From the NCBI GenBank assembly GCA_963762255.1, contig CAVXKA010000002.1:448001-512000 (forward strand): DNA of 64,000 nucleotides, read 5' to 3'. The translations under genes were made by a program, and so were the position numbers. The notes beneath the pieces are model-generated. The model had not been told where the DNA came from and did not search any database. It saw only the letters and a program-made list of their open reading frames with translations. The DNA comes from Candidatus Eiseniibacteriota bacterium. GTDB lineage: Bacteria > Eisenbacteria > RBG-16-71-46 > JABDJR01. Each line of letters starts with the position of its first letter. Position 1 is the first letter of the stretch. Below, one piece after another: positions 1 to 64,000 of this stretch.

Positions 1-1051
1 CACGGATGTTGCGTGACTCCACGGTGGGGATGGCCGCCGAGTCCGGGTCGGAGATGAAGAAGTACTTGCCGCTCAGGAAACCCGTGTCGTCGATGCGCTG
101 AACCTGCTCCTTGGCGCCCCCGACCAGAGTGGCCTGACCGTTCTCCCCCTCCTGGCGGCTGGCGATGGCGGTGATCCCCAACCCTCCCACCTGGGCCTCG
201 GCCTTGATCCCGAACAGGCCCTCCTGCCGCGTGGAGAAGGAGACGAACTGGGAGCTGGGAAGAGCCAGGTTCGTGTTGCCCAACTCCACGCTCTTGACGA
301 CGTCGTCCTCTTCCCCCTTGTAGCGGATCTTGATCGAGTTCTCGAGCGGGGTGAGGGCCTCGCTGTTCTGAGCGACATCGATGAAGAGCTTGCTGCCGAT
401 CGTCCCCTGCAGGTTCACGTTGAGGCGCTGGCGCATGTCGAGCTTCGGAAACAGGGAACCGCCTCCGCGCTCGCCGGTGACCTGCCCCACGACCCACGAG
501 GAGGTTCCGGAAAAGGTGATCGACTCGTTCCCCGTCACCCGGAGGTTGGGCGCGCCCTGCCCGAAGATCTTCTCGGTGAAGGGGAGCTGGAAAGGGAGAC
601 TCAGGTTGACCAGGCCGCGTGGCTGGCCGGTGCTGGTCTCGGTGAGTACCTTGCGGTGTGCATCGATCCAGGCCTTGTGGAGCTGACGGTTGAAGACGAA
701 GGCGACGTACTCCTCCCGGGTCATGGCCCGGGGCGGGAGAACCTCCTCGCTCCCCACCTGGTAGGACAGAAGGACCACCTGCCGATCGAGGTCGTAATCC
801 ACGCGGGGCGCGAGGTCATAGCGGGGCTGCCCCACCCGATTACGGGGGGGAAGGGTGATGCCGAGGGTCCACCGCAGGCCCTGAAAGGGGTCGGCCGGGT
901 CAAAGAGCGCCGCCGGCCCCCGATACTGCGGGGGCGCCCCTCCGGAGGGTGGATCTTGAGGGGCGGCGGCAACAGGGCGACCGAACGGCACCAGAGCGCC
1001 GATCAGAACCGTGCACAGTACGGCCGCCAGGGCCTTAGCCAGACGCTGCAT
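1..1051 (-). CDS. sprA: T9SS outer-membrane translocon SprA/Sov, N-terminal part (runs off the window start)
   Basis: Not in the ORF track because it is open at the edge. Manual translation from ATG at 1051 (RBS GGAGGT): signal peptide MQRLAKALAAVLCTVLIG..., then IFGQGAPNLRVTGNESITFSG...FPKLDMRQRLNVNLQGTIGSKLFID...LENSIKIRYKGEEDDVVKSVELGNTNLALP...EGLFGIKAEAQVG, which matches the SprA N-terminal region. Confidence 0.85.
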   Translation of the reverse strand, partial: MQRLAKALAAVLCTVLIGALVPFGRPVAAAPQDPPSGGAPPQYRGPAALFDPADPFQGLRWTLGITLPPRNRVGQPRYDLAPRVDYDLDRQVVLLSYQVGSEEVLPPRAMTREEYVAFVFNRQLHKAWIDAHRKVLTETSTGQPRGLVNLSLPFQLPFTEKIFGQGAPNLRVTGNESITFSGTSSWVVGQVTGERGGGSLFPKLDMRQRLNVNLQGTIGSKLFIDVAQNSEALTPLENSIKIRYKGEEDDVVKSVELGNTNLALPSSQFVSFSTRQEGLFGIKAEAQVGGLGITAIASRQEGENGQATLVGGAKEQVQRIDDTGFLSGKYFFISDPDSAAIPTVESRNIR

Positions 1052-1232
1052 GGACCTCCGCCGTGGAACGAGACCGGACAATCCTAGGCAAGATGGGGTG
1101 TTTGCGCCAAGGCGAAGATGCGAGCGGCGGCCCTTCTCTTGTGACCACCGTCCGCATGCCCTAGACTGCCGGATCCGGTACCGGACCCGGGGAGCCTCCT
1201 TTCCCGAACACCTCTAACCCCATGAACACCCT

Positions 1233-2600
1233 TTGAGTTTCAAGAGCCCTCTCCCTCGTCTTGAGCTGTATGTCCTGCGGGAGTCGGTGCTCCCGTTCTT
1301 CCTGGGTTTCGGCCTAGTCACCTTCCTCTTCGTCATCGACTTCCTGTTCGACTACCTGGACCTGATCCTGGCCAAGGGAATCCCCTTCTTCGCGGTCCTG
1401 GAGCTGTTCGTCCTGGCGCTGGGCTGGATCACCGTTCTGTCCTTCCCCTGCGGCGTTCTGGTGGCGGCCCTGATGACGTTCGGCCGCCTCGCCCAGGACA
1501 ACGAGATCACCGCGATGCGGAGCCTGGGGGTCAACGTAGGGAGGGTTCTGCGAGGGCCCCTGCTGGCCGGCCTCGCCCTCGCCGCCCTCCTCACCGTCTA
1601 CAACAACTACGTGCTCCCCGAGACCAACCATCGCTTCGCGAACCTGAGCCTCGCCATCCACCGCAAGAGGCCGGCGGCCAAGATCGAGCCGGGAATCTTC
1701 ATCGACGCCTTCGAGAACTACAGCCTGCTCGTGCGCAAGGTGGACGATCGCACCGGCGACATGCAGGACGTCACGATCTACGACTACAATCAGGGGACCG
1801 TCCCCACCACGATTCTCGCCCAGCGGGGCAAGATGCAGTACATCGACCGCGGCGCCACCCTGAAGCTGGATCTGTGGGATGGGGAGATTCACGAAGTCCC
1901 GGGCCAGGCGGGGGACAATCGCTACCGCAGGGGGCGCTTCGAGCAGAACACGATCTACATGCACAACCCCGGCGCGCTGCTCCAGAAGGTGGACCGCAAG
2001 AGTCGGGGCGACCGGGAGATGACGGTAGGCATGATGAGGGCGGAGATCGCGCGCCTGCGGGAGCAGCAGTCCACTCGGCTCGAATCCGCCGACGAGAAGG
2101 CGCGCGCGGCGGGGTTCCCATCGTACCGGGCGATCGAGCACGCCCTGCGCCCGCCCACGGGGCTCGGGCGCGTCCGGTCGGCGGTGGCGGGATTGCTGGG
2201 AGCAGGTCCACCGGCTCTCGCCGACACCACCGGGCTCTCTCAAACCGTCCAGGCCCTGGAGTTGGATGTCACCGAGGTCGAGAATCTGGAGCGGCGCATG
2301 GGCAGCTATCGGGTCGAGATCCAGAAGAAGTTCTCGATCCCCTTCGCGTGCGTCGTGTTCGTTCTGGTGGGAGGGCCGCTCGGCATCCGGACCCGCAAAG
2401 GCGGTTTCGCCAACATGGCGATTGCCGTCGCCTTCTTCATCGTCTACTACCTCTTCCTCATCGCCGGGGAGCAACTCGCCGACCGCCGCCTCGTGTCCCC
2501 TGCCCTCGCCATGTGGTTTCCGAACATCCTGTTCGGCGCGGTCGGAACCTATCTCACCTTTTCCGTCGTCGGCTGGGGCCCCTCGCGGGGCATGCGCTGA
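1233..2600 (+). CDS. lptF: LPS export ABC transporter permease LptF (LptF/LptG family)
   Basis: YVLRE...PF start, FGRLAQDNEITAMRSLG, EIQKKFSIPFAC...GGPLG and PALAMWFPN motifs; tandem with an lptG-like gene. Confidence 0.88.
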   Translation: MSFKSPLPRLELYVLRESVLPFFLGFGLVTFLFVIDFLFDYLDLILAKGIPFFAVLELFVLALGWITVLSFPCGVLVAALMTFGRLAQDNEITAMRSLGVNVGRVLRGPLLAGLALAALLTVYNNYVLPETNHRFANLSLAIHRKRPAAKIEPGIFIDAFENYSLLVRKVDDRTGDMQDVTIYDYNQGTVPTTILAQRGKMQYIDRGATLKLDLWDGEIHEVPGQAGDNRYRRGRFEQNTIYMHNPGALLQKVDRKSRGDREMTVGMMRAEIARLREQQSTRLESADEKARAAGFPSYRAIEHALRPPTGLGRVRSAVAGLLGAGPPALADTTGLSQTVQALELDVTEVENLERRMGSYRVEIQKKFSIPFACVVFVLVGGPLGIRTRKGGFANMAIAVAFFIVYYLFLIAGEQLADRRLVSPALAMWFPNILFGAVGTYLTFSVVGWGPSRGMR

Positions 2601-3707
2601 ATGAACGTGAAACGACGCGCCCTCCCCCTGCTCGGGGTCGTCGATCGCCACGTCCTTCGCGAATTCCTGCGCTACTATCTCCTCGCGCTGGGCGGCTTCA
2701 CCGCGTTCGTCCTCCTCTTCGACGCCTTCGAGAAGATCGATACCTTCATCGACTACGACGCCACGTGGCTTCAGATCCTCTCGTACTACGCGTACTCGAT
2801 TCCCTACAAGGCGCTCCTGGTGGGTCCGGTGGCTCCGCTCCTGGCCACGTTCCTCTGTCTGGGTACCATGACCCGATTTCAGGAGGTGACGGTGCTGCGG
2901 GCGGCCGGGGTGTCGCTGTACCGCCTGTTCCTCCCTCTCTATCTCATGGGGCTTCTCATCTCGGCGGCGAGCTTCGTGGTCGGCGAATGGGTGATGCCCC
3001 CCGCCAACGTGCGCGTCCGCGAAATCCTCCAGCAGGAGATCAAGGGACGGGCCGACCGCAACCTGGGGAGCCGAACCAATCTCACGTATCTGGGCGAGGA
3101 GAATCGACTCTACGTCATCCGGCGATACGACGTGCCGCGACAGACCATGGTCGACCCCACCGTGCAGGAGTTCGAGGGCGAGCGAATGATCCGCCGACTG
3201 GATGCGCGTCTGGGACTCTTCAAGGACGGCGCCTGGGTGCTGGTGGACGGCGTCGAGCGCGCGTTCGACGACCAGGGTAAGGAGAGCGCGGTCCCCTTCG
3301 ACAGCCTGCGCGTCGCGTTTCCGGAGCGACCCGCCGACTTCGCCAAGGACGAGACCAAGCCCGAGGAGATGTCCTTCCCCCAGCTCGCCCGCTATGCGGC
3401 GCGCGTGCGACAGAGCGGCAGCAGCGTGGAGCGCTACCAGACCGAACTCTTCCTGCGGTTCTCGTTCCCCTTCGTCAACTTCGTGGTCATCCTCATCGGC
3501 TCGAGCCTCGCCGTTCAAGTCCGTCGCGGAGGGGTGGCGCTGGGTTTCGGGTTCTCGCTCGCCATCGCCTTCGCCTACTGGAGCCTCATCCGCGCCGGTC
3601 AGGTGCTCGGTAACAACGGCTCTCTGCCCCCTCTCGCCGCGGCTTGGCTCGGCAACACGGTCTTCATCGCGATCGGCGTGGTGATGCTCGTGCGCGCCCC
3701 GAAGTGA
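2601..3707 (+). CDS. lptG: LPS export ABC transporter permease LptG
   Basis: DRHVLREF, EVTVLRAAGVSL, PEEMSF, RFSFPF and LPPLAAAWLGN motifs. Confidence 0.88.
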   Translation: MNVKRRALPLLGVVDRHVLREFLRYYLLALGGFTAFVLLFDAFEKIDTFIDYDATWLQILSYYAYSIPYKALLVGPVAPLLATFLCLGTMTRFQEVTVLRAAGVSLYRLFLPLYLMGLLISAASFVVGEWVMPPANVRVREILQQEIKGRADRNLGSRTNLTYLGEENRLYVIRRYDVPRQTMVDPTVQEFEGERMIRRLDARLGLFKDGAWVLVDGVERAFDDQGKESAVPFDSLRVAFPERPADFAKDETKPEEMSFPQLARYAARVRQSGSSVERYQTELFLRFSFPFVNFVVILIGSSLAVQVRRGGVALGFGFSLAIAFAYWSLIRAGQVLGNNGSLPPLAAAWLGNTVFIAIGVVMLVRAPK

Positions 3708-4360
3708 ACCAAGCGGACGGCGCGCCGAGCGACGCCGAGTTCGATCCGTCGAGCCTTCGCCTCGTCGTGATCGTGGATCTGCCCGACGACGGCATCCCCC
3801 CCCTCGACCGTGTCCGCGCCGCTCTGTGCGGCGGTGCCACCCTCATCCAGGCGCGCGGGAAACGATGCTCGGCGCTCGATCTCCTCACGGCGTGCCGCCT
3901 GCTCCTGCCCGTCTGCCGCGAGGCCCGCGTGCCTTTGATCGTCAATGACCGCCCCGATATCGCAATGGCCGCCGGGGCGGACGGGGCTCACGTGGGGCCG
4001 GACGACCTTCCTCCCGAGGCCGCTCGCCGCATCCTTGGCGCTCGAGCATTGGGCGTCTCCGCGCGTTCGCCGGATCGCGTGCGCCTCGCGGAGGCCGCGC
4101 GGGCGAGCTACTTGGGCGTGGGCGCGCTGCGGGCCACGGGAAGCAAGGCCGAAGCGACGCCGATCGGCCCGGATGGGATCCGAGCCATAGTAGCGGCCAC
4201 GCGGCTCTCGGTGGTGGCGATCGGTGGTGTCCGCCCCGAGGACGTTCCGACCCTCAAGGCGATCGGGGTGCGCGGGGTCGCTGTGGTGAGCGGGGTGATG
4301 AGCGCCGAGGATCCGGAGCGCGCCGCGCGCGCCTACCGCGAGGCTTGGGACCTCGGCTGA
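3704..4360 (+). CDS. thiE: Thiamine-phosphate synthase
   Basis: LIVNDRPDIA, ADGAHVGPDD, YLGVG...TGSK, VVAIGGV, GVAVVSGV; GTG start overlaps the lptG stop (GTGA). Confidence 0.9.
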   Translation: MNQADGAPSDAEFDPSSLRLVVIVDLPDDGIPPLDRVRAALCGGATLIQARGKRCSALDLLTACRLLLPVCREARVPLIVNDRPDIAMAAGADGAHVGPDDLPPEAARRILGARALGVSARSPDRVRLAEAARASYLGVGALRATGSKAEATPIGPDGIRAIVAATRLSVVAIGGVRPEDVPTLKAIGVRGVAVVSGVMSAEDPERAARAYREAWDLG

Positions 4361-5109
4361 GCGTCGCGATCCCCATCCCGCTCGATCCGCCCGTCACGCA
4401 GCACGGGGACGCAAGGGACGGCATCGAGCCGGGCGCAGAACTCGAGATCGTCCTCGAAACCCAGCGTGGCCAGGTACGCCCCGTGGCCGGACTCCCTCAG
4501 CAGGCCCGGAATGTCTCCGCCCCGGCTTTTCCAGAGCGCGTGCGCCATGCGCGCTCCGTCGTCGGGGACACACCCGGGAGCTGCATCGAGGAGCCGCTCG
4601 ACCAGGAGCCCTGCCATCGCCGCGTCCTCGAGCGAGGCCCGGCCTTCCTTCCCCGCGCAGATCACCACGATATCCCGCTCCGCGGCGAGGAGTCGTTCCA
4701 CCGCGCGGGTGGTGTTCACGAACGAAGCCATCACCTGCTCGGGGGCGGTTTGAGCGTGAATCATGGCCAGCGAGCCGTTCGTGCTGGCGAAGATGAGGGT
4801 CTTCCCCTTCACCGCCTTGGGCACGTATTCGAGCGGAGAGTTGCCGAGATGGAACCCCGGAATCTTCCGTCCTTCACGCTCCCCGCACAGGAGCGTGGTC
4901 TTCCTGTCCAGCGAAGCGAGCAGACCGGTGGCATGCTCGACCGACGCAGCGGGGATGACCCGCACCGCTCCTGCGGCGAAGGCCTGGGGAATTACCGAGG
5001 TCGCCCGCAGCACATCCACCACGGCAACCGTCGCCTCCCTCAGGAGCCCGTCCTGGGTCTCGCCGGGAGTGAAGGCTACGGAGAGGGTGCGTGCGCGATC
5101 CGCGGTCAT
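4333..5109 (-). CDS. comB: 2-phosphosulfolactate phosphatase family protein
   Basis: [29 protein letters not shown] and LEDAAMAG motifs. Confidence 0.9.
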
Positions 5110-6482
5110 GACTGGATGGCGAGCGCCGGATCGCTTCCGGCTTCTCCGGCCATGCGCTCCAGGAAGCCGGTGTTGACATCTCCGGCTTGAAACGCCGGGT
5201 GGTCGAGCACCCGGAGGTGGAAGGGCACGGTGGTCTTCAGACCGTCGACCACCAACTCGGTGAGGGCGCCACGCATGCGCGCGATGGCCCCGGGGCGGTC
5301 CTCCGCCCAGACGATGATCTTCCCGATCATCGAGTCGTACTGCGTGGGAATGCGATACCCCTGATAGAGGTGGCTGTCCACGCGCACGCCCGGCCCGCCC
5401 GGAAAATGCAGGAACTCCACCCGCCCGGGGCTCGGTCGGAAATTATGGTCGGGATCCTCGGCGTTGATCCGACATTCGATGGCATGTCCGCGCAGTCGCA
5501 CCTGGTCCTGCCTCACCGAGAGCGGCTCGCCGGCGGCGGCGCGGATCTGCTCGGCCACGAGATCCAATCCGGTCACCCACTCCGTGACCGGATGCTCGAC
5601 CTGCAGCCGTGTGTTCATCTCCATGAAGTAGAAGTCCCCGGTCTCGTCGAGGAGGAATTCCATGGTTCCCGCGCCGACGTAGTCGATGGCGCGGGCGCCG
5701 GCGAGCGCGGCCTCGCCGAACCGGGCCCGTAGCTCGGGAGTCACTGCGGGGGACGGCGATTCCTCGATCAGCTTCTGATGACGGCGCTGCACCGAGCAGT
5801 CGCGCTCGCCCAGGTGGATCAGGTTGCCGTGGCGGTCGCCGAGAATCTGGATCTCCACGTGGCGCGGCCGGGCCAGGTAGCGCTCGATGTAGACCGCGCC
5901 GTTGCCGAAGGCGGCCTGAGCTTCGTTGCGCGCCATCCGAAACTGGTCAGCGAACTCGGCCTCGGTGCGCGCCACCCGCATGCCCTTGCCGCCACCGCCC
6001 GCCACCGCCTTGACGATCACCGGGTACCCGATGCGGTTGGCCTCCTTCACCGCATCCTCGGCCGCGTCCACCGGCCCGTCGGTGCCCGGCACCACCGACA
6101 CGCCCGCCGCGCTCATCGCCTCGCGTGCGTTCGCCTTGTCGCCCATTGCGCGTATTTGCCGGCTGGTGGGACCGATGAAGGTGATGCGACAGGATTCGCA
6201 GACCTCGGCGAAGTCGGGGTTCTCGGAGAGGAAGCCGTAACCGGGGTGGATGGCGTCGGCGCCCGTCACCTCGGCGGCGCTGATGATGCGGGGGACGTTC
6301 AGGTAGCTCTCCGGGGAAGCCGAGGGTCCCACGCAGACGGCCTCATCCGCCAGACGCACGGGCAGCGAATCGGCGTCCGCCTCGCTGTAGACCGCGACGC
6401 TGCCGATGCCCATCTCGCGGCATGCGCGAATGACGCGTACCGCGATCTCCCCTCGGTTGGCTACCAGGACTTTCTTGAACAT
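5106..6482 (-). CDS. accC: Acetyl-CoA carboxylase biotin carboxylase subunit
   Basis: [55 protein letters not shown]; true start at 6482, inside the longer track ORF. Confidence 0.96.
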
Positions 6483-6517
6483 GGACTCCCGCTCGAGCGC
6501 CCCCCCGGAGCCCGGGT

Positions 6518-7633
6518 TCAGCCCGTCCGCTCGCGCTCGAACGCGTCCCAGGTGCTGTCCGAGGCGGAGTGAATGCCCCGGGCGCGCAGATCGAACTCCG
6601 CGGGGTTGGTGCAGAACTGGAACGCATCTTCGTAGGTGATCTTGTCCTCGCGATAGAGCCGCATGAGATCCTGGTCGAACGTCTGCATGCCGTACTGGTT
6701 CACACCTTCCTGGATCGCCTTGAAGATCATGGGCGTCTTCTTGGGATCGAGGATGTACTCCTTGATGGTGGCCGTGTTGATCATGACCTCCACCGCGGGG
6801 ACGCGGCCTTGCCCGGTCTTGGCCGGAATGAGCCTCATGGAGCAGACCGCGGTCAGGTTGGAAGCAAGCAGGAAGCGAACCTCTTCGTGCTCCTGAAGCG
6901 GGAAGAAGGAGATGATGCGGTTGATGGTCTGGGCGGCGTCCGGCGTGTGCAGGGTCGAGAGCACCAAGTGCCCGGTGTCCGCGGCCATGATCGCCACGTT
7001 CATGGTTTCGATGTCGCGGATCTCGCCGATGAGGATCACATCCGGATCCTGACGAAGGATGTACTTGAGCCCGTCGCCGAACGACGCGGTGTCGAGGCCC
7101 ACCTCGCGCTGGCTGATCATGCACTGGTTGTCCCGATGCAGGAACTCCACCGGGTCTTCCACCGTGATGACATTGCGCGGGATCGTGGTGTTGAGGTGAT
7201 CGATCATCGAGGCCAGGGTGGTGGACTTCCCGGTTCCCACCGTTCCGGTCACCAGGATGAGGCCTCGCGGGCGCCGCACGAGATCGGCCAGCACCTTGGG
7301 CAGGCTGAGTTCTTCCAGACTCGGCACGCCGAACGGCACCTGGCGGAACGCCATGGCCACCGTGCCCCGCTGCTTGTAGAAGTTGGACCGGAATCGGGAG
7401 AGACCCGGCACCGAGAACGCGAAATCGATCTCGTTCGCCTCCTCGAAGTGCTTGCGCTGAGCGGGGGTCAGGATCTGCTCGACGATGGCCTCGACGTCCT
7501 TGCCACTCGGCTCGGGCTCGTCCAAGGCGATGAGGCGTCCATCCACGCGGATCGTGGGGGGGGTGCCCGCCTTGATGTGCAGGTCGGACGCGCCGGCCTG
7601 GTTCATGCGTTCGAGGATATGGCGGATGTTCAT
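6518..7633 (-). CDS. PilT/PilU-family type IV pilus retraction ATPase
   Basis: ASDLHI, Walker [50 protein letters not shown]; ATG at 7633. Confidence 0.92.
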
Positions 7634-7659
7634 GTGGCGGACCTCCGTTCCCCCCGGGG

Positions 7660-8139
7660 TCAGCTCTCCTGCACGTAGAAGAGCGTCTGCCCGAACTCCA
7701 CCGGCTTGGAGTTGTCGACCAGAACTCGAACGATCCGGCCCCGAACTTCGGACTGGATCTCGTTCATGAGCTTCATCGCCTCGATGATGCACACCGTCTG
7801 GCCGTTCTCCACCATGTCCCCGACGCCGACGTACGGCTCGGCGTCCGGGGCCGGCGCGCGGTAGAAGGTGCCCACCATGGGCGATTTGATCGGGGTCAGG
7901 CCCGCGGTGTCGTCCGCCGGGGCCGCGGCGGGAGGCGGAGCCGGCGCTACCGCAGGCTCAGTCACCGGCGCGGGACGGACTTCGGAAACGGCTCCCCCGG
8001 TCCCCACCTGATAAGCGGAACCGTTCTGGGCCGCCGCCTTCCGAATCCGGATGCGGCCCCACCATTTCCAAACCTCGAGCTCCCCGATGTCGCTTTCTTC
8101 CACCAGCCGGATGAGCCGGCGAACCTCTTCGATTCTCAT
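7660..8139 (-). CDS. accB: Acetyl-CoA carboxylase biotin carboxyl carrier protein
   Basis: [13 protein letters not shown], biotinylation motif EAMKLMNEI, Pro/Ala linker. Confidence 0.96.
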
Positions 8140-8263
8140 CGTCCTCTCGCCCCGCTGGGGTGAATCCCTGACGCACCCGCAACGCCGGGAGGACTTCCCT
8201 GCTCGTTACGCGGCGGCGCCTCAGGCCGGGGAACTCGGCGCGCCCCCTCGAGGTTGGCGTTCA

Positions 8264-9350
8264 TCACCGCGTGATCCGCGCCAACGCATCCCTCAGGAGC
8301 GACTCCGGAATTCGGGGCCAGACGCTACCACCGCCTATCTGGAGTGTCAACACGAAGCGGGGACGCGAGTCCCGCACCTTCTTGTCCAACTTCAGTTTGC
8401 GAGCAGCTTCCCCCTTATCGGCGCCCGGCGCGGTGAGCTTGAGGCCGAGCCGGAGGAGGAGGTCGTTCTGGCGCTTGCGAACGGTGGGAAGACTCACCCC
8501 GAGCGTCTCCCCCACCCAGGCCGCGCCGTTCATACCCACTGCGACCGCCTCACCGTGGCGCAGGCTCCCCCGGGACGCCGCCTCGATGGCGTGGCCCAGG
8601 GTGTGACCGTAGTTGAGCACCGCACGCACATCCTGTTCCCGCTCGTCCCGACCCACGACCTCGCCCTTGGCTTCGACACAGGCGACCACGACCTCACCGA
8701 GAGCCGCTCCGTCCCGTGCCAGCAGCCGGCCGGCGTCCCGCTCCATCCGTTCGAACAGGTCGGGTCGCAGCGTCACGCCGATCTTGACCGCCTCGGCGAG
8801 GCCGGCGCGCAGGTCTCGAGGCGAAAGCGTCGCCAAGGTCGCGGGGTCGACAACCACCAGGTCCGGCTGGTGAAAAGACCCCACCAGATTCTTGGCTCCG
8901 GCGAAGTTGACCGCAGTCTTTCCACCCACCGAACTGTCGACCTGGGAGACCACCGTGGTCGGGACATGAACGAGGGGCATGCCGCGCAAGAAGGTCGAGG
9001 CGACGAACCCGGCGAGATCGCCCACCACACCGCCCCCGAAGGCAAGCACCGGCGTCCAACGGTCGGCACGAGCCTCTACCAGGCGCTCGTAGAGAAAACG
9101 CGCGCGGGTCAAGCTCTTGGATCGCTCCCCCCGAGGAACCTCTACCCAGATCAGGGGGACGACGCCTGCCGCGCGCAGAGAAGCGCGCAGAGTGCGGCCG
9201 TGATGGCGGGCCGCGCCCGTGTCCACGATGACCGCCACCTTGCTCGCGCTGCAGACGCTCGCGCACGAGTCGGCCGGTCTCGGCGAGGCAACCCTCTCCG
9301 ATCATCACCGGATAGCTGCGATCGCCGACTCGGACCCGGACGGTCTTCAC
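8264..9350 (-). CDS. aroB: 3-dehydroquinate synthase, with a one-base frameshift near 9250
   Basis: GERSKS, GGGVVGDLAGFVASTFLRG, VPTT...DSSVGGKTAVN, KNLVGSFHQP, LNYGHTLGHAIE, HGEAVAVG. The N-terminus VKTVRVRVGDRSYPVMIG (GTG 9350) is in another frame. Confidence 0.88.
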
Positions 9351-10375
9351 GGATCCGTGACGCGGAAAGTACTCATGAGCGCCTCGACTTGACGCAGCAA
9401 GTACACCTTGTCCGCCCCCGGTGCGAACACCTCTCCGATGAGAATGTAGGAGCGACCGCCGCGGTGAAACGCGAAGGCGCGGAAGGGACCCCCGATCGTG
9501 TACTTCTCGTTCTGCCAGATCCCTTCCCACTTGAGCGCGGGCGCTCCTTGAAAACTCACGGGAAAGGTGCGGGTGCGGTCGGCGAAGGCGAAGTCACCGT
9601 CGTTGTAGACCCGCAGGATGCGCTCCATGACCGGATCCCATGCTTGTGCGGTGAGCGGCACGGTCTCGTCGAGCCAGTGAACAAGAATCAGGCGCACCGG
9701 CTCCGCGGCGTTGAACTTCACGAACGCCCGGGCGGGGTCCATCGCACCGAAGAAACCCTTGTTGAGGCGCATCGTCCACCCGAACTCGCGAGCCACCTCG
9801 GCCGGGAGTTCGGTCTCCTCACCCAGGCTGAACATGGTCTCGCCCAGACCGCGCACCACCGATTCCTCGTAGGTGCGGCGCACCTCGACGGAATCGGCTT
9901 CGGTGAAGAGGCGTAACAGGTCCGGCTCGCTCCACGCGACCGCGAACAGGCTGGTTTGCCCGGTGGCGAAGCGGTCGGTGAGGAGAAGCTGGAACGGCTT
10001 CCTGGCGTCGAGGAACTGCCTTCCACCGTCTCCAAGAATGCCCGGGAGCGCCTTGGCCAATGGGTCGCGCGCACCGAGGTTCACCGCGAAGATCTGGTTC
10101 TTGACCGTCTTGTACACGGCGAAACGCGCGTAGGGAACCGATTCGATCGCAAACGCCGGCTCGGGCCCCACAACATCCACGGGGTAGGCGTAGAGGCGGC
10201 GAATCTCGGGAATCACCTGTCCGCGCGGCGAAGCGTTGGTGAAGAGGGAGATCTCGTCGTTACCGCCGACGGCTCCCGGATGCGGCCGCGTACCGCAGCC
10301 CGAGGTCACCAACATCGCCATCACCAGGAGCTGAAGCAACCCGGCACCGCACCGACGCGAGAAATGAAGACGCAT
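9347..10375 (-). CDS. Lipoprotein, DUF4837-like
   Basis: Lipobox VTSGC; GPEPAFAI, DRFATGQT, WEGIWQN...GGPFRAF, GEVFAPGADK...LRQVEA motifs resemble DUF4837. Confidence 0.65.
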   Translation of the reverse strand: MRLHFSRRCGAGLLQLLVMAMLVTSGCGTRPHPGAVGGNDEISLFTNASPRGQVIPEIRRLYAYPVDVVGPEPAFAIESVPYARFAVYKTVKNQIFAVNLGARDPLAKALPGILGDGGRQFLDARKPFQLLLTDRFATGQTSLFAVAWSEPDLLRLFTEADSVEVRRTYEESVVRGLGETMFSLGEETELPAEVAREFGWTMRLNKGFFGAMDPARAFVKFNAAEPVRLILVHWLDETVPLTAQAWDPVMERILRVYNDGDFAFADRTRTFPVSFQGAPALKWEGIWQNEKYTIGGPFRAFAFHRGGRSYILIGEVFAPGADKVYLLRQVEALMSTFRVTDP

Positions 10376-10390
10376 CGGCGGATTATAGGG

Positions 10391-11536
10391 TCAGCGAACC
10401 GCGGGCGCGACCCCCGCCTCTCCGGAACGGCCGGCCAGGGAAGCATCCATCTCCGGGGTCCAGGCCGAATCGGGGGCCTGCCGGATTTCCGCAACAGCGA
10501 CGGTGCGGACACCGCGCCGCAAGTACCGGATCGGCACGTTGGAGCCGGGGACGGTCGCTGCGACCAGGAAGGAGAGATCCTCGGGGCTCTGCACGCGGGC
10601 GCCGGCATATTCGAGGATCACGTCCCCGGGTATGAGGCCCGCTTCGGCGGCGGGGCTCGCGACGACGACTCGGTGCACCATCACCCCGGCCATCGCTCGT
10701 CCTCGGCCGCGGAGGGCCTTCGTGAGTTCCACCTCCAGCCCGAGGTAGCCGCGCTCGACATAGCCCAGCCTCGTCAACTCCCTGGCAATCTCGAGCGCGC
10801 TGGCCGCCGGCAGCGCCACGGTGGTCGCGATCGGATTCGCGGTGGTGACATGACCTGCCTGAACGTAGCCCGCAATAAGATCGGTGCCGGGAGGCAGGAT
10901 TGCCCGGCCAGGGCCAAGTTCGAGACGGCCGGAGAGCAACCCGACCATCCTTCCCTCCCGGTTCAGAAGGGCGCCTCCCGTGAAGCCGGGGAACATGGGA
11001 GCCGCCACTTGCAGCATGTCGACGTCTGTGTATCCCAAGCTCGGGCCATCGGGAAGCACAACCGTCCCGAAGCCCGCGCTCGGCGCCCCCGGCGCGCCGA
11101 GGCCCACCGCAAACACCATCTCCCCGGGGAAGACGAGAGCCCTGTCGTCGATGGGGATGGCAGACATCCCGAGGCCGTCCGCCTTGAGTACTGCGAGGTT
11201 GGTGCGCCGGTCCACGCCGACCACCCGCGCGATGACTGTGTCGCCGGGGACGGGCGACACCAGAACCTCTCGAGCGGAGCCGACGATCCCCGCGCACGTG
11301 AGGATGTACCCCTCTCCTATCGAGACGCCGGTTCCTATGATGCGCCCCGGAGCCTCGGCGGCGGCCGAATACTCGGTGGTGCGGATCACGCGTGTGAGAT
11401 AGCGACGAGCCTGTGTGGCGACGCGCTCTGCCTCCCCGGTGACGCCGGGCATCCCACTCGATTCGGCCGGATCGACCGGCCGGGACGCCATCGCCGCGAT
11501 CGCGAAGAAGAACGCGACGGACGTCCGTCGAAGCAT
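10391..11536 (-). CDS. HtrA/S1C-like protease homologue with one PDZ domain; catalytic triad degenerate
   Basis: Signal peptide; GTGV, GYILT, ARVVGVD...NLAVLK, LQVAAP...GGALLNREGRMVG, RGYLG and SPAAEAGLIPGDVI (PDZ). Start overlaps the anti-sigma stop (TGATG). Confidence 0.85.
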   Translation of the reverse strand: MLRRTSVAFFFAIAAMASRPVDPAESSGMPGVTGEAERVATQARRYLTRVIRTTEYSAAAEAPGRIIGTGVSIGEGYILTCAGIVGSAREVLVSPVPGDTVIARVVGVDRRTNLAVLKADGLGMSAIPIDDRALVFPGEMVFAVGLGAPGAPSAGFGTVVLPDGPSLGYTDVDMLQVAAPMFPGFTGGALLNREGRMVGLLSGRLELGPGRAILPPGTDLIAGYVQAGHVTTANPIATTVALPAASALEIARELTRLGYVERGYLGLEVELTKALRGRGRAMAGVMVHRVVVASPAAEAGLIPGDVILEYAGARVQSPEDLSFLVAATVPGSNVPIRYLRRGVRTVAVAEIRQAPDSAWTPEMDASLAGRSGEAGVAPAVR

Positions 11537-12201
11537 CAGAACGTCACCACCACGCTGGCGGAGGGATCCGATCCCACGCGGGTGAGCACCGGCGCTCCCC
11601 CCTCGGCCGGCTCGCGCAAAACCCAATCCTCTATAGCGTAGGCATCGCGGGCCATGCCCAACGACTTGGCCTCCTCGGCCGGCGGATCGTTCAGACCGGG
11701 TAGCACCTCGGGGAGCGTGGCCACGTCGGGCGGGGGCGAGACCGACACCGGAGTCCCATTCCCCACCGCCCCACGGTGTTCGAGCGCCTCCTCCACGGAG
11801 GAGACGCGAGAAGCAGCGCCCCGATCCGCGAGCGAGATCTCGGAAGAGGGGCCAACCCAGACTCGAAGCAGGCTTACCGTCACAAGGGCAAGGGCGGCGG
11901 CGGCGGCCAGCGGGAACCCCCAAGCCGCGACCCTCGGACGCAAGCGTGGTACTGCGGGCTCGTCGAAGTCGGGCACGGGCAATCCCTTCACCTCGGCGAG
12001 AACTCGCGCAGTGAATCCGCTGGAGACTGTGATGCGCGGGAGGCCGGACAACCTGGGGAGCAACGCCGCGACCTCGCGCACGCAGTCGCGGCAGCGCGGG
12101 CAGGTCTCCAGGTGATCTTCAACGATCCGGGTCTCGGCGGGGCTCGCCTCATGTTCAAGGTAAGCGGAGAGGAGGGAATCCACGCGGTCGCAAGGCTTCA
12201 T
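11536..12201 (-). CDS. Zinc-finger (zf-HC2/ZAS) transmembrane anti-sigma factor
   Basis: C...LLSAYL...HLETCPRC (HxxxCxxC), one TM helix, directly downstream of an ECF sigma gene. Confidence 0.88.
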   Translation of the reverse strand: MKPCDRVDSLLSAYLEHEASPAETRIVEDHLETCPRCRDCVREVAALLPRLSGLPRITVSSGFTARVLAEVKGLPVPDFDEPAVPRLRPRVAAWGFPLAAAAALALVTVSLLRVWVGPSSEISLADRGAASRVSSVEEALEHRGAVGNGTPVSVSPPPDVATLPEVLPGLNDPPAEEAKSLGMARDAYAIEDWVLREPAEGGAPVLTRVGSDPSASVVVTF

Positions 12202-12243
12202 GCTGGGCTCCTGGTGGGCTCCTTCACCGAGAGGGACTCTCGG

Positions 12244-12864
12244 TCAGAGCTCGGTCTTCGCAAGGGTCTTGAGTTTCTCCTTCAGCATCAGACGGGCTCG
12301 ATTGATCCTCGATCGCACCGTGCCCCCGGGGACGCCGAGCACCTCGCCGATCTCTTCGTACGAGAGCCCCTCGATGTCCCTCAGAACCAGCGCCTCCCGA
12401 TACACATCGGGGAGCCGCCGGATAGCCTGCTCCACCATCCGGTTCGTTTGATCGCGCTCGATGAGCCGGTCGGTGGAAGGCTGGTCGTCATCACGCATCT
12501 GGGGCTCGATGGAGCCTGTCGTCTCCTCCATCTGCTCCAGACTGAACACGTTTCGCAAGCGCACCTTCCGGCGGATCTCGTTCTTGGCCAGGTTCACCGC
12601 GATGGTGAAGATCCAGGTCGAGAACCTGCCGGTCTTTCGGTAGCGTTCGCGGTGGAGGTACACCCGAACGAAGGCTTCCTGGGCGAGGTCCTCCGAGCGC
12701 TGGAAGTCCCGCACGTACCTGAATATCACGTTCTGGAGCCGGTTCTTGTACCGATCCACCAGGCAGACGAAAGCGATCTCGCTTCCGGCCACCACGTGAT
12801 CCATCAGATCCTCGTCCGGGAGGTCTCTGGAGAACGCTTGTGTCTGCAGACCCGCCTCCGTCAC
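12244..12864 (-). CDS. ECF sigma-70 family RNA polymerase sigma factor (RpoE-like)
   Basis: EDLAQEAFVRVY, FSTWIFTIAVN, LRDIEGLSYEEIG, GTVRSRINRAR; GTG at 12864 preceded by GGAGGT. Confidence 0.92.
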   Translation of the reverse strand: MTEAGLQTQAFSRDLPDEDLMDHVVAGSEIAFVCLVDRYKNRLQNVIFRYVRDFQRSEDLAQEAFVRVYLHRERYRKTGRFSTWIFTIAVNLAKNEIRRKVRLRNVFSLEQMEETTGSIEPQMRDDDQPSTDRLIERDQTNRMVEQAIRRLPDVYREALVLRDIEGLSYEEIGEVLGVPGGTVRSRINRARLMLKEKLKTLAKTEL

Positions 12865-12886
12865 CTGCGGCGGTACCTCCGGCCGG

Positions 12887-12914
12887 TAGTACCCACCGGC
12901 CGGGACCCGGTTCC
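12887..12914 (-). promoter_or_regulatory. Putative ECF-type autoregulatory promoter
   Basis: GGAACC-N16-GTACTA on the minus strand, just upstream of the sigma gene RBS. Confidence 0.4.
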
Positions 12915-13009
12915 CGCTGGCCAAAGCCCCCTGTTTGGGCGCAACATAACTTCCGCGCCAGGGTATCATAGGCGTTGAGTCGGTGCAGGGCATCCTCCGG
13001 AGGCATAAC

Positions 13010-13657
13010 ATGAGTTTGGGCAAGCAGTTGACCTTCAAGCTACCGATCCTGCTCGGAAGCGCGTGCTTCCTGGCCGGGTGCTACACGATGCTTCGCCACC
13101 CCACCACCGAACTCACCCAGACCCACGGTGGAGACGCTGAGTACAGCGATTGCGCCTCCTGTCACGACCAGGGATTCGAGGAACCGCTCCTTCGAGACCC
13201 CTACGGCTACACCAACTTCGGTTTCTGGAGCTACTACGGCTGCCCCTGGTGGCTCACCGACTGCGGGCTGTCGTACGCCTACGGCAGTCCTGGCGGTCCC
13301 GGTTGGAGCGGAGGAGAGGGCGGGGGTGCTTACGGGCGGCCCACCGAAACCGACGAGGATGGGCGCGCCATCGGCTCACGGGGTGTGGTGCGAAATCTCC
13401 CAGGCCGACTTCCCACGGTCAATCCGCCCTCGGGAGGCGGCATGGCTTCCCCGGGCACAAACCTCCGTCCAAGCGAGAACACACCGGGAGCGGCCGACCC
13501 ACCATCGAACCAGGGACAGCAGGAGGGGCGCACGATGAAGCGCCCCGCCGAAACTCCCGCGGCTCCGAGCGCCCAGCCCCCTGCGGCCGCTCCGCCCCAG
13601 GACAGCAAGAAGGACGACAAGAAGGACAAGCCGGAGCAGGACAAGGCCAGGAACTAG
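13010..13657 (+). CDS. Lipoprotein with a single CxxCH motif, Tyr/Trp-rich segment and Pro-rich disordered tail
   Basis: ATG at 13010 after GGAGG; lipobox LAGC; DCASCHD; YGYTNFGFWSYYGCPWW. Confidence 0.75.
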   Translation: MSLGKQLTFKLPILLGSACFLAGCYTMLRHPTTELTQTHGGDAEYSDCASCHDQGFEEPLLRDPYGYTNFGFWSYYGCPWWLTDCGLSYAYGSPGGPGWSGGEGGGAYGRPTETDEDGRAIGSRGVVRNLPGRLPTVNPPSGGGMASPGTNLRPSENTPGAADPPSNQGQQEGRTMKRPAETPAAPSAQPPAAAPPQDSKKDDKKDKPEQDKARN

Positions 13658-13686
13658 GGACCGGAACACGCGGGGAGGTTTGAAAC

Positions 13687-15156
13687 ATGGTGATGACGCA
13701 GCGTTGGACGCGATACGCGGCACTTGCCGCTCTGGTGATAGCGGGTTCGCTGGCGGGCACCGTCTATGCGCAGGACGCCAAGGATCTCCCGCCGGTGGAG
13801 CTTCCGGAGACCAACTTCCACGGCATGGGGGCGCGCGCGCTGGGCATGGGCACGGCCTACACCGCGGTTTCCGAGGACGTGACCGCAATCGACTTCAATC
13901 CAGCCGGCCTCGCACAGATCCGCCGGGTAGAACTCTCGGGCGGGCTTGTCCATTCCGGCACGGATCGGACGGTCCAGCATTTCGGCGCCGCCAAGACGGA
14001 GCAGTCCAGCTTGCGGCTCGATCATCTCGCTCTCGCCTATCCCGTCCCCACCTACAGAGGAAGTCTCGTCTTCGCGGGGGGATTCCATCGCGCTGCGGAC
14101 ACCGACGTGAGCCTGCTGCGTCAAGGCTATGCGGTCCCGATCCAGGGACAGACCCCCGGACTGTTCGAGCTTGAAGACTACGTCCGCGAGGGATCGGTCG
14201 ATCGGTGGACCGTGGCGGCGGCCACGGATCTGTCGCCGAACATCTCCGTAGGCGCTTCGCTGAGCTACCTCTCGGGTTCCAGCGAGGAGACTCTTACCCT
14301 CGCCAACTACCGCGCGGTTCCCTCCGGCGGTGGGGTGATCCTGGACGTGGGCTACCCCGACTTTCCCGACGATCGCGCCTTCTTGAGCAGCGCGTCCCGA
14401 ACAAGCGAGCTCACCGGCTACACTGGCTCGCTCGGGTTTATGGGGTATCTGGATAGCGGCTTCCGCCTCGGGCTTTCGCTCGATCTCCCCAAGAAGCTCA
14501 GCTATGACGTGAACGAGGAATCGAGCCTGGAGGATTACGAAAAGATCGACTCTGACCTCCTGCTCCTCCAAGACGACATCACGCTCCCCCTCTCCGTGAA
14601 CGGCGGCGTCTCCTGGGGCGGCCGCGGGCTCCTGGTGAGCGGCGGCGCGCGGTGGGCCGATTACTCGCAGATCGACTTCGACGGGAAGATCTACGCGCCG
14701 CCGGCTCTCTCCGGCGATCCTTCGTTCGCGCAGGAGCTGGCCTACCGATCCGTCGTCGCGCTGAACGTGGGGGCGGAGTATCAGTTATCGAGTCTCCCGC
14801 TCAGGGTGCGGGCGGGCTTCTTCACCGAGCCACTCCCCTACAAGCTCATCGCCGCCGACACCGACTTCGAGTTCGTGCCGGACGACAACAACTCGCAGAC
14901 CACCTCCGATGCGTCGGTGGTGTATCGCGACTATCCGGAGGCGCGCATCGTTTCGGACCGCAAGTATTGGACGCTGGGGGCGGGGGTGCTCGTGCAGGAG
15001 GCGCTGACCCTCGACGTCGCGGTGGTGCACGGGAGTTGGGAGCGGGAGACGCCGCCGGCCTACACCCATACGACGACTTTCTATGCGACCCAGCCCACGA
15101 CGGAGAAGGTCTCTCAAACTCGCGTCTTCGTGAGCACGACCCTGCACTTCGAATAG
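13687..15156 (+). CDS. OmpP1/FadL-family outer-membrane beta-barrel
   Basis: Signal peptide; GMGARALGMGTAYTAVSEDVTAIDFNPAGLA hatch motif; amphipathic strands; ends LHFE. Confidence 0.82.
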   Translation: MVMTQRWTRYAALAALVIAGSLAGTVYAQDAKDLPPVELPETNFHGMGARALGMGTAYTAVSEDVTAIDFNPAGLAQIRRVELSGGLVHSGTDRTVQHFGAAKTEQSSLRLDHLALAYPVPTYRGSLVFAGGFHRAADTDVSLLRQGYAVPIQGQTPGLFELEDYVREGSVDRWTVAAATDLSPNISVGASLSYLSGSSEETLTLANYRAVPSGGGVILDVGYPDFPDDRAFLSSASRTSELTGYTGSLGFMGYLDSGFRLGLSLDLPKKLSYDVNEESSLEDYEKIDSDLLLLQDDITLPLSVNGGVSWGGRGLLVSGGARWADYSQIDFDGKIYAPPALSGDPSFAQELAYRSVVALNVGAEYQLSSLPLRVRAGFFTEPLPYKLIAADTDFEFVPDDNNSQTTSDASVVYRDYPEARIVSDRKYWTLGAGVLVQEALTLDVAVVHGSWERETPPAYTHTTTFYATQPTTEKVSQTRVFVSTTLHFE

Positions 15157-15208
15157 CTCCTCCCCCGTCGCGCGTTCGGTCCGCCGGGCGGGCCGGACGC
15201 GCCGCGGG

Positions 15209-15970
15209 CTAGAGGAGCCCCAACCGCTCCAGCGCGTTCTGGGCCGCCGACTGCTCGGCGCGCTTCTTGTTCGTCCCCTTGCCCAGACCGAGCTGCTCGC
15301 CTCGAACCGTGACATCCACCGTGAACACCTTGCGGTGATCGGGGCCGGACTCCGAGGTGATGCGGTAGCGCGGGTACGTCTTGAAGCGCTCCTGAATGTT
15401 CTCCTGCAGGAGGCTCTTGTAGTTGACGTGGCTGCGGTTGCCGAGGATTTGATCGACGTCGTCGAGGAGTTGCCGGTCCAGAAAGCGCGCGGCGGCGGCG
15501 AGCCCGCCGTCCAGGTAGACCGCGCCGATCACGGCCTCAAAACCGTCGGCGAGGATGGAGGCGCGGAAGGATCCCCCCGATTCCCGTTCGGCGTCGCTAA
15601 GGAAGAGAAATCGCCCGAGGTTGAGGCGCTTGGCCTGCTCGGCCAGCACCCCCCTGCTCACCAGAAGGGATTTCATCTTGGTGAGCTCCCCTTCCTGGTG
15701 GTCGGGGTAGCGGTGGTAAAGGAACTCGTTGACCACGAGTTCGAGCACGGAGTCCCCAAGGAACTCCAGTCGCTCGTTCGACCCCGGAAGCTCCACCCCG
15801 TTGGAGTTCAGATAGGATCGGTGGGTGAGCGCCCAGCAGAGCAATGTTGAGTCGGAGAAGCGGTAGCCAACGTGCTTCTCGAACTCCTCCAGCACGGGCC
15901 GCAGGGAGGGATCCGAAACCGCACACCGGCGACGGCGCCTCATCCGGCGCAGAAGGCCGTGCAGACCCAT
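15209..15970 (-). CDS. rnc: Ribonuclease III
   Basis: ALTHRSY, NERLEFLGDSVL, ADGFEAVIGAVYLD, dsRBD NYKSLLQE...KKRAEQSAA; exact start uncertain. Confidence 0.95.
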   Translation of the reverse strand: MGLHGLLRRMRRRRRCAVSDPSLRPVLEEFEKHVGYRFSDSTLLCWALTHRSYLNSNGVELPGSNERLEFLGDSVLELVVNEFLYHRYPDHQEGELTKMKSLLVSRGVLAEQAKRLNLGRFLFLSDAERESGGSFRASILADGFEAVIGAVYLDGGLAAAARFLDRQLLDDVDQILGNRSHVNYKSLLQENIQERFKTYPRYRITSESGPDHRKVFTVDVTVRGEQLGLGKGTNKKRAEQSAAQNALERLGLL

Positions 15971-16012
15971 CTCGGGATTCCAAGCGGAGCCGACTCACCC
16001 GGGCCGCGAGGC

Positions 16013-17251
16013 CTATCGGAACCGGCGCACCGCGAGAGTGACGTTGTGGCCGCCGAACCCCAGCGAGTTGGAGAGAGCGACCTCGACCGTGGCCCGACGT
16101 GCTTCATTGGGGACACAGTCCAGGTCGCACTCCGGATCCGGGTGCTCGTAGTTGATGGTCGGGGGCAGGACACCCTCCTGAAGCGCCAAGGCGGTGGCGA
16201 TGAACTCGACCCCACCCGCAGCGCCAAGGAGGTGTCCGGTCATGGACTTCGTGGATCCCAAGGCCAACGACCGGGCGTGCTCCCCGAACACCGTCTTCAC
16301 GGCGGCAGTTTCCATCTTGTCGTTCAGCGGAGTGGATGTCCCATGGGCATTGATGTACCCCACTTCGTCCACCCGGATCTGGCCGTCGGTGAGCGCGGCC
16401 TTCATCGCCCGCGCCGCTCCCTCTCCGTTAGGAGCGGGCGCGGTCATGTGAAAGGCATCGGCGGTCAGGCCGTAGCCCACGATGCGGGCGTAAATCTTCG
16501 CCCCTCTCCGGCGCGCGTGCTCCTCGTCCTCCAGGACGACGACGCCCGCCCCCTCTCCCATGATGAAGCCGTCCCGCTCGGCATCGAACGGCCGCGACGC
16601 ACGTTCAGGAGCGTCGTTGCGGGTGGACATGGCTTTCATGGAACAGAACCCGGCGAAGCAGAGTTCGGTGAGGGTCGCCTCGGCTCCCCCGCACACCATC
16701 ACATCCGCCTGGTCCAACCGGATGGCGTTGAACGCCTCGCCGATGGCATGCGCCCCTGAGGCGCAGGCGGAGACGGTCGTGTAGTTGGGGCCCTTGAGAT
16801 TCCAGCGAATGGAGACGTAACCGGACGCCATGTTCGCGATCATCATCGGGATGAAGAAGGGGCTGACCCTGCCGGGGCCCTTCTCGAGCATGGTGCGGTG
16901 CTGTGCTTCGAAGGTGGAGATTCCGCCGATGCCGGTGCCGATGATGACCCCAGCCCGCTCGGGATCGGGCATGCCCCCATCCAGCCCGGAATCCACGATG
17001 GCCTGGTGAGCGGCAGCGAGGGCGTACTGGGTGAAGAGGTCTGTGCGGCGGGCTTCCCTGGCATCCGCGTACTGCGTCACATCGAAGTTCTTGACCTCCC
17101 CGGCGATGCGGGTGTCCAGCTTCGAAGGATCGAAACGGGTGATGAGGGTAATGCCGTTGCGGCCGCCGACCAACCCCTCCCACAACTCGGGGACCGAGTT
17201 GCCGAGGGGGGTGATCGCGCCCATGCCGGTGACGACGACGTTACGGTTCAT
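16013..17251 (-). CDS. fabF: 3-oxoacyl-ACP synthase II
   Basis: VVVTGMG, SACASG, YINAHGTST, STKSMTGHLLGAAG, SNSLGFGGHN. Confidence 0.96.
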   Translation of the reverse strand: MNRNVVVTGMGAITPLGNSVPELWEGLVGGRNGITLITRFDPSKLDTRIAGEVKNFDVTQYADAREARRTDLFTQYALAAAHQAIVDSGLDGGMPDPERAGVIIGTGIGGISTFEAQHRTMLEKGPGRVSPFFIPMMIANMASGYVSIRWNLKGPNYTTVSACASGAHAIGEAFNAIRLDQADVMVCGGAEATLTELCFAGFCSMKAMSTRNDAPERASRPFDAERDGFIMGEGAGVVVLEDEEHARRRGAKIYARIVGYGLTADAFHMTAPAPNGEGAARAMKAALTDGQIRVDEVGYINAHGTSTPLNDKMETAAVKTVFGEHARSLALGSTKSMTGHLLGAAGGVEFIATALALQEGVLPPTINYEHPDPECDLDCVPNEARRATVEVALSNSLGFGGHNVTLAVRRFR

Positions 17252-17307
17252 GATTGCGGCGGCATGCAAAGGGCGCTGCCAATCGGCGCGCCCAAGCCGG
17301 AGCAGCC

Positions 17308-17544
17308 CTACTCTACGTGGTCCTTGAGGTAGCTCATGGCGTCGCCGACCGTCGCCATCTTCTCGGCGTCCTCGTCGGGAATCTCGACGTTGAACTCCTC
17401 TTCCAGAGCCATGATCAACTCAACCGTGTCGAGCGAGTCGGCGCCCAGATCGTCGATGAAGCGAGCTTCGGGTTTCACCTGGTCGGCCGAGACCCCAAGC
17501 TGCTCGACGATGATCTCCTTGACGCGGTTCTCATTGTAAGCCAT
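17308..17544 (-). CDS. acpP: Acyl carrier protein
   Basis: [20 protein letters not shown]; ATG at 17544 with RBS GGAGGA. Confidence 0.97.
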
Positions 17545-17615
17545 GCGAAAATCCTCCATCCGGATTGAAACCGGAGGCTATGGACTATAGCCCCCCTTCG
17601 GAAAGCTGGGGAAGG

Positions 17616-18365
17616 TTAGGCCATGACCATGCCTCCGTCAACATGGATCACCTGGCCCGTGATATACGATGCGCCGTCGCCCGCCAGAAAGGCCACGATC
17701 CCTGCGACGTCCTCGGGAGTGCCGAGGCGGCCGAGCGGAATGGCCTTCAAGAGGACGTCCTTGGCCGCGTCAGGGAGCCCCTCCGTCATCGTGGTGTCGA
17801 TGTAGCCCGGCGCCACCACGTTTGCGGTCACGTTACGCCCGGCCAACTCCCGCGCTACCGACCGGGTGAAGCCGATGATGCCGGCCTTGGATGCCGCGTA
17901 GTTCGACTGCCCGGAGTTGCCGCTGGTGGCAACGACCGAGGAAACATTCAGGATGCGTCCCCATCGGGCGCGGATCATGTCGCGACTGAAGACCTTCGTG
18001 CAGTAGAACGTGCCGTCCAGGTTCACCCGCATCACGTCGCTCCAATCCTCCGGCTTCATGCGCAGGAGAAGTTGGTCGCGGGCGATGCCGGCGTTATTGA
18101 CCAGGATGGAGATCTTGCCAAGCGCCGCTTCGACGCCTGCGGCGCTCCCCTCCACCGCCTCGAAGTCGCTCACGTCGAGCCCGAACGCGAAGGCTCGGCG
18201 TCCCAGCGCGCGGATCTCCGCCGCCACCGCCTCGGCCGGGGGCGCATGGCGGGCGGCCAGTGCGACGTCGGCGCCTCGGCGGGCGAGTTCGAGCGCGATC
18301 GCGCGACCGATTCCCCGCGATGCGCCGGTCACCAGCGCGATCTTGCCTTCGAGATAGCCGCTCAC
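17616..18365 (-). CDS. fabG: 3-oxoacyl-ACP reductase
   Basis: TGASRGIG, NNAGI, YAASK; position in the fab operon. Confidence 0.95.
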   Translation of the reverse strand: MSGYLEGKIALVTGASRGIGRAIALELARRGADVALAARHAPPAEAVAAEIRALGRRAFAFGLDVSDFEAVEGSAAGVEAALGKISILVNNAGIARDQLLLRMKPEDWSDVMRVNLDGTFYCTKVFSRDMIRARWGRILNVSSVVATSGNSGQSNYAASKAGIIGFTRSVARELAGRNVTANVVAPGYIDTTMTEGLPDAAKDVLLKAIPLGRLGTPEDVAGIVAFLAGDGASYITGQVIHVDGGMVMA

Positions 18366-19282
18366 GACGACACCGACTCGATTTCGCCGGGATCACCGGC
18401 TGTGCCGCATTCCGCGTCGCGGTCGATGCCGCGCAGGATCCCTTTCAGAACTTTACCCGGCCCCACCTCGAGGAAGGGGCCGCCGGGGTCTTTCAGCAAC
18501 AACCGCATGCTCGCCTCCCATCGCACCGGGCTCAAGAGCTGCTTCGCCAGGGATTCGCGGATGGCTTCCGGCTCCCGGACCACCTCGGCGAGCGCGTTGG
18601 CCACGACCGGTATCGTCGCGGGGGCGATCGAGACCTCCGACAGAGCCCCGCGCAGACCGTCGTAGGCGTATTCCATGAGCGGAGAGTGAAACGCCCCGCT
18701 GACGTTGAGCGGGATCACGCGCTTGGCTCCCGACGCCCTGGCGCGCTCCATGGCCACCTCGACCCCCTTCGGTTCGCCGGAGATGACGACCTGCCCGGGG
18801 GAGTTGAGGTTCGCGGCGCACACGATCCCCTCCTCGACCTCCGCGCAAAGCGCTTCGACCTGCGCCCCTTCGAGCCCCAGGACCGCGGCCATGGTGCCCG
18901 GCCGGCGCACGCCTGCTTCGTACATGAGCTCTCCGCGCCGTCGCACCAACCGCACCGCGTCGGCGAACGCGAGCGATCCCGCCGCCACGTAGGCGGAATA
19001 CTCGCCCAGCGAGTGCCCGGCGGCCGCTGTGGGACGCACCCCGCGGGCTTCCAACTCGCGCTGCACCGCGACCGAGTGAGTGAGGATCGCGGGCTGGGTG
19101 TTGCGGGTCTTGGTCAGCTCTTCTTCCGGACCCGCGAAGGAGACCGCGGCGAGATCGAAACCCAGAGCCTCGTTGGCTTCCTCGTACACGCGACGGGCCA
19201 GGGGCGAGGCCTCGAAGAGGGATTTCCCCATGCCGACGAACTGCGAGCCCTGTCCCGGAAACAGATAGATCGCGGCCTTCAC
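18362..19282 (-). CDS. fabD: Malonyl-CoA:ACP transacylase
   Basis: FPGQGSQ, TQPAI, GHSLGEY, VSGAFHS; GTG start overlaps the fabH stop. Confidence 0.96.
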   Translation of the reverse strand: MKAAIYLFPGQGSQFVGMGKSLFEASPLARRVYEEANEALGFDLAAVSFAGPEEELTKTRNTQPAILTHSVAVQRELEARGVRPTAAAGHSLGEYSAYVAAGSLAFADAVRLVRRRGELMYEAGVRRPGTMAAVLGLEGAQVEALCAEVEEGIVCAANLNSPGQVVISGEPKGVEVAMERARASGAKRVIPLNVSGAFHSPLMEYAYDGLRGALSEVSIAPATIPVVANALAEVVREPEAIRESLAKQLLSPVRWEASMRLLLKDPGGPFLEVGPGKVLKGILRGIDRDAECGTAGDPGEIESVSS

Positions 19283-20283
19283 GCCTTCGGCTCCCACCGG
19301 ATCACCGCCGCACCCCAAGTGAGCCCCCCACCGAAGGCCACCATGCCGAGGAGATTCCCCTCTTTCGCGCGCCCGGTGCGCACCGTTTCGTCGAGCGCGA
19401 TAGGGATGGAGGAGGCCGAGGTGTTGCCCAGCCGGTCGATGGTAACGATCACTCTCTCCGGCGGCAGCCCCAGCCGCTTGGTGGTGGCGTCCATGATCCT
19501 GATGTTGGCCTGGTGCGGGATGAAGAGATCGAGGTCCCCGACATCGCAGCCGGCATCCGATACCGCCCGGCGCGCGATGGCCTCCATCCCCCGGACCGCG
19601 ATCTTGAACACCTCGTTCCCTTCCATCTTCATGTAGTGCAACCGCTGATCCACGGTCTCGTGCGTAGCGGGGTGCTTCGAGCCACCGCCGGGCATGTAGA
19701 GGAGATTACCCTGGTCGCCGTCGGAGCCGATGGCCACGGAGATGATGCCCTTCCCGGGTTCCTCGGACCCCTCGATGCACACCGCCCCCGCGCCGTCGCC
19801 GAAGAGGACGCAGGTCGATCGATCCTCGTAATCGGTAATGCGGCTCAGCGTCTCGACCGCGACGAGGAGCACGCGCCGCGATTGCCCGGACAGGATCAGC
19901 GCCTTGGCGATGTTGAGCCCATAGATGAACCCGGTGCAGGCGGCGCTGATATCGAAAGCGGCCGCGTTCACCGCCCGAAGCTTGCCCTGCAGGACGCAGC
20001 CGCACGAGGGGAACAGGTAATCCGGGGTGACGGTGGCCACCATGATGGTGTCGAGATCCTCGGCAGTCCACCCCGCCGCCTGCAGCGCGGAGTTCGCCGC
20101 CTGGAACGCGAGATCGCTGGAGGCCATGTCCGGGTCCGCGATGTGTCGCTCGCGAATCCCCGTACGGGCGACGATCCACTCGTCCGAGGTATCGACCATG
20201 CGCTCCAAGTCCGCGTTGGTCAGAATGCGCGGAGGATTGTAGGAGCCCGTGCCCCGGATGACCGCGCTCTTAGGAAGTGGCAA
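19279..20283 (-). CDS. fabH: 3-oxoacyl-ACP synthase III
   Basis: AACTGF, LFGDGAGA, PHQANIRI, GNTSASSIP, FGGGLTWG. Confidence 0.96.
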   Translation of the reverse strand: MPLPKSAVIRGTGSYNPPRILTNADLERMVDTSDEWIVARTGIRERHIADPDMASSDLAFQAANSALQAAGWTAEDLDTIMVATVTPDYLFPSCGCVLQGKLRAVNAAAFDISAACTGFIYGLNIAKALILSGQSRRVLLVAVETLSRITDYEDRSTCVLFGDGAGAVCIEGSEEPGKGIISVAIGSDGDQGNLLYMPGGGSKHPATHETVDQRLHYMKMEGNEVFKIAVRGMEAIARRAVSDAGCDVGDLDLFIPHQANIRIMDATTKRLGLPPERVIVTIDRLGNTSASSIPIALDETVRTGRAKEGNLLGMVAFGGGLTWGAAVIRWEPKA

Positions 20284-21328
20284 CCTTGCCTCCGCTGACC
20301 CGCTCCAGTTCCGCGCGGATCACATCGTTGATGCCTTGCCGCACGAGATCGGCGGAGAGCCGGATCCCGTTCATCACCGCCTTGGCGTTGGAGCGGCCGT
20401 GTCCGATGAACACCACGCCGTTCACCCCGAGGAGCGGTGCGCCCCCCACCTCGGTGTAGTCCAGACGGCGCTTGAAGCGGCGCAACGAGGGCTTGAGAAG
20501 GTAGGCGCCCATCTTGGCCAGCAGATGCTCACCGATCTCGCGCCGCACGCCCTGAGCCGCCCAATCCACCACGCTCTCGGTGAACTTGAGGATCACGTTC
20601 CCGGTGAATCCGTCGGTGACCACCACATCGGCCACCCCATTCAAGATGTCACGTCCTTCCACATTTCCCACGAATCGCAGACCGCTCGCGGCCAGGAGCT
20701 GATGAGCCTCCTGAGCGAGCTCGGTCCCTTTGGTCGGCTCCTCGCCGATGTTGAGGAGACCCACCCGAGGCCTCTCGATCTTCAGCGTGAGGCGGGCGTA
20801 GACTTCACCCAGCACGGCGAATTGGAGCAGGTTGACCGGCTTGCAGTCGGCGGTGGCGCCCACGTCGAGGATGACGCTCCAGGGAACATCGCCGCGACTG
20901 GGGATCGGGGCGGCCAGTGCGGGGCGGTTCACCCCGGAAAGGCGCCCCAGATTGAGAAGGGCCGCGGCCACCATGGCCCCGGTGTTGCCGGCCGTGAACA
21001 CGCCCTCGGCGGTGCCGTCCCGCACCAGACGAGTGGCCACGGCCAGCGAAGAGTCGCGCTTCTTGCGGAACGAATCCGCACCGGCTTCGTCCATCGCCAC
21101 CCGCTGCTGCGCGTGGACGATGTCGAGCCCCGATTCCGTGGCGCCCAACCGCTTGAGCTCGGCCCGAATCTCGTCCCCGTCGCCGACGAGGATCGGCCGC
21201 ACGCCCTCTCCGAACTGGCGCACTGCGAGAACGGCGCCCTCCACGATGTTGGCGGGCGCGAAATCGCCGCCCATGGCATCGACGACGATGCGGGGGACGG
21301 CTACGGGGCGCTCAGCGGAAGGACACAT
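20270..21328 (-). CDS. plsX: Phosphate acyltransferase PlsX
   Basis: VDAMGGDFAP, AGNTGA, LDVGA, LLNIGEE, DGFTGN, GAPLLG...HGRS. Confidence 0.95.
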   Translation of the reverse strand: MCPSAERPVAVPRIVVDAMGGDFAPANIVEGAVLAVRQFGEGVRPILVGDGDEIRAELKRLGATESGLDIVHAQQRVAMDEAGADSFRKKRDSSLAVATRLVRDGTAEGVFTAGNTGAMVAAALLNLGRLSGVNRPALAAPIPSRGDVPWSVILDVGATADCKPVNLLQFAVLGEVYARLTLKIERPRVGLLNIGEEPTKGTELAQEAHQLLAASGLRFVGNVEGRDILNGVADVVVTDGFTGNVILKFTESVVDWAAQGVRREIGEHLLAKMGAYLLKPSLRRFKRRLDYTEVGGAPLLGVNGVVFIGHGRSNAKAVMNGIRLSADLVRQGINDVIRAELERVSGGKVATS

Positions 21329-21353
21329 CTGGCCTGAAATCGGCGACTTGGGC

Positions 21354-21536
21354 CTATGCGGTTTCCGGCGTCGTGACTTCTCGCCCCGCGTAATAGCCGC
21401 AGCTGGGGCAAACGCGGTGAGGCCGTTTGGCCTGGCCGCAGTGGGAGCACGAACTCAACGTCACCTTGGTCAGCTTCCAGTGCGTACGCCGCTTGGCCGT
21501 CCGTGTATGGGAATGCCGGCGCTTGGGAAGAGCCAC
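21354..21536 (-). CDS. rpmF: 50S ribosomal protein L32
   Basis: MALPKRRHS...CSHCG...HRVCPSCGYY. Confidence 0.96.
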   Translation of the reverse strand: MALPKRRHSHTRTAKRRTHWKLTKVTLSSCSHCGQAKRPHRVCPSCGYYAGREVTTPETA

Positions 21537-21625
21537 TTCAGAACCTCCTGTGAATCAGAACGGATGATGGATCGAAACCCGAGCGTGCCGGTACTCCGGC
21601 CTCGCGGACAACGTCCGCGGGCCGG

Positions 21626-22144
21626 CTACGATGGTTTGCTCTTCAGACCCTTCAGAGCCCCCCAGCGGGAGTCCCCGCGGGTGGGCGTACACGAACATGG
21701 CCCGACGTTCAGATCCTGGCCGCATACCGGACACAGTCCCTGACACTCGGGTCGGCACACATGAACCACGGGCACCTCAAGGATGATCGCCTCTCGAAGC
21801 GCTGCCGTCAGGTCCAATTCAAGCCCGTCATGATAAAGGACAGACCCCTCCTCTTCCAGCGCCGCTTCATCCAGCAGGTCGTCACTCCCCCGGCAGTCCG
21901 CCAGCACGAGGATCTCGGGCTCCAGGACGACGACGAACTGGGCCAGGCAGCGGGCGCACTCGGCGTCCCCCTCCACCCGGACATCGCCGCGAAAGGTGAT
22001 CTGCTCTCCCCGGCGATCGGCGTCCAGTTCCACGTGGACCGGTCCCCGGGCAGTCAGCCATTCACCCAGGTTGAACCGCTCCGCGGGCACATCCCGCACG
22101 ATGTCCGAGTGCCCCTGCGGGAGGCCGGTCAGGAGGATCTTCAC
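21626..22144 (-). CDS. YceD/DUF177 family protein
   Basis: CARCL, CRPECQGLCPVCGQDLN, DSRWGALK; conserved position upstream of rpmF. Confidence 0.9.
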   Translation of the reverse strand: MKILLTGLPQGHSDIVRDVPAERFNLGEWLTARGPVHVELDADRRGEQITFRGDVRVEGDAECARCLAQFVVVLEPEILVLADCRGSDDLLDEAALEEEGSVLYHDGLELDLTAALREAIILEVPVVHVCRPECQGLCPVCGQDLNVGPCSCTPTRGDSRWGALKGLKSKPS

Positions 22145-22176
22145 GGTCGTACTCTCCAGGTGGCGCCGGGGCCGCC

Positions 22177-22587
22177 CTAGAGACTCTCCTCGGGAAAGAA
22201 GAATGGAATCTCGGTGCGGGCCGACTCCGGAGAGTCGGACCCGTGGACGGAGTTGGCCTGAATGTCGACCGCGAACTCCGCCCGGATCGTGCCGGGGGCG
22301 GCGTTCTTCGGATTGGTGGCCCCCATCAGCTCACGCAGCCGGGGAATCGCGTTGTCCGCCTCGAGGAGCACGGGTACGCACGGACCGGAGGCCATGTAGG
22401 CGACCAGGTCGTCCAGAAACCCCTTCCCCTCATGCACCGCATAGAACCGGCGCGCGCGATCGGGCGTGAGCCTGACCATTTCGAGGCGGCGAATCTTGAA
22501 CCCCGCCGCCTCCACCTTGGCGAGTATCCGGCCCACGAGGTCACGGGCTACCGCGTCGGGCTTCACGATGAGCAACGTCCTGTTCAA
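22177..22587 (-). CDS. ndk: Nucleoside-diphosphate kinase
   Basis: RTLLIVKPDAV, GATNP...PGTIR, NSVHGSDS. Confidence 0.96.
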   Translation of the reverse strand: MNRTLLIVKPDAVARDLVGRILAKVEAAGFKIRRLEMVRLTPDRARRFYAVHEGKGFLDDLVAYMASGPCVPVLLEADNAIPRLRELMGATNPKNAAPGTIRAEFAVDIQANSVHGSDSPESARTEIPFFFPEESL

Positions 22588-22737
22588 ACGACTCCTCCAC
22601 GATGCGCGACTTCGGGCTCGCGTCTCTCGGTTCTCTGTGAACGGGGCCGCCGGCGCCGCCGACGGTGGTTGGCTCGAGCCTTGCTGACGCCGGCGTCCGG
22701 GGCGGACCCCGCACCGACGGCCCCGATCCTTTCGGCG

Positions 22738-23613
22738 CTAGGACCGCCCGAGCGCTCGGGCAACCAGCACCGGAATCTCCGACGGAATCTTGGCCACCGG
22801 CACGCCGGCCTCGCCCAGGGCAGCGACCTTCTCCTGCGCGGTTCCCCCGCCTCCGGAGATGATTGCGCCTGCGTGACCCATGCGTTTGCCGGGCGGCGCA
22901 GTCTGACCGGCGATGAAGCCCACGACGGGCTTCGTCATCGAGCTCTTGATGAAGAGCGCCGCGTCCTGCTCGTCGGTCCCTCCGATTTCACCGATCAACA
23001 CCACGGCCTTCGTTTCAGGATCGGCCTGGAAAAGCCTGAGGCAATCCAGGAAGTTGGTCCCGATGATGGGATCGCCGCCGATCCCGATGCACGTGCTCTG
23101 ACCGATATCCGCCCGGGTCAGGTGATCGACCACCTGATAGGTAAGGGTCCCGCTTCTGGACACAACCCCCACCGGCCCCGGTTTGTGAATGCTCCCGGGC
23201 AGGATACCAACCTTGGACTTGCCGGGCGAGATGAGGCCCGGGCAGTTGGGGCCGATGAGGCGCGACCCCGAGCGCTCCACGTGCGCGTAGAGCTCCACCA
23301 TGTCGTTCACGGGCACGCCCTCGGTGATGCACACCACCAGCTTCACGCCGGCGTTCACGGCCTCGTACACCGCGTCCACCGAATACCCGGCGGGCACGTA
23401 GATGACGGAGGTGTCGCCGCCGGTGGCGGCCCTGGCCTCAGCCACGGAGTCGAAGACGGGCACGCCGTCCAGCGTCTCTCCCCCCTTGCCCGGGGTCACT
23501 CCCGCCACCACCTTGGTTCCGTACTCGATCATGCTCCGGGTGTGGAACGCGCCGTCGCGACCGGTGATCCCCTGGACGATGACCTTCGTTTTCTGATCGA
23601 TGAGGATGCTCAT
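22738..23613 (-). CDS. sucD: Succinyl-CoA synthetase alpha subunit
   Basis: [27 protein letters not shown]. Confidence 0.96.
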
Positions 23614-23622
23614 GATTCCCCC

Positions 23623-24765
23623 CTACCCGCGCGCCGCGCCGGCCGCACGCGCGAGCGCCGTCTTCACCGCCTCGTCCATGGTCGCTGCCGGCTCCAGGCT
23701 CTTCGCCCGGGCCAGGATCTCTCGCGCGAGTTCCTCGTTGGTGCCGGTGAGGCGGACCACCACCGGGACCTTGACCGTGAGGTTGTCGAGCGCGGCGACG
23801 ATTCCCTTGGCCACGTCGTCGCAGCGGGTGATGCCGCCGAAGATATTGAACAGAATCGCCTTCACGTTGGGATCCTCGAGGATGATCCGCATGGCGGTGG
23901 TCACCTTCTCCGGATTCGAACTCCCTCCGATGTCGAGGAAGTTGGCCGGCTCCCCGCCGTAGTGCTTGATGAGGTCCATGGTGGCCATGGCCAGACCGGC
24001 CCCGTTCACCACGCAGCCGATGTTCCCCTCCAGCGGCACGTAGGAAAGCCCCATCTCGCGGGCCGCCTTGGCGTGCTCGCTCTCCCCGTCGCGATAGGCC
24101 TCGATGCGCGGCTGGCGATCCAGCGCGTTGTCATCCACCGACATCTTCGCGTCGAGCGCGATGATCTTTCCGTCCGGGGTCGCGATGAGCGGGTTGATCT
24201 CGACCAGCGTGGCATCGGTGGCCCAAAACGTCTCGACGAGTCGCTCCAGGATGCGCGCGATCTGCAACGCGAGCTTCTTGCGCGGCTCGATGCGGAAGGC
24301 CACGTCCCGGGCCTCGTAGGACCGGAACGAACCGGGGCGATCCAGGTGGTAGCGATGGATCTTTTCCGGCGTCTCGCGGGCCACTTCCTCGATGTCGATG
24401 CCCCCCGCGGCGCTGGCGATGATCGTCGGCTTCTTCGCCGCACGGTCCATGGTCACGCCGAGGTAGTACTCCTTGGCGATTTCCGCCGCCGGCACCACCA
24501 GCACCTTGCGCACGGGAATCCCCTTGATGGTCAGAGCGAGGATGGCCTTGGCCTTCTCCCTCGCCTCCTCGGGGTTCGCCGCAAGCTTCACGCCTCCCGC
24601 CTTGCCCCGTCCCCCCGCATGGACCTGGGCCTTCACCACCACCGTTCCGCCCAGTTCCCGCGCGATGGCAGCGGCCTCGTCGGGCGTGCGCGCTACCTTG
24701 CCGGGCACGATCGGAATGCCGTAGCCGGCGAACACTTCCTTCGCCTGGTACTCGTGTATGTTCAC
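23623..24765 (-). CDS. sucC: Succinyl-CoA synthetase beta subunit
   Basis: NIHEYQAK, KAQVHAGGRGKAGGV, VNGAGLAMATMD, NIFGGITRCD; GTG at 24765. Confidence 0.96.
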   Translation of the reverse strand: MNIHEYQAKEVFAGYGIPIVPGKVARTPDEAAAIARELGGTVVVKAQVHAGGRGKAGGVKLAANPEEAREKAKAILALTIKGIPVRKVLVVPAAEIAKEYYLGVTMDRAAKKPTIIASAAGGIDIEEVARETPEKIHRYHLDRPGSFRSYEARDVAFRIEPRKKLALQIARILERLVETFWATDATLVEINPLIATPDGKIIALDAKMSVDDNALDRQPRIEAYRDGESEHAKAAREMGLSYVPLEGNIGCVVNGAGLAMATMDLIKHYGGEPANFLDIGGSSNPEKVTTAMRIILEDPNVKAILFNIFGGITRCDDVAKGIVAALDNLTVKVPVVVRLTGTNEELAREILARAKSLEPAATMDEAVKTALARAAGAARG

Positions 24766-26129
24766 TTCTTCATCCCCCCCTCGGCGGCGCCGGCCAAGCC
24801 GTGCTTCGCCAGGAACTCGTCCAGAATGTCGCAGAGCTTGGGACTGCCGATTTCTTCCAGCTCGTAGCTCGCCCGCAGCGCGGGCTTGTCGAGCTTCAGC
24901 AGAGTCCCCAGGTCGATCGGCGTGGCCACCAGCACGATGTCGCAGTCCACCGCGTTGATGGTCCGTTCGAGATCCTTCATCTGCGCTTCCCCGTACCCCA
25001 TGGCCGGGAGCAGGGTCCCGATGCCTGGATAGCGGGCAAAGGTCTCCGCGATCTCCCCGGTCACCCATGGCCGGGGATCCACGGTCTCCGCCGCCCCGTA
25101 CTGGCGCGCCGCAATCATCCCCGCGCCGTAGGTCATCTCGCCGTGGGTGAGGGTGGGGCCGTCCTCGACCACCAGGACCCGCTTGCCGCGCAGACGCTCT
25201 CCGTCCGTCACGGTGATGGGTGATGCGGCGGGGATCACCACCGCATGCGGGTTGAGCCGCATCACCGCTTCCCGCACCGCGAGAACGTTGCGGTCATCGG
25301 TGGTGCCCACCTTGTTGATCACGACCACGTCGGCGAGCCGCACGTTTGTCTCGCCGGGGTAGTAGCGCGTTTCATGTCCGGCCCGATGGGGGTCGGCCAC
25401 CACGACGGTCAAATCGGGGCGATAGAACGAAAAATCGTTGTTGCCGCCATCCCAGAGGATCACTTGCGCTTCCTTCTGCGCCTCCTCGAGGATCCGGCCG
25501 TAGTCGACACCCGCATAGACCACCGTCCCGGCGACGATGTGCGGCTCGTACTCCTCCCGCTCCTCGATCGTGCACTCGTGCCGGTCCAGGTCGGCGAGGT
25601 TCGCGAAGCGCTGCACCGCCTGCTTCTCGAGGTCCCCGTAGGGCATGGGATGGCGGATCGCCACCGTGCGCAGGCCGCGCTCCCGCAGGAGATGCGCGAT
25701 CTTGCGGGTCGTCTGGCTCTTCCCAGATCCGGTGCGCACCGCGGTCACCGCGATCACCGGGACCTTCGCCGGGATCATGGTCGCCGCCGTGCCGAGAAGC
25801 GTGAAATCGCAGCCCAGCGCGTTCACCCGCGCCCCCATATGTCCCAGGTAGTCGTAGTTCACGTCGCTGTACGCGAAGATGACTTCGCAGGGACCGTGCT
25901 TGGCCACCAGCTCCTCGAGACGATTCTCGGAGACGATGGGAATGCCCTTCGGATAGAGGGCCCCGGCGAGGCTCGCCGGGTACGTCCGGCTATCGATATG
26001 CGGGATCTGCGTCGCCGTAAAGGCAACCACCTCCAGATCCCGCCGATCTCTCAAAGCCGTATTGAAATTGTGAAAATCCCGGCCGCCCGCGCCCAGGATG
26101 ATGACCTTGCGTCGTTGTCCTTCGCTCAC
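24762..26129 (-). CDS. COG2403 P-loop enzyme (annotated as cyclic 2,3-diphosphoglycerate synthetase-like; probable arginine synthetase ArcE homologue)
   Basis: GAGGRDFHNFN, VAFTATQIP, AVRTGSGKSQT, RHPMPYGDL, TIEEREEYEPH, WDGGNND, VEDGPTLTHG, PAMGYG. Confidence 0.8.
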   Translation of the reverse strand: MSEGQRRKVIILGAGGRDFHNFNTALRDRRDLEVVAFTATQIPHIDSRTYPASLAGALYPKGIPIVSENRLEELVAKHGPCEVIFAYSDVNYDYLGHMGARVNALGCDFTLLGTAATMIPAKVPVIAVTAVRTGSGKSQTTRKIAHLLRERGLRTVAIRHPMPYGDLEKQAVQRFANLADLDRHECTIEEREEYEPHIVAGTVVYAGVDYGRILEEAQKEAQVILWDGGNNDFSFYRPDLTVVVADPHRAGHETRYYPGETNVRLADVVVINKVGTTDDRNVLAVREAVMRLNPHAVVIPAASPITVTDGERLRGKRVLVVEDGPTLTHGEMTYGAGMIAARQYGAAETVDPRPWVTGEIAETFARYPGIGTLLPAMGYGEAQMKDLERTINAVDCDIVLVATPIDLGTLLKLDKPALRASYELEEIGSPKLCDILDEFLAKHGLAGAAEGGMKK

Positions 26130-26235
26130 CACTCCGCACCTCCCCCGCCCGCGGAGACCCACGACAGGTGGGCCCTGACCGGTTGGGCGGTCGTCAAAAA
26201 AAGACAGACCGGCCGCCGGCCAGTCCGAGCGCGTA

Positions 26236-26265
26236 ACCCTAGCAGCACCAAGCGAATACTGTCAA
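26236..26265 (-). promoter_or_regulatory. Sigma-70-type promoter for the COG2403-sucCD-ndk unit
   Basis: TTGACA-N18-TAGGGT, with an extended -10 TG. Confidence 0.55.
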
Positions 26266-26295
26266 CAACGGGCGGAGGGGGGACGGACCCGTAAG

Positions 26296-26766
26296 CTACT
26301 CTCGGCGTAGTTGTTGGCGCAGCGCAGTCGAGGACCGCCCGGGGGTCAGGGAGACGAGTTCCACACGCCCCCCCGCCCGGATGACCGCCTCCGCCCCCAC
26401 CACCTGGTCCGGCCTGTAATCGGCCCCCTTGACCAGCACGTCGGGCGTGAGGCGCTCGATCAGCTCCAGGGGGGTGTCCTGCGGGAAGCTCACCACACAG
26501 TCGACCGCGGCCAGCGCAGCCAGCACCGCCGCGCGATCCTCCTCCGGTACCCATGGCCGCTCGGGCCCCTTCAGGCGCCGCACCGAGGCATCATCGTTGA
26601 GCCCCACGATTAGAAGATCGCCAAAGGCCCTGGCCGAGGCGAGCAAGTCGACGTGGCCGCGGTGCAGGAGATCGAAGCACCCGTTGGTGAAGACCACGAC
26701 GCGGCCAGTGCGGCGCGCCTCTTCCCGGATCCTGAGCGCCTCGTCCCAATCCACGATGCGACCCAT
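26296..26766 (-). CDS. rfaE2: D-glycero-beta-D-manno-heptose 1-phosphate adenylyltransferase (RfaE domain II)
   Basis: VFTNGCFDLLHRGH, GLNDDASVRRLKG, PDVLVKGADY, SST. Confidence 0.93.
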   Translation of the reverse strand: MGRIVDWDEALRIREEARRTGRVVVFTNGCFDLLHRGHVDLLASARAFGDLLIVGLNDDASVRRLKGPERPWVPEEDRAAVLAALAAVDCVVSFPQDTPLELIERLTPDVLVKGADYRPDQVVGAEAVIRAGGRVELVSLTPGRSSTALRQQLRRE

Positions 26767-27773
26767 CAGACGGCACTCGCGCCGAACGAAGCGCGCAACG
26801 CTTCGAGGTCGGGGACGGCGGTGCCGACCTCGGCGACCACCAGGCCGGCCGCGTGGTTGGCGATGAGGGCGGCCTCGCGAGGCTCCGCGCCTCCGGCCAG
26901 CGCCACCGCGTACGCGCTCACCACCGTGTCGCCGGCGCCGGTCACGTCGAAGACCTGGCGCGCCGTCGTCGGGAAGTCCGTGCGGCCCCGGCCTCTCTCG
27001 AAGAGGCTCATGCCTCGCTCGCCCCGGGTAATGAGCACGCAGTCCGCCTCGAGCCGCGCGAGCAAATCCTCCCCGGCGCGGGAAACCGCGGCGTCGTCCC
27101 GCAGCTTGTAACCCAGCACCTCCGCCGCCTCGAGCTGGTTGGGGGTCACCACCGCCACGCCCTTGAAGGAGAGGAAGTGTGCGTCCTTGGGATCCACGCA
27201 GACGGGCACGTTGCGCGCGCGCGCCGCCGGGAGCAGGCGATCCAGGAGCGCGCGGCTGAGAACCCCCTTGCCGTAGTCCGAGACGATCACCGCGGCAGCG
27301 CCCTCCAGCGCCCCGAGCACTCGCTCCGCAACGCGGTCGGCGACCGGCGGGCCCAGCTCCATCCGGCTCTCCCGATCGGCGCGCACGACCTGCTGGTTTC
27401 GAGCCACGATGCGGGTCTTGACCGTGGTCGGCCGCGACGGATCGGCGAAGACCCCCTCGTCCGAGAGCCCGGCAGCGCACAGCTCATCGCGCAGAGTGCG
27501 ACCGTGGGCGTCGTTTCCGGTTACCCCGACCAAGTGCGGGCGCGCACCCAAGGCCCCCACGTTGCGGCAGACATTGGCCGCCCCGCCGAGGCGAACGGTC
27601 TCGCCCTCTACATCCACGACGGGCACCGGGGCTTCCGGAGAGATGCGGGTGACGTTGCCCCAAAGGTAGCGATCCAACATCACGTCGCCGAGGACGAGGA
27701 CCTCGCATCCTTGCCAGGCCGCGATCAAGCGGTCGAGACGGGCCGGATCGAGTCGGGTCCACATGTCGGTCAT
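26766..27773 (-). CDS. rfaE1: D-glycero-beta-D-manno-heptose-7-phosphate kinase (RfaE domain I)
   Basis: GDVMLDRY, RISPEAPVPV, GGAANV, SDYGKG, VDPK, DVTGAGDT; ATG at 27773. Confidence 0.93.
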   Translation of the reverse strand: MTDMWTRLDPARLDRLIAAWQGCEVLVLGDVMLDRYLWGNVTRISPEAPVPVVDVEGETVRLGGAANVCRNVGALGARPHLVGVTGNDAHGRTLRDELCAAGLSDEGVFADPSRPTTVKTRIVARNQQVVRADRESRMELGPPVADRVAERVLGALEGAAAVIVSDYGKGVLSRALLDRLLPAARARNVPVCVDPKDAHFLSFKGVAVVTPNQLEAAEVLGYKLRDDAAVSRAGEDLLARLEADCVLITRGERGMSLFERGRGRTDFPTTARQVFDVTGAGDTVVSAYAVALAGGAEPREAALIANHAAGLVVAEVGTAVPDLEALRASFGASAV

Positions 27774-27877
27774 GGCGGAGTCCTCCCCTCGAAGGCGCGC
27801 GCGCGCCGAGAGCCGTGGAAGTCTAGCAGCTTCCCGCGACGCGCCGCAGCCGGCCGCGGCCCGGGTCGGACGACCGC

Positions 27878-28573
27878 TCATAGTCGCCCATCCTCCTTGA
27901 GGCTCGTGTAACCCGGACCCGCCACGATAACGTGATCGAGCAGCGTGATCCCCAGGATCTCGCCGGCCTCGGCCAATCGTCGCGTGATGCACAGATCGTC
28001 CTCGGAGGGGTCCGTCTCCCCCGAAGGATGGTTGTGGACGACGACGACGCTCGCCGCACCCAGGCGCAATGCGGGTTCGAAGACCTCGCGCGGATGGACG
28101 ATGGATGCGTTGAGGCTCCCCACCGAGATCGTCTCGCGGGCGAGGAGACGGTTACGCGTATTGAGGTAGAGTCCCAGGAAGTGCTCGCGGCGCTGCGTCC
28201 TCAGATCGGCCGTGGCTTCGTAGACTTCCCGCGGCGTGCGCAGGATGGGACGAAGCGCGTCCTTGCCCCCGCCCAGGCGCCGCGCCAGTTCGAGTGCGGC
28301 GGCGAGGCGGGCGGCCTGCCCGGGCGTCACAACGTCCCAGGATGACGCCCCCTGTGCGCCGGGAAGGAGACCGGACCAGCCGACCTCCTCGAGCAGGCGG
28401 CGGGCCGCGTCGCGGGCGGGCCGCCCCGGAGACGGACCTAGAACGACGCTCAGCAGGTCAAGATCGGAGAGCGTCCGAGCACCATCGGCGCGCAGGGACT
28501 GCATCCAACCCGCGGCGCCTCCCTGCAAAGGGCGCCGCTCCCTGACGGCAAGGGCATAGTCGACACCGGACAT
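27878..28573 (-). CDS. radC: RadC/JAB-domain protein
   Basis: LSDLDLL, REHFLGLYLN, GSLNASIVHPREVF, HNHPSG...SEDD, LLDHVIV. Confidence 0.93.
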   Translation of the reverse strand: MSGVDYALAVRERRPLQGGAAGWMQSLRADGARTLSDLDLLSVVLGPSPGRPARDAARRLLEEVGWSGLLPGAQGASSWDVVTPGQAARLAAALELARRLGGGKDALRPILRTPREVYEATADLRTQRREHFLGLYLNTRNRLLARETISVGSLNASIVHPREVFEPALRLGAASVVVVHNHPSGETDPSEDDLCITRRLAEAGEILGITLLDHVIVAGPGYTSLKEDGRL

Positions 28574-28680
28574 GCGGACCTCCGCGGTGCGGACGGGGCC
28601 CGGACGGGGAGGGAACGGAGATTGGGGGAGCGGCGGGCGGCTTGGCGCGGGCGGGGAGGCGAAGGTTGCCCCCGAAGGGG

Positions 28681-28791
28681 CTACTTCCTCCGGCCCTTTC
28701 GCGTCGCCTTCTCCTCGCGGATACGCGCCTTTTGGCGCTCCTTGAGGCGCTTGCGGCGGCGGCGGATCTCACGTTTGCGTTCGGATGCCAT
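28681..28791 (-). CDS. 36-aa highly basic small protein (DUF6800-like)
   Basis: Below the ORF track cutoff. MASERKREIRRRRKRLKERQKARIREEKATRKGRRK*, with a strong RBS AAGGAGGTGA and an upstream TTGCCG-N17-TAGAAT promoter. Confidence 0.75.
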   Translation of the reverse strand: MASERKREIRRRRKRLKERQKARIREEKATRKGRRK

Positions 28792-28886
28792 GCTTCACCT
28801 CCTTCGGGCCGAAACCGGGACCGCGATCTGCGGGACGGGCATCGGGAAACCAGATGAACGGATCATCGATCGGGGGCGGGCGGCCC

Positions 28887-28915
28887 ATTCTAGGGCCTCC
28901 CGGGCGGCTCGGCAA
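28887..28915 (-). promoter_or_regulatory. Sigma-70-type promoter for the small basic protein and radC
   Basis: TTGCCG-N17-TAGAAT. Confidence 0.5.
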
Positions 28916-28976
28916 GAAGCTCCGCAAAGAGGTGATCGCCTCAACCCGACCGCGACACCGAAACCCCTCGGTTTCG

Positions 28977-29005
28977 TTGACGGATTCCGTCGCCTCTGCC
29001 ATACT
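28977..29005 (+). promoter_or_regulatory. Sigma-70-type promoter for the C25 peptidase
   Basis: TTGACG-N17-CATACT, with an extended -10 TG. Confidence 0.5.
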
Positions 29006-29145
29006 ATCAGCACTTTATGATCCTGGCTAACCTATCAGGGTAAAACCCTCCCCGGCTGCACCAGACCTAATGTGCAAGGCCCGCGCGGCGATGCGGTCGC
29101 GTGGCGTGTCGTTCCGTGATCGTTTCAACCGAGGTACTCCATCTC

Positions 29146-32100
29146 ATGCTGAACCGCCTAAGCTGCTTGGTGGGTCTTCTATCGCTGGTGTGGGGAGGGA
29201 TGGGCGTCAACGTTCTCGAGGCTGCCACGGTAAGCCGCGAGATCGTGGTTCCCGCCCGTGATCTCACCTCCCGCTCCCTGAACGGGCTGGATCTGCTCGA
29301 TCTTCGCGGCGGGGCGAGTGCCCTGGCCGAGGGGTTCCCGGATCTCCCCCTGCTCCCTGTTCATGTCCTCCTGCCCGAAGGTTCGTATGCGGTCGCGGTG
29401 CGGGTGGTGCCCATCGAGAGCACCGTGATGCCGGACCGGTATCGACTCGGCGCGGTCGGCACGGCCCGACCCGGAGAGACGCCCCTCCTCCTGCCGGTGG
29501 ATCCGGCCCTCCTGAGTTCGGCCGCCTGGTATCCGGCAGAGCCGCTCGTCCGTTTTCAGAACGGTCGGATGCGGGGCCGTTCGCTGGCAGCGGTGGCAGT
29601 GGCGCCGGTGTCCTGGCTTCCCGCCACCGGTGAAGTACGCCTTCTCACGCGGTTCCGCGTCGAGGTGACCACCGAGCAGCGGCCCGCCGCTCCCGGCGAC
29701 CTTCGTCTTTCCCGGGAGAGCGCGGAGGGGCGCCGGTCTTTCGACGAAGCGCTGTCCGCCCTTGCCGGGGCCGATCCCGGCACCGGCATCCTCGGCGCCG
29801 CCTCCACCCTCGCGCCCAAGGTCAATAGCGGAGCCCCGTTCGCGCCCACTTTCCGCCCCAGCATCGACGGGAGCCCGGTGGAATTGGTCATCATCACCAC
29901 CGCCGGCCAGGAAGCGGAGTACCAGCGCCTGGCCGACTTTCGGACCAAGACCGGCGTCAGCGCGGTTGTGCGTACCGTGGACTGGATCCAGGCCAACTAT
30001 CCCCTGGGAGTCGACCTGCAGGAGACGATCCGCCTTTTCATCCGGGACGCGGTCGACAAGTGGGGAACCGCCTGGGTGCTTCTGGGCGGGGACACCGATT
30101 TCATCCCGATCCGCTACGGGTTCACGATCTTCTACGGCACCGAGGAGATTCCGACCGATCTCTATTACACCGATCTGGACGGGAACTGGAATGGGGACGG
30201 GGACGCAGCCTTCGGAGAGGGGTACTTCAGCATTTCCAGCCCCGGCGACGGCGTAGACCTCTACCCTGACGTTTGGCTGGGCCGACTCCCCTCCAACTCG
30301 CAGGCCGAGGCGCAGCTCTTGGTCGACAAGACGCTCGACTACATGCAGTCCCCACCCATGGGATATCAGAACGACTTCCTGATGCTGGGCGAGGTGCTGT
30401 TCCCTCAGACATGGACTCCCGGAGAATCGATTCAATTCGACGGCGCGACCCTCTGTGAGGACGTGATGGATTCCATGCTGGTCCAGAACCGCACGGTGCG
30501 GATGTACGAGAACTACACAGCCTACCCGGGGGCCCTCCCGGAGATGAAGGCGGCGGTGCTCGATTCCATCGACGCAGGCTTCAACCTCGTCCACCACGTG
30601 GGACACGGTTACGTCAACACCATGTCGGTGGGACTCCTCCATCAGACCTTGAGCAACGGCGATGCCGACGCCCTAACGAACGGGAATGAGACCTTCCTGC
30701 TCTACGCGATCAACTGCACGTCGGGGGCAGTGGATTACAACTGCATCGCCGAACGCTTTCTCACGAACGCGAACGGCGGAGCGTTCGGGGTGATGGGATC
30801 CACTCGGCTGGATTTCCCCAGCACCGGCCGGTACTACGAGAACGAGTTCTACGGGTTGCTCTTTCACTCGGCGAGCAACGAGTTGGGCAGGATCTGCGCC
30901 TTGTCGCGGGTGCCGTTCGTCCCGTTCGCCAGCCAGGACAACACGCATCGATGGACCCAGTTCTCACAGATCTACCTTGGGGACCCCAATCTGGAGTTCT
31001 GGACCGACGTTCCCTTCAGTCTCACGGTCAATCACTCCGGGACCTTCACGCTCGGGCAGGGCACCTACACCGTTACGGTTCTGCGGGGAGCGTCGCCGAT
31101 GCCCGACGTGCGTGTGGCCCTCTTCAAGAACGGCGACGCATATGCCGTCGGGACCACGAACGGCAGCGGTCAGGTCGTGCTCCCGTTCCGGCCTGATGAG
31201 ACCGGGAGCTTCAGCGTGGGGGCCTACCTGCATGGCGCCCTCCCCTATCTCGGCAGCGGGACGGTGGTCGCCCCTGGCGCCGCTCCGTATCTCTACGCGG
31301 TGAGCCAAGGGATCAACGACGACGCGGTGAGTCCCTCCATAGGCAACGGGGACGGGAAGATCGACTCCGGGGAGACCGTGGAGTTCCGCTTCAGCTTGAA
31401 GAACAACGGCGGAGTCACCGAGACCGGTATCTCGGCCACTCTCTCGACCACGGATCCCTACCTGAGCATCGTCGACAATCTGGCGCAGTTCGGCAATATT
31501 GCGGCCGGGCAGACTGTGCAGGCCAGCGACCCATTCACGGTGGCGGTCCTCCGCGGCGCTCCCGACCGATTGGAGGCGCACGCCACGCTCAACGTGTTCG
31601 GCGTGTTCGGCGTGTACACCCAGGACGTGATCCTCTATGTCCATGCTCCGGTGTTCGAGTACTACCGGCAGTCGGTGAGGGACACCGTGGGGAGCGGCAA
31701 CGGCGACGGCGTGCTGACCGTCAACGAGGACTTCGCCATCGTCCCCACTCTGCGCAACATCGGACTCGGGCAGGCGACTTCGGTCCAGGTGCGGTTGCGG
31801 AGCACGGACCCGGCGGTCACGATCACCGACTCGGTCGGCGTCATCGGGACGATCGCCCCCGGAATGAAGGGAGTGAACCTCACCGACGGCGTGGCCGCGC
31901 GTCTCTCCGATGTCACCTCGTATCATCAGCTCCGCATGGTGGCCGTCGACAGTTACGGGGAGGTGTTCTCCACCATCGTGGACACCGGCGCGCCCACCGC
32001 AATCACCGGCGTGACCGCGTACGGGGGCGCCTCCTCGGTCGCGCTGACCTGGAGCGTATCCCCCGCCGTGGACCTCTGGGGATACGCGGTCTATCGCGCG

Positions 32101-33906
32101 CCGGCCTCGACCGGCCCCTTCACCCGGATCAACGCATGGACCGCGGACCGGACTTCTTATTACGTGGACAGCGGGCTGTCCGGCCTCACCCGCTACTACT
32201 ACAAGATCGCGGTCGTGGACACGTCGGGGAACCAGAGCGACCTCTCCACAGCGCTTTCGGCGACCACGACCCTTCCCATGTGTGCGAACTTTCCGGTGGA
32301 AGTGCTTACCGCGACCATGTCGGGGATCACCCTCGCCGACCTCGACACCGATGGCAGCCTCGAAATCGTCACCGGCGGCGAGGAAATCTACGCCTTGCGT
32401 TACACGGGGGACGAGTTCTACGACGGCGATCAGGACGTCCGCACGCTGGGTCCGCTCACCAGCACGGGGCAGACTTTGTACTGGAACACCCCCGCCGCGG
32501 CCGACATCGACCGCGACGGACATGTCGAGGTCGCCGCGGTGAGCTGGAACGACGCCAAGCTCCATGTCGTGGATGAACAGGGTGTCGAGCTGCCCGGCTG
32601 GCCCAAGAGCGTGAACCCCCTCGGCGAAGCCGCCCCCAACCCCGTTGGGTCGGTGTGCCTGGCGGACATCGACGCGGACGGCGACTTGGAGCTCTTCTGC
32701 ACGGTGGCGAAGTGCCTGTTCGCATGGCACCACGACGGCACGGAGCTCCGTGACGGCGACAGCAATCCCGCCACAGACGGGGTTCTGGTGGTCAGCGGAT
32801 CCAGCTTTTCCTACGGCACACCCACTGTCGCCAACATCGACACCGAACCCTACCGGGAGATCATCGCCGGCATGCGGGACGGGAAGTTGTACGTGTTCCA
32901 CCACGACGGCACACCCTACTCCGGATTCCCCTTCGTGACCGGCGGGGACATCACCACAAGCCCCGCGGTCGGCGATATCGACAACGACGGGCGGATGGAG
33001 ATCGTGTTCGGGTCGGGGATAGACTCCAAGGTCTACGCCATCCGCTCGGACAAGACCTCCGCTGCCGGCTTCCCGGTGGATATCCAACTCCAACAGGACG
33101 TGGATTCCTCGCCGGCGCTGGCCGATGTCACCAACGACGGATACCTGGATGTGGTGATCGGGGCATCCAACGGCAGCCTCTTTCTCTTCCGCGGCAATGG
33201 CGGCACTATTCCCACCGGGTGGCCGGTGGCAATCAAGGATAATGCGGGAACCAAGATTGCGATTCGATCCAGCCCGGCGGTAGCCGACGTGGATGGGGAC
33301 GGATCCATGGACATCGTGGTCGGGGACCAGAGCGGGCGGCTGCACGGCTTCACAGCCGCAGGCCAGTACCTTCCCGGATTTCCCATTCAAACGGGAAATA
33401 TCCTCTATGGCGCGCCGGCGGTCTGGGACATTGATCACGACGGGCTCACCGAGATCATCGCCATGAGCTTCGACCAGAAGATCTACTGTTGGGACACGCC
33501 GTGGACCTTTGACCAGTCCAAGGCGGTGTGGCCGATGTTCAAGCGCAACCAGCGCAACACCGGCGCGGTTGCCGACGACATCCTGGCCGTGACTGCGGTG
33601 CCGGACGAACCCACCGGCCTCCGCCCGGCGCTCCTGCAGAACTACCCCAACCCGTTCTTCGCCTCGACGCTCATCCGCTATCGGGTGCCGGAAGGCGAGG
33701 CGTATCGGGGAGTGCGGCTCCAGGTCTTCGATCTCAACGGGCGCATTGTCCGATCGATGGTCAACGGCGAGCAGCCTCCGGGGCTCTACGAGTTGTCCTG
33801 GGATGGAAAAGACACCCAGGGTCGCCGGGTAGCTTCGGGCATCTACCCGTACCGCCTGGAGGTGGGTGGCGAAGTTCTCTCCCGCAAGATGGTCATCCTC
33901 CACTGA
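29146..33906 (+). CDS. Secreted gingipain-like C25 cysteine peptidase with propeptide, Ig/FN3 domains, FG-GAP repeats and a T9SS-type (FlgD-Ig) C-terminal domain
   Basis: Signal peptide; WVLLGGD, PTDLYY, PDVWLGRLP, catalytic HVGHG and INCTSG, YLGDP; repeated SSPA.ADxDxDG; C-terminal LLQNYPNPF...FDLNGR...WDGKD..GRRVASGIY.YRL...KMVILH. Confidence 0.88.
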   Translation: MLNRLSCLVGLLSLVWGGMGVNVLEAATVSREIVVPARDLTSRSLNGLDLLDLRGGASALAEGFPDLPLLPVHVLLPEGSYAVAVRVVPIESTVMPDRYRLGAVGTARPGETPLLLPVDPALLSSAAWYPAEPLVRFQNGRMRGRSLAAVAVAPVSWLPATGEVRLLTRFRVEVTTEQRPAAPGDLRLSRESAEGRRSFDEALSALAGADPGTGILGAASTLAPKVNSGAPFAPTFRPSIDGSPVELVIITTAGQEAEYQRLADFRTKTGVSAVVRTVDWIQANYPLGVDLQETIRLFIRDAVDKWGTAWVLLGGDTDFIPIRYGFTIFYGTEEIPTDLYYTDLDGNWNGDGDAAFGEGYFSISSPGDGVDLYPDVWLGRLPSNSQAEAQLLVDKTLDYMQSPPMGYQNDFLMLGEVLFPQTWTPGESIQFDGATLCEDVMDSMLVQNRTVRMYENYTAYPGALPEMKAAVLDSIDAGFNLVHHVGHGYVNTMSVGLLHQTLSNGDADALTNGNETFLLYAINCTSGAVDYNCIAERFLTNANGGAFGVMGSTRLDFPSTGRYYENEFYGLLFHSASNELGRICALSRVPFVPFASQDNTHRWTQFSQIYLGDPNLEFWTDVPFSLTVNHSGTFTLGQGTYTVTVLRGASPMPDVRVALFKNGDAYAVGTTNGSGQVVLPFRPDETGSFSVGAYLHGALPYLGSGTVVAPGAAPYLYAVSQGINDDAVSPSIGNGDGKIDSGETVEFRFSLKNNGGVTETGISATLSTTDPYLSIVDNLAQFGNIAAGQTVQASDPFTVAVLRGAPDRLEAHATLNVFGVFGVYTQDVILYVHAPVFEYYRQSVRDTVGSGNGDGVLTVNEDFAIVPTLRNIGLGQATSVQVRLRSTDPAVTITDSVGVIGTIAPGMKGVNLTDGVAARLSDVTSYHQLRMVAVDSYGEVFSTIVDTGAPTAITGVTAYGGASSVALTWSVSPAVDLWGYAVYRAPASTGPFTRINAWTADRTSYYVDSGLSGLTRYYYKIAVVDTSGNQSDLSTALSATTTLPMCANFPVEVLTATMSGITLADLDTDGSLEIVTGGEEIYALRYTGDEFYDGDQDVRTLGPLTSTGQTLYWNTPAAADIDRDGHVEVAAVSWNDAKLHVVDEQGVELPGWPKSVNPLGEAAPNPVGSVCLADIDADGDLELFCTVAKCLFAWHHDGTELRDGDSNPATDGVLVVSGSSFSYGTPTVANIDTEPYREIIAGMRDGKLYVFHHDGTPYSGFPFVTGGDITTSPAVGDIDNDGRMEIVFGSGIDSKVYAIRSDKTSAAGFPVDIQLQQDVDSSPALADVTNDGYLDVVIGASNGSLFLFRGNGGTIPTGWPVAIKDNAGTKIAIRSSPAVADVDGDGSMDIVVGDQSGRLHGFTAAGQYLPGFPIQTGNILYGAPAVWDIDHDGLTEIIAMSFDQKIYCWDTPWTFDQSKAVWPMFKRNQRNTGAVADDILAVTAVPDEPTGLRPALLQNYPNPFFASTLIRYRVPEGEAYRGVRLQVFDLNGRIVRSMVNGEQPPGLYELSWDGKDTQGRRVASGIYPYRLEVGGEVLSRKMVILH

Positions 33907-33913
33907 GTTCGGA

Positions 33914-33942
33914 AGGGGGCGAGGCCGCCGGCTTCGCCCCCT
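33914..33942 (+). terminator. GC-rich hairpin after the C25 peptidase
   Basis: AGGGGGCGAGGCC/GGCTTCGCCCCCT stem; weak U-tract. Confidence 0.45.
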
Positions 33943-34000
33943 CCTCATTCACGCCTTGCTCTTGTGACCGGCCCATCCGGGGCTTAATCTAGACTCCCGC

Positions 34001-35920
34001 ATGCGAACCCTCTTGCGCCTCGGCCGGTACTTCAAGCCCCTGTGGCGAACGATCCTCGTTGGACTCGTTCTCATGGCGCTCTTCGCACTTTTCAGCGGAT
34101 TCTCCATCGGTCTGGTGCTTCCCATCATGGACAAGGTCTTCCTGCGCACCCAGGCACCGGTGCAGACGCCGCTCCCGGTGGGGCAGGGTCTCGCGGAAAC
34201 CTGGAGCGCGACGCGGGGGGCCCTCGCCGGCGAGGGGGGCCTCGGCGCCCGCATGGACGCCGCGCGCGCGGCCGGACTGGCCGGCCTGCGGCGCATCCAG
34301 GAACAATCCCCGCCTCTCGAGATCCTGGCCTGGCTGTGTGTGATCACGCTGATCGCGGTCTTTCTCAAGAATGTCGCCGACTTCGGCCGCAAGATCGCCT
34401 TCATCCGCGTCGAGCAACGATCCGCCGAGGCGCTCCGGGGCGAACTCTTCCGCCGGGTGGTGGCCTTCCCCCTCGCAACCTTCACCAAGGTGCCCAGCGG
34501 TCAGTTTCTGAGCCGTCTCATCACCGACGTCGAGCTGGTCAAGACCTTCACGATCAACAACGCGGCCAATTTCGCTCACAACCTGCTCCAGGTCGTCGTG
34601 TATCTGGGGATTACGGTGTGGGCGAGCCCGCAGCTCGCTCTGGTGAGCTTCCTCGTCGTCCCCCCCATCGCCTTCATCACCGGAAAGCTGGCCTCCAAGC
34701 TCCGTCGTCAGAGCGGCCGGGCTCAGGCCCGCATCGCGGAGATGACCTCTGCGCTTCAAGAAGTGCTGGGCGGAATCCGCATCGTCAAAGCCTTCGGGAC
34801 CGAGGGGCGGGAGAACCACCGATTCATCGGCGCCGTCGGCCGCTACCGGCGAACGGTGGAGTACCTCATGGGCCTCGACAGTCTCGCCTCGCCCCTCTCC
34901 GAGTTCTGGGGGGTGACAATCGGCGTGGCGGTGCTGTACTACGGCGGCCGCCTGGTGCTCAGCAGCGGCGCCGAAATGACTCCTGGCCGGTTCTTCGTGT
35001 TCTTCCTCGCCCTGGTATCCATGCTGCACCCGCTCAAACAACTCTCCAACGTGGTGACGCGCTTTCAGCGGGGCGCCGCCGCCGCCGATCGGTTGTTCGA
35101 AGTTCTGGACATGCCGATCGAGACCGACGCCCCCGGCGCGCGTTCGGTGGAGGCGATTCGGCACGATCTACGCTTCGATGACGTCTCTTTCGAGTACGAT
35201 CCGGACCGACCGGTCTTGCGCGGCGTGTCCTTCAAGGCCGAAGCGGGCACGACCACCGCACTGGTGGGGCCGAGCGGCGGCGGGAAATCGACCTTGGTGG
35301 ATCTCATCCCCCGCTTCCACGACCCCACTGCCGGGCGCGTCCTTCTCGACGGGGTGGATCTGCGCGAGCTGCGCCGGCGCGACCTGCGTTCTCTCATAGG
35401 TATCGTGACCCAGGAGACGCTTCTCTTCAACGACACCGTGGCCGAGAACATCGCCTACGGGGCGGAGGGGGTCGACCGGGAGCGGGTGGAGGCGGCCGCG
35501 CGCGCGGCCAACGCTCACGAGTTCATCGCCGCGATGCCGCGTGGATACGACACGATGATCGGCGAGCGCGGGGTGCTCCTCTCCGGCGGGCAGCGCCAGC
35601 GACTGGCCCTCGCCCGCGCCGTGCTGCGCAATCCAGCGATCCTGATCCTCGACGAGGCGACGTCCTCGCTCGACACGGAATCGGAGAACCTGGTGCAGGA
35701 GGCGCTCGAGCGTCTCCTGGCCGGCCGCACCACCTTCGTGATCGCCCACCGCCTCAGCACGGTCATGCGCGCCGACCGGATCCTGGTCCTCAACGAAGGG
35801 CGCATTGCGGAGTCCGGTACCCACACCGAACTCCTCGCCCGGCCGGGGCTCTACCATCGCCTCTACACGCTTCAGTTTCGCGACGAGGACGCTCCGCGGC
35901 CGGACCGGGTGGAATCCTGA
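34001..35920 (+). CDS. MsbA-like ABC exporter (fused TMD and NBD)
   Basis: TM region, Walker A GPSGGGKST, LSGGQRQR, ILDEATS, IAHRLST; heads a glycosyltransferase cluster. Confidence 0.9.
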   Translation: MRTLLRLGRYFKPLWRTILVGLVLMALFALFSGFSIGLVLPIMDKVFLRTQAPVQTPLPVGQGLAETWSATRGALAGEGGLGARMDAARAAGLAGLRRIQEQSPPLEILAWLCVITLIAVFLKNVADFGRKIAFIRVEQRSAEALRGELFRRVVAFPLATFTKVPSGQFLSRLITDVELVKTFTINNAANFAHNLLQVVVYLGITVWASPQLALVSFLVVPPIAFITGKLASKLRRQSGRAQARIAEMTSALQEVLGGIRIVKAFGTEGRENHRFIGAVGRYRRTVEYLMGLDSLASPLSEFWGVTIGVAVLYYGGRLVLSSGAEMTPGRFFVFFLALVSMLHPLKQLSNVVTRFQRGAAAADRLFEVLDMPIETDAPGARSVEAIRHDLRFDDVSFEYDPDRPVLRGVSFKAEAGTTTALVGPSGGGKSTLVDLIPRFHDPTAGRVLLDGVDLRELRRRDLRSLIGIVTQETLLFNDTVAENIAYGAEGVDRERVEAAARAANAHEFIAAMPRGYDTMIGERGVLLSGGQRQRLALARAVLRNPAILILDEATSSLDTESENLVQEALERLLAGRTTFVIAHRLSTVMRADRILVLNEGRIAESGTHTELLARPGLYHRLYTLQFRDEDAPRPDRVES

Positions 35921-35921
35921 C

Positions 35922-37226
35922 ATGCTCGTCTCCGCCCCCACCTCCGTCGGCGACGTTCTCGACCGCATCACGATTCTGCGGATCAAGGAACGCGAGATCG
36001 CCGATCCGGGAAAGCGCGCGAATGTGGGCAAGGAGCTCGCCGAACTGCTCGCGCTGGCCGACCGCAACGGTCTTCGCGATCCCGAGCTGGAGGCCGAGCT
36101 CGAAGCCGTGAACGCGGCGCTCTGGCGGATCGAGGACGAACTACGACGGCTCGAGCGCGACCAGAACTTCTCCGATCGCTTCGTGCGCTTGGCCCGCGAC
36201 GTCTATTTCACCAACGACCGTCGAGCCGGGATCAAACGCCGTATCAACGCCCGGTTCGGGTCGACCCTCATCGAGGAGAAGCACTACGTTCCCTACGCCG
36301 GATCCTCACCGTCCGCCTCCACGGACCCCGGCGGGGCTGGCGAAGAAAGCGTTCCCACCAGGGGCCAGGGTGCGGGCCACGCCCCGCCGCTCCGCGGTCT
36401 CGACCGCCTCGACTACTCCCACATCCATCTCACCATGGTGGCGAGCTACTACTTCGAGCGGGCGGGAGACGGTTCGCTGATCGAGCTTCTGCAGGAGTAT
36501 GCCTCGCTGCCACCCGATTTGCTCGACCGCATGCAGTTCGTCCTCGTGGATGACGGCTCTCCGGTCCCGGTCGAAGTCCCGCGCGACCTCGATCTGAACC
36601 TGCTTCTGCTGCGTATCAACGCCGACATCCCGTGGAACTGGGCGGGCGGGCGCAACCTCGGCGCGGTCTGCGCGCGCTCGGAGAAGATCCTCTTCACCGA
36701 CATCGATCATCGATTCCCCGAGGCAACGCTGCGCCGTCTGCTCGCCATGGGCGACCCCGGCCGCTCTCTCTACCGGTTCCACAGGCGCCGGCCCGACGGC
36801 GCCCCACTCGGCGTCCCGACCAACATCCATTGCATGTCGCGGGGGAGATTTCTGCGGCTCTTCGGGTACGACGAGGAACTCTGCGGTCACTACGGCAGCG
36901 ATCCGATGTTCTTCCAGTGGCAGAAGCTGCACGGTACCCGGCTTCGCCGCCTCTCCTCGCGCTACCCGTGCTTCCTGCGCGAGCGACATGCCGAGGATGC
37001 CGGGCATTCGCTCAGCCGGGATTCCGCCCACAGCCACGAGATTCGCCGGCGCAACATGGAGCGGATCCGCCGCTACGGAGAAGCCGCGGGGCACAGCCGA
37101 AGCTTTCTCTGCTTCCCCTGGGAAGTCACCGCCGATCTCCACCGCGGGAACGCGCCTGCTCCGGTGCGCGAAGACCGGGGGTGGGCGCGGCGTTGGTGGC
37201 TCCGCTGGCTCTTCGGGCGAGGGTGA
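35922..37226 (+). CDS. DUF6165-like domain fused to a GT-A (GT2-like) glycosyltransferase
   Basis: N-terminal SVGDVLDRITILRIK...LWRIED...VYFTNDRR..IKRRIN...EEKHY; C-terminal VLVDDGS, GGRNLG, FTDID, GYDE..CGHYG. Confidence 0.75.
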   Translation: MLVSAPTSVGDVLDRITILRIKEREIADPGKRANVGKELAELLALADRNGLRDPELEAELEAVNAALWRIEDELRRLERDQNFSDRFVRLARDVYFTNDRRAGIKRRINARFGSTLIEEKHYVPYAGSSPSASTDPGGAGEESVPTRGQGAGHAPPLRGLDRLDYSHIHLTMVASYYFERAGDGSLIELLQEYASLPPDLLDRMQFVLVDDGSPVPVEVPRDLDLNLLLLRINADIPWNWAGGRNLGAVCARSEKILFTDIDHRFPEATLRRLLAMGDPGRSLYRFHRRRPDGAPLGVPTNIHCMSRGRFLRLFGYDEELCGHYGSDPMFFQWQKLHGTRLRRLSSRYPCFLRERHAEDAGHSLSRDSAHSHEIRRRNMERIRRYGEAAGHSRSFLCFPWEVTADLHRGNAPAPVREDRGWARRWWLRWLFGRG

Positions 37227-37240
37227 CCCGTGTGCCCGCG

Positions 37241-38380
37241 ATGACGTCTTCTCCGCTCCGCGTCGACTTCGTCAACTCCACCCACCGCTGGCGCGGAGTC
37301 AAGAGTTGGACCTTGCGCACGGCCGGCGGCTTGCAGCGTCGAGGGCACGACGTGCACCTGTTCATCGCCCGGGGCAATGTCTTCGCGGCCGCTGCGCGCG
37401 AGGCCGGCCTGGATGTCACCGAGATCCACTTCGGTCCGGACTGGAATCCTTTCGCCGTCGGCGCGCTTCGCCGGCGGTTCGCCGGACGCGGAACCGAAGT
37501 CGTGATCACGAACGTGTCCAAGGACAATCGCATTGCGGGACCGGGGTGCCGCGCTCTCGGTATCCCGGTGCTGCAGCGTGTGGGGGCGAGCGGGGATCTG
37601 CGCGATCGTTGGCGTGTGCGGCTGGAGCAGCGCCGCTACGTGACCCGCATCGTGGTTCCCGCCCGCATCATCGCGAACCGTTTGCGCGGCTACCCGTGGC
37701 TACGCGCGGACGAACGCGTGATCGTCGTTCCCAACGGCGTCGATCTCTCGCGCTTTCGTCCCGGCGTCGGCGCGGGGGTGCTTCGCAGCGAGCTCGGTCT
37801 CGACGCGGCGACACCGCTCATCGTTGCCGCATCGCAGATCTCGCGCGTCAAGGGAGTCCACGTGCTCATCGAGGCCTTTGCCGCGCTCGGAGCGTCCGAT
37901 CCTCCGCCGCGGCTCGCGTTGATCGGCGAGGGGGACAGCGAGGGGGCGATGATGGCCGAGGCCCGCCGGCTTGGCGTCGCCGATCGCGTGCATGCGATCG
38001 GCTTTCGCCGAAACCTGGATGTCCTGTTCGAGGACGCCGATGTGGTGGCCCACCCCTCCATGTTCGAGGGCGAGGGTCTTCCCAACAGCGTGCTCGAGGC
38101 CATGGCAAAGGGCAGGGCGGTGGTGGCCACCCGCATCGGAGGCACGGACGAGGCACTCACCGACGAGCGGGAAGGGCTCCTGGTGCCGCCCGGCGACGTG
38201 GACGCGCTGAGACGGGCCCTCAGCCGCCTGCTCGCGGATCGCGCGTTGCGAGGGCGCCTCGGGACGGCCGCCCGCTCGCGCATGGAACGCGAGTTCGATG
38301 AGGATCTCATGGTCGATCGGATGGAGTCGCTCCTGTTCGCCATGCGCGAGGAAGGGCGCGCTCGGAGGCACGCGTCGTGA
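37241..38380 (+). CDS. Glycosyltransferase family 4
   Basis: VVPNGVD, KGVHVLI, EGLPNSVLEAMA, GLLVPPGD. Confidence 0.9.
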   Translation: MTSSPLRVDFVNSTHRWRGVKSWTLRTAGGLQRRGHDVHLFIARGNVFAAAAREAGLDVTEIHFGPDWNPFAVGALRRRFAGRGTEVVITNVSKDNRIAGPGCRALGIPVLQRVGASGDLRDRWRVRLEQRRYVTRIVVPARIIANRLRGYPWLRADERVIVVPNGVDLSRFRPGVGAGVLRSELGLDAATPLIVAASQISRVKGVHVLIEAFAALGASDPPPRLALIGEGDSEGAMMAEARRLGVADRVHAIGFRRNLDVLFEDADVVAHPSMFEGEGLPNSVLEAMAKGRAVVATRIGGTDEALTDEREGLLVPPGDVDALRRALSRLLADRALRGRLGTAARSRMEREFDEDLMVDRMESLLFAMREEGRARRHAS

Positions 38381-39357
38381 ATCGCACGCTGGAGTTCTGG
38401 ACCATCGGCGACACCCGGACCGCCAGCACCCGGTTACGCATCCACCAGTATGCGCCGCTTCTCGCGGCCGACGATCTGGCCCCGCGGATCCGCGCCATTC
38501 CTCACGGTTTCGCGCCGCGGCTCGGCCTCTTCGCAGAGCTCGCGGCCGGACGCCGACTCCTCGTGCAGAAGAAGCTCTTCTCTTCTCTCGAACTTCGGTG
38601 GTTATGTGCGCGCGTGGAGCGACTTCTCTACGATGTGGACGATGCGGTATATCTCGATCAGGGCGAGAGCACGCGAAATTGCGAGCGGTTTCGTCGGGTG
38701 ACCGAAGCAGCGGACCGGGTGGTGGCTGGGAACCCCACGCTCGCCGCGGCGTGCGCCGATCCTGCCCGAGCGGTGGTGCTCCCCACTCCCGTCGATACCC
38801 GACGCGTCACCCCCGGATCTCCGGAGACGAGGGAGCCGGGTCTCGTCGTGTGGATCGGAAGCCAGGCGGGACTTCCCAGCCTCGACCTGGTGTGGGCGGC
38901 CTGGGAACGCGTGCAAGCGCGGCGTCCCGAAGCCCGTCTCGCCATCCTGGCCGATCGCCCTCCGCGCCGATTGCCGCCCGGCGCGACCTTCGCGCCCTGG
39001 ACCGCCGAGCGCGAGGGGGATCTCCTCCGCCGGGCGACCGTCGGTCTCATGCCGCTCCTCGACACGCCGTTCAACCGCGGCAAGTGCGGGTTCAAGATCC
39101 TCCTGTACCAGGCCGCGGGAGTGGCGGTCATAGCCTCGCCGGTGGGGGTAAACGCCGATCTCGTGCGGCCGGAGGAAGACGGGTTCCTGGCCGCAAACGA
39201 AGCGGCCTGGGAAGACGCGCTCGATCGCTTGATCACAGATCCCCCGGTTGCCCGCCGCTTCGGGGAGTCGGGCCGCGCCCGCGTCGTGGTCACGCATTCC
39301 ATCGAGGCCCTCTACCCGCGATTCCGGGCTGCCCTTCTCGACGGCTGGGGATCATGA
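38377..39357 (+). CDS. Glycosyltransferase family 4-like
   Basis: ASTRLR, YDVDDA, WIGS, GKCGFKILLYQAAG, ASPVGVN. Confidence 0.85.
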   Translation: MNRTLEFWTIGDTRTASTRLRIHQYAPLLAADDLAPRIRAIPHGFAPRLGLFAELAAGRRLLVQKKLFSSLELRWLCARVERLLYDVDDAVYLDQGESTRNCERFRRVTEAADRVVAGNPTLAAACADPARAVVLPTPVDTRRVTPGSPETREPGLVVWIGSQAGLPSLDLVWAAWERVQARRPEARLAILADRPPRRLPPGATFAPWTAEREGDLLRRATVGLMPLLDTPFNRGKCGFKILLYQAAGVAVIASPVGVNADLVRPEEDGFLAANEAAWEDALDRLITDPPVARRFGESGRARVVVTHSIEALYPRFRAALLDGWGS

Positions 39358-39388
39358 ACCGCAGCGTCCGCGTCGCGGACTCGGCCCG

Positions 39389-40589
39389 ATGAGAGCGCTC
39401 CTCCTGACCCAGGACTTCCCGCCGCGGCCCGGTGGCATGGCGCGGTACTACGGCGATCTCGCCCGCGGTCTCGGTGAGGATTGCGCCGTGGCGGTCGGAT
39501 CCTGGGGCGGCGTGCCGCCCGTACATGACGGCGAGTACGCCGTGCTTCGCCTCCCCTTCGATGCCGGCACCTCGCACAGGCTCTGGAACCTCGGGCAGGC
39601 CCACCGGATCGTTCGCGCCGCACTCAAGAGGGGACGATTCGACGTGGTCGTCGCCGGCAACATCCGCCCTTACGGCCCGCTCGTTCATCGTCTCGCACGC
39701 GGTGCCGATCTCCCCTTCGCGGTCGTGTATCACGGAAACGACCTGCTGCGCACCGCCCGCCGCTGGCGGAACAGCGCGTGGCGGCGCGGGACATGGAGCC
39801 GACTGGCCGAAGCCGCGCGGCTTCACGTGGTCAACAGCGCCTTCACCGCGGAACTCGCAATCGCCCAGGGCCTTCCGCCCGGTCGACTCGCGGTGGTCCC
39901 CCCCGAGGTGAACGTGCGGAAGTTCCGTCCCGCGGAAAGTGAGGCCGAGCGCACCGAGCTGCGTCGTCGCTTCGGCTGGGGAGAGGCCGACCAGGTGGCC
40001 CTGTTCGTCGGGCGGCTCGTGGAGCGCAAGGGACTCGAAGACTTGTTCGCCGCGCTGCCCGAGTCTGCCTCGTTGCGTGCGGCTGGTGGTGGCGGGTCCT
40101 GGGGACGAGGAACGCTGGAGGGAGCGAGCGCGAGCGCGCGGAGTGGCCGATCGGGTGGCCTTTCTCGGCCCGGTGGACGGGGAGGCCCTTCCACGACTCT
40201 ATCGCGCGGCCGATCTCTTCGTCGGACCCTCACGCGAGCGGCTGGAGGCGGACGATGTCGAAGGATTCGGCATCGTGTTTCTTGAAGCGTCGGCCTCCGG
40301 TTTGGCCGTGCTCTCGACGTGCACGGGGGGCATCCCGGAAGCGGTCGAGGACGGCGTCGGCGGAATTCTCGTTCGGCCGGATAGGCCCGATGCGCTCGCC
40401 GAAGCGTGGCTCGCTCTCAGCCGTGACACCGAACTGCGCAAGCGATTGGGGGAAGGAGGGCGCCGAGGCCGCGCCGCCGCCCACGGTCCCGGTAGCTCGG
40501 CCCGCCGTCTGCGCGAAGCGCTGTCGGAGAGCCTGCGCCGGGCGGGCGCCCCCGGATCGGATCCGTCGGCGTCAACGCAGCGAAGCTAG
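39389..40589 (+). CDS. Glycosyltransferase family 4 (PimB-like), split by a one-base frameshift near 40059
   Basis: TQDFPPRPGGM and FVGRLVERKG in one frame; RLVVAGPG...EGFGIVFLEASASG...GGIPEAV in the next frame. Confidence 0.8.
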
Positions 40590-41366
40590 CTTGTCCTGCG
40601 CCAGCCGCGCCTCGTCGGTCCCCGGGCACTCCCGGACCACCGATTCGAAATAGCGCCGGGCGGTCGGATTATCGGCCTTGCGCAGGAAGGCGTACCCAAC
40701 CTTCAGAGTAGCCGCGCACACCTTGTTGCCCTCCGGGTACATGTCGCGCACCTTCAGCAGTTCCTGCACGGCCCGGTCCAGATCACCGAGGGCGAAGTAG
40801 CACTCTCCCAGCCAGTACTGCGCATTGTCGGCGCGGTCGGACTGGGGATAGGACTTGAGGAAGTCCTGGAAGCCGGCCACCGCAAGCTGGTAGTTTCCGC
40901 GCGAGTAGTCGCGGTAGGCGGCATCGTAGACCTCGTTCTCCCCGCCCGCGGGCCGAGTCTCCGGGGTCGAGGCTCCCGCGCCCCCGAGCGAATCGGCACT
41001 GGCGGGAGGCGCCACCGGGGGCCGCGAGGCGCGAACGTCCTCCACGCGCCGCAGGCTCCGATCCATCCGCGTCCCCTGGTCCTCCAACTGGGCGCCGATG
41101 TTCTCGATGCGCTCCTCGATGCTGCGCAACTGCGCGTTCGTATCGGCGCGCATCGCCGTCGTGGTCTCCCCTTGCTCATCCAAGCCGGCCTTCATCTCCC
41201 GGACCAGAGCGAGGAGTTCGGTCTGCTCGCGTCGGAGCGATTCCACCTCCTCCCGGGTGACCTCCGCGTTGACCGGCTGGCGAAAGAACGCGCCCACGCA
41301 CCCGGTGACCCCCAGGGAAAAGGAGACCAGTAGGAACGCAAGCGTGCTGCGTGACCGTGGGCTCAT
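40572..41366 (-). CDS. ybgF: Tol-Pal system protein YbgF/CpoB (coiled coil plus TPR, lipoprotein)
   Basis: YDAAY...F.DFLKSYP.S..ADNAQYWLGECYF; downstream of pal. Confidence 0.9.
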   Translation of the reverse strand: MSPRSRSTLAFLLVSFSLGVTGCVGAFFRQPVNAEVTREEVESLRREQTELLALVREMKAGLDEQGETTTAMRADTNAQLRSIEERIENIGAQLEDQGTRMDRSLRRVEDVRASRPPVAPPASADSLGGAGASTPETRPAGGENEVYDAAYRDYSRGNYQLAVAGFQDFLKSYPQSDRADNAQYWLGECYFALGDLDRAVQELLKVRDMYPEGNKVCAATLKVGYAFLRKADNPTARRYFESVVRECPGTDEARLAQDKLASLR

Positions 41367-41414
41367 GGCGTGCACCCATCCGCGCCCCGGGCTCACACCC
41401 GGGGCGCCGGCGGT

Positions 41415-41933
41415 TTAGGGAATGAGGAAATGGACGAGCCGGTTCTGCGACCAGGCACTCTCGTCGTGGCCCTGAGCGAAGGGCTTCTCTTCACCGTAGG
41501 AAATCGTGCTCAAGCTGGACGCGCTGACCCCGAGGTCGACCAGGTACGCCTTCACGACCTCGGCGCGGCGCTGACCGAGGGCCAAGTTGTACTCCTCGGT
41601 GCCCCGCTCGTCACAGTGCCCTTCCAGGGTGACCTTGGCGTCGGGGTTCTCCTTCAAAATCCGCGCGTTTTCCTGGAGGACCGCGCGGGCATCGCCGCGA
41701 AGCTCGGCCTTGTCGTAGTCGAAGTACACGTCCTTCACCCGGGTCTTCCACGCCAGGCGATCCTCGCGCACCTCCGGGGTCTCCGGCTGCGACGGGGGCT
41801 CCACCGTCTCCCGGGGCGTCGTGCGGTCGATCTCAACGGTGGGCTCCGGTTTCTTGCCGCAGCCGAAAAGCACGATCACTGCCAAACTCGCCAAACCTAT
41901 GAGCGACCGATGTCCAAGTATCTTGCTGTTCAT
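41415..41933 (-). CDS. pal: Peptidoglycan-associated lipoprotein Pal
   Basis: Lipobox LFGC; YFDYDK, EGHCDERGTEEYNLALGQRRA, SYGEEKP. Confidence 0.95.
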   Translation of the reverse strand: MNSKILGHRSLIGLASLAVIVLFGCGKKPEPTVEIDRTTPRETVEPPSQPETPEVREDRLAWKTRVKDVYFDYDKAELRGDARAVLQENARILKENPDAKVTLEGHCDERGTEEYNLALGQRRAEVVKAYLVDLGVSASSLSTISYGEEKPFAQGHDESAWSQNRLVHFLIP

Positions 41934-42056
41934 GGTATGAGGCTCCCTCCTGGTTCAGTAAAAATCCTAGACTCGAAATGTACCGGTCCCGGCCCCATTC
42001 GGCAAGAGACGGCGCAACCGTCGCTCTCGAACCCGGGCCGCAAACTGTCGATGTCG

Positions 42057-43424
42057 TCAGCGGGTCGGTACCGGGGACCAAGCGGGTGCGCTGTTGTTGC
42101 CGCCCCCGATCGTGAGCGACCGCACCACGCCGCTGTCCACGTCCAGCACATAGAGCCCCTTGGCTCCTCCCCGCGTGGAGCTGAACACGACGTGCCGCCC
42201 GTCAGGCGCCCACCGGGGATGCTCATCGCTGCCCGGACCCCGGGTAATCTGGCGTTCCCCACCCAGGCCGCTCGCATCCACCACGCAGATTCGGAAGAGC
42301 CCGTCCCGGCGCGACGCATAGACGAGCCGATCTCCCTTGGGAGACCAGTCCGCCTGATCGTTCCATTTTCCCTCGAAGGTCATGCGACGCAACCCGGTCC
42401 CGTCGGCTTCCATCACATAGATCTGCGGCGTACCGGAACGGTCCGAAGTGAACGCCATCCGCCGCCCGTCGGGGGACCACGAAGGCGACGTGTTGATGCC
42501 GCTGGAGCGCGCGACTCGCCGGCGGTTGCGACCGGAGAGATCGCTCACGTAGATCTCGCTCGCTCCGCCCTCGGTGTTGGCGTAGGCGATCAGAGATCCG
42601 TCCGGGCTGTACGCAGGAGCGCCCTGCACTCCCTTGCCCCCGATCAGCGGCCGTTCCTTGCTCCCCGCGACGTCCACCGTGTACAGGTCCGGATCGCCGC
42701 TCTTGTACGACACGTAGGCAAGGGTCGATCCGTCCGGACTCCAATCCGGAGAAAGGTTGATGGTTCCGTTCCGAGTGGCCGGACGCAATCCGCTCCCGTC
42801 GTAGTCGACGATGAAGACCTCCTTGTGCCCCCCCCGGTCGGAGACGAACGCGACCCGTGTGCGCGATATCCCCGTCTCGCCGGTGAGATAGAGCACGATG
42901 TCGTCGGCGAATCGATGCGCGGCCTCACGGAAATTCTCGGGCGGAGTACGGTATTCCCGGCCGAAGATGAGCGCCCGCGCGGGGAGCGACTCGAGGGATC
43001 CGCGCAAGACCAGCTCTCCAGCGGCGACGCGCACTTCCCCCCGCACCAGCGCCTGGGCTCGCAGCGCCCCCATCGTATCGCCCTCCGCCATGCGGGGAAT
43101 GGCGAACAGGGTGAAGTAGCCTGAATAGTCGAGGTCGTTCGCGGTCACGCTCTGCACGGCCCGCGCGTCGGCACCGGTCGCCCCCGGACCACGCAGGAAG
43201 TCCTCGAACACGAGCCGGATCTTGCTGACTCCGGTGTCGGTGATCACGACCCGTTCCTCGGGCTGCAGCCCGCCCTCGGACTGCGCCTCGACGAGGCCGG
43301 TCCAGGTCGCCAGCGGGAGCAGACAGACCGGCAACCAGGCTCCGCGCGTCCAGCGGCCCCATCCGCGGCGCCGCTTCCTCCGTTGGGTCACACGTATCTC
43401 GACCGCCGCGTGCCCGCTTCTCAT
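42057..43424 (-). CDS. tolB: Tol-Pal beta-propeller protein TolB
   Basis: AHRFADDI, TRVAFVS, repeated P.WSPDG (PD40) motifs; start uncertain. Confidence 0.92.
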   Translation of the reverse strand: MRSGHAAVEIRVTQRRKRRRGWGRWTRGAWLPVCLLPLATWTGLVEAQSEGGLQPEERVVITDTGVSKIRLVFEDFLRGPGATGADARAVQSVTANDLDYSGYFTLFAIPRMAEGDTMGALRAQALVRGEVRVAAGELVLRGSLESLPARALIFGREYRTPPENFREAAHRFADDIVLYLTGETGISRTRVAFVSDRGGHKEVFIVDYDGSGLRPATRNGTINLSPDWSPDGSTLAYVSYKSGDPDLYTVDVAGSKERPLIGGKGVQGAPAYSPDGSLIAYANTEGGASEIYVSDLSGRNRRRVARSSGINTSPSWSPDGRRMAFTSDRSGTPQIYVMEADGTGLRRMTFEGKWNDQADWSPKGDRLVYASRRDGLFRICVVDASGLGGERQITRGPGSDEHPRWAPDGRHVVFSSTRGGAKGLYVLDVDSGVVRSLTIGGGNNSAPAWSPVPTR

Positions 43425-43426
43425 GT

Positions 43427-44197
43427 TCAAGGCTCGTCTCCGATCCGTTGAAACACCGCCGTCACACCGAGCTGATCGCCTGCGTAGGCCTCCGGCAAGG
43501 GGGGAAGCTGCCGTACCTCGTGGACCGCCCGGTCCACGGATCGATCGTACAGCGCCCACCCGGAGGGCTCCTGCAGGAAGGGCTGCACGATGCTCCCGTC
43601 CCGGCGGATGATGAAGTGAATGGTGGCGCGTGTCACGCCCTGCCCGCCGGGAGGTCTCACCCAGGCCTGCGCAAGGCGGCTCATCACGATCTGAAGATAG
43701 TAGTCGTGCTTGAAATCGGGTTGGTCGACCGTGCCGAGAGAAACCGGACCTTCCGGCGCCTCGTTGGGGGTCGCGCGCTCAACCGGTGGCTGCTCGGAGA
43801 CGACAGGCGGCGTCTCGGCCTTCTTGATCTCGGCCACGACCGCCTTTGTTTCCTCCCGCGGCTTCTCCGGCTTCTTTCGCGGATCCTGGATCTTCACCGC
43901 GTCGGGTTCAGGCTTCTTCTCGGCGGCCGGCTTCTCCTGCGGCTTATCTTGAGGTCGCACAGGCACCCGCGCGGGAACCGGGGGGGCGTAGTTCGGCTCG
44001 GGCCACTCGACCAGGGCAACCTGGTAGACCGGTTCAGCGAAGATCGGCCGGACCCGATGGACCAGCGGGATCGAGATGAGGAAGACCACCGCGAGGTGCA
44101 CACCGAGGCTCAGAGCGAGGTAGCGGGTTACCCCGACCCCCTCGGCTCCCGGCCCGCGTGCCTCCTTACGCCGGCTTGAAGTCAGGACGAATCTCAT
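43427..44197 (-). CDS. TolA/TonB-family periplasmic energy transducer
   Basis: TM anchor SLGVHL, Pro/Lys/Glu-rich linker, C-terminal YY...W..P...F.I.RDG...SG...D...RAV...LPPLP; start uncertain. Confidence 0.8.
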   Translation of the reverse strand: MRFVLTSSRRKEARGPGAEGVGVTRYLALSLGVHLAVVFLISIPLVHRVRPIFAEPVYQVALVEWPEPNYAPPVPARVPVRPQDKPQEKPAAEKKPEPDAVKIQDPRKKPEKPREETKAVVAEIKKAETPPVVSEQPPVERATPNEAPEGPVSLGTVDQPDFKHDYYLQIVMSRLAQAWVRPPGGQGVTRATIHFIIRRDGSIVQPFLQEPSGWALYDRSVDRAVHEVRQLPPLPEAYAGDQLGVTAVFQRIGDEP

Positions 44198-44509
44198 GGC
44201 ATTTCGGAACACGGTACCGCTGCGAGCGGCGATTCTCTCCCTCTCAAGGTTGCCTTTCCGCGCGGATCACAGCAGAATACCCCGCTGCGGGGCCGGTTGT
44301 TTCCGGTTTCTGACCCGCCGCACCTGCGGGCGCGGGCTCTACCCTCGAACCGGCCGCGCCCCGTGACCAGAGAGCATTCGCTCGCCTGATCGAGCCGGCC
44401 ACCCGGGGTGAGTTCGTCGCGCAGGACGATTGCGGACTCCGTTCGAATCGTGATTCAACTATACCTTGGATTGTCTGCGGTATCTCTCCAGCGTGTCAAG
44501 GAACCCGTC

Positions 44510-45322
44510 ATGCGGAGCCACGTTCCCCACCGGCATGCTCTCAGGCGCGGCGTGAGCCTGCTCCTCGCCACGCTCTGCGCCTGCATTTTCCCAGGGATGG
44601 GAGTTGCATCTTGCTTCCAATGGTTCCCCGAGGCGTCGCCCTACCTTCGACCGCTGGCGGATCCGCTCGAACCCCGCACAGGCATCACCTATGCCTCCAA
44701 CCGCGACCGCCTGGACGCCACGCTCGGGCGGCCGGTTCCCATCCTGGCGTTCGGGCCGGCCGATCGACCGTTGGTGGCCACGGTGGAGGCCCACGCCTTC
44801 TTCCGGCTCGGCCGCGACGGGGCGTTCTTTCCCCTCCAGACATTTGACGGGATCTTCGGCGCCAGCCTCGAGAGACGGATTGGCTCGGGGGCGGCGCGCC
44901 TGAGCATCGCCCACTGGAGCGCGCACCGGGCTGACGGCGATTCCACGGTTGCGTATCGGGGAATGACGTTCAGCCGGGAGTTCTGGAGCCTCGACGTGCA
45001 GGCAGGGAAGGGCCCCGGGACCGTGTACGCCGGAGTGGGCACCTCCTGGCACGCCGTTCCAGTCGATCACGGCCTCAGCATGCGCCTCGGCGCGCAACGA
45101 TCCTGGGGAGGCGGGAAATGGCGTCCGTTCGCGGCGGTTCATTTCGCCGCCGACAGTGCTCGCCGCATGCGCGTCGCGCAAACCGGACTTCTCGGCGTCG
45201 AAACCGGGCGTCGGCAGGTATTCCGCCTCGCCGTGCGCGGCTTCGCCGGCCCCCGACCCCAGGGGCAGTACTGGAGGGAGGTCGAGCGGTATGTCGGCGC
45301 CGATGTCTCCTTTGCGCCCTGA
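44510..45322 (+). CDS. Putative outer-membrane protein, DUF1207-like
   Basis: Signal peptide; RPLADPLEPR, HWSAHRAD, FSRE and GPRPQGQY motifs; terminal beta strand. Confidence 0.6.
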   Translation: MRSHVPHRHALRRGVSLLLATLCACIFPGMGVASCFQWFPEASPYLRPLADPLEPRTGITYASNRDRLDATLGRPVPILAFGPADRPLVATVEAHAFFRLGRDGAFFPLQTFDGIFGASLERRIGSGAARLSIAHWSAHRADGDSTVAYRGMTFSREFWSLDVQAGKGPGTVYAGVGTSWHAVPVDHGLSMRLGAQRSWGGGKWRPFAAVHFAADSARRMRVAQTGLLGVETGRRQVFRLAVRGFAGPRPQGQYWREVERYVGADVSFAP

Positions 45323-45587
45323 TCGGCCGCCGGCAGGGGCGATTCACAATGCTTCCGGTCAGAAGATGTAAAACTTCTTTCTAATTGATTGCCGACATCC
45401 TACCAGACCGGCGACCCCGTGAAAATCGACTCGGCAGCACAAAAAACGCAGGCGGAGCATTGTTGCCGGATGGCGACGATGCTAGCATGATGGACCTTGA
45501 ATCATTGCATTGCGCTTTCTTGGTGAAGGCGCCCTTTGGGCTTGAATCAGCGACATCAGCGTACGTGGTACGAAAGAGGGAGGGATC

Positions 45588-46016
45588 ATGGCAAAGGCCG
45601 AAACGATGAATCGCCGCGGGCGCCGCCCCAGTCTGAAGGTGGCGGCCAGGAAGGCCGGTAAGCTCCAGCACCGCGTGAGAGGTTTGTTGACCGAACTGGA
45701 GAATCTCGAGCAGCGACTCGTCCGACTGGAGCAACTCCTCGAGGCAAGTCAGAAGGCCGAGCGAGAGAGAATGAAGAAGAAGCGGGCTGCCCGAAGCGCC
45801 GGCATCAGGGGCAAGGGGCCGAACGTCCGCGATCTCGCCTACCAGTTGCTCACGCGGCGCAAGAAGCCGCTGGGAATCCAGGAGATCTCGGACTTCGTTC
45901 TCAAGGGTAAGAAGGGCAGAGCGGGGGCCAACTTCACCCAGAACCTCGGCGCGGCGCTCGCCCGCGATGGACGGTTTCATCGGGTGGGGCGGGGCGTCTA
46001 CTCGGTCAAGCGCTAG
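45588..46016 (+). CDS. Basic protein: coiled coil plus C-terminal winged helix (HARE-HTH-like)
   Basis: RBS GAGGGAGG; heptad LENLEQRLVRLEQLL; C-terminal AYQLL...KPLGIQEI...LGAALARDGRFHRVGRGVYSV typical of wHTH. Confidence 0.75.
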   Translation: MAKAETMNRRGRRPSLKVAARKAGKLQHRVRGLLTELENLEQRLVRLEQLLEASQKAERERMKKKRAARSAGIRGKGPNVRDLAYQLLTRRKKPLGIQEISDFVLKGKKGRAGANFTQNLGAALARDGRFHRVGRGVYSVKR

Positions 46017-46020
46017 GACA

Positions 46021-46057
46021 GCGCCCCCGGTGAGTCACCGGTCCGGGGCGCCTTTTT
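46021..46057 (+). terminator. Intrinsic terminator of the wHTH gene
   Basis: GCGCCCC...GGGGCGC stem followed by CTTTTT. Confidence 0.7.
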
Positions 46058-46115
46058 GCGCTCCGGACCGGATTCTGCCTTGACCCGGTCCCTCGGCCCG
46101 CGACAGAATTATCGC

Positions 46116-46244
46116 CTAGCGAAGCGGATACCCTGCAGCTTTCGCCTTCGTGTCTGGCCGCAATAACATAAAGCGAAGCGACTGTGAGTCGGCTTGCGGC
46201 CAGCGGCACGGACGAGGCTAACCGGGCTCCGCTTCATTTTTTTT
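46116..46244 (+). ncRNA. Candidate rod-shaped small RNA of unknown family
   Basis: Upstream TTGACC-N18-CAGAAT. Nested stems GAAGCGGA/TCCGCTTC, TTCGTGT/GCACGGA, CTGGCCGCAA/TTGCGGCCAG and CGACT/AGTCG; ends in T8. Confidence 0.55.
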
Positions 46245-46400
46245 CGGCGCACGACCGGCCTGGCCCGACTGTCCGTTCCCCACCTTGCCATCGTTGTCGT
46301 CGAGAGAGAATCCTCCCCTCCCGACCGGGATCGATTGGGAAACGCGAAGGCCCAAGGCCTGCGGGCCTCGGGCCGATCGTTCACATTCGATCATGAGGGA

Positions 46401-46487
46401 TGGTGCGGAAGAGGGGACTTGAACCCCTACAGGATTGCTCCTACAAGGCCCTCAACCTTGCGCGTCTGCCAGTTCCGCCACTTCCGC
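46401..46487 (-). tRNA. tRNA-Leu(GAG)
   Basis: GCGGAAGTGGCGGAACTGGCAGACGCGCAAGGTTGAGGGCCTTG...GGTTCAAGTCCCCTCTTCCGCACCA; long variable arm, encoded CCA, classic position after secG. Confidence 0.97.
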
Positions 46488-46502
46488 GTGAAAACCCTAC
46501 CG

Positions 46503-46991
46503 TCAGTTCCCTCCGGCTCCCGGCGTGGCCGGGGTGGCCGGGGCCGGATCGGAGGGAGTGTTGCCCGGTGCCGGTGCCGGTGCCGTAGTCGTCCCCGAGC
46601 CCATCTGAATTTGGATCGGGGCCGCGTCCGAGCCTCCGGTCACGGGAACCCCCTGGTCCCCTGGGATCTGCAAGGGCTGCGTGGACACGGGGGGCGGAAC
46701 CTCGTCCGAAACCTCGCCCTGGGCAGCCCGGATCACGCTTCTGGGCCCGCTGCGCGTCCCCGCCATGAGCGCGAGCACGAGGGAGGTCGCCATGAAAGCG
46801 ATTCCCAGAACGGTGGTGGCCTTGCTCAGAAACGTCGCCGCGCCCCGCCCTCCGAAGAGAGTCTGGCCCGCGCCGCCCATGCCCCCGAAGGCTCCCGCCA
46901 GCCCGCCACCCTTGCCGGACTGAAGCAGAACCACGAGGATGAGCACCACACAGATTAAGAGGTGCAACACCAGGATCAAGCCGTAGATCAC
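46503..46991 (-). CDS. secG: Preprotein translocase subunit SecG (with long Pro/Ala tail)
   Basis: LILVVLLQSGKGGGLAGAFGG...FLSKAT. Confidence 0.93.
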   Translation of the reverse strand: MIYGLILVLHLLICVVLILVVLLQSGKGGGLAGAFGGMGGAGQTLFGGRGAATFLSKATTVLGIAFMATSLVLALMAGTRSGPRSVIRAAQGEVSDEVPPPVSTQPLQIPGDQGVPVTGGSDAAPIQIQMGSGTTTAPAPAPGNTPSDPAPATPATPGAGGN

Positions 46992-47088
46992 TCGACAAAC
47001 CTCCGGTTTCGCGCGGACTGGCCCGGCCCCTCGACGCGAGCGGGGTCCTGCGAAGGACGAAACAGTCTAGCAGCGGACCCCAGGGACG

Positions 47089-47868
47089 TCAACCCGACCG
47101 TGTCGGCCCCGATCGCGCCGCCCGGACAATGGGGAGGAACGCCTCCGGCTTGAGGCAAGCGCCTCCCACCAGCGCCCCGTCGATGTCGGGTCGGGTCAGG
47201 AGATCCGCGGCATTGTCCGCCTTGACGCTCCCCCCATAGAGGATGCGGACCGCGACCGCCACTTCCGGTCCCAAGACCTTGGCCAGCTCGCGCCTCAAGT
47301 GGGCGTGAGCGTCCTGCGCCTGTTCCGGGGTGGCGTTATTGCCGGTGCCGATGGCCCAGACCGGTTCGTAGGCCAGCACGAGCCTGGTCGGGTCGGAAAC
47401 TGCCAGCCCTCCCAGGGAGCCCACCGTCTGCCGGGTCAGGACCACCTCGGTCGCCCCCGCCTTGCGCTCCTGCTCCGTCTCGCCCACGCACACGATCGGC
47501 ACGAGATCGGCGGAGAGCGCCGCCTCCGCTTTGGATCGCACACCGGCGTCGGTCTCACCGAAGAGAGTCCGGCGCTCGGAGTGCCCGAGGATCACGTAAC
47601 GGCAGCCGGCCTCGCGCAGCATCCCCGGAGAGATCTCGCCGGTGAACGCGCCCGAGGCCTCCCAGTGCATGTTCTGGGCGCCAAGTTCGATGCGGGAGCC
47701 GGAGAGCGTGGCCGCCGCTTCAGCCAGCCAGACGAACGGCGGGCAGTAGACGACCTCGCACTCGGGAGGATTCAATCCGATGTCGCGCTTCAGCGCATCC
47801 AGCACCGCGAGCAACCCCGGCCGGGTCAAGTTCATCTTGGCGTTGCCGGCAACGAGAGGCTTGCGCAT
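47089..47868 (-). CDS. tpiA: Triosephosphate isomerase
   Basis: AGNAKMN, GAFTGEIS, LGHSERR, AYEPVWAIGTG, YGGSVK. Confidence 0.97.
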   Translation of the reverse strand: MRKPLVAGNAKMNLTRPGLLAVLDALKRDIGLNPPECEVVYCPPFVWLAEAAATLSGSRIELGAQNMHWEASGAFTGEISPGMLREAGCRYVILGHSERRTLFGETDAGVRSKAEAALSADLVPIVCVGETEQERKAGATEVVLTRQTVGSLGGLAVSDPTRLVLAYEPVWAIGTGNNATPEQAQDAHAHLRRELAKVLGPEVAVAVRILYGGSVKADNAADLLTRPDIDGALVGGACLKPEAFLPIVRAARSGPTRSG

Positions 47869-47871
47869 GGC

Positions 47872-49071
47872 TCAGGGCCTTTCCGTGAGAGCGGCCACAC
47901 CGGGCAGGGTCTTTCCCTCCAGAAACTCGAGGAAAGCGCCGCCGCCGGTCGATACGTGCGAAAACGCCTCGTCAGGAATTCCCGCCTGGGAGATGGCCGC
48001 CACCGAGTCCCCACCGCCTACGACGCTGACGCCGCCACGACCGGCCACTTCGGCGACGGCCGCGGCGATCTCCAACGTGCCGGCGGCGAAGGCGGGAACC
48101 TCGAAGATCCCGAGCGGACCGTTCCAGACCACGGTTCGTGCGTCAGCGAGCTTCTCCCGGAACAGCTTCACCGTGCGGGGACCGATGTCGCCGCCAAGGC
48201 AGCCGGAGGGAATCGCGGCGGATTCCGTCGCCCGCACCGGCGCGGTGCCGTCGGCAGCGGTCGAGACCAGCGAATCGATAGGAAGCACGATGTCCACCCC
48301 GACCTGTCCAGCCGCAGCCAGGACTTCGCGAGCCATCTCGACGCGATCGGGCTCCACGAGCGAGTTGCCGATCTCCGTTCCTTCCGCCCGATAGAACGTA
48401 TAGGTCATCCCACCGCCGATGAGGATCCGGTCCACCTTGGCGAGGAGATGTGTGAGAACGTCGATCTTCCCCGAGATCTTCGCGCCGCCGAGAATGACGA
48501 CGAAGGGACGCTCGGGCTTCGCCAGTGCAAGCCCGAGATAGTGAAGCTCCTGCTCCATCAGGAGTCCCGCCGCGGACTGCGCGAAGTAGCGGGTCACCCC
48601 CTCGGTGGAGGCGTGGGCGCGATGGGCGGAGCCGAACGCGTCGTTCACGTAGAGATCGCCGAGCTTGGCAAGCTCGGCCGCGAACGCCGGGTCGTTGGCC
48701 TCCTCTTCGGCGTGGAACCGGAGGTTCTCCAGCAGCAGCACGTCTCCGGGACGCAGGTCCTCGCTCAGGCGGACCGCCGCGGACCCCACGCAATCGTCCG
48801 TGAACCTGACATCCTTGCCGAGAAGCACGGAGAGGTGGTGAGCCACCGGCTTGAGGGAGTACTTGGGCTCCGGTCCCCCCTTGGGCCGGCCCAGGTGGGA
48901 CATCAGGATCACCCGGGCTCCCCCGTCCATCAGCCGGCGCAAGGTCGGCAGCGAAGCGGTGATGCGCGAGTCGTCGGTGACCTTTCCGTCCTTGATGGGC
49001 ACGTTGTAGTCCACGCGCACGAGGACGCGCTTCCCCTTCACGTCCAGATCCTTGAGAGTCAGCTTGTTCAT
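47872..49071 (-). CDS. pgk: Phosphoglycerate kinase
   Basis: RVDYNVP, SHLGRP, LLENLRF, NDAFGSAHRAH, STGGGA. Confidence 0.97.
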   Translation of the reverse strand: MNKLTLKDLDVKGKRVLVRVDYNVPIKDGKVTDDSRITASLPTLRRLMDGGARVILMSHLGRPKGGPEPKYSLKPVAHHLSVLLGKDVRFTDDCVGSAAVRLSEDLRPGDVLLLENLRFHAEEEANDPAFAAELAKLGDLYVNDAFGSAHRAHASTEGVTRYFAQSAAGLLMEQELHYLGLALAKPERPFVVILGGAKISGKIDVLTHLLAKVDRILIGGGMTYTFYRAEGTEIGNSLVEPDRVEMAREVLAAAGQVGVDIVLPIDSLVSTAADGTAPVRATESAAIPSGCLGGDIGPRTVKLFREKLADARTVVWNGPLGIFEVPAFAAGTLEIAAAVAEVAGRGGVSVVGGGDSVAAISQAGIPDEAFSHVSTGGGAFLEFLEGKTLPGVAALTERP

Positions 49072-49074
49072 GGC

Positions 49075-50073
49075 CTATCCGCGGCTTTCCATGTAGTGGA
49101 TGAGGTCCACGACGCGGCACGAGAAGCCCCACTCGTTGTCGTACCAACAGATGACCTTCACGAGATTCCCGTCCATCACCTGGCTCATCTTGCTGTCGTA
49201 CACGCTCGAGAAGGTGCTGTGCACGATGTCGGTGGAAACGAGCTCGTCCTCGCTGTATTGGAGCACGCCCTTGAGGGGCCCTTCCGCCGCCTTGCGAAAC
49301 GCCGCGTTCATCTCCTCCTTGGTCAGGCTCTTCTCCATCTCGGCGACGAGATCGACCACAGAGCCGTCCGGGACCGGTACCCGGATCGCGAAGCCGTCCA
49401 GCTTGCCCTTCAACTCGGGGATCACGGTCCCGATCGCCCGCGCCGCCCCCGTCGTGGTCGGCACCACGTTGATGGCCGCCGCCCGCGCGCGGCGCAAGTC
49501 CTTGTGAGGCAGGTCGAGGAGGTTCTGGTCGTTGGTGTACGCATGGATCGTCGTCATCCACCCCCGCTTGATCCCCCAGTTGTCGTGCAAGACCTTCACC
49601 GCCGGGGCGAGACAGTTCGTGGTGCAGGAGGCGTTCGAGATCACGAAGTGTTTCGCCGGATCGTATTCCGCGTGGTTGACCCCCATGACCAGCATGGCGT
49701 CCGCACCCTTCGAAGGAGCCGTGACGATCACCCTCTTCGCACCCGCATCGAGGTGGGCCGCCGCTTTCTCCCGGTCCGTGAATCTGCCCGTGGATTCGAT
49801 GACGAGGTCGATTCCCATCTCCTTCCACGGAAGCTTCTTGGGGTCGGTCTCCTTGAGCACCCGGAACTTGTCGTCCCCGCAACGGATGTGCTCTCCGTCG
49901 ACGGTCACCGGCGCGGACAGGTTCCCGTGCACCGAGTCGTGGCCGAGGAGATGGGCGAGGGTCCGGGCATCGGTCAAGTCGTTGACCGCGACAAATTCAA
50001 TACTGGGATCGTTGAGGGCGACGCGGAAAACCAGGCGGCCGATGCGGCCGAAGCCGTTAATGGCGACTCTCAT
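49075..50073 (-). CDS. gap: Glyceraldehyde-3-phosphate dehydrogenase (type I)
   Basis: INGFGRIGR, SNASCTTNCLAP, WYDNEWG. Confidence 0.97.
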   Translation of the reverse strand: MRVAINGFGRIGRLVFRVALNDPSIEFVAVNDLTDARTLAHLLGHDSVHGNLSAPVTVDGEHIRCGDDKFRVLKETDPKKLPWKEMGIDLVIESTGRFTDREKAAAHLDAGAKRVIVTAPSKGADAMLVMGVNHAEYDPAKHFVISNASCTTNCLAPAVKVLHDNWGIKRGWMTTIHAYTNDQNLLDLPHKDLRRARAAAINVVPTTTGAARAIGTVIPELKGKLDGFAIRVPVPDGSVVDLVAEMEKSLTKEEMNAAFRKAAEGPLKGVLQYSEDELVSTDIVHSTFSSVYDSKMSQVMDGNLVKVICWYDNEWGFSCRVVDLIHYMESRG

Positions 50074-50239
50074 TGATGAGCTCCCTTCTTAACGTGATCG
50101 AGACGGCGCTCGCGGAAGTCCACGGAAGCGCCCGAGAAACGCGGAGTTCCCGGCCCGGGCGGGCGGGCGGCGCGGCCGGCCGCGAAGCGTCCTGTCCGAA
50201 AAGCACAAAACTCGATTCCACTTCGGAATCGCGCCGAAG

Positions 50240-50268
50240 ATGGTATTCGGGGCCTGATGAGGTGTCAA
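50240..50268 (-). promoter_or_regulatory. Sigma-70-type promoter of gap-pgk-tpiA
   Basis: TTGACA-N17-TACCAT. Confidence 0.6.
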
Positions 50269-50309
50269 GGTAACCGCTGCCGCGCGCGCGGGGAGCGGTG
50301 CGATCGCGC

Positions 50310-51803
50310 CTAGTATCCGATGAAGTCGGAGGAATAGCGCAGGACATAACGCCCCGTGCCCGTCTCGTCCACGAACACGAACTTGAGGCCGGTCATGCTG
50401 GTCGTGAACTCGCGCTCAGGGAACAGCGGCGTCCCCTGACGCGTGTAGGACCAGATCTCGTAGGGACGCGTGTCGGCCTCGTCGTTGGTGGCGAGAAGTC
50501 GGCCCTCCTCGTTCTCCCTCGTCAACTCTTCCACGCGGCGGTCCAGTTGGCGGTCTACGGTGGGCAGAAGCTCGCGTTCGATTTCGTCGGGGTCGCCGAA
50601 GCGGATGAAGATGCGGCCGCGGTCGGTGATCATCCCCTTCATGCCGTGAGCGCTGAATTCCCGATTGGCGAAGGCCACTCGGCGCAGGAATTCGCCCCGC
50701 AGTTCGTTCTGAGCGGACTGGGGAGTCGGGTCCGACTCGGTCCAGAATCGCTGAATGTAGAGCTCGCGGTCACCGAAGGACATCTCCTTGAACTTCTCGT
50801 ACTCGGCCTCTGTGAAGAGCACGCGGGCCTCATCCAGAACGTCCTGCTCGCTCCGATCCCACGAGTCCGAATTCCACAGCACATTGAACGGCCGCTCCGA
50901 GGCGGTCTCCTCGCCGGTGGCCACATTCTCCAAAGTCGCGCGCAGCACGAACTGCCCGCTGCCGGCCTGAGAAAGATCGAAGCTCACGACCCGGACGCAT
51001 TCACCCGAGGCGCAGCGCACGGTGTCGGGCGCAGGAGCGGTCACCGACCCGGACGGTCCCCGAATCTCGTAGTGCGCCACGAATGCCCTCTCCCCTTCCA
51101 CCCCCTCCCGCAGATCGTAGATCTCGTAGTAGGCGGTCAATCGCGGCTGCAGCAGGCCGTAACCCCGCGACGGATTGGGGATCACGTTCAACCCGTTCTT
51201 CTCGAAGGGGCCGTCGGCGGTGCTATCCCCGACCTCCCAGGCGAACTGAAGGTCGCTGATCCCGAAGCTCTTCCCCACGAAAGGAGGCGGTTCGAGCGGA
51301 CCTTCTCCGGCGCCGTTTCGGCGCTTTCCGGTGAACATATAGAGCAGACCGCGCTTGCGGGCGTTCAGATCCTCGACCGCCACCTCGACACTGCGGGCAC
51401 GTGGGTCGAGAGCTTCACGGAGGAGCAGTACCTGGGCATGATCGGGGGACTGCGCCGTCGAGAGGTCGGGAACTCGAAACTCGTAGCGGTGCCCGGCCTC
51501 TCCCAACTCCCGCCCCTCCTCGTCCTTGAAGCGCAGCCGGACGTAGACTTGGCCGGAGTGGGCGCCGTTCCCGTCCTCCCGGAATTCGAGCTGATTGTTG
51601 GTGATCCTGAGGTAGTACTCCTCGATGACTTCCCCCGAGGCGCCCCTGAAGCCGGCATGGTCAGCCTGAAACCAGATGTCCCCGACCGAAGAGAGCGGGA
51701 ACCCCGCCGCCGCCGTCCGTCCGGACACCAGGAAGAGGACGCACAGGACGGCGAGCGTCGCAACCACCCACTCCCGGGCACACCGACCAGATGATTTCAG
51801 CAT
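50310..51803 (-). CDS. GWxTD-domain protein (variant motif GMITD)
   Basis: Signal peptide; ISDLQFA, VIPNPSR, FW...DPTP...NE...EF.RRVAFAN..F...GMITDRGRIFIRFGDPDEI, EIWSY, FVFVDETGTG.Y.L. Confidence 0.82.
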   Translation of the reverse strand: MLKSSGRCAREWVVATLAVLCVLFLVSGRTAAAGFPLSSVGDIWFQADHAGFRGASGEVIEEYYLRITNNQLEFREDGNGAHSGQVYVRLRFKDEEGRELGEAGHRYEFRVPDLSTAQSPDHAQVLLLREALDPRARSVEVAVEDLNARKRGLLYMFTGKRRNGAGEGPLEPPPFVGKSFGISDLQFAWEVGDSTADGPFEKNGLNVIPNPSRGYGLLQPRLTAYYEIYDLREGVEGERAFVAHYEIRGPSGSVTAPAPDTVRCASGECVRVVSFDLSQAGSGQFVLRATLENVATGEETASERPFNVLWNSDSWDRSEQDVLDEARVLFTEAEYEKFKEMSFGDRELYIQRFWTESDPTPQSAQNELRGEFLRRVAFANREFSAHGMKGMITDRGRIFIRFGDPDEIERELLPTVDRQLDRRVEELTRENEEGRLLATNDEADTRPYEIWSYTRQGTPLFPEREFTTSMTGLKFVFVDETGTGRYVLRYSSDFIGY

Positions 51804-51855
51804 GGCAATCCTCTCCTGCGCGGGACGGCGGGTCTTCGCGGCGACCCCATCCCCG

Positions 51856-51897
51856 AAAAGCGAAACGGGCAACGCGGGAGTGCCCCACGCTGCCCGT
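51856..51897 (-). terminator. Intrinsic terminator after the PorV-family gene
   Basis: 14-bp stem ACGGGCAGCGTGGG/CCCGCGTTGCCCGT followed by TTCGCTTTT on the minus strand. Confidence 0.6.
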
Positions 51898-51950
51898 CAG
51901 TCTCACCACCGGATGGCCGTCCGAGAACCGAGGCCCCCGGAATCGGTCTG

Positions 51951-52907
51951 TCAGAATCCAATCTCGAGCGAGAACCGATGCGACTCACCGAGATCCGACA
52001 TGCCGGTGTACGAGTAGTCGAATCGGGTCTCCGAGGAGAGCGAAGTCGGGAACTTCACGCCCACTCCGGCGGCGAGCTTCTCGGCGTCATAGCCGAAATT
52101 CGTGCCACCGCGAAGGAAGAAGAAGTTCTTGAACGCGTACTCCGCACCCAGATTCAGCCGTTCGTTGTTGTCGGGCGGGTGGCTGAACTCCGCGGTGGAT
52201 ATCACCTGATGCTCGAGCGCCTGATAGAGCATGATGGAGCCGCCCACACGAAACAGAATGGGCAGCTTGGCCGACTTGGCCCCGTCGATGTAGGACAGCT
52301 CCGACCCCATGTTCTGGATCGCCATCCCAACCTTCAGCGACCGGAATCCGGTGTCGTAGAGCGTCCCCACGTCAAACGCCAGTGCGTTCGATCCCAGGTC
52401 ATCCAGCCCCGCGTGTACGAGGCTCGCCGTCACACCCATCGAGAACTTGTCGGTGAGGGACCGGGCGTAGGTGAGGCCGTAGGAGGAGTAGCCGGCGTCG
52501 AAATACTCCCCCGTGCCGTCGGGATTGAACACCGTGGTCACCTCCATGTCGTCCGCATAGAGGGCCCGCGCGTTGACCGCCAGCATGCCGGGCAGGAACC
52601 CAAGGCTGAAGACGTATGTCCCCTGGGTCATGTTGACGTCCGCGGCCCAGTTCACATGGTGAACCGCGACGATGCTTCCCTGCAGCCGGGCGATACCGGC
52701 CGGGTTCCAATACACCGATGACGCATCATCGGCGACCGCGACAAAGGCCCCGCCCATCGCGGTGGCCCTCGCCCCGATAGGAATCTTCATGAACTGGCCG
52801 TCATAGGTGCCGACCTTTTCGAAGAACTTAGCCGCTTCGGCGCCGGCCGGCCACAGCCCCGCAGGAACCAGGCATAGCAGCGCGATTGCCACGACCAGAC
52901 GTTTCAC
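51951..52907 (-). CDS. PorV/PorQ-family outer-membrane beta-barrel
   Basis: KVGT..GQFMKIPIGARATAMGGAFVAVADDASSVYWNPAG; D.G.LY.TG; LNLGAEY...LRGG; C-terminal HRFSLEIGF; GTG at 52907 with RBS AGGAGG. Confidence 0.85.
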   Translation of the reverse strand: MKRLVVAIALLCLVPAGLWPAGAEAAKFFEKVGTYDGQFMKIPIGARATAMGGAFVAVADDASSVYWNPAGIARLQGSIVAVHHVNWAADVNMTQGTYVFSLGFLPGMLAVNARALYADDMEVTTVFNPDGTGEYFDAGYSSYGLTYARSLTDKFSMGVTASLVHAGLDDLGSNALAFDVGTLYDTGFRSLKVGMAIQNMGSELSYIDGAKSAKLPILFRVGGSIMLYQALEHQVISTAEFSHPPDNNERLNLGAEYAFKNFFFLRGGTNFGYDAEKLAAGVGVKFPTSLSSETRFDYSYTGMSDLGESHRFSLEIGF

Positions 52908-52946
52908 CGCAGTACCTCCTTGTGCCCTCATCCTCGAGCGGGGCTC

Positions 52947-55316
52947 CTATCGAATGATCACGAAACGGCCACGACATATCCCCTCGCTGGAATCCACCGA
53001 GTAAAGGTAGATCCCGCTGGTGACGTTTTGCCCGTTCCGGGTGATCATGTTCCAGAAATACGTCCCGTTTCCGTCCGCTCCGTCATGCTGCGCTTCCTGG
53101 ACCAAGTCCCCGGACAGCGTGTAGATTCGGATCGTCGCTCCTTCGTCCGGCAGATTGCGGAAGGCTATCTTGGTCCCGGTTGGATCGCGATCGCTGGGAG
53201 TCAGATCCCAGTCCGCCCGCCCCCGATAGGGGTTGGGGACCACTTTGACCTGATCGCAGCCTTTCGCAGCATTCCAGCGAGGCACGACCATCTCGGCCTC
53301 GACCGCCGACGGCAGTCCGCCTAGCTCGACGGTTTCGTCACGGTCCGTCAGCGCATTGTGCCGGGTGGTGAGGCCGAACGCAGTCACGGCGTAGAAGTAG
53401 ATCTTGCCGTTCAGGATCCCATTGGTATCCTCGTATTGATACCGGCCGACGGGGTAGATCGCCTTGGGAATATCGTCATCGGTGTAGCCGATCTCCTTGA
53501 CATGGTTCTGTCGCACCGTCCGGAGCAGCTGCGCCCCCTGGGAATTCGCGTCCTCGTCATCGCGGAACTCCGCGAGCTTCATCCACTCCTCCGGAGCCGG
53601 CCCGATCGATCCCTCGGGGCGCTGCCAGTTGTCGGCGCGCCAGACCCGGTACCCTTTGAACAACTCCTCACCGGTGATCGGGTCCTTGCGGAGTTCGGAG
53701 CTGTTGTCCCACTGCAGGATGACCTTGTGATCGCCGGCCGGAGAGGAGGCAACCAGATCCGGATCCAGGAGGTCCAGATCCGGGTCGGTGTTCAGCTTGG
53801 GAGGCGGCGGGGCGGTTGTCCCCACCCACTGAATCAGGGCCTCCGCCCCGAGGTCACCGGTGCAGGAGTTGCAGTCCGCATCCACCCAGTGGCAATTCCC
53901 CACATCCCGAAAGTAGACCTTGGTTTCGAGCGTGTCGCACGGATCGTCCCAAACGATCTCGTCCCCTTGCTCGAGTACCATGAGGCAGCGCTCCCTGCCG
54001 TCAACACCCGTAGCGGTGTTTTGGTCCGCATTGATGTACTTGCCATCGAACACCCGTTGCGCGTTCACCGCGTTCGCTCGGTAACCGTCTGCGCCATCTC
54101 CGATCACGTATGCAGTCTGAAAGACAAGCGACTCACCGGGGTTGAGCTGCGCGAAGGGCCCCGCCGCGATCACGTACCTGTAGTCGTCGGGCTTGGTCGC
54201 GTTTCGCTGCGGCTTCGTGCCCGCGGCGATCAGGGCATAACGCTCGTCATCGTTTTGCGGATCGGAGTTGGCGCCGGAGGAGCTGAACCAGCCCACCGTG
54301 GTCAAACCCACGTTCTGCGGAGCGCGCACACCGGTGTCGTCGGTGGTGTGACCGAGAAAAAGGCTCCCGAACACGCCGGGGACGTCGCCCCCGGAGATCG
54401 TCGTCCCGTTGTCGGGAGCGTCCCACATGAACGCGGTGTCCATCGCCAGATCGAAAGTAGCGCAGGGGCCGGCCAGCTGAGGGTCGGTCACCGTCGTGTC
54501 GATATGGGCCCACCCCACCAGGTCGTCGCTCCAGTACTTGTCGGCGGTCTTGGGGCCGGCGTCGGAGTCCGAGAAGAAGCCCAGATACATCTCCCGCAGC
54601 CGCTGGTCGCCGGTGTTGACGATCTCGAATTCGAACCCGACGAATTCGTTAATTCCGGCGGTGGCCCATTGGAAGGATCGCTGCCGGACGAGGATGTTCA
54701 GCGGCACGTGATCCGAAACCTGCGCGAGGGCTTCGGGAGTATCGTCCTTGTACATGCAGGAGAACATCTGCTGGCCGATGGCGGCGTAGTCCTCGTCGAT
54801 GCGGCCGTCGCCGTCGTCATCCAGGCCGTTTTGAAAGTCCTCGTCGTCGAAGCCGTCCTTGTCGTCGTCGACGGCATCCGGATCCGCGCCGCCCAGCCGG
54901 TTACCGCCCCTCAGCCCCTCGAACGACTCGTACACCGTCCAGGTAGCGAGAAGCTCCGGACGCAGCTCCAACGGGGACGCGGTGGACACGTGCGGCTCGG
55001 AGTCGGAGCCGATCGCGCCAATCCAGAGGCCCGAGAAATAGAGGTATTCGCCGCCGCGCCAACCTGCGGAGAAATCATCGATAAACGGGTTCCCGATGAT
55101 CCCTACGTTGGTGATCTGCAGGGTCAGGAGCCCTGCGTTGTGGGCGAAGCTGTAAGGTGGCCGCAACGCATACAGATCGGAAGGTGCGCGCCCCAGAGCG
55201 GTGGGGAGTTCCACGTTCGTGCGCGCCTGGGCGGCCGGCGCTGCCAGAATGAGGCCGGCAGCGAGGGTCGTCAAAACCACCCGTCCAAGCTGTTCGAATC
55301 CAAAGTGCCTGGTCAT
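52947..55316 (-). CDS. Secreted protein with Ca-binding DxDxDG repeats and a T9SS-like C-terminal sorting domain
   Basis: Signal peptide; HNAG...ITN.G, EYLY.SGLWIGA, DDDKDG/DDDGDGRIDED, FKGYRVWR, NGKIYFYAVTAF, VKVVPNPY...FRNLP...TIRIYTLSGDLV...WN...SGIYLY...GRFVIIR. Confidence 0.78.
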   Translation of the reverse strand: MTRHFGFEQLGRVVLTTLAAGLILAAPAAQARTNVELPTALGRAPSDLYALRPPYSFAHNAGLLTLQITNVGIIGNPFIDDFSAGWRGGEYLYFSGLWIGAIGSDSEPHVSTASPLELRPELLATWTVYESFEGLRGGNRLGGADPDAVDDDKDGFDDEDFQNGLDDDGDGRIDEDYAAIGQQMFSCMYKDDTPEALAQVSDHVPLNILVRQRSFQWATAGINEFVGFEFEIVNTGDQRLREMYLGFFSDSDAGPKTADKYWSDDLVGWAHIDTTVTDPQLAGPCATFDLAMDTAFMWDAPDNGTTISGGDVPGVFGSLFLGHTTDDTGVRAPQNVGLTTVGWFSSSGANSDPQNDDERYALIAAGTKPQRNATKPDDYRYVIAAGPFAQLNPGESLVFQTAYVIGDGADGYRANAVNAQRVFDGKYINADQNTATGVDGRERCLMVLEQGDEIVWDDPCDTLETKVYFRDVGNCHWVDADCNSCTGDLGAEALIQWVGTTAPPPPKLNTDPDLDLLDPDLVASSPAGDHKVILQWDNSSELRKDPITGEELFKGYRVWRADNWQRPEGSIGPAPEEWMKLAEFRDDEDANSQGAQLLRTVRQNHVKEIGYTDDDIPKAIYPVGRYQYEDTNGILNGKIYFYAVTAFGLTTRHNALTDRDETVELGGLPSAVEAEMVVPRWNAAKGCDQVKVVPNPYRGRADWDLTPSDRDPTGTKIAFRNLPDEGATIRIYTLSGDLVQEAQHDGADGNGTYFWNMITRNGQNVTSGIYLYSVDSSEGICRGRFVIIR

Positions 55317-55332
55317 ACGTCTACTCCCGCCT

Positions 55333-58035
55333 TTAGAAGCTGACGCCGATGCCGACGCGGATATTGCGACCTTCCGAGAAGACCCGCGGATCGTTGAGCG
55401 GCACCCAGTCCTGGATGCCGTCCTCGTTCAGGTCATCGCTCAGGTAGGCCCCGCCCGCCCGCCCCGTCTCGCTGTAAAACACCTGGTAGTCGGTGGTATT
55501 CGCCTGCGGAGGCTGCGGCCAGTTGGCCGGTTCGAGATCCTGGATGTTCCGCGCGTCCAGGACGTTGTTGCCGCGCAGGAACACCTTCACCCGCTGTCCC
55601 CAGATCTTATAGTACTTCTCCGCCTGCACGGTCAGGGACGCCGAACTCGGCAACCGCCGGGAGTTAGTGAGCAAGGGGTCGGGCTTGCGCACGTTTCGGT
55701 CCCGGGGCGTGTAGGGGAACCCCGTGCCGAACGTCCACACGAAATTGGCCGACCAGTTGTTGGGCTGCGCGACCGTCGCGGTCGCCGAGACCGTGTGCCG
55801 CTGGTCCCAATCGAGCGGCTGCTCGGAGATGGGCAAGTACAGGAAATCCACCTGCTGCTGCTGATTGGGGTCGGAGGCCACCCCTGTCGCCACACCGTAG
55901 GTGTAGGAGAGCTCGCCGGCGAAGTTCCGGGTGAACCGTTTGGTGAGGCTCAGCTCAAACCCCCGGGAAGAGGCGTAGTCCTTGTTCACGTATTGCGTGA
56001 CCAGCGCCGGGCTGTCCCCTGAACTGACCTCCTCGATCGTGAGCAGTCCGAAGATATCCTTGAAGTAGACCGAGAACTGTCCGGTCACGCTCTCGGTAAA
56101 CATGTGCTGAAGCGCCGCCTGGTACGAGACGGTCGTCTCGTTGTCCAGGTTCGGGTTCCCGCGGGTGCGCACCGCGGCGCCCCGGTTCTCGAAGATGTAC
56201 TGCCGGTCCGGGACCTGACTGAACCGCCCGTAGTGGAACGAGAACACGTCGCGGTCGGAGATCGGGTAGGCGATGCCCACGCGCGGGCTCCACTGCTCGC
56301 GGGTGCGGTTCTCCACCTCGGCGGCATCCAGTTGGTTCCCCACCGAGAAGTAGTCGTAGCGGATCCCCCCGTTGATCACCATGCCCTCGTGTTCCCAGCG
56401 GTCCTGGAGGTACAGGGACCCTTCGGGATTGTAGTAGTGGTATTCGCTCCGGTAGAGCCCGATTTCGCCTTCGGCGTTGATCCGGTTGGGAAAGTCCACA
56501 GCGAGGAGCGCGAGGTCGTTGTACTTGAGCTCGATCCCGGTCTTGACCTTGTGAGCACCGAGCTGACTGGTCCAGTCCGACTTCAGCGTCCACACCCGGG
56601 ACGATTGATCGCGATAGGTGGGCACGTCGCCGTTGCTCGCAAAGAAGGGCAGGGTCCGGAAGTGGATCCGGTCCCGCCACTGATCGGGATACTGCGCCTC
56701 GTACTCCCAGGGAAGCTTGTCCTGCACCGAGGAAAGGAAGTCGTAAGAGTTCTCGCTGAACTTGAGGGTGTAGAAGGTCCCCGTGCTCAGGGTGTGGCTC
56801 CACACGAGCTTGTACTGCCGAAATGTGTTCTCGTAGTTCGGCGTGTGTTCGGCGGCATTGTAGTAGAGCCAGTTGGGACCTTCCTGCCTCTCGCTGAAGG
56901 CGCCGTATCGAGTCTCGATCGCGCCATTGTCGGCGATCGTGTCGATGCGGGTCTCGACGAAGCCCTCCGCGCTGAAGCTGTGCCGGTAGGTGTCCCAGGT
57001 GCGGTCGTTCTGCAGCACTTCCATGGTCATCTTGTAGTTGGGGCCGGGCTTCCAGGCCAGCTTGGCCTGCAAGTTGATCTCGTTGTCCTGCCGCGGGCCC
57101 ACTCGGATGAAGTCCAGAATCTGGTGCCGTTCGCGCTGCTCGCTGGTCTGAAGATAGGTGTCCGACCACGTACCCTGGACCGAGACGTAGTACGTGAGAT
57201 TGCGAATCGGAGAAGGACCGCCCATCCCGAGGGAAAGCCGGTCGTAGTTGTTATAGGTCTTGTCCGGGGCGCCGTAGTCGTCGGTCATGTAGCTGACTTC
57301 ACCCTGGAACGTATCGGTGCCTTCCTGGGTGATGATGTTGACGACTCCCGACTGAGCGTTCCCGTACTCGGCATCCATCCCGCCGAGGAGCACGTCGGAG
57401 TCCGACACGGACACGGTGGCAACGTTGACGCCTCCGCCCACCAGCGGGTCGTTCACCGGAATGCCGTCGATCTGGTACTGGACCTCGCCCGCTCGCCCCC
57501 CGCGGAAGTGAAGCTGGCCGCCCTGGGCGACGACTCCGGACTTGAGGGCGACCGCCTCGGCAAACGTGTCGACCGGCAGGCGATCGAGTTCCTCGGAGCC
57601 CACGCGATGCTGGGTGCCGGAGTCACCCCGCCGGATGAGCTCTTTGGTGGCCTCGACGCGCACGACTTGCATCGTGGCGACGACGGTGGTCTTGATCTCG
57701 AAGTTGGCGGTGGTGGTCGCTCCGGCGTTGATCTGCACCGTGCGTTCCTGCTGCTCGTATCCCAGGAAAGAGACGCGGATCGTGTAGGTTCCCGCCGGCA
57801 CGTTCTTGACGGTGTACTTCCCATCGGAGTCCGTCATAGCGCCCATCTTGGTGGTGAGAACAACGACGTTCGCGTAGGCCTTGCTCTGGCCGTCGACATC
57901 GCGCACGGTCCCGGTGAGCGTACCCGTACCCTGAGCGGAAGCGGTGGCGACCATGGCCAGCGTCGAACACGCAGCAAGGAGATGGATCAGCATGCCTCTG
58001 GGACGGACTCTCATGACCTCGTCAGTTCCTTTCAT
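55333..58035 (-). CDS. TonB-dependent receptor with N-terminal carboxypeptidase-regulatory-like domain
   Basis: GTLTGTV...GAMTD.DG.Y...VPAGTY, plug LHFRGGRAGE..Y.IDG, GGMDAEYGNAQSGVVNI, SPRVGIAYPI, GNPNL, DWDQRH, terminal F; ATG at 58035 with RBS GGAGGTGA. Confidence 0.92.
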   Translation of the reverse strand: MKGTDEVMRVRPRGMLIHLLAACSTLAMVATASAQGTGTLTGTVRDVDGQSKAYANVVVLTTKMGAMTDSDGKYTVKNVPAGTYTIRVSFLGYEQQERTVQINAGATTTANFEIKTTVVATMQVVRVEATKELIRRGDSGTQHRVGSEELDRLPVDTFAEAVALKSGVVAQGGQLHFRGGRAGEVQYQIDGIPVNDPLVGGGVNVATVSVSDSDVLLGGMDAEYGNAQSGVVNIITQEGTDTFQGEVSYMTDDYGAPDKTYNNYDRLSLGMGGPSPIRNLTYYVSVQGTWSDTYLQTSEQRERHQILDFIRVGPRQDNEINLQAKLAWKPGPNYKMTMEVLQNDRTWDTYRHSFSAEGFVETRIDTIADNGAIETRYGAFSERQEGPNWLYYNAAEHTPNYENTFRQYKLVWSHTLSTGTFYTLKFSENSYDFLSSVQDKLPWEYEAQYPDQWRDRIHFRTLPFFASNGDVPTYRDQSSRVWTLKSDWTSQLGAHKVKTGIELKYNDLALLAVDFPNRINAEGEIGLYRSEYHYYNPEGSLYLQDRWEHEGMVINGGIRYDYFSVGNQLDAAEVENRTREQWSPRVGIAYPISDRDVFSFHYGRFSQVPDRQYIFENRGAAVRTRGNPNLDNETTVSYQAALQHMFTESVTGQFSVYFKDIFGLLTIEEVSSGDSPALVTQYVNKDYASSRGFELSLTKRFTRNFAGELSYTYGVATGVASDPNQQQQVDFLYLPISEQPLDWDQRHTVSATATVAQPNNWSANFVWTFGTGFPYTPRDRNVRKPDPLLTNSRRLPSSASLTVQAEKYYKIWGQRVKVFLRGNNVLDARNIQDLEPANWPQPPQANTTDYQVFYSETGRAGGAYLSDDLNEDGIQDWVPLNDPRVFSEGRNIRVGIGVSF

Positions 58036-58079
58036 CAAGGCTCACCTCCAAAAGCTCGTGCTCCTTGCGGAGATCCGCA

Positions 58080-58108
58080 ACTATAAGCAACACGGTAGCT
58101 TGAGTCAA
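58080..58108 (-). promoter_or_regulatory. Proximal sigma-70-type promoter of the TBDR operon
   Basis: TTGACT-N17-TATAGT. Confidence 0.65.
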
Positions 58109-58269
58109 CCAGCGCTGAGGCTAGCGCGGGGCGACTCGTCCGGGGGACACCGGCGGCACGAGGCCGCGACGGGTCGAAACCCGGGCCGAGCAGCGAGAAC
58201 TCTCGTGAGGCAGGACCGCCGGCACCATACGGCGGCTGAGAGTGAGGATACCTGGATCCTGATATCGGT

Positions 58270-58298
58270 ACTCTAGGCCATCCTCTTAGCCCTGTCAA
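58270..58298 (-). promoter_or_regulatory. Distal sigma-70-type promoter of the TBDR operon
   Basis: TTGACA-N17-TAGAGT. Confidence 0.6.
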
Positions 58299-58320
58299 GG
58301 TTCCCGACCCCCTGAGTCCC

Positions 58321-59775
58321 CTAAAAGAGGTACTTCACGTAGGCCGAGAACTGCGACCGGTCGTTATTGGTCTTGGCGTTCACGTCCACGTCGTAGGCCA
58401 GATCGAACTGCCAGATGCCCCCGGACGGGACGATGCCGATGCCGGTGGACAGCGTCGACCGGTCCAGGTCCCGTTCGCTGACCGTGTTGCCTGCGACGAC
58501 CGTGGTCTTATCCGTGGATTGGGTCTGAGCGAAACCGAGGCGCCCCACCAAGATCTCCCCCGCCAGATACTCCCCTCCCACCCGGAACACGTTTTCATCG
58601 AGCTCGGACTTGATCCCCTCCGAAAATCCGGTGACTTCTGAGCCGGAGACCTTCATCTCGGCAGCCAGCAGAAGCCGAGCCCGAAGCTGCGTGGTCGACA
58701 CTCCCAGCACGAAGGCGTTGCCGTCGGCGGAAACGTCCAGATCGGCGCGGGAGCCGATGATGTTCGGGTTCTGGATGACACTGAAGTCCTGCTGCGCGCT
58801 CAGAACCGCTCCCGAGAGGGTGAGACGATTCGGAATCACTTCCAGCCGCGCGCGGGCGCGAAACGAGTCGTCCGACCGATCTTCGGTAAACGTGTCTGTG
58901 TCGAATCGAACCACCTCGTCGGTCGGGTTGTAGCCGAACCGTTGAGACCAGCTAATCGCGACGGATTCCTTACCCTCAAGCTTCCGGTGCGAGTAGTCCA
59001 CGCCGGCCTGAAGGCGTCCCCGGTCGATAAAGCCGTGGAACGACGCAAGTCCCCCCGGACGACTCCAGTCAAAGGTGTCGGTGTGGAATGGCCCCCGGCT
59101 CGTGCCGTCGACCTGACTCGAGATGATCTCCCCCCGCGCGCCCACCGTGACCCCGCGGGCAACGCGGAACGTTCCGCCGAGGCCGGCGTGGATGAGCGTG
59201 GACTCGTGGGAGATGTTGTAGACGCGCGGAGAGAAGACGCTTTCGGCCTCATCGGTGAGGGCGAGCCGCACTCCAGCTGAGAAGCGGGGGAAGAAGTACC
59301 GGCTTCCCACAAGCTCCAACCCGGAGATCTCGTACGAGTTGCGGAGCCGAGTGACGTCGTCGGTCCTGGCTTCGGCGTAATCGATGCGGCCACCCAGACC
59401 CATCTTGCCGGGGGCATGATAGGCAACCAGGAACGAACCCTCGTTGACGCGGGAATTGTCGCGGTTGCTGGCGGCGTCGCGCTCGGTGAACTCCTGGTGG
59501 CCGTACCGAGTGTCGATGGACCACGAATCACGATCATCACCGAGCCCGGCCGGGTTGTGGCTGAAATCGTAGGCGTCCAACTCGTAGTTCTCGTCGGAGA
59601 CCGCGGCTTCGAACCCGCCCATACCGTCCAGGCGAACGGTTCCCGGGCCGAAGACCACTTGGGTCGGCTGCAGGAACATCCGCTCGTTCACGAGGAGTTG
59701 CGCGGAGGCGGTGCCGGCCGTCAGCGTCATGAGGAGGAAAAACGAAAGCGCTCGGATCTGCATTTCCTTCACCAC
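58321..59775 (-). CDS. Outer-membrane beta-barrel with a FadL/PorV-like N-terminal motif
   Basis: Signal peptide; GTVRLDGMGG..AAVSDE...HNPAGL; amphipathic strands; terminal YVKYLF; GTG start after GGAGGT. Confidence 0.72.
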   Translation of the reverse strand: MVKEMQIRALSFFLLMTLTAGTASAQLLVNERMFLQPTQVVFGPGTVRLDGMGGFEAAVSDENYELDAYDFSHNPAGLGDDRDSWSIDTRYGHQEFTERDAASNRDNSRVNEGSFLVAYHAPGKMGLGGRIDYAEARTDDVTRLRNSYEISGLELVGSRYFFPRFSAGVRLALTDEAESVFSPRVYNISHESTLIHAGLGGTFRVARGVTVGARGEIISSQVDGTSRGPFHTDTFDWSRPGGLASFHGFIDRGRLQAGVDYSHRKLEGKESVAISWSQRFGYNPTDEVVRFDTDTFTEDRSDDSFRARARLEVIPNRLTLSGAVLSAQQDFSVIQNPNIIGSRADLDVSADGNAFVLGVSTTQLRARLLLAAEMKVSGSEVTGFSEGIKSELDENVFRVGGEYLAGEILVGRLGFAQTQSTDKTTVVAGNTVSERDLDRSTLSTGIGIVPSGGIWQFDLAYDVDVNAKTNNDRSQFSAYVKYLF

Positions 59776-59789
59776 TGCAAACCTCCTGG

Positions 59790-61181
59790 CTAACACCGGC
59801 GCGCGGTGCCGACTCGCGGCTTGCGCGGTTCGAACTGCAGGCGAATCTCGGTGGACCCGCTCCCCACGGAGGAGGAGTTGTTCAGCACCCCGATCACCAT
59901 GCGATAGAAGTGGGTACCATCCGGGTTGACGATCAGATCGTCGCCGTTGCCGGTGCTCAGATCCCTCATGATCTCGAGGGTCCGCACCGGAAAGCCCTTG
60001 TCCTGATTCACGGTGTAGGCCGCTCGCGCGCGCACGTCCCGGGCGCTCTCGGAGGGAAGCTGGAGCCCCCAACCCTGGACGCCGTCGTACTCGTCGGGCT
60101 GAAGTTTGGACCCCCACGGCAGAGGCTTCGTAAGCCGCGAGCAGGCCAGCACGCTCCCGCAAACGAAACGCGTGGAGGTCGGATACCAGAGCGCGAGATC
60201 GGCGGGGACTCCCTTGTTGCGGGCTTGGAGATCCTCCTCGGTAGGTTCACGGTCTACGGACGGGCACTGGGTGAGACGTAACGGGATCGGAGACGATCCG
60301 TTCCAGTTGGCCACATACAGGGGTGAACCAACGTCGGCGACGACGGAGTTCGCATTGACCCACAGATCCTCACAGAAACCCGACGTATTCGCGTACTTGG
60401 TGGACACAGGCTCGGGAAGGTCATTCACGAAAGCCTGCCAGTTCGCGAACTGGAAGACCGGATGGAGATTGGTCCGCCCTGCCCGCCAGACCCAGACGTC
60501 CGTCGGCCGGGCCCCGGAAGCAACCGGGATCGCCGCACTGGGTGCCTTGACACCGAGTCCGGCCATCAACTCCTGATTCAAGCTCACGAGGTCCGAGAGG
60601 GGCTCCTCGTCCGGAGCCTCGGTAAGCGCGATGAAGATCTGGTCTTCCTTGCCGTCAGGGTTGATGCGAGTCCAGCGCACGCTGTCCGCCGGCTCCGTGG
60701 CTAATAGCCACGGGTCGCAGTCCGGGGTCGCGGAAACGTCGGCGATCGTACTCGAGACGATTTCCCCGGTGATGGAATCGGGCTTCCCGTAGGCCAGGAA
60801 ATCCGCCCTGTAGTTGTTGGTGTTGTCGGGGTAGCGGACGAGGAAGTAGATCCGATTCGTCCCCCCCACCCGGGCTTCGTCGGTCCAGATCGCCCGGACC
60901 TCGACGTAGTATTCCGCACCGCCGGTGCCGTTGGCCCCGGTCATGCGCAAGAAGATGGGCTCCGCGCCCGTCCACTCGCGCTCCTCCGCGACACCGTCGA
61001 TCTGCGGCAACACGTCGTTGCAGGGATCGGCGCTTCCGCCGGGATCGCCGTAGGTCACGGTGAGGATCGAGAAATCCCCGATCTGAGATGGATCGAACTG
61101 CGTGACTCCGGAGCAGCCGTAGGCCAGCCACAGAACAATGGCGGCCGCGGCGACCGGTAACAGGACGCGCAACAGCTTCAT
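59790..61181 (-). CDS. Lipoprotein with an ethylbenzene-dehydrogenase-gamma/DOMON-like domain
   Basis: Lipobox AYGC; PQIDG...EW, VEVRAIWT...IYFLVRYPD, EDQIFI, DVWVWRAGRTN, SARDVRA, TLEIMRDLSTGNGDD. Confidence 0.65.
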   Translation of the reverse strand: MKLLRVLLPVAAAAIVLWLAYGCSGVTQFDPSQIGDFSILTVTYGDPGGSADPCNDVLPQIDGVAEEREWTGAEPIFLRMTGANGTGGAEYYVEVRAIWTDEARVGGTNRIYFLVRYPDNTNNYRADFLAYGKPDSITGEIVSSTIADVSATPDCDPWLLATEPADSVRWTRINPDGKEDQIFIALTEAPDEEPLSDLVSLNQELMAGLGVKAPSAAIPVASGARPTDVWVWRAGRTNLHPVFQFANWQAFVNDLPEPVSTKYANTSGFCEDLWVNANSVVADVGSPLYVANWNGSSPIPLRLTQCPSVDREPTEEDLQARNKGVPADLALWYPTSTRFVCGSVLACSRLTKPLPWGSKLQPDEYDGVQGWGLQLPSESARDVRARAAYTVNQDKGFPVRTLEIMRDLSTGNGDDLIVNPDGTHFYRMVIGVLNNSSSVGSGSTEIRLQFEPRKPRVGTARRC

Positions 61182-61283
61182 GGGAATGACCTCTGTACGA
61201 TGTGAGCCGCTTGGTTCAGGCGCCTGGTTTTTCAGCCGTCCGGTCCTGGAGGGGGGGGGTCGGTCTGGCATCGCAGCCCAAAA

Positions 61284-61312
61284 ACGCTAACTCCGCACTC
61301 CGTCTGTGTCAA
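61284..61312 (-). promoter_or_regulatory. Sigma-70-type promoter for the lipoprotein-barrel pair
   Basis: TTGACA-N17-TAGCGT, overlapping the end of mpg. Confidence 0.55.
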
Positions 61313-61991
61313 GAGTCACCGTGTACTCCGACCCTCTGCCGCGCCCACGAAAAAACGCGGAAGGTACCCGGCTCACGCAGGGATCGCCACCGATCCAGAA
61401 GCGCCAGGGGCGATCGGTGCCGAGCCGGATCCCCACGCGCGGCCCACACAGGATCGGCTCGGGGCGGCTGCCGTCCCAGCGCAACGTCAAGATCGGTCCT
61501 TGAAGGGAGGCCCGGTTGAATGCGAGATCGACGCCGAGCGCCTGGCAGAGCCGAGACGGTCCGGCGGTGAGATCGCGGAGGCCCCCGCGACCGCGTCGAC
61601 GGGCCATGCGCTCCGTGCCGGCGAGAGGGTGGAGAGCGCGGATCAACACGGCAGCCGGGAATCCGGCCGGTTCGGTCACCACGTTGAGGAGATGGTGCAT
61701 GCCATACGTGAAGTAGACGTACGCATGACCCGGCTCGCCGTACATGACGCTGGTCCGCGGTGTGAGGCCCGCAGACGCGTGGCAGGCCGGATCGTCCTCC
61801 CCGATGTACGCCTCGGTCTCCACGATCCGCCCGCAGGTCCAGAGGCCGTCTGCCTCGCGCCGGGCGAGAATGCACCCGAGAAGTTCGCGGGCCACCACCA
61901 GCGTGTCGCGCCTGTAGAACGACCGGGGCAGCGTACGCCCGGGGGGTCGCCGGAGCGCTCGCGGACAGGCGGGGGCGGGCAGGGCACTCAT
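61287..61991 (-). CDS. mpg: DNA-3-methyladenine glycosylase (MPG/AAG family)
   Basis: VARELLG, GRIVETEAY...DPACH, GHAYVYFTYGMH, AVLIRA, GPSRLCQALG, RVGI...PWRF. Confidence 0.93.
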   Translation of the reverse strand: MSALPAPACPRALRRPPGRTLPRSFYRRDTLVVARELLGCILARREADGLWTCGRIVETEAYIGEDDPACHASAGLTPRTSVMYGEPGHAYVYFTYGMHHLLNVVTEPAGFPAAVLIRALHPLAGTERMARRRGRGGLRDLTAGPSRLCQALGVDLAFNRASLQGPILTLRWDGSRPEPILCGPRVGIRLGTDRPWRFWIGGDPCVSRVPSAFFRGRGRGSEYTVTLDTDGVRS

Positions 61992-63352
61992 CGCGAGGCG
62001 GCGGACCCGACCCCTAGCTCCCGAAGGGCGCCGCGCAATTCGGCCTCGATCGTGTCGCGCGCCTCGGGGGTTGTCCCCTCCGCACGCAGAACCAGCACCG
62101 GCTGGGTGTTTGAGGCGCGCACAAGCCCCCAACCGTCGGCGAAATTCACCCGCGCCCCGTCCACCTCCACCACCTCGTGCGTGCCGCGATAGCGTGCGCG
62201 GATCGCATCCACGACATCGAACTTCGTCTCGTCGGGGCAATCGACGCGGATTTCCGGCGTGGCGTGGTAGCGCGGCAACTCGTCGGCCAGCATGCCGAGG
62301 GAGCGTGGAGAAGACGCGACGAGTTGGGCAAGCCGCCCCGAAGCGTAGATCGCGTCGTCGAAGCCGTACCAGTCGTCGGCGAAGAACATGTGCCCCGACA
62401 TCTCGCCCGCCAGGGGCGACCCGGTTTCCTTCATGCGCGTCTTGATGATCGAGTGGCCGGTGCGGGTCATGATCGGCCGTCCCCCATGCGCCTCGATGTC
62501 CTCGATGAGCGCCCGCGAGCACTTCACCTCGAAGAGGATCGGCGCACCCGGATGACGGGCCAGCACCTGTCGGGCGAAGAGGGCGAGGAGCTGATCGCCC
62601 CAGAGGACCCTCCCCCGCTCATCGAGCGCTCCCAGCCGATCGGCGTCGCCGTCGTAGGCGAGCCCGATGTCGGCCCCCGTCGCCAGCACGCGCTCGCGGA
62701 GACCGACCAGCGTCTCCGGCAGCGTGGGGTCCGGCATGTGGTTGGGGAATCGCCCGTCGGGCTCGCAGTAGAGCTCCTCCACCTCGGCGCCGAGACGGCG
62801 AAAGAGCTCCGGGGCGAAGGGGCCCGCGCAACCGTTGCCCGCATCCAACACCACCTTGAGGGGACGGGCGAGCGCGAGCCGGCTCCCCATCGCGTGGAGA
62901 TACTCGGCGCGGATGTCCCGCTCCTCGACACGGCCGGCGCCCGAGCGAAACTCGGCCGCTTCCATGCGCCGGCGCAGCGTCTGGATGTCCTCTCCGAAGA
63001 AGCTCCCGATCCCCTTCATCAACTTGAAGCCGTTGAACTCGATCGGATTGTGGCTCCCGGTGATCTGTACCGCGCCGTCCAGGCCGTCGTGATGGACTGC
63101 GAAGTACACGGCGGGTGTGGGAACGACGCCCAGTGAGCGCACGTCCACCCCGGTGGCGGTGATCCCGTCGATGATGGCGGCGGCCAGCGACGGCGAACTC
63201 TCGCGAACGTCCATGCCGACCGCCACCGTGCGACCGCCCCCCTCGGCGATGGCCGAGCCGTACCCGCGTCCGATCGCGCGTACGGTGTCCAGGTCGAGAT
63301 CCTCGCCGACGAGCCCGCGGATGTCGTACTCGCGGAAGATATGCGGGTTCAT
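61988..63352 (-). CDS. Phosphomannomutase/phosphoglucomutase
   Basis: [34 protein letters not shown]. Confidence 0.94.
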
Positions 63353-64000
63353 CGCACCTTCTCCCCGGCGCCCTTCCCGTCCCCCTTCTTCGGGACCGGC
63401 TTCCGGGTGGCATCCGATCGCAGGTACGCGTCGATGAAGCCGTCGAGGTCCCCGTCCATGACGCCGTGCACGTCGCTCGTTTCGTGGTTGGTGCGGTGAT
63501 CCTTGACCATCGTGTAGGGCTGGAAGACGTAGGACCGGATCTGACTGCCCCAGGCGATCTCCTTCTGCTGGTCGTAGAGACCGTCCAGAACGCGGCGTTC
63601 CTCCTCGAGTTGGCGGGCAAAGAGCCGAGCGCGAAGGATCTTCATCGCGCTGTCCTTGTTGCGGTGCTGACTGCGCTCGTTCTGGCAGCTCACCACGATG
63701 CCGGTGGGGATGTGGGTCAGGCGAATCGCGGACTCGGTCTTGTTGACGTGCTGCCCGCCCGCGCCCGAGGCGCGAAACGTGTCGACGCGCAGGTCCGCCT
63801 CGTTCACTTCGATATCGACGCTCTCCTCCACTTGCGGGTAGACGAATACCGAGGCGAAGGAGGTGTGGCGCCGTCCGCTGGCGTCGAAGGGCGAGATGCG
63901 CACGAGTCGGTGCACGCCCGATTCCGCCTTGAGATAGCCGCAGGCGTACTCGCCGTTGACCTCGAAGGTGGCGTCCTTGAGACCGGCCTCGTCCCCCGCC
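63349..64000 (-). CDS. prfB: Peptide chain release factor 2, C-terminal part (5' end beyond the window)
   Basis: [14 protein letters not shown] (SPF motif), [18 protein letters not shown]. Confidence 0.96.

Follow-up and report, generated by a model that had tools for sequence, protein, structure and literature searches.

In the TbpA-TbpB system, a TonB-dependent receptor (TBDR) is combined with a lipid-anchored co-receptor, and Slam is the outer-membrane barrel dedicated to placing this co-receptor on the surface. A precedent for tails that stay on cognate barrels is given in PMC10202324. The type A C-terminal domain (CTD) is described in PMC11285876 as a beta-sandwich of seven strands, the last of which carries a basic residue. 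Energy is required for release from the T9SS translocon (PMC10994853).

The window analysed here (the whole stretch of DNA, 64,000 nucleotides) contains three minus-strand genes in a tight row, encoding a TBDR, a cargo with a signal peptide and a PorV/PorQ-family barrel (Table 1). No paper describing this triad was found by a search of titles and abstracts in openly accessible journals. With a probability of about one half, the three proteins form a unit for capture at the surface and import; the barrel would then keep the cargo next to the receptor, as a substrate-binding lid.

Table 1. Features of the triad and its surroundings, in window positions
Feature	Positions	Strand	Basis or remark
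sprA, 5' part (T9SS translocon)	1..1051	-	rest outside window
Fourth gene conserved in the clade: signal-peptide protein with a GWxTD domain	50310..51803	-	TIGR04514, 98 bits
16-pair hairpin (51898-51864) with broken T-run, terminator-like	51856..51898	-	
PorV/PorQ-family barrel	51951..52907	-	GTG start; alternative ATG at 52931 (ORF 51951-52931, 326 aa)
Secreted cargo, 789 aa, without Pfam family	52947..55316	-	AF2 pLDDT 88.9, pTM 0.88
Cargo: divergent T9SS-type CTD, ending GRFVIIR	52950..53258	-	
Cargo: beta-sandwich domain (about residues 531-686)	53259..53726	-	AF2 strand pattern
Cargo: N-domain (about residues 45-425), galactose-mutarotase-like beta-supersandwich	54042..55184	-	
Cargo: two DxDxDG loops (start residues 150 and 166; span 150-176)	54789..54869	-	
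TBDR, 901 aa: signal peptide, CarboxypepD_reg N-terminal extension, plug, barrel with terminal Phe	55333..58038	-	
Proximal sigma70-like promoter, TTGACT-17-TATAGT	58080..58108	-	identical in 5/5 same-family loci
Distal sigma70-like promoter, TTGACA-17-TAGAGT	58270..58298	-	motif scan
Upstream outer-membrane barrel, no family	58321..59793	-	weak C-terminal PorV-family match
Upstream probable lipoprotein	59790..61181	-	EB_dh 24.4 bits against 33.3, sub-threshold; lipobox read in sequence

With the GTG as start of the barrel, the genes are separated by 16 bp and 39 bp, as given by an earlier, sequence-only reading of this DNA. This codon is preceded by GGAGG and fits the MKR start of relatives; with the upstream ATG, the second gap would be 15 bp. 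A possible alternative start codon of the receptor is at 58014. Both promoter-like sites of the earlier reading are present, each with a 10/12 match, and the scan counted four such sites over 10 kb, where shuffles gave 1.3 +/- 1.2. At 53/90 clade-A loci the receptor is preceded by a sigma70-like site, compared to 2% of base shuffles. Tandem promoters as a conserved trait were rejected, since the pair occurs in just 4/90 relatives. Of the proposed terminator, the hairpin stands, but the T-run is imperfect and terminator-like sites overall occur at chance level (5 vs 6.1). Hairpins of at least 9 bp lie 3' of the barrel at 69/91 clade-A loci and at 1/13 loci of family f5, both counts being made without a shuffle control. 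The GWxTD gene comes next after the barrel in all 85 assessable loci. Because of this linkage, and because the hairpin is missing in family f5, the three genes do not form the self-contained operon that had been suggested. No Rfam riboswitch or other RNA exceeded the threshold in 49500-60500, the one hammerhead match being at chance level (E 0.27); a cobalamin clue to the substrate is absent.

The receptor has, as TBDRs do, a plug and then a barrel ending in an aromatic residue. The plug profile PF07715 gave 23.7 bits on the receptor ORF and 28 bits, above the cut-off, in the genome search, and a profile comparison with solved structures hit TBDRs (E about 1e-21). The protein falls outside the SusC/RagA subfamily (TIGR04056, 51.2 bits against a cut-off of 368.25). 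In the phylum, where relatives are labelled Ca. Eisenbacteria, the receptor was found in 144/153 genomes, mostly in single copy, and ExbB-like genes in all five genomes checked.

The cargo has a signal peptide, nine Cys and the two DxDxDG loops and lacks a lipobox, in agreement with the earlier reading; a lipobox-like pattern occurs in 2/117 of its relatives. Residues D151, D166, D168, D170, D174 and D176 are invariant across 117 homologues. The loops are likely Ca-binding, a function that we assume from the motif. The N-domain of the model matches 1lf6_A (VIA Z 19.6, rmsd 3.2, 252 aligned) and the N-domains of GH15, GH94 and GH116 (Z 18-19); the assignment draws on Foldseek as well. Its predicted fold is that of the N-domains of glycoside enzymes, minus their catalytic barrel: the sandwich alone matches, and the catalytic helical barrel of GH15/GH65/GH94/GH116-type enzymes has no counterpart in the model. 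GH174 fucanases (Z 13.9) share this fold, as do aldose epimerases (Z about 13), and both use it catalytically. Catalysis inside the sandwich is thus conceivable for the cargo too. A shared fold does not demonstrate a ligand. Acidic and His residues that are invariant or nearly so in the sandwich are E117, D191, H203, D250, D252, D264, D265, D299, H323 and D378. The sandwich at residues 531-686 may be FN3-like, judging by its appearance in the model. At E 1e-30 or better, searching with the cargo profile hit 2,506 clusters (50% identity), and an ESM Atlas search with the N-terminal part returned unnamed clusters only.

The C-terminus of the cargo had been likened to a T9SS sorting domain. The likeness extends to the fold: the expected Ig-like folding was obtained with AF2, where the tail is a confident beta-sandwich; its seven strands lie within residues 691 to 787, and for six of these the block pLDDT is at least 86. 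As to the family score, TIGR04183 gave 18.1 bits (E 0.0019, residues 712-787) against a cut-off of 23 bits. The sole matches of the cargo profile to solved structures are the C-termini of PorU and PorZ, and these are weak. An HMM of the tail subtype gave 144 bits, compared to at most 34 for ordinary tails. The subtype is type-A-like, with PNPY plus an insertion and the ending G[RK]FxxI[RK]; R784 sits where K or R occurs in ordinary tails.

The barrel belongs to the PorV/PorQ family (NF033709, 194.9 bits against a cut-off of 90), and its profile matches the solved PorV 6h3i_F at E 1.2e-31. It is under both equivalog cut-offs for PorV/PorQ proper (NF033710, 65.7 vs 250 bits; NF033711, 89.4 vs 220 bits). 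In the paralogue tree, as anticipated, a single branch (SH-aLRT only 84) separates 41 triad barrels from the eight other paralogues of this genome; the profile used to choose the barrels was built on triads, and this makes such a grouping more likely. The description of this barrel as private is correct in that it has a group of its own, but it is not exclusive to one protein: there are orphan cargos, and a third protein of this genome bears the same subtype tail, found in only 3/61 tail-like C-termini here. Thus the barrel probably serves a tail subtype. Eight of the ten PorV-like barrels of the genome are encoded directly behind a tail-bearing protein (six HMM-supported, two by eye). Since cargos are generally paired with their own barrels in this genome, the barrel can be explained without the receptor.

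The proposed neighbourhood survey demonstrated that the triad is conserved. Full triads occur at 50/60 fetched phylum receptor loci; seven lack both partners and are mostly second copies. The 72 metagenome receptor loci comprise 27 full triads, two with receptor and barrel only, four without a clear cargo, 27 that are too short and 12 that have the cargo but stop before the barrel can be assessed. The order receptor-cargo-barrel persists in distant lineages at 25-35% identity, by locus titles in Krumholzibacteriota, Chlorobiaceae, Neomarinimicrobiota, Rhodothermales and Melioribacteraceae; a locus titled Cloacimonadota has the same order with one gene inserted. Among 85 cargo copies, 43 have both neighbours, 36 neither and four only one, two being unassessable; that is, the partners are present both or neither in 79/83 assessable cases. 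In the orphans, each segment retains 77-91% of its conserved positions, except the N-terminal stretch with 63%. They arose repeatedly, strongly supported branches requiring 14 or more label changes. At three loci, one of them in a genome with two orphan cargos, receptor and barrel are adjacent and the cargo is elsewhere. The N-domain is also carried by two stand-alone proteins with ordinary tails. As these proteins and the orphans show, the N-domain can occur where no receptor is encoded in cis. Reduced-alphabet covariation over 98 paired triads (effective number 65) was underpowered and was discarded as noise because pairs with signal peptides and pairs across the membrane were among the top scores.

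In flanks of about 2.5-3.5 kb, the conserved neighbours in the clade are a barrel, a lipoprotein, the GWxTD protein and glycolysis genes; no CAZyme or regulator is conserved there. An outer-membrane barrel lies upstream of the receptor at 69/85 loci, and the lipoprotein gene is present at 27/81. The GWxTD protein was modelled with pLDDT 92 as two beta-sandwiches plus the GWxTD domain, for which Foldseek returned generic tandem beta-sandwich matches only (best RbmA, E 7.5e-9, TM 0.20). Coverage by RNA contigs is sparse for the GWxTD gene and for the upstream barrel, too sparse for ranking genes. GAPDH is near the triad in 45/64 loci, so that synteny of the region is high regardless of the triad. 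A polysaccharide locus was considered for this copy and rejected, the surroundings being housekeeping genes. The second triad of the genome is situated between a CBM9-like cargo and a glycoamylase cargo.

The sprA gene, reported to be in the window, has only its first 1,050 bases or so there; by HMM it occupies C2:443578-448808 and is split across two frames in this assembly. SprA is present in 41/41 phylum genomes. This genome also encodes a PorU-like protein (418.5 vs 420 bits, with Peptidase_C25), about ten PorV-like barrels and about 60 CTD-like proteins. GldN was found in 0/151 phylum genomes by a search that detected it in 24/101 control genomes and that divergent forms could escape; GldM was found in 0/5 by a search that had no positive control. 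SusD (PF07980) was found in 0/151 phylum genomes, with the positive control detected. In a Bacteroidota-level sample of 101 genomes (24 GldN-positive, 77 GldN-negative), the cargo family occurs in 47/77 GldN-negative and 0/24 GldN-positive genomes, and 27 of the 47 cargo-positive genomes also have SusD. The idea of an alternative to SusCD is consistent with the phylum, but elsewhere the two coexist, and replacement of SusD wherever the cargo is found was rejected. The cargo family tracks GldN absence better than SusD absence.

The same data allow other readings. The cargo may be a Ca-stabilised surface protein, such as a coat protein or an adhesin, that has a carrier barrel to itself; the receptor would share the operon for co-expression and make no contact. 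This would agree with the common orphans (36/85), the general cargo-barrel pairing, the N-domains on stand-alone proteins and a promoter that is strong and conserved, with no riboswitch. We consider it somewhat unlikely, as the triad order is stable over distant lineages despite the low identity, receptor and barrel remain adjacent without the cargo at three loci, and the partners are present together or not at all in nearly all assessable cases. It is improbable that the cargo is instead a barrel-anchored surface enzyme, SusG-like and not SusD-like, in which the supersandwich would cut or convert a polymer while the receptor would import the product. The conserved acidic and His residues and the fold common to fucanases and epimerases speak for such an enzyme; however, the top matches (Z 18-19.6) are to N-terminal sandwiches, the catalytic barrel is without counterpart, and the cargo has no Pfam enzyme match.

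One more possibility is that the receptor, instead of importing, assists a T9SS that has no motor, by energising it or aiding export; the TonB pull would help to free barrel-cargo pairs from SprA, a step that GldLM/GldKN drive in Bacteroidia. The phylum indeed has SprA yet no detected GldN, the cargo family is confined to GldN-negative genomes of the sample, the receptor is near-universal and mostly single-copy, and energy is required for translocon release, according to PMC10994853. However, the GldN exclusion follows class boundaries and could reflect one historical event, and a divergent GldN could be missed. The cargo family is missing in 30/77 GldN-negative genomes, the receptor plug is normal, and other lineages have many paralogous triads, some of them next to glycan enzymes. 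This explanation is very unlikely.

In the capture-and-import unit, which we prefer, all three proteins would be exported by Sec, having visible signal peptides. The SprA translocon would very likely pass the cargo outward. Gene order and the tree suggest that the subtype barrel, not the general PorV, is likely to take the subtype tail. The tail would probably stay uncleaved and the cargo be kept on the barrel, by analogy with PorZ on PorQ. The supersandwich may then bind a carbohydrate-type ligand and pass it to the receptor, opened by TonB/ExbBD, a step for which the odds are even. Extra cargo copies would be exchangeable heads for the same receptor-barrel platform; the core, mostly single-copy version of the phylum together with repeatedly duplicated heads suggests such a modular platform. 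In the phylum, the unit is probably a near-universal housekeeping importer, constitutive and not a substrate-induced locus.

If the lid model is true, TonB uptake in many uncultured FCB lineages has a very large uncharacterised family as its surface-capture arm, and T9SS and TonB import, hitherto studied apart, would be joined. The GldN exclusion poses the question of how cargo is released in SprA-positive bacteria without the Gld motor. It is conceivable, though quite improbable, that FCB bacteria with SprA and without GldKLMN have an older, motor-less T9SS with cargo-specific PorV barrels, exchangeable T9SS-delivered heads on a permanent TBDR-barrel platform and TonB energy replacing the Gld motor. 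That would be a third way to lid TonB importers and a clue to the T9SS before the gliding motor.

The triad is similar to SusC/SusD (RagA/RagB) in having a TBDR with an N-terminal extension, the gene of a surface partner directly after it, and a likely mode of capture followed by import. Unlike in SusC/SusD, the partner is a non-lipoprotein without a SusD match, a beta-supersandwich with a T9SS-type tail, a third gene encodes the barrel anchor, and the receptor scores 51 against 368 on the SusC model. SusC/SusD PULs differ also in context, as the triad clade has no adjoining CAZymes or regulator and the locus is core and mostly single-copy. As in PorZ-PorQ and PorU-PorV, the gene of a CTD protein stands beside its own PorV-like barrel, on which the protein is likely retained. 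Type B CTD substrates and the PorP/SprF barrels cognate to them, as covered in PMC10202324, are likewise adjacent pairs with likely retention. In contrast to all these pairs, that of the triad is tied to a TBDR and has a type-A-like tail subtype, and in contrast to PorV and PorQ its barrel misses both equivalog cut-offs. In common with the T9SS of Flavobacterium johnsoniae and Porphyromonas gingivalis (PMC10994853), the genome has SprA, a sortase resembling PorU, barrels of the PorV family and CTD-like proteins, here about 60. Unlike in the canonical T9SS, GldN was not found in 151 phylum genomes nor GldM in five, and in place of a single shuttle there are about ten PorV-like barrels, most of which follow a cargo gene of their own. 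Finally, the triad would have the same three roles as TbpA-TbpB-Slam, but the proteins are unrelated, and in place of the lipid of TbpB a barrel would grip a protein tail as anchor.

The open reading frames, gaps, promoter-like sites and hairpin of the triad were all found where the sequence-only reading had placed them. The 39-bp gap between cargo and barrel presupposes a barrel GTG start at 52907, which is favoured by a ribosome-binding site and by the consensus of relatives. As claimed, HMM and profile matches identify the first protein as a TonB-dependent receptor; it has a plug and an N-terminal extension, and its HMM score lies far under the SusC cut-off. The third belongs, much as proposed, to the PorV/PorQ family (194.9 vs 90 bits) and matches solved PorV in profile comparison; by HMM cut-offs it is neither PorV proper nor PorQ proper. 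No Pfam family was found in the 789-aa middle protein, the cargo, whose named homologues carry the label Ca. Eisenbacteria; the phylum is identified here solely from that label.

Coordinates of the triad and of other loci (G000, genome under study; other G numbers, genomes of relatives; C, contig)
Feature	Location (strand)	Content
Receptor	window 55333-58038 (-)	TonB-dependent receptor
Cargo	window 52947-55316 (-)	secreted protein with divergent T9SS-type tail (CTD)
Barrel	window 51951-52931 (-)	PorV/PorQ-family barrel
GWxTD gene	window 50310-51803 (-)	3' of barrel
Upstream barrel	window 58321-59793 (-)	unnamed barrel
CTD protein	window 29101-33906 (+)	1,601 aa, Peptidase_C25 and FG-GAP repeats; second gingipain/PorU-like protein
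FadL-type barrel	window 13687-15156 (+)	outer-membrane barrel, FadL-type N-terminus, weak PorV-family match; preceded by small probable lipoprotein
Tol genes	window 40572-44212 (-)	TolA/TonB-C, TolB, Pal, TPR protein, 3' of gap-pgk-tpi-secG
sprA	G000:C2:443578-448808	5' part is window 1-1051; broken over two reading frames
Second triad	G000:C3:492475-499623	several frameshifts
L160	G000:C3:727237-729075	612-aa protein, triad-type tail; no matching N-domain, no adjoining barrel
L150	G000:C3:162246-170878	one run: PorU-like sortase, PorV-family barrel, inactivated M6-like CTD protein
L154/L155	G000:C1:274899-286992	3,458-aa Ig-repeat CTD protein, then fusion of PorV-family barrel, TSP3 repeats and OmpA domain
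L156	G000:C2:899422-908650	one run: Big_5 protein with tail-like end, divergent PorV-like barrel, ComEA-type HhH barrel, BamG/FadL-like barrel, metallo-beta-lactamase-fold protein, 5'-nucleotidase
L167	G046:C3:79569-88610	cargo-receptor-barrel-cargo: one receptor and barrel flanked by two cargos
L332	G044:C3	ExbB/TolQ-like gene ~7-8 kb downstream of triad
L336	G083:C12	ExbB/TolQ-like gene ~7-8 kb downstream of triad

The cargo family was found in all 121 sampled genomes of the phylum. The receptor clade is present, mostly in single copy, in 144/153 genomes (117/121 of the high-quality ones). Regions were fetched for 80 out of 150 listed cargo matches and for 60 more out of 150 listed receptor matches. 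The predicted gene order does recur: among the matches listed, 50 of the 60 receptor loci are full triads, the remainder comprising one receptor-barrel pair, one locus cut by a contig end, one with a broken cargo, and seven lone receptors, mostly second copies. Among the matches listed, 43 of 85 cargo ORFs have both partners, 36 neither, four only one, and two are unassessable. The 72 metagenome receptor loci include 27 full triads, 12 with a cargo and then cut, two with receptor and barrel only, four without a clear cargo, and 27 that are too short. In the species collection, 33 cargo ORFs (39 loci) comprise 12 triads, five triads interrupted by a single additional gene (most of them Cloacimonadota), nine cargos with neither partner and seven unassessable. 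In the triads L017, L019, L020, L022 and L023, four of them titled Cloacimonadota, the receptor-cargo spacing is ~2.3-2.5 kb, which fits one extra gene. Triad loci are titled, among others, Krumholzibacteriota, Cloacimonadota, Chlorobiaceae, Neomarinimicrobiota, Rhodothermales and Melioribacteraceae. Since the kin are non-independent, these counts are not statistics.

The triad is not the self-contained operon that had been supposed. The GWxTD gene lies 3' of the barrel in all 85 assessable loci of the window's clade and also in one Krumholzibacteriota locus. In the species collection, none of the 15 loci of the other clade showed this link, and 14 of them had >2 kb of flank. The model of its product has two beta-sandwiches and the GWxTD domain (pLDDT 92), with generic fold matches only. 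A hairpin of at least 9 bp follows the barrel in 69/91 loci; in f5, one family of this clade, only 1/13 have it, and the GWxTD start is within ~50 bases. Upstream of the receptor, the unnamed barrel is present in 69/85 loci and a lipoprotein in 27/81. The locus is not a polysaccharide utilization locus: no conserved CAZyme or regulator neighbour was found in the clade, nor a riboswitch at the triad region. RNA-library contigs from two studies (X1 record 3, X2 record 13, X3 record 20) contain stretches of each of the three genes and run across both junctions; they prove neither a single transcript nor an expression level, and DNA may be present.

The triad has glycolysis genes in its neighbourhood: TPI was assigned by Pfam, and we take other neighbours to be GAPDH, PGK and PFK from their sequences. 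GAPDH is downstream in 45/64 loci of the clade. This is at best a faint hint of sugar uptake. The second triad of the genome is flanked by a CBM9-like cargo and a glycoamylase cargo. No TolQ/ExbB match was observed within the window.

The AlphaFold2 model of the cargo, built on an alignment of 117 homologues, has pLDDT 88.9 and pTM 0.88. Residues ~45-425 form a galactose-mutarotase-like beta-supersandwich, as seen in a fold search with the model. A Cys-rich insert follows, then a beta-sandwich that in our reading appears FN3-like, and then the tail. Both DxDxDG loops are invariant in the homologues. The claimed T9SS-type tail is seven-stranded in the model and scores just short of the type A CTD cut-off. 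In solved complexes PorV is bound by a basic residue of the last tail strand (PMC10994853); the corresponding residue of the cargo is Arg. The tail represents a subtype of its own: three of 61 tail-like C-termini of the genome score 85-144 bits with the subtype profile, the remainder scoring at most 34. The three belong to the window cargo, the cargo of the second triad and the 612-aa orphan of L160, which a triad barrel might serve in trans. The large cargo family counts 2,506 clusters when matches are limited to E 1e-30 or better; at 1e-10 the number rises to 9,886, in part through tail matches. Its N-domain and C-terminal part are constant and the middle is variable.

In the barrel tree, 41 triad barrels, chosen by a profile built from triads, are separated from eight other paralogues of the genome by a branch with SH-aLRT 84; the window's clade of 21 barrels has SH-aLRT 99. 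Orphan cargos, which lack an adjacent receptor and barrel, arose repeatedly, often as sisters of the triad copy in the same genome (at least 14 forced changes in the tree), and retain the tail and most conserved residues. The barrel probably serves a class of tails rather than one protein; with orphan cargos present, it is not the private barrel that had been proposed. Eight of the ten PorV-like barrels of the genome stand directly behind a tail-bearing gene, six with HMM support, and pairing of cargo and barrel is general there. Elsewhere in this genome, L150 is probably the attachment-complex locus of the T9SS, the L154/L155 fusion suggests a peptidoglycan-anchored holder of a giant adhesin, and L156 looks like a locus for surface scavenging of DNA or nucleotides.

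SprA was found in 41/41 genomes of the phylum, and profile searches found SusD (with a matching positive control) and GldN in none of 151. The window contains sprA as had been stated, but only its first ~1 kb. Its split frame and the frameshifts of the second triad are probably assembly indels, since in close relatives the sprA frame is intact, with a length of ~2,000-2,400 aa. In a comparison sample of 101 genomes, from the phylum containing a Rhodothermales triad carrier, GldN is present in 24, SusD in 53 and the cargo family in 47, where family presence was counted rather than triads and a match may be a partial protein. The cargo family occurs in none of the 24 GldN-positive genomes, and SusD in 27 of the 47 cargo-positive ones; thus the distribution of the family is more cleanly complementary to that of GldN than to that of SusD. 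The exclusion probably reflects one lineage split. It matters because in Flavobacterium the Gld energy chain is required for release from SprA, as stated in PMC10994853.

Given the observed gene order, folds, families and distribution, we infer that the cargo may be exported via SprA, that the subtype barrel would catch and retain it, as PorQ retains PorZ (PMC10202324), and that the cargo could provide the neighbouring receptor with a ligand-binding lid. We give this reading a probability of roughly one half. Cargos of the clade outnumber receptors and barrels in near-complete genomes (cargos:receptors:barrels 4:1:2 in G003, 3:2:1 in G007, 2:1:1 in G027), and in G088 the receptor adjoins the barrel while two cargos sit elsewhere. 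This fits exchangeable heads on a single platform and also a receptor-independent function of the cargo. A surface protein that is only co-expressed with the receptor is a somewhat doubtful explanation.

An anchored enzyme supplying the receptor seems unlikely. The N-domain resembles that of a bacterial glucoamylase (Z 19.6, rmsd 3.2, 252 aligned) and the N-domains of GH94 and GH116 (Z 18-19), and the catalytic helical barrel is absent from the cargo model. Energization of a motor-less T9SS by the receptor would agree with the missing GldN, and the probable single lineage split bears on the same pattern; we consider such energization improbable. Compared with these, the receptor lid held by a subtype barrel remains our preferred reading.

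No description of the triad was found in the open-access literature searched, and it is a real and widespread variant, apparently undescribed, made of known parts. Its proposed anchoring logic resembles that of the PorZ-PorQ and type B CTD-PorP/SprF pairs. It is likely similar in its working to SusC/SusD, yet is not a member of that system.
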